DNA of 44,376 nt, the filler included, from Jimgerdemannia flammicorona (taxonomy: Eukaryota): the NCBI GenBank assembly GCA_003990765.1. It is 2 parts of 2 records of this genome, joined end to end, with 100 filler letters (N's around TTAATTAATTAA, not from the genome) between each part and the next. Parts side by side here need not be neighbours in the genome. Positions count along the whole stretch, not along the records: positions 22,243 to 44,376 come from RBNJ01001329.1; 1 more part is not named here. One strand, 5' to 3'. A program made the position numbers and the translations under genes. The notes below the pieces were generated by a model. The model saw only the letters and a list, made by a program, of their open reading frames with translations. It was not told where the DNA came from and ran no database searches. Below, piece by piece: positions 1 through 44,376 of the stretch. The number at the start of each line of letters is the position of its first letter. Within the stretch, counting starts at the first letter, position 1.

Positions 1-21
1 AAAAAAAAAAAAAAAACGTAC

Positions 22-15506
<15,485 letters not shown>

Positions 15507-16626
15507 GATTGCAGATCACAGGGGGGGTTGGCGGTGTTTGAAACGTTGAGTTGCTCGGTATGAAGATCAACCAAGGCTAGAGTTTTGTGTTTGTTGTCGG
15601 GGAAAAAGAAAAAAAGGGAGCTGACTTGCAGCTTTCGATAAAAGGACGACAGACTCGGAAGAGTTACCTTCCTGCCGCGCGCTCGTAATCTCCCCAAGTC
15701 CTTGTCAAAAATGCGTCCCCCTGATTGGCTGGGATGGGGAACGCTGAGTGCGCCAAGTTTACCACGCTACACGTGCCATTGCAGCCATATCAACCCCATC
15801 GAACCACCCTATGCAAAAAGAAAAGAAGTATATATATATTCAAGCCTTGCACCATCCACCGCATTGCAGACGTACTTCGAGCCTGTTCCCCCCCTTTTTT
15901 TGTTTTGCTTGAGCTCATAATTTCGAGTCTCGGCCACAAAGTACATGCAACTATCAGATCGTACATGTGTATACGAAATTTTCCCATTCAGTATCACCTG
16001 ATTTGGCACCGCCCCAACAGGTAAGCAACCAACATATCATAAACGATGATGTTTCAAGGTTATAGCAATGTATGGTTTACAAATTAAGTGACGCCCAGTT
16101 TGATTCAAGAGTTGCCAAGACCAGGTATATGTGTGATGACAGCCGAAAAATAAAAGCATTGAACAGCACAACTTTCGGATTGCTATCCGGCAGCTTCAGG
16201 GTAGGAGAACGATCGCCTAGATAAAAGAGAAAATTACTGGCGCCGATATGGTCGCACAACAATTCGGAACCGTCTTAGAACTTGATGAACGGCACATATG
16301 AACGTGCATAATATGAGATGTCCGACATTAGTATTTGATTCAGTGGAAATATATATAGTGATTAGTTTTCCTGGCATTACTGTCAGCTTGACGAATGATG
16401 AAATTTCCAAAGTGGAGTGCGCGAAAATGTTTAAATGGCGGGTGGACAAACAGGGAGACACAAAAATGTTCGAAACGACAGGCAAATGGGCCGTCGACAG
16501 GGCGCTGCTAGGAATATCAAGACGCGTATTTTTCCATACGCGAGATGGCGTCATTTGTGTGGGTGACGTCATCGGGTTGGAATCGATACAAACCGCCACC
16601 TGCCTTTACGAGTTGCTCGTCAACCG

Positions 16627-16714
16627 AACACCACTGTGTCTGGATGCAGGTCGTTGTGGCTGAAGCAAACAACGCGAGCCTCCACAACCACCTGCATCCA
16701 GATACCCTGGTGTT
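16627..16714. repeat. Inverted repeat / ~88-nt hairpin in the dynein-HSBP1 intergenic region
   Basis: TCTGGATGCAGGTCGTTGTGG (16639-16659) versus CCACAACCACCTGCATCCAGA (16682-16702) is 20/21 complementary, extended by AACACCA/TGGTGTT. Confidence 0.85.
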
Positions 16715-16868
16715 TGTGTCCTTCCCTCCCTCTTCTCATTTCCACCGACATTACGAGTTACGTTTCCACGCGATGGTGACTCTGTGTTTGTGAGATTCGC
16801 TGGCGGCAGTATTAGCCGAAACACGTTGTCTTCTGTGGTAACCAGGCAGGTGATGGAGGGTAGAAGTT

Positions 16869-16965
16869 TTATGAGGTGACACCCTACAAAACGGTGTAGG
16901 TGTTATGAGGTGACACCCTACAAAACGGTGTAGAGATGTTATGAGGTGACACCCTACAAAACGGT
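16869..16965. repeat. Minisatellite, 3 copies of a 34-36 bp unit TTATGAGGTGACACCCTACAAAACGGT(GTAG)
   Basis: Units start at 16869, 16903 and 16939; no unique spacers. Confidence 0.9.
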
Positions 16966-17373
16966 TTTCTTGCTATCCACTGCTCTATTTTTTTTTTTTT
17001 TTTTTTTTTTTTGTACTGCTATTGACCCCGTGGGCGCGTTCGAGAAGCTCGAGGCGGTGGCGCTGGCCATTGGGGATGAAGGCGGGTCGATGGATGTGTG
17101 GATCGGGTGAGTACGAACCCAGAGCTAGGCGCGTGTGCATGGCGTTCTGGGAGACGGCCAGCCTCGTGATTACAGAGAGGGCGGTTACCAGTGTTGAGGA
17201 TGTTTGCAAAGTTGTGTACGAACGTGGGGTTGGATGTGAAGGAAGGGGCGATGAGGACGGTGGAAATCCTGCAGGAGGTAGCATGTTAATGTCAAATAAA
17301 ATGTTGGTTTACCAGTAGATATAATTTCCGCCACGGTTACACACCGCCCCAAAACACCTCTTCCCACACCACC

Positions 17374-18092
17374 ATGAGCAAGCCGCAGCAGACGAGTCCT
17401 ATGGACGACAGGGCCCAGCTGGGATTGGACGACCCAAACGGCCCATTGGAGATTACGGGCTTTGTGAGTGTTGCATTGTGGGTGGCGGAATGGAGGGTAC
17501 GACTCTGGCCGACAAGCAGTTGTCTGTAAGCATTCACACCACTAATTCCATCTACCCATTGACGATACTTGCGGCCTTTCTCTTGGACGCAGGTCGAAAC
17601 CCTCCTTTCACAATTGGTGCGAAACTCTACTCTGCGTGATACTATGGATCTTGCATCTTTCGACACTCTCTAATTCCGCTTCTTCTCTTGCCGCACCCCT
17701 GTACCATTACCTACCTTCTCGTCTCTCCAGCAAGGCAAATTCGACGATATGTCCACGCAGCTCACTAACAAAAGTACGTCCCTCCGTTCTCTCTCTTCTT
17801 TTCTTGCACTTTTTTCATGACTGACGTTCCATGTTCACCGTCACGTCATTTACACATCTCCCCTCCCTTCCTCCTTTCCTTCCTCTTTTCTCCCTCCCCT
17901 CCCCTCCTCCCTCCCTCCTCTTCTCTCTCCCCTCTCCTCCTCCCCCCCTTTCCTCCCACCCCCTCCCTCTGCCCAGTGGACGACATGTCGACTCGCATTG
18001 ACGACCTCGAGAAGTCGATCGGGGACATGATGGGCCAGGTTGGCGTCGAGGACATCACAGGGATCGGCGGCGAGGACACCACTAAGAAGTGA
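17374..18092 (+). CDS. HSBP1: Heat shock factor binding protein 1-like, 90 aa; exons 17374-17463, 17593-17616, 17731-17773, 17977-18092
   Basis: Spliced product ...[47 protein letters not shown]... matches the HSBP1 coiled-coil pattern (KFxxMS...DDMxxRIDDLEKxI). All introns are GT-AG and the frame is preserved. Confidence 0.88.
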
Positions 18093-19385
18093 ACTGAGAG
18101 AGATTGCGGTTGGGAAATGGTGGATGGTTTGAGGGACGCGATTGAATGTGCTATGTTGTGAATATACCGATTAGAGGAATGGTGATGGCGGGTGTTTGGG
18201 GTTTCCCCGAAGGGGTGTCAAGCATGGTATTTAGATTACACATATTATAATACATTTCCCGGTTTTCATTGGGAGACTGCAGATGTATGGTGGCGGGGAA
18301 ATATCACCGAGATCTCAGCTTTAGAAATGGGTTTTGCGGAGTTTTGGCAAACCTCGACAGAGTGACATACCACTTCACAGCGATGTCACAGACAGCTGAG
18401 ATGGTCCAAAAAAAAAAAAAACTGCACTTTCTGGAGGACTCTTATGCATATAAATAGGGGGGTTTCAATTGACATCCATTCCTGCTGCGTTTCCCGACAT
18501 GCACAATCATACTCTTTCCTATCCATATCAGCCGGTATGGTTGAAAATGTCTAGGAAAGCATTCCCGACCCCGTTTATACATTCCACTTTCCAGCGAAGA
18601 GTTACATGTGAAGTCTCTTCTATCAGCCCTGTCAACATGGTACCACAACCCCATCGATGGTAAGAAGTTCAGGACCTTTCAAGGCTTCTTAAAGATGTAA
18701 GCTTTGATGTTGGATACGCCAAAAAGATCCCTATAGGTAAAACGTATTGGAGGTCCCCCGTCTCTCCTTCACTTTTCATTTTTCTTTTACTCTCTTCACT
18801 TCCACGCTGCCAGTTGCAACCATCAGCATTCCTGAAACCCGGACGTTTCCAGCGTCCACAGCCCAGCGGGGCACGGCCTGAGCCGCGGCCCGGACGACCT
18901 CGTCCGTCACGCAAATTCGTCGCTATTATCGTGATCACTTCGACCCACAACCCTCGCATCGCTCGACTTCTCGTCATCGCAATACTGAAATCAAGCAGGC
19001 ACTGCAGTTCGGACCCTCTGAATGTCCGGCAACCGGCACTTGAAAATCCGCATTCCGCGCGAGGGTCTTCAAGCCGTCCGGTACCGGCTGAAGCAGACGG
19101 GCGACGTTGAACTACCCATGGAGATGGCCATCAAGAACGAAGCAACGGAGATGTAGTGCAAGACCATAGAATAAGTGTGACTGCCAATTCTTCAGACTCA
19201 AACGGTGAAAATAGTTCCATAGAAGATACTCAAGACGAAAGCGGAAAGATACTATTCTATAGTAACATGCAAAGCGATGATAATACGACCATGCCCCAGA
19301 GAGATCCATAAAAATAAAACCTTCTCTCGCGATCGAATCCCCCCACACAGAGCACACACAAGCCATGCCATCATTCCATTTTATC

Positions 19386-20052
19386 CTACGCCGACGCCTC
19401 ATTCCACGCAATCACGGACATCATCCCCACGCCGACCGCCATCGCCACTAATTCCGTCACCATCTGCCTCGCATCCTTCTTGAACGCCCCCGTCACCGCA
19501 AGTAGTTCGGGGATCACCCCGACCGTTGCAATGTAAATAAACCCGCCGGCGGTGAAGGGGATGACCATGTCGCCCATGGTGACGCCCGTGCCGAGGAACC
19601 CGGCCGCGGCCTCTATGGCGTGGTCGTGGGGGTGGTGCAGCGAAGCTTCTTCGATGGCAATCCCCGCCAGGGTGCCCAAAAAGGCGCCGACAGCAGTGGA
19701 GAACTGGGCAAGCATGGCCTTCTGCTTGCTGAAGCCGGATTGGATGAGGATCGCGTAATCGCCAACCTCGTGCGGGATCTCGTGGAAGAAGACCGCTACG
19801 GCCGTCGTGGCACCCACACCGGGGGACGCGTAGAACGAGGCTGCCATAGCTAGGCCATCGGTGAAATTGTGGGTCGCGTCGGCGAAGAGATTCAGGTAGG
19901 CGGAGAGTTTGATCGTGCTGGTAGGTTCCGCGGAGGCAGCGGTGACGGGTTCAGTGGTGGGTTCGGCGGGCTCGGTGGGTTTCCGTTGGCGGAGGGTGGC
20001 GGAAGAGTCGCGAGCGTCGGGTTTGCGAGCAGCGGGGGTGTCGTGTTTATGT

Positions 20053-20112
<60 letters not shown>

Positions 20113-20507
20113 CCGTGCGCGTGGCCGTGCGCGTGGCCGTGGCTATGACCGTGGCCGTCGCCGCCGTTGAAGACACGCATGCCCTTATCCATAATGAAGA
20201 AGAAAGTCAGACCGATAAAAATTCCCATGCCTATGACGATGTTCTTCTTGTCGTCGACGACAATATGGGCGCTGTGGCTGTGGTTCTCGCCCAAGAAAGC
20301 GTGGGGAATGAGGTGCAGGAAGACATCGCCCAACAGACCGCCGACAGCGAAGGCGACGAGGGTGTTGAGGGAGGAGGTGTCAATATCGGGGGGGACAAAG
20401 TAGAGAAGGAGGTTTGGGAAGATTGAAATGTAGGCGGTGGCCAACAAGGAGTTGACGGCAGGGGAACCGGGAAAGAGGGAGGCGAAAACGGTCTGCTGGA
20501 GGGACAT
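19386..20507 (-). CDS. YKE4: ZIP family zinc transporter, ZIP7/Ke4/YKE4 subfamily, intronless
   Basis: AFAVGGLLGDVFLHLIPH, LNLFADATHNFTDGLA, FFHEIPHEVGDYAIL (HExPHExGD) and PFTAGGFIYIATVGVIPELL, plus a His-rich loop. First ATG is at 20507. Confidence 0.93.
20053..20112 (-). repeat. Coding hexanucleotide microsatellite (CCACGA)n giving an (HD)n tract in the ZIP His-rich loop
   Basis: About 10 copies of TCGTGG on the + strand; translation HGHAHGHAHGHDHDHDHD... Confidence 0.9.
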
Positions 20508-22142
20508 GGCGGGGAAATAGACTAAGGGAAGGATTATTGAAGCGATGGGCCTTTTAAATACGGACGGTGGCTCTGACAAACGCCAATTTCATTGTGGCTG
20601 AGTCAATTGTGTGCCACACTTATTGGATAAATGATCAAAAAGGCACTATCTAGATAACTTCGCCTCAAATCATCTCCATCGTGGCCTTTGTGTTTTATTT
20701 TTATATCGTGCCTCTCTCCCAATACTGCACCTAGTGAGAAACTATTATAACATGCCATCACATGCCTAACAAAATTCAGAAGTTGAGGTGTCCTCAGCAT
20801 TCTCTAATGTCAAATATATATATATATCAGAAACCTTTTCTTAAAAATAAACAGAAAAGCTTTGTGAATGAATAACCTTTTTCCACTCGTTTTTTAGAGC
20901 ATGGTGTCCTCTCCTGATCGGGCGAAGCCCATGTAACCTCCGATGTGTGGTCAAAGACGGATTGTTCTGGCAGTGAATACTCCACATCAACCAACTCCTT
21001 ATAGTTATTCACAGACAACTGAATCAAGTTCTGTATGTACGAAATGCCAAATATGAGCAAAGGTCAAGTATCAACGCATCTGACTATATAAACGTTCTCG
21101 AAATGCACAGCGCTTACCCTGAGTCGCAACATACATCTTGCCATTCTCACAAAATCGGATGGGAAAGACGACGATATTGAGACCGGCACTTGAAACCTCT
21201 CCACTTCTGCACATCCATACCAGCCACTGGTAAGATACACCACGGAAAAAATTCGATAGCAGAACCGAGAGCTCAGAATTCCACTACACGGGATCTTTGT
21301 CAACAGCTTGATAGCAGAGTCTTGCTGGTGTTCGCGAGCCTGGAGCACAACTCGGGCAAGCGCTACATGACAATCTCGTAACAGAACTTGGAGTCCAACT
21401 CCATCAGTAACCATTTTTGTCACCTTGCCAGGAGAGGCTCCGATGTTAGCCGCAGCACCAAATTCGCAAGTCCGGTCCGAGAGAATGCATCTGCATGTTA
21501 TTTAGAAAAGCAGATCAAATCGTCGGCCAAAGCTTTATATGAAACGGAATTTCAAAATATAATTAACATACTGTGAAGAGCCAATCACAACTGGCACCTT
21601 TTACTTGAGGCAACACCGTAGTTTTGGAAGATGTCTTCAGACTAGACGACGATAGTGCAGATGCTCTTCTAAACCTGGATGCCCGACATTCAACTTCCCC
21701 ACTGGTAAATATGGTAAGAATAAGGAACTTTTTTTTTTTTAAAAAAAAAAAAGCTATAGTAAATACACTGAAGAAAGAAGATACCTACTAGTGCATATCA
21801 ACAATATTGTAGATGCATTTGTACAGATGAACATTGAAATTGATATCTACGTCCCTTTCCGAGTTCACTCTCGTCGTAAACCCTGATTCAATCATTTCGA
21901 CACTAGATGATTGGTTAGCAAGTACATTTCAGCCAAAAACAGGTGTGATATGTACTCACGTATATCTTAATAGATCTAATATGTGTTGCGTATCTGGATC
22001 ATCACAATCAGACATGTCGACGGTCGACGCTGAGCTTGCTTTTGGCACTGTCAGTCTTCTTTTGGCATTACATTTTGCCGTATTCTCAGCAAGACGTTTC
22101 ACAACCCCTTCATAACCCTTTCTTTTTTTTTTTTTTTTTTTT

Positions 22143-22242
22143 NNNNNNNNNNNNNNNNNNNNNNNNNNNNNNNNNNNNNNNNNNNNTTAATTAATTAANN
22201 NNNNNNNNNNNNNNNNNNNNNNNNNNNNNNNNNNNNNNNNNN
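22143..22242. other. Artificial assembly gap/contig linker: 44 N + TTAATTAATTAA + 44 N
   Basis: Symmetric 100-nt block with a 12-mer that places stops in all six frames. Base composition changes abruptly across it. Confidence 0.95.
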
Positions 22243-22323
22243 TTTTTTTAAAAAAAAAACATATTTTAATTTTTATATTATTTTAGACAATATACAAATG
22301 TGAATTTGTACTTTACTATATAT

Positions 22324-23750
22324 TGTGACGGACCAGAATATACTACCCGAATTATAACTTAGCCAGATAACACAAACAATTAGCATACTTACTCAGTATG
22401 ATGTGACTTCCAGTGTATCATAGTTACTCATGCCCGCCACACTTATAATTAGCCAAGATACCAGATCAGGATTGTTTACCTGTGTCCTGAGGACACACTC
22501 ATGTCCTGCGGATACACTCATGTCTTGCGGACACACTCATGTCCTGTGGACACACCTGTACCCAGAGGACACACCCAAACATTACCAAAGATAGCAAATC
22601 TATACTTAGCCGCATAGTAACCAGATAGCAACCAACTTGTATAAATTACCCCAGAGACAAGAGTGAATAAACCTCAGTCCGAATTGAAGTGCAAACCAAA
22701 GAAGCCTCTAAAGATTGAGCAATTGGTCCCCTTATTCCCACTCTGGTTCACTTTCTGATACAAAGAAGAGTTTGTTACGTTTTTGGTTCGCTTGCTAGAT
22801 AAGCCTGAAGATTTGCCACCTAAGTTCAAGGAGAACTTCGCTGCCTTTTGAAAGAACCCGCTGCTTAAAAGAATAAGCCACGCTATTGGTATGCTTGCCA
22901 GATAAGCCTGAAGAACCCTATCCTCTGCCTTCCCAAGAAAGCCGCCTTGCTCAAGTCAGTTTCTGATGCAACTTCGCAGTGATCCATTCGTGCAAACGAA
23001 GCCAGTCTTTGACGTAACTTTGCTAAGAGACCCTTTCCCAAAGAACGCCACCAGTTGTTTGTATTCCGAGTAGAAGCCCGCCGATTCAGGAAGAATCCGC
23101 GCCATCCTGTTTCCCAGTTAGAGCCCGCCGATTCAGGAAGAATCCGCGTCACCCGCTGTTTCTAAGCTATCTGCCATATTCCCAGTTGAAGCCGCTGATT
23201 TAGAAGAGTCCGCGCCATCCGAGTTAATTCCCAGTTAAGCTGCCGTTTTCAAGAAGCCAGCCAAATCTGCATCGTCCACCACCTTCAAGTTATCCGCATT
23301 CCCAGTGAGCTCGGTATAGAAGAATCCATGCCATATGATTCTCAGTGAGCCAAATCGAGTTTTCCGCCGAATTATCAGAACATTTGCATAAGGAACCCAC
23401 CATGCTACATGGAGATCATCGCACTACACAAGATCCCTATGCAGAAATCGCCCGCCACCCAAGAAGGAGAACCGCTAAATTGCCAGACCGTCACACACAA
23501 GGAGATCGTTGCGCTATACAGAAATTGTGCCATTCCCAGTTGACCCAAGAAAGAAAAGACATACAAATTGCCACTACACCCAAGAACCTGTCCCAAAAAG
23601 GAAACCACTCACACAGTATCCAGATCTTGACTATTATACCGCTAAACACCAAGAACATTTTGTTGCTTTTAACAAAGTAACTGGGGGCTCAAGCCAAACT
23701 ATATCAACCCCCAACCTTGTAATTTGCCTCCATTGAGCCGGCACGTTACA
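22324..23750 (+). repeat. 5' LTR (1427 bp)
   Basis: Begins TGTGACGG, ends CACGTTACA; colinear with 31343-32769. Internal 19-bp repeats at 22483-22555 and GCCGATTCAGGAAGAATCCGCG-type repeats at about 23070-23335. Confidence 0.96.
22640..22680 (+). promoter_or_regulatory. LTR TATA box (TATAAA 22640-22645) and AATAAA (22666-22671) module
   Basis: TTGTATAAAT.ACCC...AGAGTGAATAAACCTCAGTC is present in both LTRs (one substitution) and recurs reverse-complemented at about 34379-34421 in the solo LTR. Confidence 0.7.
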
Positions 23751-23752
23751 TT

Positions 23753-23767
23753 TGGGGGCTCAACTGG
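23753..23767 (+). promoter_or_regulatory. Primer binding site, tRNA-Pro type (TGGGGGCTCAACTGG)
   Basis: Starts 2 nt after the 5' LTR. TGGGGGCTC is the start of the tRNA-Pro PBS used by gammaretroviruses. The host tRNA was not checked. Confidence 0.7.
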
Positions 23768-24317
23768 AAAGATTTCAAAATTGACGTGACTTTTTAGCTC
23801 ACAAGAACCCACAGTCAAACTGGATACATTTGATACAACACCAATCTCTGCCACTACAGGAGAACCAGTCATCACTAGCATTTGGACAGGAAGAGAAGTA
23901 ATTACCTCAAGACTTGCCAACTATCCAGCATCAGAAGGATCCCAACCAGAAGCAGGAGGCAGTACAGCCCAAAATTCTCAACCAGACCAACCAGATCAAC
24001 CAGACAATACAGGCAGCCCTGCTAGAGATTTCGGAGAACTTGCACAAGAACTAGAAGATCTTATCACACGAACCCAATACTTCACAGCCAGACACCCCAC
24101 ACCAGTCCCACTAATCTCACCAATAGAACCCCTACCACAACCCCTTGCAGAACCAAAAGTAGCTCCTACAAGAATACCTAGGCCTATTTCACCTCACCCA
24201 AGGACCAGAACACCATCTTCAAGATACCCAAGCACCCCCATTTCTAGTAACAGTTCAGAAAGTGAATCAGAATCAGAATCTGAACCAGAACCAGAATCAG
24301 AAGAAAGTGACAAAGAA

Positions 24318-25508
24318 ATGGCCACCTCACTGCCAATCTTTGCAGGATACCCGGAGGAAGACCCCAGAGAATTCCTTGATAGAATTGAAGAAATCGCAGC
24401 CTTGAGGAATCTCTCAGATGAAAGAAAAATCGCTATTTATAAAGCCCAGCTCAGGGAACCAGCCAGAGGAATTTTCCACCGAACAGCAAACAACCCAGAT
24501 TCAGAATTAGTAAGACAGATACAAGTAGCAATCTCTAATGAGCTAGAATATCAGGCCATGGTCTACTGGCTCATAGAAAAGTATGCAGGAAATGAAACCC
24601 GCCATAAGGCTCAAGAATCCATCATGGGAATGAAGATGAATCTTGGAGAACCGCCCAGAGCCTTCTTCACAAGAATCCAGAAGAGAATGCATTCTGCTGG
24701 GTTCAATGCCACCAACCAGGACATCATAGGTCCAATGACCTTCATGAATGGAATTCCCCTGAATATTGCCCAGCATGTCCGCACCCTAGGCATCAGAAGG
24801 TCTGAAGAACAAGTAGATGCGGCCCAAGGATTCTTTGATGTCAGACAAGGAACCACCTGGAGCGATCATAATAAGAAAGAAGATAAAGAAGATATCCTGG
24901 TCAAGGCCCTGCAAGGACTCCTTCAAGGACAAGAAAGATCCGAGAAAAGAAGGCCAGCCAAGGAAGGAAAGAAGGACAGAAGTGAAATCCAAGACCTCAG
25001 CTCCAAGTTAGACTGATTGGTTGGACAGATCGAAAAACTCACCATACACGAAAATTGGGACTACCAAAACCACAGAGGATACCCACCACAGAGGAGCCAA
25101 GGTTATCCACCAAGAGATAACAGAAATTACCAGCAAGAAGAAAGAAGGTATCCTGCCCGAGACAAAGCCCAAGTCCAATGCTTCTATTGTGGACAATTCG
25201 GACACTATGCTACTGAATGTGATAACAAAAGAAGTGACCGAAGAGATTCAGAACCACCAAACCGAAGGAATGACACTCAGCACAAGAAGACTGAAGCCCA
25301 TCTTGTTGAAGATTTCGAGGAAGCAAGCAATAGTGAAGACTACAGTGACCTAGACTTGTATCCTACCAAGGTTACAACCCGGAAAACAGTCTATCCAGCA
25401 GAGAAGAGAAAGAGACCTGTAGGAAGACCATCCAGGAACATCAGCAGAAGAATTATCCAAGAAGAGGACGAAGAACATGAGGAGGAACAAGTAGAAACAC
25501 CTCCCTGA
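24318..25508 (+). pseudogene. Retrotransposon gag with CCHC zinc knuckle
   Basis: LPIFAGYPEEDPREFL capsid-like start and CFYCGQFGHYATEC knuckle; in-frame TGA at 25014. Confidence 0.85.
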
Positions 25509-25829
25509 ACCCCCTCACCTTTTGTTCCCGAGACAAACAAGTTGCCATCAGAAGATGAGGAAATGGAACAAGAAGAACAGGAATCTACTGCCCCAAAGCC
25601 CGAGAAGAAGTACACTCCGAAAACCATGCCTAGGGACATTTACAATGAAGCCTGGCAGAAGATTCAAGAAGCCAAGATGGAAGTCCCCCTCCTACAGTTC
25701 TTGCAATTGATACCAGCTGGAGTCTGAAACAAATTGCTGAAAACCACTAGGTCTAGCACTGGCCGAGTTCCAATCCCACAGCAAGAACCAGTTCCCATCC
25801 CTGTCCAGACAGCTGAAAGACATGTCAGC

Positions 25830-26190
25830 ACCTACTTACATAGAGACATTGGAGGACAAAAAGCGAAAATCCTCATAGACACAGGAGCAGCTATCTGTGT
25901 CATTGCCAAACGATTCTTGGACACCCTCCAATGGCCCATTGATGGACCATCCAACCTCAGCATTATAGTAGCAGATGGAGCCTGAACTCAACCCCTTGGA
26001 GAAGTACAAAATATCACCATCTCCCTTGGACACATTCAGTTCTCCATTCCCAAAGCTGTTGTCACTGAAGCTGTCACCTATGACATGATTCTTGGTACCA
26101 ACTGGATGAAGGAAATGAATGCAGTTGTTGATATCGGCCAACAAGTACTCAAGTTTGACTACCGAGGCAAGAAGTACCGAGTTAAGGTGA
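25830..26190 (+). pseudogene. Retrotransposon aspartic protease
   Basis: ILIDTGAAICVI and YDMILGTNWM motifs in the gag frame; in-frame TGA at 25983. Confidence 0.9.
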
Positions 26191-27506
26191 CCAGCTATGA
26201 GCAATTGAAGAAGAAAAAGAAGGTCACTATTCAGGAAGAATATGCCAGCAGTGAAGAATCCACCACAGAAGAAGAGGAAGAATCTGAAGATAGAAATGAT
26301 CCCAGACTCAATCCCCAAATCAATCTGGTGGATGACAGACCGGAAGACAATGTGTGGGCCAAGAACACTATGCCCATCATCATTGGAGCCATTGCAGGAG
26401 AAGTCAAAGGATGCCCTACATGTCTCAAAAGACACAAGTGTCCTGAGCACTCCTCCAAGATCATAGGAACAAGGAAATCACCTGGCACAGCCTGCCCAGA
26501 GTACAGAAGGAAGAAGAAGAGATGCAGATATGTTCCAGAAACCCCTGCAACTGAAGCTGCAGAAGTACAAGCAATTTGGGGTCAAGAATCATCCGAGAAA
26601 GAAGAAACTTCAGACCAAGAAGTTCCTGAACAAGAAGCACCCGATGAAGAAGAAGTCCCCGAACTCATCCCCTGGGATGACCCTCACTGGACACCACCTG
26701 AAGACAATGACCCCTGGAATACAGAGGAAGGACCCAGTACCATCACCATTATCTCCAAGAAAGAAATCCACCAGGAGAAAGCTTTCCGGCTAAGGAGATG
26801 TCTACATCAAATGGTCTTCTACTCTCCCCGAGACTACTGTTATCAGTGTCACCTGTTGGACCAACAAGAAAGACAGAGACCCCAGAGACCGGAACCCCCA
26901 ACTACTCTTGCACAGTCTACCACCTTTCAAGAAGTCACCACAAGGTTACAAAGTTGATTTAGAGGACAAGACTTCTTTACCAAAACAGAAATATATCCCC
27001 TGTCTACCCTTCTACCCACCTATGATCAAGATGGGTACCAATTCCCAAGACAACAGGAAATAAACAGCCGGGAACACCATTTCCGAGTAATGGGATATTG
27101 CAACCATGGGAGACACCCTGACTGCTGAGACTGCCGACATCAGAAGATTTATCTCAGTCATGATGTTGCAGTGCACACCTTGAAGAAAGGAGACAACCGA
27201 GGTCAGATCCGAAAAAGCCAGATCCAAAAAAGCCAGACCAAGAAGTCAGAAAGAAGAACCCTCAAGATCTACGATTTGGGAGAAGACATCCTAGCTCTCA
27301 TCAGACATGCAACCCACCAAGGATGGGCAGAAGATGCCACCAACTTCATGGAAGCCCTTGACCCTATAGGAAGAAGGGGAATCAATTACCTCTGAGACCC
27401 CTCTACTGGAGCCAGATGGCCACACCTCAACCTCAGAGCTTGGAGGCTCTCTGCCAGTGGAGCTTCAGTCTTAGGAAAGCCCGAACTTAGCAAGGATATT
27501 GCCCAG

Positions 27507-27908
27507 TATGCCCTGCTGCACCCCAAGGCCAAACCCCCGACCAAAGCCCACCCAGAGGATGTAGGATATGATCTTCACAGCCTGGAGGATGAATCTATCA
27601 AGCCTGGAAAAACCTTCATGGTCAGAACTGAACTAGCCATGCAGCCACCTCAAGGAGCCTATATTCAACTGACCTCAAGGTCCGGACTTGCCAGACAAGG
27701 GATAACTGTAGAAGGAGGAACCATTGACCCTGGATATACAGGCGAAATCAAGGTCATCCTACACAACAGCAGTGCAGAATGGCACCGAATCATTAGAGGA
27801 CAGAAGATTGCCCAAGCAGTCTTCATGAAGGTCAAGACCCGACAGTTACAGGAGGTCCCTGAACTAACTGAAGGAACAAGGCAAGCCAAGGGATTTGGAA
27901 GTTCAGAT
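27507..27908 (+). pseudogene. dUTPase domain within the retrotransposon polyprotein
   Basis: All five trimeric dUTPase motifs in order with no internal stop: VGYDL, SRSGLA, GTIDPGYTGEIKV, KIAQAV, RQAKGFGSS. Confidence 0.93.
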
Positions 27909-28315
27909 AGAAAAGAGGTACATCTCCTTCAAGTCAACTACCTCAAGAGGAATGTTCCCCAGCAAGTATACCGGCAACCAGTCAGACTGCACAAGAATCT
28001 CATCCTGGAGCCCAGAGAACAAACTACCTTTCAAATATTTGCACCACCTGACCCCAGGAACCTTTTCTTCGAACCCAAGGTAGATATCTCACACCTGGAC
28101 ATAGAGGGACACATATTCCCTGATAAGATGAACCCAGTATACTCCCAAGCAACCAACCAAAGTTGGGAGACCATCATCTTGCCAAAAGGAACCATCATAG
28201 GACATCTGGTGCCTTTTATCAACCGAACTCATAGGGAAGTTTATGAACTAAACCTATCGGGAAATGGCAAAAGGTCCCAGAAGAAAGGAAAGGCCCCTCT
28301 GCGACCCAGGAGACA

Positions 28316-29731
28316 GTGAAGCCTTCCACCAACATTGGAGAAGAATTGACACCTCAACAACAGCAACAACTAGTAGAACTTCTCAACAAATATCAAGATA
28401 TCTTCACCACCAATTATGGCAACCTGCCATACAACCCATCATATTACCACAGCATAAATACAGGAAGTGCAACACCCATCCGGCAGAAACCCTATAGAAT
28501 ACCCCATCTTGAAAACATTCGAAAAAGAGCATATCCAAGAACTCTTAGACAATGAAGTCATCCGACCCTCTACCAGCCCCTGGCCAGCCCTATACTTATT
28601 GTACCAAAGAAAGGAGGATGGAGACTCTGTGTAGATTACAGAAAACTCAACTCAGTCACTAAAAAGGATGCTTATCCTTTGCCCAGAATCGATGACCTTT
28701 TGGATCAGTTACAAGATGCCAGATACTTCAGCAGTATGGACCTCTTCACAGGATTCCATGAGATCCCCATAGACCCCAAGGACATTCAAAAGACAGCCTT
28801 CCTTGCTCTAGGAAAACTGTTTGAATATCTCCGAATGCCCTTTGGACTCTGCAATGCACCCCCCACCTTCCAGAGGATGATGAATTCGGTCTATACTCCC
28901 TTGATCCACTACTGTCTGATTGTATACATGGATGATTCCAACATCTATTCAGCAAATTTCGAAGAACACCTGCACCACCTAGAGGAATTCTTCAAGCTCA
29001 CCCGCAAGAATCATTTGAGATTGAATGCAAAGAAATGCTACTTCGGAAAACAGAAACTTGAATTCTTAGGATTCATGGTTTCAAAAGAAGGAACTCATGC
29101 AGACCCAAAGAAAACTGAGAAGATCAACAATTGGCCAGTGCCCAAGACTCCAAAGGAAACACTATCATTCTTGATGCCAGTATCCTACTATATAAGGTTT
29201 ATCAAAGATTTTGACCAAATCACTGCCCCAATCCGAATCCTTCTCAAGAAAGGAGTGCCATTCAAATGGACAGAATTACAAGGAAAAGCCTTCAGAGAAC
29301 TCAAGAACCGCATGACTACAGCACCAATCCTTGTGCGCCCCAACCTACAGAAGCCATTCATCTTGTATACAGATGCTTCCAAAGATGGCCTAGGAGCAGT
29401 TCTAGCCCAAGAAGGACCTGACCAACAGCACCATGTTGTGATAACTTATGCAAGCAGAGCCACCAACCAGTAGCAGATGAACTATGGTAGCACCAAACTG
29501 GAATGCCTTGCAGTCATATGGGCGGTCACCCTGTTCAAGCATTACCTCATCGGAAAAAGATTCACCCTGATCACAGACCATGCAGCCCTCAACTGGCTAT
29601 TCAACTGCAAGGAACCTGCCGGAATCCTAGCCCGCTGGATCCTTATCCTTTAGGATTACAAAATCATCATCATCCACAAAGCAGGGAAAGCCCACAACAA
29701 TATTGATGTACTTTCTCACCAGCCCCAATGA
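28316..29731 (+). pseudogene. Reverse transcriptase - RNase H
   Basis: WRLCVDYRKLN, LPRIDDLLD, MPFGLCNAPPTFQR, YMDD, LYTDASKDGLGAVL and ITDHAAL. Frameshifts near 28520-28590 and TAG stops at 29471 and about 29651. Confidence 0.93.
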
Positions 29732-30807
29732 ATCAGAGGAAGGGTGTCCCGAGGAACCACACCCTAAAGGAAGCTCCTCAGACTATCAAAGAACAAGAAA
29801 ATCTCATCCAAAAAGAACATCAGAAAGCTTACCAAGGACAGACAAGCATAGAAGACAGGATTCGAAAACAATATCAACATTGGCCCTACCTCAGAACTCA
29901 AGTCCGGGACATCATCCAGAAATGTGACATCTGTCAGAAGTACCAAGGGAAGAAGAACTATCAAGCCCCTCTGCAACCAATTCCCCCACCCACTCACATC
30001 TTTCAAAGATGGGGAGTAGACGTAATTGGACCTCTACCAGTTACACCAAGAAGAAACAAATACATTCTTATATTTGTAGAACATCTGACCAAGTGGCCCG
30101 AGGCTTTCCCAATAGAAATCACAGACGCCTTAACCATTGTAGGCCTCCTCCACAGACTCACACTCAGATATGGACTCCCAGAAGAACTTATCTCTGACCG
30201 AGGCACAGAATTCATCAACAACATAATCATCAGTTATGCCTGAATTCACAAGATCCACCTCAAATGGACTACATCATACCACCCTCAGACCAATGGTATG
30301 ACAGAAAGGATGAACCAGACCATCAAGAAAGGACTTGCCTGAGTCAATCCTACCAATTGGGACCTCTGCTTACCTGAGATCCTATGGGAAATTTGGAATA
30401 CCCCTGCTACATCCACCAAACAAAAGCCATTCAAAATGATGTTTGCTAAGAAAACCAGAACTGCTGACCATGAGAATCTTGGAGACCTCCTCAAGAAGGC
30501 AGAACAGTTACGGAATCAAGCCCAAGGACAGATTATCAAAGCCCAGGAAAGGCAAAAGAAGTACTATAACCAAAAACAGAAGGATCAGAAGATCAAGATT
30601 GGAGATCAAGTCCTAGTTTGGAGAAGCATGATTGAGACAAACTTTGCCACCAAACTAGAACCGAAATAGGAAGGACCTTATCTTGTACAAAACATCAGAG
30701 GAACCAGCATCTATTTAAGAAGCATGGATGGATGAACCTTGAGAACACCAATACACATCAATCGCCTCAAGATATACCTCTTCTCACACCATGAACCAAA
30801 GAATTGA
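29728..30807 (+). pseudogene. Integrase (HHCC-like, DDE core, GPY motif; no chromodomain)
   Basis: H..Y..CDIC, WGVDVIGPLP, LISDRGTEF, YHPQTNGMTER and K*EGPY; stops at 30241, 30340, 30667 and 30733. Confidence 0.92.
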
Positions 30808-31303
30808 CAACTGCCTCCAAACTCTTGTCCTCAGTTCCCTCCAAGCCCTACCAGTTCCCATGCCTCAGTTCTAGGATCCCAATGGAACATATCTTCAGAA
30901 AATCTGTGTTCATCAAGAGAACCTCACTTTGGCCGAGAGGCTACTCCAGGTCCACCAGCTACAGGCATATTACGCAATTGGAGAACAATTGCAAAATCTT
31001 CCTCTCCCAGACCTAGCCTATATCCAAAACACCACTGGCCTGAACAGAAGGAACACCACTGCTGTAGACAGACTATATACAATATACAAACGAAATCCTT
31101 CCGCCTTAATCCAGGCTCAGTTTTCCCTGAATGACCTCCAGAGGATGACACTGCCCACCTACCTCAGCATCATTCACCAAGTAGAGATTCTATTTCCTGA
31201 GGAAGAAGAAGAGCCCCTGGAATGGAGTGACCGTAGCTCAGATGATGATGATGGAACAGGTATAGATGCAGAAGCCGCTTATGCCTATTGGGATGACAAC
31301 TGA
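30791..31303 (+). pseudogene. Additional retroelement ORF (ORF3), ~170 codons, unknown function, acidic C-terminus
   Basis: ATG at 30791 is in frame with the 30929 ORF, with one TAG at 30872. Similar to the ORF inside the solo LTR at 34714-35637. Confidence 0.7.
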
Positions 31304-31330
31304 AGAATAGTCTGGGACAGACTACCCTTC

Positions 31331-31342
31331 AGTGAGGGCTGA
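31331..31342 (+). promoter_or_regulatory. Weak polypurine tract (AGTGAGGGCTGA) before the 3' LTR
   Basis: Located immediately 5' of the 3' LTR; only moderately purine-rich. Confidence 0.4.
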
Positions 31343-32769
31343 TGTGATGGACCAGAATGTACCACCCGAATTATAACTTAGCCAGATGACGCGAACAATT
31401 AGCATACTTACTTAGCATGATGTGACTTCTAGTATATCATAGTTACTCATGCCCGCCACACTTATAATTAGCCAAGACACCAGATCAGGATTGTTTACCT
31501 GTGTCCTGAGGACACACTCATGTCCTGCGGACACACTCATGTCCTGCAGACACACTCATGTCCTGTGGACACACCTGTACCCAGAGGACACACCCAAACA
31601 TTACCAAAGATAGCAAATCTATACTTAGCCACATAGTAACCAGATAGTAACCAACTTGTATAAATTACCCCAGAGACAAAAGTGAATAAACCTCAGTCCG
31701 AATTGAAGTACAAACCAAAGAAGCCTCTAAAGATTGAGCAATTGGTCCCCTTATTCCCACTCCGGTCCACTTTCCAATACAAAGAAGAGTTTGTTACGTT
31801 TTTGGTTCGCTTGCCAGATAAGCCTGAAGATTTGCCGCCTAAGTTCAAGGAGAACTTCGCCGCCTTTTGAAAGAACCTGCCGCTTAAAGGAATAAGCCGC
31901 GCTATTGGTATGCTTGCCAGATAAGCCTGAAGAACCCTATCCTCCACCTTCCCAAGAAAGCCACCTTGCTCAAGCCAGTTTCTGACGCAACTTCGCAGTG
32001 ATCCGTTCACGCAAATGAAGCCAGTCTTTGACATAACTTTGCCAAGAGACCCTTTCCCAAAGAACGCCACCAGTTGTTCATATTCCTAGTAGAAGCCTGC
32101 CGATTCAGGAAGAATCCATGCCATCCCATTTCCCAGTTAGAGCCCGCCGATTCAGGAAGAATCCGCATCACCCACCATTTCTAAACTATCTGCCGTATTC
32201 CCAGTTGAAGCTGCCAATTTAGAAGAGTCCGCGCCATCCGAGTTAATTCCCAGTTAAGCCACCGTTTTCAAGAAGCCCGCCAAATCTGCATCGTCCGCCA
32301 CCTTCAAGTTATCTGCATTCCCAGTGAGCCCGGTATAGAAGAATCCGCGCCATATGATTCCCAGTGAGCCAAATCGAGTTATCTACCAAATTATCAAAAC
32401 ATCTGCATAAGGAACCCGCCGTGCTACACGGAGATCATCATGCTACACAAGATCATCATGCAGAAATCGCCCGCCACCCAAGAAGGAGAACCGCTAAATT
32501 GCCAGACCGTCACGTACAAGGAAATTGTCATGCTATACAGAAATTGTGCCATTCCCAGTTGACCCAAGAAGGAAAAGACATACAAATTGCCGCTACACCC
32601 AAGAACCTGTCCCAAAAAGGAAACCACTCACACAGTATCCAGATCTTGACTATTATACCGCTAAACACTAAGAACATTTTGTTGCTTTTAACAAAGTAAC
32701 TGGGGGCTCAAGCCAAACTACATCAACCCCCAACCTTGTAATTTGCCTCCATTGAGCCGGCATGTTACA
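31343..32769 (+). repeat. 3' LTR (1427 bp)
   Basis: Begins TGTGATGG, ends CATGTTACA; same length as the 5' LTR. Confidence 0.96.
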
Positions 32770-33448
32770 ATATCTAAAAGTGGTAGAGAGATTCCAACTA
32801 ATATGTATGTTTCATTATATTGAATTAAAACAACTTGAGAAATCGCCAGTATTCAAGTTAAAAAAATATGAATCTATGGTCAAGCATTCAAAAGATACAT
32901 CATGTATTGTTACCTGGAAGAAATTTATAAATAATGAGTAAACTAGTGATGTGTGTTTTATAGTTGAAAATAGATTCATATATACATACTCATTCTTGAT
33001 ATCCAATCGTTGTAACTATTATAATGCCATGTTTGCAAGTGGAATAATAGAGAAAATATCAAAATATAATCAAAAACAAGATATTGTAGTAAACGACTTC
33101 AAATATAACACAGTATTTTCAATATTGGAATTTTTATATACTGATCAGTTAGATGATATAGAATTTACTATAGATGATTGGAAAGATATATATAGAATTG
33201 CAGATAAATATAACATTATAAGTTTATGTATATTGGCTGAGAAACAATATAACCAATTATTTACAATTAATAATGTTGTAAAAGAATTATTTACATTTGC
33301 ATTTAATTATCCAGCACTCTGTGATATTTGTATAGATTATATAGAGATATATAAAATACATTTTAATATAATATTGATATTGGAATATATAAATTGTAGG
33401 CAATATTATAGTTTAATGATTCAGATTTATAAAATTATATTAAATTGA
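32770..33448 (+). pseudogene. BTB/POZ-domain protein (SPOP-like), split by the LTR element; upstream exon piece at 22287-22323
   Basis: TSDVCFIVENRFIY..FLISNRCNYYNAMF...VFSILEFLYTD...ADKYNIISLC. The frame is open from 32771 to a TAA at 32939 and joins 22288-22323 in frame across the TSD. Confidence 0.8.
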
Positions 33449-33530
33449 ATATTGTAATTTAATATTGAATTTTTTTTTAAATAAACAAAAAAAAAATAAA
33501 TACACTATTTGATTATATATATGTATATAT

Positions 33531-35843
33531 TGTGGCATGTAGTTTGTATCTCTAGTTGCTTCTTTCATGGCCCAATGTGTCACTTGGTGAAGCGCGCGAT
33601 AGATATGAGTGTGTTCGCAATGGTTACGGATTGATAGTCATGTGATCGGTGTGTTCGATTCATATGATAATTGATAGCAGGAGTTCGATTGTTCGTTGGC
33701 TCAATTGTTCAATGGCAAAGACAGCGATTATTTATAATACTGGTGGGTATCTTGACGGCAGACTTGAATTTAAAGCGGTCAATTTGAAGCAGGTGATGGT
33801 CTTGACTTTAAGCGGTTTGTGGTATAGTAGGGAATCGTTCGGGTCAACAGTTCAGTCGAATGTTCGTTCTTAACTTGAGGGTGGGTTCTGGCAGTCGTTC
33901 GTTTACTGGCGGTCTTGTTCTAGTATCCTTGGGTTCCTTGGCTGGGTTTCTGGGCCTTGAATCTCGAATGGCGGTCCGAATGGTGGTTGGTTCCAAATGC
34001 ATGATGGTTGGGTCGAATGTACAACGGTTGGGTCGAATGTACGATGGTTGGGCTGAATGTACGATAGTTGGGCTGGCGGGATCTCGGCGGTGGTTGGTGG
34101 TTTTTTGTATGGCTTTCCTTTAGCGGCGGGTCTTTAAACTGAATTTGAACGGCTTTTCGTGCGGCTTTCCTTAGCGGCGGGTCTTTAAACTGAACTGAAT
34201 GGCTTTTCGTGTGGCTTTCCTTAGCTGCGAATCTTGAACATTTTCTGTGGTAAGAGAAAATTCTTTAACTCGAACCTTGAGCGATCGTTGCTCTAGTTAT
34301 CTTGTTCTCAGAATTTATCCGGTCTCTTAGAGGCAGTGAGGTTTCTCTATAATTCTTTTTTACTTTTAAACACAAACTGACTGAGGTTTATTCACTCTAA
34401 GATATAGGGTTATTTATACAAATTTGCTAGCTATGGGGGGGGGCTAAGGTATATTACATTGTGGTGGTTTAATTGCTGAATATGGGTGCGACAATTGTTT
34501 GCACCGAATTGGGATAAGATGAGTGCTGGTGCTGAATATGGATGTTGTGGGTGGTATCGCTGAAAACAGGTGCGACAATTGTTTGTGCCGAATGGGGATA
34601 AGATGAGTGCTAGTGCTGGATATGGATGTTATGGGTGGTATTGCTGAAAACGGGTGTTGCTGACTTGCTGACAAATGTTGGCTGACCGGACTGAGGAAAC
34701 AGACATTGGATCACTAAATGGTAAAGTACCCTTCATCAGTAATCCAATCATCTTGCTGGGTTGTGACTTCTTCATCCCATTCTTCAAAGGGTGGGAGCGC
34801 TGACCAGGAGGTGAGGGGGTAGAATTGTGGCCAATCATCTTCGATGACATTCTCCAACCCTTGGACTGCTTGAAGGCAGACAGAGGATTGGTAGATTCTT
34901 TATTCCTCCTCTTCTTCTTCCTCAGATCCTTCAGTTTCTGTGTTGGTAGGGACTTCTGGGACTTCTTGATTTGGTTCCCAAATGATGAAGTGCGAATTGT
35001 AGCTGACAGGGTAGTGAGTAGTTGGGGTTGCTCCAACAGGTGTTGTAATAGTAATGGGTGGTCCTTCGAAGATTTCCATGAGACTCATTAGATGACCTTG
35101 ATGGTTGTCTTGGAGTAGAGTGGTGTGAAAGCCTGGTTGAGTGGGCTCAGTTTGTTGGCTTCCTATAGTGACCCGGTTACTACCAATAGAGTCGGCTACT
35201 TCTGATTCTATCCAGTCTGCATCTTCAGTTGAGAGATGAGCAAGACTTCCAGCAGTCACTCCTTGTAAGTGTGCTATAGCCCAGAGAATATGGCGGAAGA
35301 TTTGGTAGACACGGAGGGCTCTCTAGATTAGCCGGCTGGTGGTTAACATTTCGGCAATGAGGTCTTCCTGGTCACCTTCTTGGGTTTCATTATGAAGGTG
35401 GTGTCCAATTTTGTAATTATGCCAGAGGGTCATTCGTTCAGTGGTATCTTTGAGCTATTGGGTCATTATGTACTGATAATTGATGAAGTGTCTAAGATCC
35501 TCGGTGTAGAAGTTCAGATGTTCAGAGGTGTCTGGGCGCCAAATAGCCTTCTTGATAGCTTCAAAGATTAGAGTCTTTGGGCCAGGCAAGGGGGAAGAGC
35601 GGCGGGAGGTCTGGTTGGAGTGGCGGATAGGAGGCATTGTGTAGTGGGTACTTGTTCTTTGGTGCTGATTCCTGAGGCAGAGTATGGTTCTTTAAATAAT
35701 CTAGTCTTCCTTTTGGCTTGGATTATCATTGCTCCTTTTGGGGTGATCACCTAATGGGTCAGGCTGTCTATTTGATTGTCATGCCATTATGTTGTCTGAT
35801 CTTAGCAGTCACCGGTACTCCATTGTCAATTGCGTACATCACA
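33531..35843 (-). mobile_element. Solo LTR (2313 bp) of a related retrotransposon family, reverse orientation
   Basis: On the - strand it starts TGTGATG and ends CATGCCACA, and is flanked by ATAT on both sides. It shares the TATA/AATAAA block with the 1427-bp LTR. Internal 84-bp (34473-34656), ~50-bp (34111-34226) and 18-bp (34003-34075) tandem repeats. Confidence 0.8.
34714..35637 (-). pseudogene. ORF inside the solo LTR, probable homologue of retroelement ORF3
   Basis: Single frame with stops at 35455, 35323 and 34900: ...TLWHNYKIGHHLH...RALRVYQIFRHILWAIAHLQGVTAGSLAHLS... followed by an acidic Trp-rich tail. Confidence 0.6.
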
Positions 35844-36564
35844 ATATATATATAAATAACTTTACCAATGGTTTAAATTCTGAAATAAGTGTGTATATTT
35901 TCTTAATAACTTATATGATATTATAAATTTTCCAAGATATGTCAATCTATTATCATGTTATATATGTGCATTAATTGTCATCCAATCACATAAAATATAA
36001 TAATTGTGAATTCAAAAATTTTATACTTTGGGGTATGGGAGTATATATTATATGAGCATTTAATGCCATCTAATGATTTAAAGTATAATAATCATGAATT
36101 TAAGATTTTATACCTTGTAATAAGTATTGTAATTAGAGCGTACACGATTATATATTATGTACATGTCTATATTATCTATATAAAATTGTGAATTTAATAT
36201 TTTTATACTTTGATATATGTAGTATAATTAGTATACGAATTATGTATGCACATTTATTACTATCTAATAGCATAGTATTATGGTATAATTTTACTTATTA
36301 ATATGTGTCATACATATTATGTGAATAATCTGAACCTATATGTTTATATTTTACAATATATTTCAGTATTGATCACATGATGTAAATGTTTATATTTTAG
36401 ATATTGGAATTTATATTTTCTGTATTTACAATAGTTATCATATTTTACAAACTGCTGATAACAATCACATGATATATACTTTTACATTTTATATTTTGAA
36501 ATTTATATTTTCAATCTTTATGATGAAAACTGTTCTTGTATAAATCACATGATATAAATTTTAC

Positions 36565-37215
36565 CATCCAACCATTCAAAGCTTAAAAATCTTAAATTCA
36601 TAATTATTATACTTTGATGTAGACAATATGATTGGAGTGCACACAAATATATTTCATGTGCATATCAGTGACAGCCAATCGTTTGAAGCTTAAAAATCAT
36701 GAATTCACAATTATTATACTTTGAGATTGAATATATTATTGGTGCATAAATTACTCATATTATATGAGTGATTATTGCCAGCCAACCATTCAAAGCTTAA
36801 AAATCTTGAATTCACGATTATTATACTTTGATATGGAGAATATGATTGGAGTGTACACAAATATACTTTGTGTACATGTCTGTAACAACCAATCATTTAA
36901 AGCTTAAAAATCTTGAATTCATGATTATTATACTTTGAGATTGAACATATTATTGGTGCATAAATTGCTTATATATATTATATATATAGTTATTGCTATC
37001 CAATCATTCAAAGCTTAAAAATCTTGAATTCACAATTATTATACTTTAAACTATACACTATGTTTGGAGTACACACAAATATACCTCACGTGCATATCTG
37101 TGATAGCCAATCATTCAAAGCTTAAAAATCTTGAATTCAAGATTATTATACTTTGAATGATATACTATGATTGGTACATAAATTATATATGCGTATTTAT
37201 TGCCAGCCAATCACT
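36565..37215. repeat. AT-rich tandem array, ~6 units of ~107-110 bp with alternating A/B subtypes (~215-bp dimer)
   Basis: Core CAATCATTCAAAGCTTAAAAATCTTGAATTCACAATTATTATACTTTGA near 36570, 36678, 36785, 36891, 37001 and 37110; degenerate copies near 36006-36210. Confidence 0.9.
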
Positions 37216-37407
37216 CAATATCATAATGTACAGTTTGTAAAATAACACATATTATGGAAATTATATGTGAAACCTGAAATTAGATTATTTTTTTATCTTT
37301 ATAATAAATAATCATTACTTTTCAAAACCTTGCTAGTGGTCACATGATACAAATATATTTTTATTTCATAATTTAAACATTTTTACATTTGAAATTAGAA
37401 GTTATTT

Positions 37408-37662
37408 AAAAGTTTAAATTAGTTACATGATATAATTTATTTTTTGTTTTGAAATTCTGAAATCACTTTTTTTCTTTATAATAAAGAATTGTTAAAAGTT
37501 TAAATTAGTCACATGATATAATTTATTTTTTGTTTTAAAATTCTGAAATCACTTTTTTTTCTTTACAATAAAGAATTGTTAAAAGTTTAAATTAGTCACA
37601 TGATATAATTTATTTTTTATTTCAAAATTCTGAAATCACTTTTTTTTTCTTTACAATAAAAA
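37408..37662. repeat. AT-rich tandem array, 3 units of ~86-87 bp
   Basis: AAAAGTTTAAATTAGTCACATGATATAATTTATT...TTCTGAAATCAC at 37408, 37494 and 37581; the TCACATGAT motif recurs at about 36373, 36465, 36545 and 37339. Confidence 0.88.
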
Positions 37663-38246
37663 ATTATATTTCATTAAAAATTTATATTTTAGATTCTGAA
37701 ATTTATATTTTTTGTATTTATAATATTATTATATTTTACAAACTACTGATACCAATTGTGTGATACATTATTTTCACAAATCTGTTGATATTTATTTTTT
37801 TTATCTTTATAATAAAAAATTATATACTGTAAATTAACTTTAATACTAAATATAGCATTTTTGTGTTTTTTTTTGCAAAATCTGATAATATATTGTACTT
37901 TAATATATATTATCTATACTAACTTTAACTTAAATTATTTATTTTATTTTTTTTTAAAAATCTAAAATTGTATATTATCTTTACAATAAAGATTTATTAA
38001 TTATATAATATAAATAATATATAAATTTTAAAATCATATGTTTTATTTTGTATAAATATTAGATAGTTAATATATATAATTATTAAAGTATACATGAATA
38101 TACTTTATATACTTTACTATTAGCTAATTGTTCAATATATAAATTATGTGAATTTTATATGTGATTATTTAATATTTATTATCAGTTAATTATTCAGATT
38201 ACAAAATGAATATAATTTTCATTATATTGAGTTTATTATTAAATTA

Positions 38247-38669
38247 TCAGTTATTATATTTTACAAAATAATCAAAACAATTATTACCATATTCTAAATT
38301 ATCATTATTATGGACAACATTTTCGTCAATTATTGGTTTATATTCAATAATATGATCATTATCAATTTTGTAAATTTCACCACTATTCATAAAGATATCA
38401 TTTTTTAAATAAATATTCGAGTTCAATCTATAATTCTTATAAATGTAAATTCCTGAAACATGTGTATCAATCCATGTCATAAGCATTCGTTTAAGACAAA
38501 CATTACATTATAATGATTTCCCACTAGATGATAAACGGTAATGTTTCGTATGTGATAGATTATCCATTATTGTGACTGTGCTATCATTTTCCAAAGTCTT
38601 CATTGCTCTGTACATATAATACTTTATATGATATATACAATGGCTTATATTATCAGGTTGTATTGACAT
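38247..38669 (-). pseudogene. Intronless ORF of unknown function, ~140 codons, one premature TAA
   Basis: ATG at 38669 (MSIQPDNISHC...) is in frame with ORF 38247-38486; one TAA at about 38508. Confidence 0.45.
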
Positions 38670-38818
38670 TTTATGTATTTATTTTAGAAGTAAATATATA
38701 GATATATATAATTTCTCATACAGACAGAGAATGGTACATGCACATATATATATATAGAACTACCTTATATATAATAACATATATTGTTGAATAAAAAATA
38801 ATAATAATAATATATAAC

Positions 38819-40153
38819 CTAATATATAGGAACTAATTTTAGATCTTTTTGGTGTTTAAAATATATTTTGATTTTTGAATTATGATATGGTGCAAACAAT
38901 TTTACCATATGTTTATATTTTCGTATCACTGCAATGCTACTTGGTGTTTTACTATTTCCATCACAGATTGTAGGGTTAGCACCCCAATTGTAAAGCAATT
39001 GTGACATTTTGTGGTTCTTTGCAATAACCATTGTGTAAAGTAATGTTTGTCCATGTCTATTTTTTTTCATAATAATTGAACTTGGATCTACATTGAACTT
39101 GGTTTCAAGCATACTCGCAATGCTGTGGTAATTGTTCATGATAGCCTTGTAGAGAGCTGTCTCACCAAATTTGTCTTCAATTTTGATATCAATATTATAT
39201 TTACATAGAAGTTCTACAGGTCCACGGTGTCCTGCTACAGTTGTTAGATGTAGAGCAGTGCGCCCTATTAGTTCTTTACTATTAATAATAATATCATCTC
39301 ATTTAGTTAATAGCAATTTCAAAAAACATATGTTATTGCACAATGATGTATGATGGAGTGGTGTTCGGCCACTGCAATCGGGTTTGTTAATATCAATATG
39401 CTTTGTTAAGAGACTAGAAACAATTGGACATTTGTTGTATATTATCACCCTTGACAAAATACACCTTCCTTTGCTGTCCACAGAATTTGGATCTGCATTA
39501 TATTCATTAAGAAGTAGTTCTACAGTACTTCTCTGAATGTAAGAACTCTTTTCTGTTAATATAACATAATGAAGAAATTTATCTACAGTTCTGGCTTGGT
39601 TTGGAGCCAAATTTAAAATTGTCCTGATAATGTCTTCATTTTTATTGCCAAATGCTACTTTTAATGCCTGTTGAATAGTATTCATCCAAAGTATCTTAAT
39701 GTCATTTCTATCGCATTATAGAAGTGTCCGGACTATCGAAATACTCTCAGTTTCAACTGCCATAACAAGTGGTGATTCATCTGGATCCTCTGATGGCCAG
39801 CTTGGGATAAACGGTATAGTATCCATTACAAGTATTGTTTCCAAAACATTCTCTATCATATGGTATATGGCCCAGTAGATAGGTGATAGAGGTGAAGTGA
39901 TGTAATATGGTAGACCATCTATTAGCAACTCCCATTCTATAGTGATATATTCTTCTATTAACAAGAATGGCATTTCTATTACAGCCTTTACAATTTGGTT
40001 TTTATATCGCCGCGATATGATTGATGTAGCATTGACATGTAAAATATCCTGACATCCTTTGCATGTGTTGTCAAGTCTCGTAACATCGACAGGGTCAAGT
40101 AATTTGCAGATGCTCAGAAATATTTTGACTAGTATATTCGTTGGAAAACACAC
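38819..40153 (-). pseudogene. Ankyrin-repeat protein with an F-box-like N-terminus, intronless, two premature stops
   Basis: Three listed ORFs share one frame. N-terminal FPTNILVKIF...LDPVDVTRLDNTCK; ankyrin motifs GRTPLHH, GRTALHL, GETALYKA, GQTLLY and GANPTICD; stops at 39716 and 39299. The start codon is uncertain. Confidence 0.82.
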
Positions 40154-40307
40154 TGGTATTTTCAGTTTGTTATTAATAAAAAGAAAACAAAAACGTTTTC
40201 ACACACAATCAAAATAATATATATGTTTATTTGTTTATTTTTCACATTGGTTACACTCATATTACAAGGGTTGTACATATATTCATCAGATCACACCATA
40301 CATTTTG

Positions 40308-41878
40308 TCAAAATGGAACGTCTCCAATTAAATTGATGCTTTTCTCACATGTATCAGATCCACTAACTGTAGAAAAATGCCAATCATCACAATCCAATCT
40401 TTTAAACTCGAGTCAACATATTTAAATCTAATTTCTGTTGCATATCATTCCACGTTTACACCCCATGTGAAATTTCTCTCAATGTAAAACTTTATCATTT
40501 CAATAGTATCAAATAAAATATTGCCAGTTATACGAATCCACTCACTTTTTGGTGGATCTATATCTAAAGCAGATGGCCTCATATGCGATACACATTCACA
40601 TATGAATGCTCTGAATTCGTCAATTGTATGTGATGGAATTGTTGGCAATGCCATTTGCTGACGTACAATGTCAATCACCAGAGCCATGAATGGCCCTTTA
40701 CAGTAAATACCCAACTGACCTTTCAATGCATCGCATTTTTTAATCTCATCAAAGAATTGTACTGAAAGCATATATTTAAGAATCACAGTGGTATTGGCCA
40801 GATCATTGGAAAATACTATCTTTAGATGGTTAAAAATATAGCTGGCAAGAGCAAGATGTCCATTGGTGACATTAAATATTGCATCAATCACGTCATTGAA
40901 GAATTATATCCCATCTACCACTGTATCCAATTCATGTCTCATCAATCACAAATCTGCAAGTCCAAATACTGGTTCAGCAATAGCTATTATTTCAGTAGAG
41001 TAAACCTGGCAGCCGTGTTGATAGAGCATGAGGATTTGCAAATTTGGATTTCGTTGATATGCATGGAATGCAGGCTATAAAAAGAGTATAGGAATTCTAA
41101 AAAGCATGTCTGCATCATCAATGATTACATCGGTCTGATCTGTGTATTCCAAGATATCACTCTATAATATTTCCATTTGATCTATCCAAAACATGTCAAA
41201 GCAATCTCTGGATTTTGCATATAGTCTGTCATTTGATAGCACCGATTTCACTGATATCGATATCACCTTATGCCCCTTGTTTTCAAGGAACTGTTTAAGA
41301 GCACTGCCAAATATAGTCTTTCCAGAATATGGTGGGCTAACAAGAATGGCGCATGGATGGTCATGCCATTTGGAATTGAATTCAGACACACGTTTTATTA
41401 CCATTGTGGCCTTGGATACTCTGCTGGGGTCATTTGCATTTATTTTGTTTATGTACTCTGTAATAGTTATTGCTGTATTTAGTGATATTCCACACAGTTT
41501 CAGTGATTCTGTGGTTTGTAATAAAAATGATTAACCTGCAATTTTTTCATTTATAAGCACATTCAAGACAGTGTGATTACAGATAATGCTATAATCATGT
41601 AGATGTTCAATTAATGTGTGTGTATCAAAGGTTTTAACTTCATTATGTGATAGAGGTGATATAGATGAGTATTTTCGCTTCCCTGTGACAGAGATATATA
41701 TATCCCTAATGTCTCCATCGATAATAAATGATGTTGGGGCATTGGGAGTCAAAAATGTGTATGATGGGTATAGTATATCCAATCTTTGATGTAACATAGT
41801 CCAGGTTGTTGTTTTCCACAACAGTATGGGCACAGTTTCTCCATTAGACAACCTGAATTTTCTGATAATAAATTCCAT
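40308..41878 (-). pseudogene. Crinkler/RHS-type protein: N-terminal header + SAM-like domain + P-loop NTPase + truncated REase-fold nuclease
   Basis: EVKTFDTHTLIEHL...INEKIAG*SFLLQTTESLKLCGISL (SAM-like), SPPYSGKT (Walker A), VIIDDAD (Walker B), VTNGHL and KFYIERNFTWGV. Several in-frame stops; the 3' end is approximate. Confidence 0.7.
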
Positions 41879-42028
41879 TGTGAAAGGGTATATGTGTGTG
41901 TGTGTATGTGTATATGTGTAGAAGTCTTTTTATATATATATATATATGTGAAATTGACATATTCCAATAGCCAAATATATTTTAACTCTGATAAAAATAA
42001 TAATATATAAAACTTTATTCATTATTGT

Positions 42029-43822
42029 TTACATCAAAGTCACAGAAATATCATTTATACCACTACCACTTAAATTGGCTGATGAAAAGTTATCGCAAAA
42101 TGATATAGCTATATAATTGGCAATAGTATTCGCACTTAAATTCACTATATTATAAGTGAAATTGAGTTCTATCTTTGTTAGTATATTAATGCACTCTTTC
42201 CCCAGTTCTTTTATATGTTGTGACCAAAATTCACTTACCCCCGAATCGTTCCACCATACTTCTATACCATAGTTGAATTTACCCCTAATGTAGAAATCCA
42301 TCATTCCAGGTGTTTTGAACACAGATCTTGTATCTGGCACTACTAGTGTTTCTGGAGGTAACACACTCTGTATAGCCTGATACCATTCTGTTTTTAATAC
42401 CTTCAAATCTACCTTTCATCTTAATTTATCATCATTGCTAAACATGGTCATTAGAACAGACTGTCGTATACATCTTATACTTTGAATGAGGAGGATTCTG
42501 ATATCTGCATTATCAGATACTGTTAATACTCTTGGTATATGATACACAATTTGCATGATAATTATGTGGATGATTGGAGCCACAAATTTCAAACACCCTA
42601 TTGAAAATAGTACTATCAAATCTGACAATATGAATTTACATTGAAGAGAAGTATTATAGATTATTGTATCAAATATAAGTGTGTTATGATCAAGTCTGTT
42701 TATAGTATTGCATAGAAATGTTGTCTCATCATCATCATATGACTCCTTCAATACATTATGCAATGTATTTGAATTCCTGATACTGTCAAAAAATTGCCGT
42801 AATAGTAAATATCTAAGTATCTCATTAGACAAGTCATCTTTAAACTATTTATAAACATCCTTCAGGACATGTACTGTCAGGCTCAGATGTCCACCAGTTA
42901 AATTGTATATCGTGTCATGCACAATATCTGACATTGTGATTAGTGAAGCTACTGTCTGAAACTCGTGTTTTGATAAATAAAGATCACCTATTCTTAATGT
43001 ACAAATCCTGATGGGTTTTGATTTTACATTTGTAGATATTTGATGTATGTCTATTTGACTCAAAAGTAATACTTGCAAATTAGAATATTGGATTGTTGTT
43101 TGCATCTTTTTTAACTTATTCTATAAGAATGGCATGTCTTTCCCATATAACTCATGTACATCATCTATCACAACATATGTTTTGGTTGTTCATTGCAAAA
43201 GTTGAGTCCATGTTTCATTCACATTAATGTTGCAGAATTCATCAAAAATATATTCGTTCTGTATAGTATCATTTGGTATCCCCTTCATTAATACACACAC
43301 ACAACATCATTCTTCTTACATTCAACTATATACTGACTGAATAATTGTGATAATATACTTTTTCCAGATGATGGTGGCCCACATACATTGACAACGCGAT
43401 ACAGATCCAATTTACCATGGATATATTCCAATTGCTCTCCTGATATATAACTTTTAACAAGATTTTCTGCATCATCTTTATAATCTTTAATCATTGAATG
43501 TTCTGATTTTTTTCCTTTCGGTGGTTGGATATTGTCTCACAAGAGGTTCTTCTTCTTCATCTTCCTCCTCTAATATAGGCTCATTGTATGTATCATCCTT
43601 TTGTTTTCCAGTATCAATACACTTTACTATATGATTTAGGATTTCATCATCAGATTCATGAGTTCGCATGCGCTTGGGTTTAGGTTTTGTATCATCTATC
43701 AGAACAAATGGAATAACTTTAACACATCGTGGGGTTCGCCTTTTAGTGGGATGAGGTTGATGAGGATGTGGTTGACGAGGATGTGGTTGACTAGTGTCAT
43801 AATTTGAATATGTCAAAACCAT
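42029..43822 (-). pseudogene. Second Crinkler/RHS-type P-loop NTPase + REase-fold nuclease, tandem paralogue with a different N-terminus
   Basis: GPPSSGKS, YVVIDDVHELY, LTGGHL and EWYQAIQSVLP...VVPD..SVF...GMMDFYIRGKFNYGIEV. Two frameshifts (about 43500 and 43290) and several stops. Confidence 0.75.
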
Positions 43823-43972
43823 GTTTAGGAAAAACAAGATGTATTATAAGAACCCAAACAAAATATACATATATATATTTCGTGCTCCGAACGAATGGAG
43901 TTGATCCGGGTGAGATTCGATTCAGATTCGTCATGTGATGGATTCGAATCAACTCGGATTGGTCTCGTGATC

Positions 43973-44066
43973 TGATCCGGATTGATCCATCCGGATGATC
44001 CATCCGGATGATCTATCCGGATGATCCATCCGGATTGACCCATCCGGATTGATCCATTCGGATTGA
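43973..44066. repeat. GC-balanced tandem repeat, ~7 units of 13-14 bp (GATCCATCCGGAT[T])
   Basis: Directly visible; most units contain the palindrome ATCCGGAT. Confidence 0.85.
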
Positions 44067-44376
44067 AATCTTTGGTGATGTCACCCTTTCTTTTGTTCAT
44101 TTCGCTCTTGTTTTTTTTTCTGCCGCACTTTGGTGACATCACCCTATCCTTTGTTCCCTCTCTTTTCTTTGTTCTTTTTCTTTGTTCTTTTTCTTTGTTC
44201 TTTCCTGCCGCATCACGAGCAAACAAAACAGCAGCCCTAAATTCGTACGTTGGTCCAGTCTACTCATTTTTCACCCTGCAATGATCGTCAAAAGAGGGAG
44301 TATTCGAGGTGGAAACGCACTCTCTGCTGACAATGTTAGATTCTTTCTCATATGGACAGCACACAAGCTGCTCATC

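Follow-up and report, generated by a model that had tools for sequence, protein, structure and literature searches.

Does the C-to-T hypermutation of a dead retrotransposon in a fungus outside the Dikarya reflect classical RIP, or the decay of methylated transposon DNA? We analyzed a stretch of 44,376 nucleotides, filler included, from Jimgerdemannia flammicorona (GCA_003990765.1), hereafter called the window. A sequence-only reading had placed the host outside the Dikarya, and indeed a dynein ORF matches an NCBI protein of J. flammicorona (Endogonales, Mucoromycota) with 100% identity across the 600 amino acids searched. The element is a broken Ty3/Gypsy LTR retrotransposon of 10.4 kb in AT-rich intergenic DNA. 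Its class follows from the TG...CA ends of the LTRs and the Pfam domain order zf-CCHC, aspartic protease, RVT_1, RT_RNaseH_2, Integrase_H2C2, and rve, to which a dUTPase is added as an extra domain. The features are as follows.

22320 to 22323, no strand: putative 4-bp target-site duplication ATAT, left copy, abutting the start of the 5' LTR
22324 to 23750, plus strand: 5' LTR, 1427 bp, TG...CA ends, 93.5% identical without gaps to 31343-32769
22324 to 22423 (also 31343-31442), plus strand: first 100 bp of the LTR, cluster of CpA-to-TpA changes seen as LTR-LTR differences
23790 to 28319, plus strand: ORF1, with gag (zf-CCHC), gag-asp_proteas, and dUTPase (Pfam), seven in-frame TGA codons
28556 to 29731, plus strand: ORF2, reverse transcriptase and RNase H (RVT_1, RT_RNaseH_2; Pfam), in a different frame from ORF1, stops at 29471 and 29651
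29707 to 30807 (end approximate), plus strand: ORF3, integrase, in the third frame, Integrase_H2C2 and rve matches (Pfam) spanning 29707-30240, stops at 30241, 30340, 30667, and 30733
31343 to 32769, plus strand: 3' LTR, 1427 bp, aligned without gaps to the 5' LTR
32770 to 32773, no strand: putative target-site duplication ATAT, right copy, abutting the end of the 3' LTR

The alignment of the two LTRs reproduced the bounds and the equal length given by the sequence-only reading. Over 1427 gapless base pairs we counted 93 differences, comprising 89 transitions and 4 transversions. The first 375 bp contain exactly the 18 differences, all transitions, that had been described earlier, and the naive contexts were also recovered (11 CpA/TpG, 5 CpG, and 2 CpT/ApG). 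The framing attached to these contexts, RIP-like with CpA first, was not supported. Across the whole LTR, 18 of the 35 apparent CpA/TpG sites form nine adjacent doublets reading TG in one copy and CA in the other, and such a doublet is an ancestral CpG of which one LTR lost the C on one strand and the other LTR the C on the opposite strand. This corrects a misreading in which doublets of this type would be taken for RIP-type CpA hits.

With the doublets assigned to CpG, and with C/G taken as the ancestral state (a polarity that agreed at both sites comparable with other copies, 23510 and 23702), C-to-T changes numbered 59 at CpG, 17 at CpA, 8 at CpT, and 5 at CpC. The corresponding rates per site and copy were 0.194 (59/304), 0.046 (17/370), 0.023 (8/348), and 0.014 (5/360). 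CpG was thus hit 4.2 times as often per site as CpA, and the odds ratio of CpG against non-CpG sites was 8.4 (p = 1e-20). The inferred ancestral LTR carried 76 CpGs, at a starting CpG o/e of about 0.94. Today 27 are intact in both copies, 39 read CG versus TG/CA, 9 read TG versus CA, and 1 reads CG versus TA, so that 49 of the 76 have been altered in at least one copy since insertion and about 63% of CpG is retained. Both strands were affected alike, with 47 C>T and 42 G>A among the 89 transitions, and the T/A state lies in the 5' LTR at 46 and in the 3' LTR at 43 of them. No strand-coherent tracts were detected by runs tests (24 runs versus 22.4 expected, p = 0.74; 21 versus 21.9, p = 0.45), although this test is weak, as repeated rounds of RIP would blur such tracts. 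By the base preceding the CpG, the rates were 0.27 for ACG (13/48), 0.22 for GCG (24/110), 0.16 for TCG (7/44), and 0.15 for CCG (15/102); a TpCpG preference is absent from the LTR pair. Outside CpG, the differences are transition-heavy, too (30 transitions versus 4 transversions; for a transition share of 0.67-0.71, p is about 0.004-0.02), which pure CpG methylation leaves unexplained.

The CpA component requires closer attention. Over the entire LTR, CpA changes were in excess, with an odds ratio of 2.6 (p = 0.011). Eleven of the 17 events fall in the first 375 bp, however, and 7 of these in the first 100 bp, which makes the first 375 bp unrepresentative of the LTR. The first 100 bp contain 7 events at 34 site-copies versus 10 at 336 elsewhere (Fisher p = 3e-4, for a window picked after seeing the data), and beyond them the excess was not significant (10/336 versus 13/672, p = 0.37). 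The base following CpA showed no clear preference (CAA 3/126, CAC 6/84, CAG 3/88, CAT 5/68). In the pol region, compared with the related contig L001, CpA changes numbered 44 in the window versus 18 in L001 (p = 0.0013), and 15 versus 4 at codon positions 1 and 2. In ORF1 they went the other way, with 12 window-derived versus 20 relative-derived changes. There may be a minor CpA-to-TpA component, for instance from low-level non-CG methylation, with support that is inconsistent between regions.

The base composition confined the decay to the repeat, in agreement with the sequence-only reading. The element interior has a CpG o/e of 0.22, accompanied by an excess of TpG (1.32) and CpA (1.13), versus a CpG o/e of 1.11 in the neighboring genes (1-13551) and of about 0.8-1.15 in the unique flanks (0.94 in 21001-22500; 1.11 in 33001-34500). 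Part of the interior depletion must have been inherited rather than acquired in situ, because the interior stands at 0.22 while the LTRs kept about 63% of their CpGs; L001 has a CpG o/e of 0.36. RIP is usually called at a TpA/ApT of at least 0.89 and a (CpA+TpG)/(ApC+GpT) of at most 1.03. The values were 0.61 and 1.52 for the interior and 0.83-0.86 and 1.28-1.31 for the LTRs. Thus, neither part of the element has RIP composition, CpA/TpG being in excess and TpA/ApT below the threshold. An AT-rich block at 36-39 kb (GC 18-23%) was considered as a RIP footprint and ruled out; it is a tandem array with repeat units of 107/214 and 87 bp, and CpA/TpG are in excess there.

The coding region carries the same signature. 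The seven premature stops of ORF1 (25014, 25506, 25725, 25983, 26955, 27126, and 27393) are all TGA, as had been reported, and are the sole stops in the frame from 23790 to 28316. Metagenomic protein fragments span six of the seven sites and have arginine at five of these six; only tryptophan occurs in the relatives at X573. Glutamine is found besides arginine at X646 and tryptophan besides arginine at X1113, both possibly decay products of CGN. L001 has CGA at 27393. At the stops of ORF2 it reads CAG (29471) and CAA (29651), and at those of ORF3 CGA (30241 and 30733), TGG (30667), and AAG (30340). The terminal stop of ORF1 at 28317 looks natural, and L001 has a stop (TAA) there as well. Non-synonymous CpG-type changes in ORF1 numbered 24 on the window's side versus 7 on that of the relatives (p = 0.003). 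In pol, CpG-type changes numbered 24 versus 10 in L001, and 15 versus 2 when the first two codon positions alone are counted. Compared with L001 and soil contigs, the window also lacks 2 bp after 28507, just 5' of ORF2, and 1 bp after 28581, inside ORF2.

Among sequencing runs, parts of the element were matched in soil metagenomes only. The family is very abundant there, with 3139 contigs aligned from one soil run. In soil contigs of at least 80% identity, transitions made up 86-89% of the variable places (795/894, 759/880, 702/811, and 1377/1585). Individually resolved were 40 of 2113 variable places, which exclude the TGA sites. They comprised 37 transitions without CpG dominance (window-derived: CC 7, CA 6, CT 5, CG 2; derived in the others: CG 5, CC 5, CA 4, CT 3), but as fixed lineage differences chosen by support they were left out as a spectrum. 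A protein search with ORF1 gave no full-length relatives (829-2641 aa) at E = 1e-20 or better; a search of shorter proteins yielded 11 metagenomic fragments, with no named J. flammicorona model among them. One related locus was found in JGI metagenomes, and two queries of viral contigs returned none.

Judged from the sequence, the C-to-T changes of this element are probably the decay of CpG-methylated transposon DNA through deamination of 5-methylcytosine, and not the product of classical RIP. The retrotransposon would have inserted into AT-rich intergenic DNA and then been silenced through methylation of its cytosines, chiefly those in CpG, probably by a maintenance enzyme of the DNMT1 or DNMT5 type. 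Spontaneous deamination on either strand would convert CpG to TpG or CpA far faster than changes arise elsewhere. The expected outcome would be LTRs that differ almost only by transitions, nonsense codons of the CGA-to-TGA kind, and an element poor in CpG and rich in TpG/CpA beside genes with normal CpG. The observations that fit this model are the CpG rate of 0.194, versus 0.014-0.046 in the other contexts, on both strands, and the CpG depletion with TpG/CpA excess in the repeat alone. The sequence-only reading had offered heavy methylation as one of two explanations, and this is the one we favor; its framing as RIP-like with CpA first is not supported, given the roughly fourfold higher CpG rate, the CpA/TpG excess, and the lack of coherent runs.

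Processes of this kind are already known. In the survey of Amselem et al. (2015, PMC4352252), basidiomycetes with Dnmt1 class IIA (Masc2-like) enzymes and no RID show C-to-T mutation of the CpG type in their TE copies. The J. flammicorona element resembles that case in its CpG-centered bias and TE-rich genome, and there the bias was attributed to a Dnmt1-class enzyme, not to RID; it differs in the host, which belongs to Endogonales (Mucoromycota) and not to Basidiomycota, and in scope, since we studied one element with metagenomic relatives and the survey was genome-wide. Pucciniomycotina hypermutate repeats at TpCpG (Horns et al. 2012, PMC3318451), likewise C-to-T at CpG-containing targets outside Ascomycota, but the element studied here lacks that preference (TCG 7/44). 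Fungal 5mC is described as concentrated on TEs. Within Mucoromycota, Phycomyces blakesleeanus carries 5mC on repeats, mainly in CG (Zemach et al. 2010, as cited in PMC7862722 and PMC13297926), a state with CG above non-CG that would yield the decay seen here. Methylation was measured in Phycomyces, whereas in Endogonales, a different order, we have its presumed mutational footprint. Among the titles, abstracts, and passages that our literature searches on Endogonales and Jimgerdemannia covered, we found no earlier report of such C-to-T decay.

Classical RIP, as in Neurospora and other Pezizomycotina, is premeiotic and duplication-dependent, requires RID/Masc1, prefers CpA, and leaves mutations of one polarity clustered per strand. 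The element shares with it the dominance of transitions (89/93), the nonsense codons, and the inactivation of repeated DNA, and departs from it in the predominance of CpG over CpA, the enriched CpA/TpG with low TpA/ApT, and the absence of strand-coherent tracts. Could a repeat-triggered enzymatic cytosine mutator (e.g., DNMT1/DIM-2/RID-like) with the order CpG > CpA > CpT/CpC nevertheless act in Endogonales as a true RIP-like defense? The extreme transition bias (89:4 overall, 30:4 outside CpG), the second rank of CpA, seen in the LTRs and in the pol comparison with L001 (44:18 in total; 15:4 at the first two codon positions), and the TAG stops matching CAG and TGG in L001 speak for it. Precedents are the joint CpA and CpG signatures reported for Tuber (PMC4352252), the DIM-2-class enzyme reported beside a DNMT1-class enzyme in Phycomyces, and the Dim2-dependent mitotic CpA-to-TpA mutation of Zymoseptoria tritici (Moller et al. 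2021, PMC8016269). The latter acts on methylated TEs in vegetative growth and might explain the minor CpA component, but there more than 98% of C-to-T changes fall at CpA and CpG is spared, unlike the 59 CpG versus 17 CpA events here. The TpA/ApT of 0.61 with CpA/TpG excess, the missing strand-coherent tracts, and the CpA excess that is lost once the first 100 LTR bases are set aside (p = 0.37) and is reversed in ORF1 (12 versus 20) argue against such a defense. In addition, RID is reported from Ascomycota only, a kingdom-wide screen reports RIP-like signatures enriched only in ascomycetes (PMC12543289), and with the repeat share of more than 77% reported for the host genome any such defense would be weak. 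We therefore consider a RIP-like defense unlikely. A repeat-directed cytosine mutator in Endogonales that is specific for both CpG and CpA, such as a DNMT1-class plus a DIM-2-class enzyme, and strongest at LTR edges, seems just as doubtful; if true, it would be a RIP-like genome defense outside Dikarya, in a genome still more than 77% repeats. RIP outside Dikarya is not established by these data.

The remaining explanations are less probable still. The family might be CpG-poor by descent, with LTR differences from ordinary context-dependent mutation or poorer heterochromatin repair and no targeted process. L001 is indeed CpG-poor as well (o/e 0.36), and the interior must have been so at insertion, but the LTRs began at about 0.94 and had 49 of 76 CpGs altered afterwards, while the adjoining unique DNA keeps a CpG o/e of 0.82-1.14; we regard this account as improbable. 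Slightly more remote is the idea that the two LTRs do not form a clean sister pair, owing to a chimeric assembly near the gaps at 22143-22242 or to ectopic gene conversion among thousands of copies, so that the differences represent family diversity and not decay since this insertion. N runs lie 82 bp before the 5' LTR, the duplication is only ATAT and carries little weight in an AT-rich flank, the family is very abundant, and the opening 100 bp of the LTR behave unlike the remainder. The equal lengths with zero indels over 1427 bp count against it, and the family-wide spectrum of the same kind (86-89% transitions) means that the process would stand and the dating alone would change. Deaminase editing or reverse-transcriptase error during retrotransposition is very hard to credit. 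The A-rich, G-poor plus strand of the element (AT skew +0.2 to +0.35) and its dUTPase might suggest it, but any pre-integration error would end up in both LTRs alike and could not set them apart. The LTR-discordant pattern already contradicts it, and the differences are strand-symmetric and CpG-centered.

Decay of methylated CpG thus remains the preferred reading. At the sequence level, the transposon evidence points to strong CpG-specific C-to-T decay in Endogonales, a mycorrhizal lineage of Mucoromycota that is very rich in TEs and has been under-sampled, with neighboring genes spared. From this pattern, CG methylation targeted to TEs is predicted for the order. As the sequence-only reading had anticipated, LTR dating overestimates the age of the insertion: the divergence of 6.5% over all sites drops to 2.67% when only non-CpG sites are considered and to 0.28% when transversions alone are counted. 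Including CpG sites would inflate LTR ages in these genomes about 2.4-fold, and further still should transitions outside CpG be accelerated as well.

The element at 22324–32769 is a Ty3/Gypsy LTR retrotransposon carrying an additional dUTPase. Self-alignment of the window gave two gap-free direct repeats of 93.5% identity, which start with TG, end with CA and are bordered by ATAT at both outer flanks. Domains were assigned with Pfam.

Features used in the analysis
2054–7135, minus strand, cytoplasmic dynein heavy chain ORF
22324–23750, 5' LTR, 1427 bp, direct repeat (self-alignment)
23790–28319, frame with CCHC zinc knuckle, retropepsin-like protease and dUTPase (ORF1; Pfam)
28556–29470, frame with RVT_1 and RNase H (Pfam)
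29707–30240, frame with integrase zinc-binding and core domains (Pfam)
31343–32769, 3' LTR, 1427 bp, direct repeat (self-alignment)

The dUTPase domain (27528–27905, ORF1 residues 1247–1372; E = 4e-26) lies between protease and RT; some fungi are described as having Metaviridae-like elements with a dUTPase. The three ORFs occupy three successive frames, a layout common to L001, a related metagenomic contig with 82% nucleotide identity to the window over 27260–30779 (window 28317–28556 and 29704–29731; L001 1380–1409 and 2791–2794). The ORF2 stop TGA at 29729 is also present in L001, whose next ORF begins 4 bp before the end of ORF2. Such a layout hints at expression that depends on frameshifting, or else at an old lesion common to both. 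The plus strand of 23751–31342 is rich in A and poor in G (AT skew +0.2 to +0.35, GC skew –0.07 to –0.23), a retroelement-like asymmetry that is separate from the LTR differences.

The sequence-only reading had tentatively placed the element in a non-Dikarya fungus, and the dynein ORF confirmed this assignment. A search with 600 of its residues matched, at 100% identity, the NCBI protein "dynein heavy chain [Jimgerdemannia flammicorona]" (Endogonales, Mucoromycotina, Mucoromycota); the next match reached 86% and Mucorales proteins ~81%. The retrieved part of a review gives the genome of this species as ~240 Mb with >77% repeats, mostly Ty3/Gypsy (PMC10386755).

Over the initial 375 bp of the LTR pair, we recovered the 18 differing sites counted earlier by eye, all of them transitions, with naive contexts of 11 CpA/TpG, 5 CpG and 2 CpT/ApG. 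Of the 93 differences in the full 1427-bp alignment, 89 are transitions and 4 are transversions. Nine adjacent difference pairs read TG in one LTR versus CA in the other. Parsimony gives CG as the ancestor of these doublets, with opposite strands mutated in the two LTRs, and the 18 sites concerned thus belong to CpG rather than CpA. C or G was assumed to be ancestral at every LTR transition, which agrees with other copies at both sites that could be checked (23510 and 23702).

Transition events by context in the LTR pair
CpG (doublets merged): 59 events, 304 site-copies, rate 0.194
CpA: 17 events, 370 site-copies, rate 0.046
CpT: 8 events, 348 site-copies, rate 0.023
CpC: 5 events, 360 site-copies, rate 0.014

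CpG clearly exceeded all other contexts (odds ratio 8.4, p = 1e-20), and only 27 of the 76 inferred ancestral CpGs are intact in both LTRs. No TpCpG preference was detected across the LTR CpG events. The strands were balanced (47 C>T vs 42 G>A), with a random order along each LTR. Non-CpG changes were likewise transition-heavy (30:4).

The signal had originally been described as RIP-like with CpA in first place, a framing that the rates per LTR site-copy do not bear out (CpG 0.194 vs CpA 0.046); 11 of the 17 CpA events fall within the 375-bp sample, which explains the initial impression. CpA exceeded CpT and CpC combined in the LTRs, with an odds ratio of 2.6 (p = 0.011). CpA events numbered 7/34 in the opening 100 bp of the LTR, a stretch picked after seeing the data, versus 10/336 elsewhere (p = 3e-4), and outside this stretch the CpA excess was not significant (10/336 vs 13/672, p = 0.37). 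The seven CpA-to-TpA differences at 22324–22423 / 31343–31442 are split over both LTR copies, at a rate as high as that at CpG. This cluster could have arisen by chance, through a conversion tract or from non-CG methylation specific to the edge. When pol was compared with L001, T/A states (window:L001) amounted to 24:10 at CpG and 44:18 at CpA (p = 0.0013), with no window-side excess at CpT (60:69) or CpC (30:44); restricted to codon positions 1 and 2, this comparison gave 15:2, 15:4, 23:27 and 7:6 for CpG, CpA, CpT and CpC, respectively. Non-synonymous differences between ORF1 and protein fragments (window-derived:relative-derived) were 24:7 at CpG, 12:20 at CpA, 25:30 at CpT and 14:13 at CpC. 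Thus, the CpG signal replicates in the LTR, pol and ORF1 comparisons, whereas the CpA signal does not.

All seven premature ORF1 stops listed previously (25014, 25506, 25725, 25983, 26955, 27126 and 27393) proved to be TGA, and the frame has no other stop until its end. Same-family metagenomic protein fragments cover six of the seven sites and carry Arg at five of them; the alternative residues are Gln or Trp, both of which are also decay products of CGN. L001 has CGA at window stops 27393, 30241 and 30733, CAG at the TAG at 29471 and TGG at the TAG at 30667. It also carries a stop, TAA, at window 28317, which therefore looks like the natural end of ORF1.

CpG depletion follows the element. 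The CpG o/e is 1.11 over the dynein region, 0.82–1.14 in other unique 1.5-kb windows, and 0.94 just upstream and 1.11 just downstream of the element; it is 0.20–0.28 within the element and 0.66–0.69 in the LTRs. The inferred ancestral LTR has a CpG o/e of 0.94, so the LTR decay took place in situ. The interior must have been CpG-poor already when inserted. L001 has an o/e of 0.36, and long-standing CpG loss in the coding sequence of the family is suggested. TpG and CpA reach 1.32 and 1.13, respectively, in the interior. The classical RIP indices, TpA/ApT at 0.61 and (CpA+TpG)/(ApC+GpT) at 1.52, run opposite to RIP, for which the usual cut-offs are at least 0.89 and at most 1.03.

We compared the element with 3139, 152, 195 and 450 short contigs, 80–100% identical to it, from four soil-metagenome runs. 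Transitions made up 86–89% of the variable places, versus 391 transitions to 253 transversions for the older divergence from L001; the transition excess thus belongs to young, decaying copies. Across 22324–31342, these runs, which come from two soil studies, contain from hundreds to thousands of family contigs, 472 of them at ≥99% identity in one run (X1). Those soils probably harbour this fungus, or one very closely related to it, with many copies of the element.

Five features coincide: CpG far above other contexts, changes on both strands, confinement to repeats, enrichment of TpG/CpA, and stops of the CGA-to-TGA type. In combination they probably represent the footprint typically left when 5-methylcytosine deaminates in a CpG-methylated transposon. 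CpG methylation of the element followed by deamination would yield TpG/CpA and the TGA stops, and low-level non-CG methylation could underlie both the excess of transitions outside CpG (30:4) and the uneven CpA signal. For such a minor component, Zymoseptoria offers a precedent in its Dim2-dependent mutation at CpA (PMC8016269). According to the literature, fungal 5mC is concentrated on TEs; in Phycomyces, also a member of Mucoromycota, it is mainly CG and on repeats (PMC7862722, PMC13297926), and DNMT1-class and DIM-2-class enzymes are present. Basidiomycete TE copies show a CpG-type C-to-T signature tied to Dnmt1 class IIA (PMC4352252). The pattern of the element agrees with these reports.

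A true repeat-induced mutator is an unlikely cause, and nothing in the present data requires one; RID-dependent RIP is reported from Ascomycota only (PMC4352252), and in a screen across the fungal kingdom ascomycetes alone were enriched for RIP-like signatures (PMC12543289). The difference between LTRs and flanks contradicts ordinary, untargeted mutation, which appears quite improbable. We give slightly less credence still to an assembly chimera or gene conversion, either of which would change the dating but not the spectrum. Two 44-base N runs (22143–22186 and 22199–22242) precede the 5' LTR by 82 bp, which would put the left junction near assembly gaps or masked sequence; positions 22,143–22,242 are the filler between the two records. 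Editing before integration is very improbable, given that the changes are LTR-discordant and strand-symmetric.

LTR-divergence dating was expected to overestimate the insertion age, and it does: divergence is 6.5% at all sites versus 2.67% at the 1275 non-CpG sites, and 0.28% for transversions alone. Our literature search, covering parts of main articles, returned no report of such decay for Endogonales or Jimgerdemannia. The process is of a kind known elsewhere, so what is new is the lineage, Endogonales, and not the system.

Elsewhere in the window, a minus-strand pseudogene (38200–44226) forms a long single frame with ~25 in-frame stops (TAA, TAG and TGA; read-through residues 246–1802); its C-terminal part has ankyrin repeats (Pfam Ank_2, E = 2e-25), and P-loop-like motifs also occur. 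Its GC content is ~33% and its CpG o/e 0.3–0.5; CpG depletion thus extends beyond the retrotransposon. The AT-rich block at 36551–37741 (GC 18–23%) was considered as a RIP footprint and rejected, as it consists of tandem repeats with periods of 107/214 and 87/173 bp. A plus-strand BTB/POZ-domain ORF (32951–33448) starts 182 bp past the 3' LTR, and the 1.5-kb window containing most of it (33001–34500) has a CpG o/e of 1.11. A ZIP zinc-transporter gene lies on the minus strand at 19386–20579 (Pfam E = 3e-64); the GTC/GTG 12-nt periodic repeat inside it (20016–20165) probably encodes a His/Asp-rich loop.

Follow-up and report, generated by a model that had tools for sequence, protein, structure and literature searches.

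A conserved accessory gene probably lies inside the U3 region of a solo LTR in Jimgerdemannia flammicorona

Can an accessory gene that lies upstream of the 3′ LTR in one retroelement lie inside the LTR of its relative? The question is raised by a stretch of Jimgerdemannia flammicorona DNA of 44,376 nucleotides (the window). It would appear to contain two related Ty3/gypsy-type families, each with a small sense-strand accessory gene at its 3′ end, which precedes the PPT in one family and follows it in the other. The first family is represented by element 1, which has the following parts.

22324-32769, plus strand: element 1, a Ty3/gypsy-type LTR retrotransposon
22324-23750, plus strand: 5′ LTR, TGTGAC...TTACA, with ATAT just before it at 22320-22323
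23751-30807, plus strand: internal region, from Pfam matches, the ORF list and the translated end of pol
30791-31303, plus strand: ORF1, an accessory gene of 170 codons upstream of the PPT
31331-31342, plus strand: PPT, AGTGAGGGCTGA, immediately 5′ of the 3′ LTR
31343-32769, plus strand: 3′ LTR, with ATAT just after it at 32770-32773
31644-31698, plus strand: conserved TATA/AATAAA block of the 3′ LTR

The two LTRs are 93.5% identical over 1427 nt (22324-23750 against 31343-32769), and the start of the 3′ LTR was set from this pair; its U3 extends for about 315 nt as far as TATAAAT. Pfam matches in the internal region are to gag (zf-CCHC), protease, dUTPase, RT, RNase H and integrase. The region is interrupted by stops and changes of frame, and the pol frame ends in RLKIYLFSHHEPKN with its stop at 30807. 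ORF1 is found where the initial annotation had placed an extra ORF, between the integrase and the PPT. Its ATG at 30791 comes 17 nt before the pol frame ends, so that ORF1 overlaps the pol stop, and 40 nt separate its own stop (31301-31303) from the 3′ LTR, the last 12 of these being the PPT. The frame is interrupted once, by a TAG at 30872-30874. Intact homologues, of which five of 103 candidates passed, are 171-172 aa long and 69-71% identical at 100% coverage, while a profile search for the wider family passed 16 of 2818 candidates, with full-length members of 169-183 aa. The AF2 model (pLDDT 70) is entirely helical. Since ORF1 ends before the PPT and the 3′ LTR it is an ordinary internal gene of element 1, of about 171 aa when intact.

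The second family is represented by unit 2, the features of which all lie on the minus strand.

33531-35843, minus strand: unit 2, 2313 bp, read here as a solo LTR of a family related to element 1
35638-35843, minus strand: first 206 nt of the proposed U3, between the end recognised by integrase and the ATG of ORF2
34714-35637, minus strand (read from 35637 to 34714): ORF2, 307 codons plus stop, the probable U3-embedded accessory gene, inactivated here
34459-34656, minus strand: tandem repeat, two copies of 84-86 nt, in the U3 between ORF2 and the TATA box
34379-34434, minus strand: conserved LTR core, with TATAAAT at 34418-34412 and AATAAA at 34392-34387, marking the U3/R border

Read on the minus strand, unit 2 starts with TGTGATG, identical to the first 7 nt of the element 1 3′ LTR, and finishes with ...CCACA, giving TG..CA termini. 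Like element 1 it has ATAT on both sides (33527-33530 and 35844-35847). The 2.3-kb TG...CA unit with ATAT duplications described in the initial annotation is therefore borne out, though the ATAT is weak evidence alone because both flanks are (TA)n-like. The 56-nt core is 80% identical to 22625-22679 and 79% identical to 31644-31698 in the element 1 LTRs. About 300 nt lie between the ORF2 stop and the TATAAAT of the core further downstream, which places the gene upstream of the TATA box, as had been claimed. The copies of the tandem repeat (repeat family D8) are 88% alike, or 86% over 115 nt in a second comparison, and the U3 would be about 1.4 kb long with the gene included. No PBS, gag or pol was found adjoining unit 2, nor any PBS-like sequence after 33531.

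Evidence on the outer end of unit 2 comes from X2, a soil-metagenome run from which 190 contigs mapped on the unit at at least 80% identity. Five of these extend past 35843 with a single agreed sequence, TCTGCCCCTTGCAAAATTAGAGCC (plus strand; agreement 1), in short loose ends (9 nt in the median, 24 nt in the consensus). On the element strand, these related copies have a purine tract, ...GGGCAGA, directly 5′ of TGTGATG; at the PPT/LTR junction of element 1 (31336-31349) GGGCTGA is followed by TGTGATG. The two junctions are thus identical at 13 of 14 positions, six of seven in the purine part and all seven at the LTR start. Summed X2 depth is 55-123 over the first 206 nt of the U3 up to 35843 and cover is zero beyond 35876, while the R/U5 of unit 2 is scarcely covered (depth 0-17). 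Depth is highest on the TATA block, at 205-259 against 55-159 on ORF2 (about 2.5 times), but summed depths are not copy numbers and element-1-type LTRs, 80% alike at the TATA block, would map there too. A higher depth on this block is also what an internal ORF beside a shorter LTR would give. The five extending contigs may represent a single locus in different strains and not several copies of the element.

The purine tract at the outer end and the match at the junction identify 35843 as the true start of the U3, and ORF2 is therefore inside it. We consider it likely, with a probability of roughly 0.78, that unit 2 is a solo LTR with a conserved gene inside its U3. An LTR starting downstream of ORF2, the case that the initial annotation had set against its own claim, is the opposite of what is found, since the purine tract abuts 35843.

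ORF2 is the decayed ORF that had been reported in unit 2, a single frame with three in-frame stops (codons 61, 105 and 246) and no frameshift; the third stop is a sense codon in X1 and X2 contigs. An intact homologue has 325 aa and is 69% identical at 97% coverage (three of 467 candidates passed). A profile search of 1.84 billion representatives gave nine matches, four of them divergent members (P0013, P0014, P0015 and P0018), and P0013 and P0014 have an MPP/MPA start as in ORF2. The divergent relatives range from 214 to 342 aa, and an intact ORF2-type copy of 292 aa is found at a metagenome locus, L001, on a distant branch (about 30% protein identity). Over codons 4-32, six of the nine differences listed for one X2 contig are synonymous; of the other three, one is Ser/Thr and two are within one codon, giving the residue of P0004. 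Judged by these substitutions ORF2 has been under purifying selection. In both ORF families the start codons and ends are conserved, and intact full-length homologues with 50-70% identity occur on separate contigs. The initial annotation was therefore right to treat the two as conserved genes, and by sequence comparison both are real ones. Chance open frames in non-coding retrotransposon DNA would account for the absence of a Pfam family, for the unreliable ORF2 model (pLDDT 35.6) and for the stops in both window copies. They would not account for the homologues, the conserved starts and ends and the mostly synonymous substitutions, nor for 307 codons of ORF2 kept in one frame, and on the conservation data we reject this explanation for both ORFs as barely credible.

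A different objection is that unit 2 could be the 3′ end of a 5′-truncated or internally deleted element, with ORF2 internal like ORF1. The true LTR would then run from near 34714 for about 1.2 kb, and the TGTGATG at 35843 and the ATAT would be coincidental. The stretch between the ORF2 stop and the TATA box is nearly as long as the element 1 U3, truncated elements are far commoner than gene-bearing LTRs, and the greater X2 depth on the TATA block than on ORF2 would fit. In L001, too, purine runs and a TG start come after the gene, and this start aligns weakly to that of the element 1 LTR (z 1.9; 16 of 300 shuffles score as high). However, the break would have to hit a site at which all seven bases match the start of that LTR and which, in other copies, is preceded by purines matching six of the last seven of the element 1 PPT. 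Furthermore, no PPT-like or LTR-start-like sequence is present at the ORF2 stop, where the score against the element 1 LTR start (13.5) is below the mean of 17.5 over all segments of unit 2, and tblastx detects no remains of pol upstream of ORF2. Nor do the first 206 nt of unit 2 recur downstream of ORF2 (as high a score is reached by 146 of 300 shuffles), and unit 2 is therefore not a 5′ LTR stub joined to a 3′ end. All this makes truncation very unlikely. Alternatively, the usual PPT of the family might lie downstream of ORF2, which would leave the gene outside the LTR, and a second PPT/att copy might be present upstream; plus-strand priming there would have produced a one-off extended LTR pair, later recombined to a solo unit. 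The hints of this come from L001. Its nt 17-90 resemble the element 1 LTR start (score 37, the best of about 290 windows; mean 21.7, sd 5.2), a second such stretch runs from nt 1344 on the other side of the gene, and a 19-nt repeat (84%) lies on either side of the gene, at 258 and 1336. These similarities are weak, though, and come from a distant branch, while no PPT/att can be recognised downstream of ORF2 in unit 2 itself and X2 cover is even from ORF2 to 35843, so that we regard such an origin as rather unlikely. In the arrangement that we prefer, with ORF2 in the U3 of a solo LTR, the PPT/LTR junction of the second family would lie 206 nt upstream of ORF2 (about 290-340 aa when intact). 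With the junction there, the entire gene would fall within U3 and be copied into both LTRs at each reverse transcription. We deduce that both LTRs of a family-2 element carry ORF2, which would be retained in solo LTRs such as unit 2, the three stops having presumably been acquired later.

The initial annotation had also held that the two elements carry one gene, with a shared motif YxIGxxL...RxYxI[FY], and this motif is indeed present in both ORFs. The register of 45-51 columns first noticed there (YxIGxxL ... AxRxYxxF/Y) comes first in each of the profile runs. In both families a long helix ends just past YxIGxxL and is followed by more helices and an acidic tail bearing tryptophan, and the PPT/LTR junctions and promoter blocks of the two are homologous. 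In whole-length hhalign comparisons with successively deeper profiles P is 0.064, 0.028 and 0.021, with six of 200 shuffles reaching the observed score. The trimmed helical cores, their ranges picked after the first alignment had been seen, give P 0.0068 and a score of 20.9, which none of 400 column shuffles (mean 10.5, sd 2.0, maximum 19.0) nor the reversed control (9.7) equals. On the other side, BLASTP of ORF1 against ORF2 gives nothing above chance (E 7.5 and worse), the hhalign probabilities are only 0.9-5.6% and P is 0.38 in global mode. No ORF1 relatives are among the nine matches to the ORF2 profile in the 1.84 billion representatives and no ORF2 relatives among the 16 matches to the ORF1 profile. 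ORF2 is also nearly twice as long. Such results would be expected if ORF2, while lying in the U3 of a solo LTR, were unrelated to ORF1, the two being different small helical acidic-tailed genes gained independently and ORF2 having been captured into U3, not enclosed by a shifted boundary. In the part of the rice Retrosat2 report available, ORF0 shows about 10% similarity where the pol-containing ORF1 of that element exceeds 60% (PMC3485330), and unrelated-looking accessory genes in one slot would therefore not be unusual. Independent gain is thus a possibility to be taken seriously, if not the one that we favour. The claim of one gene is supported by the trimmed cores but not by BLASTP, global alignment or database search, and ORF1 and ORF2 are probably distant homologues, a single accessory gene relative to which the PPT/att boundary has shifted.

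Among known systems the closest in position is sag of MMTV, a superantigen gene in the U3 of a betaretroviral LTR; it is a complete sense-strand ORF between the PPT and the LTR promoter, so that both LTRs, and solo LTRs too, contain it. ORF2 would likewise be a sense-strand gene in that position. It has, however, no sequence or family match (none in Pfam), its host is a gypsy-type retrotransposon without env, and its product appears helical and acidic-tailed with no sign of a membrane glycoprotein. The tas/bet genes of spumaviruses and lentiviral nef are accessory or regulatory genes at the 3′ end that reach into a long U3, and the foamy-virus trans-activator, which has an acidic activation region, is driven by a promoter within the coding region upstream. 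The proposed likenesses of ORF2 to tas/bet are the TATA-like motif ahead of its ATG, the repeats in U3 and the acidic aromatic tail, but ORF2 is wholly inside U3 where those genes and nef are partly so, and no homology was found.

Lineage-restricted accessory ORFs between LTRs, which diverge much faster than pol, are described, in the available parts of the respective reports, for rice Retrosat2/RIRE3/RIRE8, where ORF0 is upstream of gag-pol (PMC3485330), and for the Botrytis Boty-like element, where brtn is antisense (PMC8365987). ORF1 of element 1 would be of this kind, a Ty3/gypsy accessory ORF outside the LTR. ORF2 differs in being within the LTR, and the 3.2-kb Retrosat2 LTRs are not reported, in that part of the account, to carry ORF0 (PMC3485330). 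For crapaud, a fungal gypsy element of Podospora, the available text places subfamily variation mostly in U3 upstream of the TATA box, with the 3′ half of the LTR conserved and a non-coding U3 of <200 bp (PMC10787394). The families of element 1 and unit 2 similarly share the TATA block and LTR termini and differ in U3, but against the short U3 given there for crapaud that of unit 2 is about 1.4 kb long and holds a gene.

The accessory product is predicted to have a helical domain of 130-150 residues followed by an acidic tail with tryptophan and other aromatics. No family or fold match was obtained in Pfam, PDB-sequence, Foldseek, VIA or Atlas. By analogy with spumavirus Tas our preferred, though tentative, guess is that the product may act in trans to regulate the U3 promoter of its own element; the anti-silencing or trans-activating role put forward in the initial annotation is likewise a guess. 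ORF2 also has a possible promoter of its own, the TATA-like TATTTAAA at 35698-35691 (minus strand), 61 nt before the ATG. In element 1, unit 2 and L001 alike, a TATA-like motif precedes the ATG by 60-80 nt; it is a short AT-rich word, and in element 1 it falls within integrase codons. From this motif before the ATG, ORF2 might be a self-contained cassette, its mRNA being ended by the AATAAA of the LTR, about 320 nt beyond the stop codon. A gene placed in this way inside an LTR is known elsewhere mainly from a small number of complex retroviruses, and if the cassette model is true any LTR copy, solo ones included, could express ORF2.

The right piece of the window holds two islands of 42-49% G+C in AT-rich host DNA, and these are the retroelements studied here. 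It is joined to the left piece by a run of N (22143-22242) with a central TTAATTAATTAA linker, which has a stop in all six frames. The left piece is at about 50% G+C whereas the right is AT-rich (18-34% G+C), and the two may not be neighbours in nature. No further copies of either element were found elsewhere in the window.

Features of the window referred to in the text.
936-13584, minus strand: dynein heavy chain gene, left piece
19386-20588: ZIP transporter, left piece
20016-20165: (GTCGTG)n-type repeat, 12-18-nt period, within the ZIP transporter frame (minus strand)
22324-32769: element 1, with LTRs (LTR1) at 22324-23750 and 31343-32769
27396-28319, plus strand: dUTPase domain of element 1
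30791-31303, plus strand: ORF1, the extra ORF of element 1
32942-33448, plus strand: BTB/POZ domain frame, Pfam E 5.3e-10
33531-35843, minus strand: unit 2, 2313 bp, of a second family (family 2)
35637-34714, minus strand: ORF2, the decayed frame of unit 2
34434-34379, minus strand: TATA/AATAAA block of unit 2
35954-37192: repeat cluster, 18-23% G+C

The repeat in the ZIP transporter frame probably encodes a His/Asp-rich loop. The BTB/POZ frame lies in the AT-rich DNA between the two elements, both of which are inserted in or beside this gene region. Just past unit 2, the cluster at 35954-37192 has direct repeats at 107-218 nt spacing together with inverted repeats (40-59 nt, 76-88%) and could be a MITE-like or satellite sequence.

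Element 1 is a Ty3/gypsy LTR retrotransposon. Its LTRs are 93.5% identical over 1427 nt, start TGTGA(C/T)G and end TTACA, and ATAT is found on either side of the element. The Pfam domains inside it follow the order of Ty3/gypsy elements: zf-CCHC (the zinc knuckle of gag), Asp_protease_2, dUTPase, RVT_1, RT_RNaseH_2, Integrase_H2C2 and rve. The coding frames are interrupted by stops. The dUTPase domain (Pfam E 1.9e-27), between the protease and the reverse transcriptase, is a second non-canonical module of the element, and LTR1 has repeat sets of its own at 31785-31933 and 32081-32353. The pol frame terminates ...RLKIYLFSHHEPKN at 30807, and ORF1, with its ATG at 30791, runs in another frame through 31303 with one in-frame TAG. 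The 3' LTR begins 40 nt past the ORF1 stop, the last 12 nt of this gap being the purine-rich tract AGTGAGGGCTGA.

Both extra frames had been proposed in the initial annotation to be conserved genes, and this is borne out for each. For ORF1, five of 103 candidates were relatives, including a full-length pair (171 and 172 aa, 69-71% identity, 100% coverage), and a profile search matched 16 of 2818 candidates, including members of 169-183 aa at 54-56% identity. In A5, the 15-sequence alignment of the family, from which P0024 and P0028 (fragments of 65 aa) were omitted, every full-length member starts MNQR/MTQR and ends ...AYxYW(D/N)D(D/N). None of 33 pattern matches of the ORF1 profile A2 to viral contigs was confirmed. 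ORF2 is a single frame of 307 codons with three stops and no frameshifts. Three of 467 candidates were relatives, one of which is intact (325 aa, 69% identity, 97% coverage), and the homologues have sense codons at all three stop positions of the window copy. When 1.84 billion representatives were searched with a profile, nine matched. The alignment A3 was built from P0012-P0015 and P0018, omitting the fragments P0016 and P0017 (40 and 48 aa) and P0019, a repeat protein of 846 aa whose match is confined to the low-complexity linker; the start MPP/MPA is kept in P0013 and P0014. With the close ORF2 profile A1 no match was confirmed among metagenome contigs (63 pattern matches), viral contigs (34) or genome contigs (57).

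On the minus strand unit 2 begins with TGTGATG (35843-35837), the first 7 nt of LTR1, and it ends ...CATGCCACA, as compared with ...GCATGTTACA at the LTR end of element 1. ATAT is present on both flanks, as for element 1; this duplication is weak evidence, the flanks being TA-repeat-like host DNA. The 56-nt block at 34434-34379, in which TATAAAT is followed 20 nt on by AATAAA, has 79-80% identity with its counterpart in either LTR of element 1 and is the sole DNA similarity between the two elements at good BLAST E-values. Unit 2 therefore has an LTR core akin to that of LTR1, and this core and ORF2 point the same way. Element 1 continues after its 5' LTR with the PBS-like TTTGGGGGCTCAAC; past the other end of unit 2, on the 33531 side, a PBS-like sequence is absent.

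We consider that 33531-35843 is a solo LTR with ORF2 within its U3, at a probability of about 85%. The main rival is that unit 2 is a truncated element whose LTR starts only after ORF2, and the distance of about 300 nt from the ORF2 stop to the TATA box, near the 315-nt U3 of LTR1, is in keeping with this. The two readings differ on what the outer end at 35843 is, and this was followed in metagenome data. No public run shared more than 5% of the words of the stretch; the only runs listed, with no RNA run among them, were two soil metagenomes, X1 and X2, which shared 5% each and were mapped to 33300-36050 at an identity of at least 80%. In X2, 190 contigs match.

Summed depth of X2 contigs along 33300-36050.
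34772-35875 (ORF2 and 206 nt upstream): 55-159
beyond 35876: 0
34220-34495 (TATA block): 205-259
rest of unit 2: 0-17

No weight was given to the parts of unit 2 without X2 cover (much of 33531-34219). The ratio of about 2.5 between the TATA block and ORF2 would also be expected for an internal ORF; summed depths are not copy numbers, and LTRs of the element 1 type are alike enough in the block to map there too. Five X2 contigs, possibly variants of one locus and with short loose ends, extend beyond 35843 with one common sequence, TCTGCCCCTTGCAAAATTAGAGCC (plus strand, agreement 1). Read on the element strand this is ...AAGGGGCAGA immediately before TGTGATG, so that a purine tract abuts 35843. 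The junction of the family-2 copies, GGGCAGA|TGTGATG, is identical at 13 of 14 positions to the junction of the polypurine tract (PPT) and LTR in element 1, GGGCTGA|TGTGATG, and the outer end of unit 2 is thus the homologue of a PPT/LTR junction, as known for family 2 from metagenome contigs rather than from a full-length element. In the window the same end adjoins host DNA, and the 4-bp duplication there is what an LTR end made by integrase should show. Random truncation cannot account for a PPT-like junction at 35843 in other copies. The initial annotation, which had placed ORF2 in U3, had named an LTR starting downstream of the ORF as the case against it; no LTR start is found at the ORF2 stop, and the PPT-like junction lies at 35843 instead, which upholds the U3 location. 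Of two further contigs, record 12 follows the AT-rich flank for 11 nt beyond 35843 with 79 further unaligned letters and may be a second insertion into a similar target, and record 7 links the end of ORF2 to the part of U3 that follows it (34538-34961, 89% alike).

Two more versions of the truncated-element reading were tried and rejected. A 5' LTR stub followed by a deletion is not seen, as the first 206 nt are not repeated past ORF2, where 146 of 300 shuffles equal the score or better it. At the ORF2 stop, TAGTGATCC... is plausible by eye as a relic LTR start, but its alignment score of 13.5 is below the mean of all windows of the unit (17.5). The best match of the LTR1 start in unit 2 is near 34468-34442, at a repeated ACTTAGCC-type motif, and a MAFFT alignment of five candidate LTR starts was uninformative. 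Neither tblastx nor Smith-Waterman gave a signal for a pol remnant upstream of ORF2, where GRLDYLKN and GTSIYLRS resemble each other by eye only.

The X2 contigs also bear on selection acting on ORF2. In one of them (279 nt, 90% alike) nine differences are listed in codons 4-32, a sample from the best-supported rows and not a total, of which six are synonymous, one exchanges Ser and Thr, and two fall in one codon and give the residue of the relative P0004. Contigs of both X1 and X2 have a sense codon at the third stop of the window copy, and in one X2 contig the frame continues beyond the terminal stop. In X2 the 80% identity limit is kept by the coding part of ORF2 and the preceding 206 nt, but mostly not by R/U5 or by the non-coding U3 that follows ORF2. 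Two tandem copies of about 85 nt (86-88% alike) lie between ORF2 and the TATA box at 34459-34656, and three of about 50 nt at 34095-34238, in R/U5 of the presumed solo LTR. These repeats and those of LTR1 may be arrays of binding sites.

ORF1 and ORF2 have several things in common. Each is the last sense-strand gene before its LTR promoter, and each has a long helix ending just past YxIGxxL, several shorter helices and an acidic Trp tail. They were compared as follows.

Comparisons of ORF1 with ORF2.
BLASTP: E 7.5, no match
hhalign, shallow profiles: P 0.048, in a register other than that of the initial annotation
hhalign, divergent ORF2 members added: P 0.064, top alignment in the register of the initial annotation
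hhalign, deeper ORF1 profile: P 0.028
hhalign, deeper ORF1 profile without P0025: P 0.021, score 23.0, reversed control 13.9
hhalign, helical cores only (P0004 40-160 against P0007 25-140, 9 and 14 rows): P 0.0068 at a score of 20.9
column shuffles of the cores, whose ranges were picked after a first alignment had been seen: 0 of 400 as high as 20.9; mean 10.5, sd 2.0, maximum 19.0; reversed 9.7
global mode: P 0.38

P0025 was dropped because of its frame-shifted tail. With the divergent members added the proteins align as WHDYEIGHRL...RALRAHQIFRH against AHYAIGEQL...AADRLYTLYKR. For the whole-length profiles six of 200 column shuffles were as high as 23.0, and acidic tails can match by composition; the core alignment stays in register over 89-99 columns at low stringency. 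The hhalign probabilities of the matches are below 6%. No member of the ORF1 family was among the nine matches of the ORF2 profile in the 1.84 billion representatives, nor any of the ORF2 family among the 16 matches of the ORF1 profile in 2818 candidates. The proposal that one gene is present in both families is supported only in part: the cores beat all 400 shuffles in the proposed register, but BLASTP, the low hhalign probabilities, the absence of cross-matches and the late choice of the core ranges speak against it. It would seem fairly likely that the two are homologous, in which case a single accessory gene would precede the PPT in one family and follow it in the other.

A divergent ORF2 profile (A4) found one metagenome contig, L001 (1535 bp), with an intact gene of the ORF2 type (292 aa) on a distant branch. 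Weak stretches like the LTR1 start lie on both sides of the gene (17-90 and 1344-1400), nt 17-90 being also the best window for the PPT plus LTR1 start, and the flanks score z 0.3-1.9 against unit 2 or element 1. These likenesses, not significant alone, may be traces of a duplicated PPT and att, the element end recognised by integrase, and such a duplication could be the route by which an LTR boundary jumps. The direct repeats that flank the gene at 170-202/1481-1513 (33 nt, 82%) and 258-276/1336-1354 (19 nt, 84%), again not significant alone, may be traces of the same kind. The sole genome-contig match of A4, L002, is a false positive: 10001-10141, matched via the search pattern DTPDQWLQ, is part of an archaeal MAG gene of 585 aa that resembles ATP-dependent DNA ligases.

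Neither protein matched a family in Pfam (E up to 10) or in the Atlas, and in sequence searches of the PDB the best E-values were 0.1 or worse. No relatives of Sag, Nef or Tas/Bet were found by Pfam, PDB sequence search or a fold search of the ORF1 model. AF2 gave an unreliable model for ORF2 (pLDDT 35.6, helices 20-153) and a fair one for ORF1 (pLDDT 70, pTM 0.57). For the latter the best Foldseek row is Spo0J (E 0.47) and the best VIA row has Z 5.0, both under the noise bars of the tools for helical models, as are the VIA rows for Mu C/Mor (Z 4.4/3.9), SopB (4.0) and KorB (3.7). Spo0J, KorB, SopB and Mu C/Mor are small DNA-binding helical domains, and these sub-threshold rows, all that pointed to a helix-turn-helix fold, offer a lead, no more. 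For the acidic tails, W-acidic kinesin-light-chain motifs, LIR motifs and Argonaute hooks were considered and then dropped.

The sequence TATTTAAA lies 61 nt before the ORF2 ATG, and comparable motifs precede the start codons of ORF1 and the L001 gene by 79-80 nt. From this anatomy ORF2 would be a self-contained cassette with its own putative promoter at TATTTAAA and a transcript that would end at the AATAAA of the LTR. The product, a helical domain with an acidic aromatic tail, might act in trans on the repeat-rich U3 of the element; that it is a regulator of this kind is a tentative suggestion, and it could alternatively be a host-factor antagonist or an accessory of the particle or of import. 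We would put forward as speculative a wider model in which the LTR of a gypsy-type lineage became a gene carrier. The PPT and att would lie upstream of an older accessory gene with its own promoter and the polyA signal of the LTR, and the gene would be doubled with each insertion and survive in each solo LTR as an expressible unit. Its dosage would scale with the number of LTRs and not of intact elements, and its product would target the U3 of the family in trans or counter silencing by the host.

A few complex retroviruses are the textbook cases of protein-coding genes inside U3. The position of ORF2 is like that of MMTV sag and in part like that of nef or the foamy-virus bel genes. ORF2 belongs to none of these families. 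We know of no description of genes inside U3 as a feature of LTR retrotransposons. An exact-phrase search of open-access full text for retrotransposon ORFs located in the LTR or its U3 returned nothing pertinent, which does not prove absence, and located accessory ORFs only between LTRs. Rice Retrosat2 has an ORF0 upstream of gag-pol that diverges far faster than pol (PMC3485330) and Botrytis brtn is an antisense accessory ORF (PMC8365987); in the passages that describe them both lie between the LTRs, whereas ORF2 is inside one. For Podospora crapaud, fungal LTR subfamilies are described as differing mainly in U3 (PMC10787394).

The architecture, a gene in the U3 of a solo LTR, is well supported, and it turns the solo LTR into a potential gene copy rather than a mere promoter relic. 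The two neighbouring families form a natural comparison, with the gene in the same slot but outside the LTR in one and inside it in the other, so that boundary shifts of LTRs and the role of accessory proteins become directly testable. If the gene-carrier model is true, retrotransposons would have an equivalent of the regulation seen in complex retroviruses, and one that persists after the element is lost.
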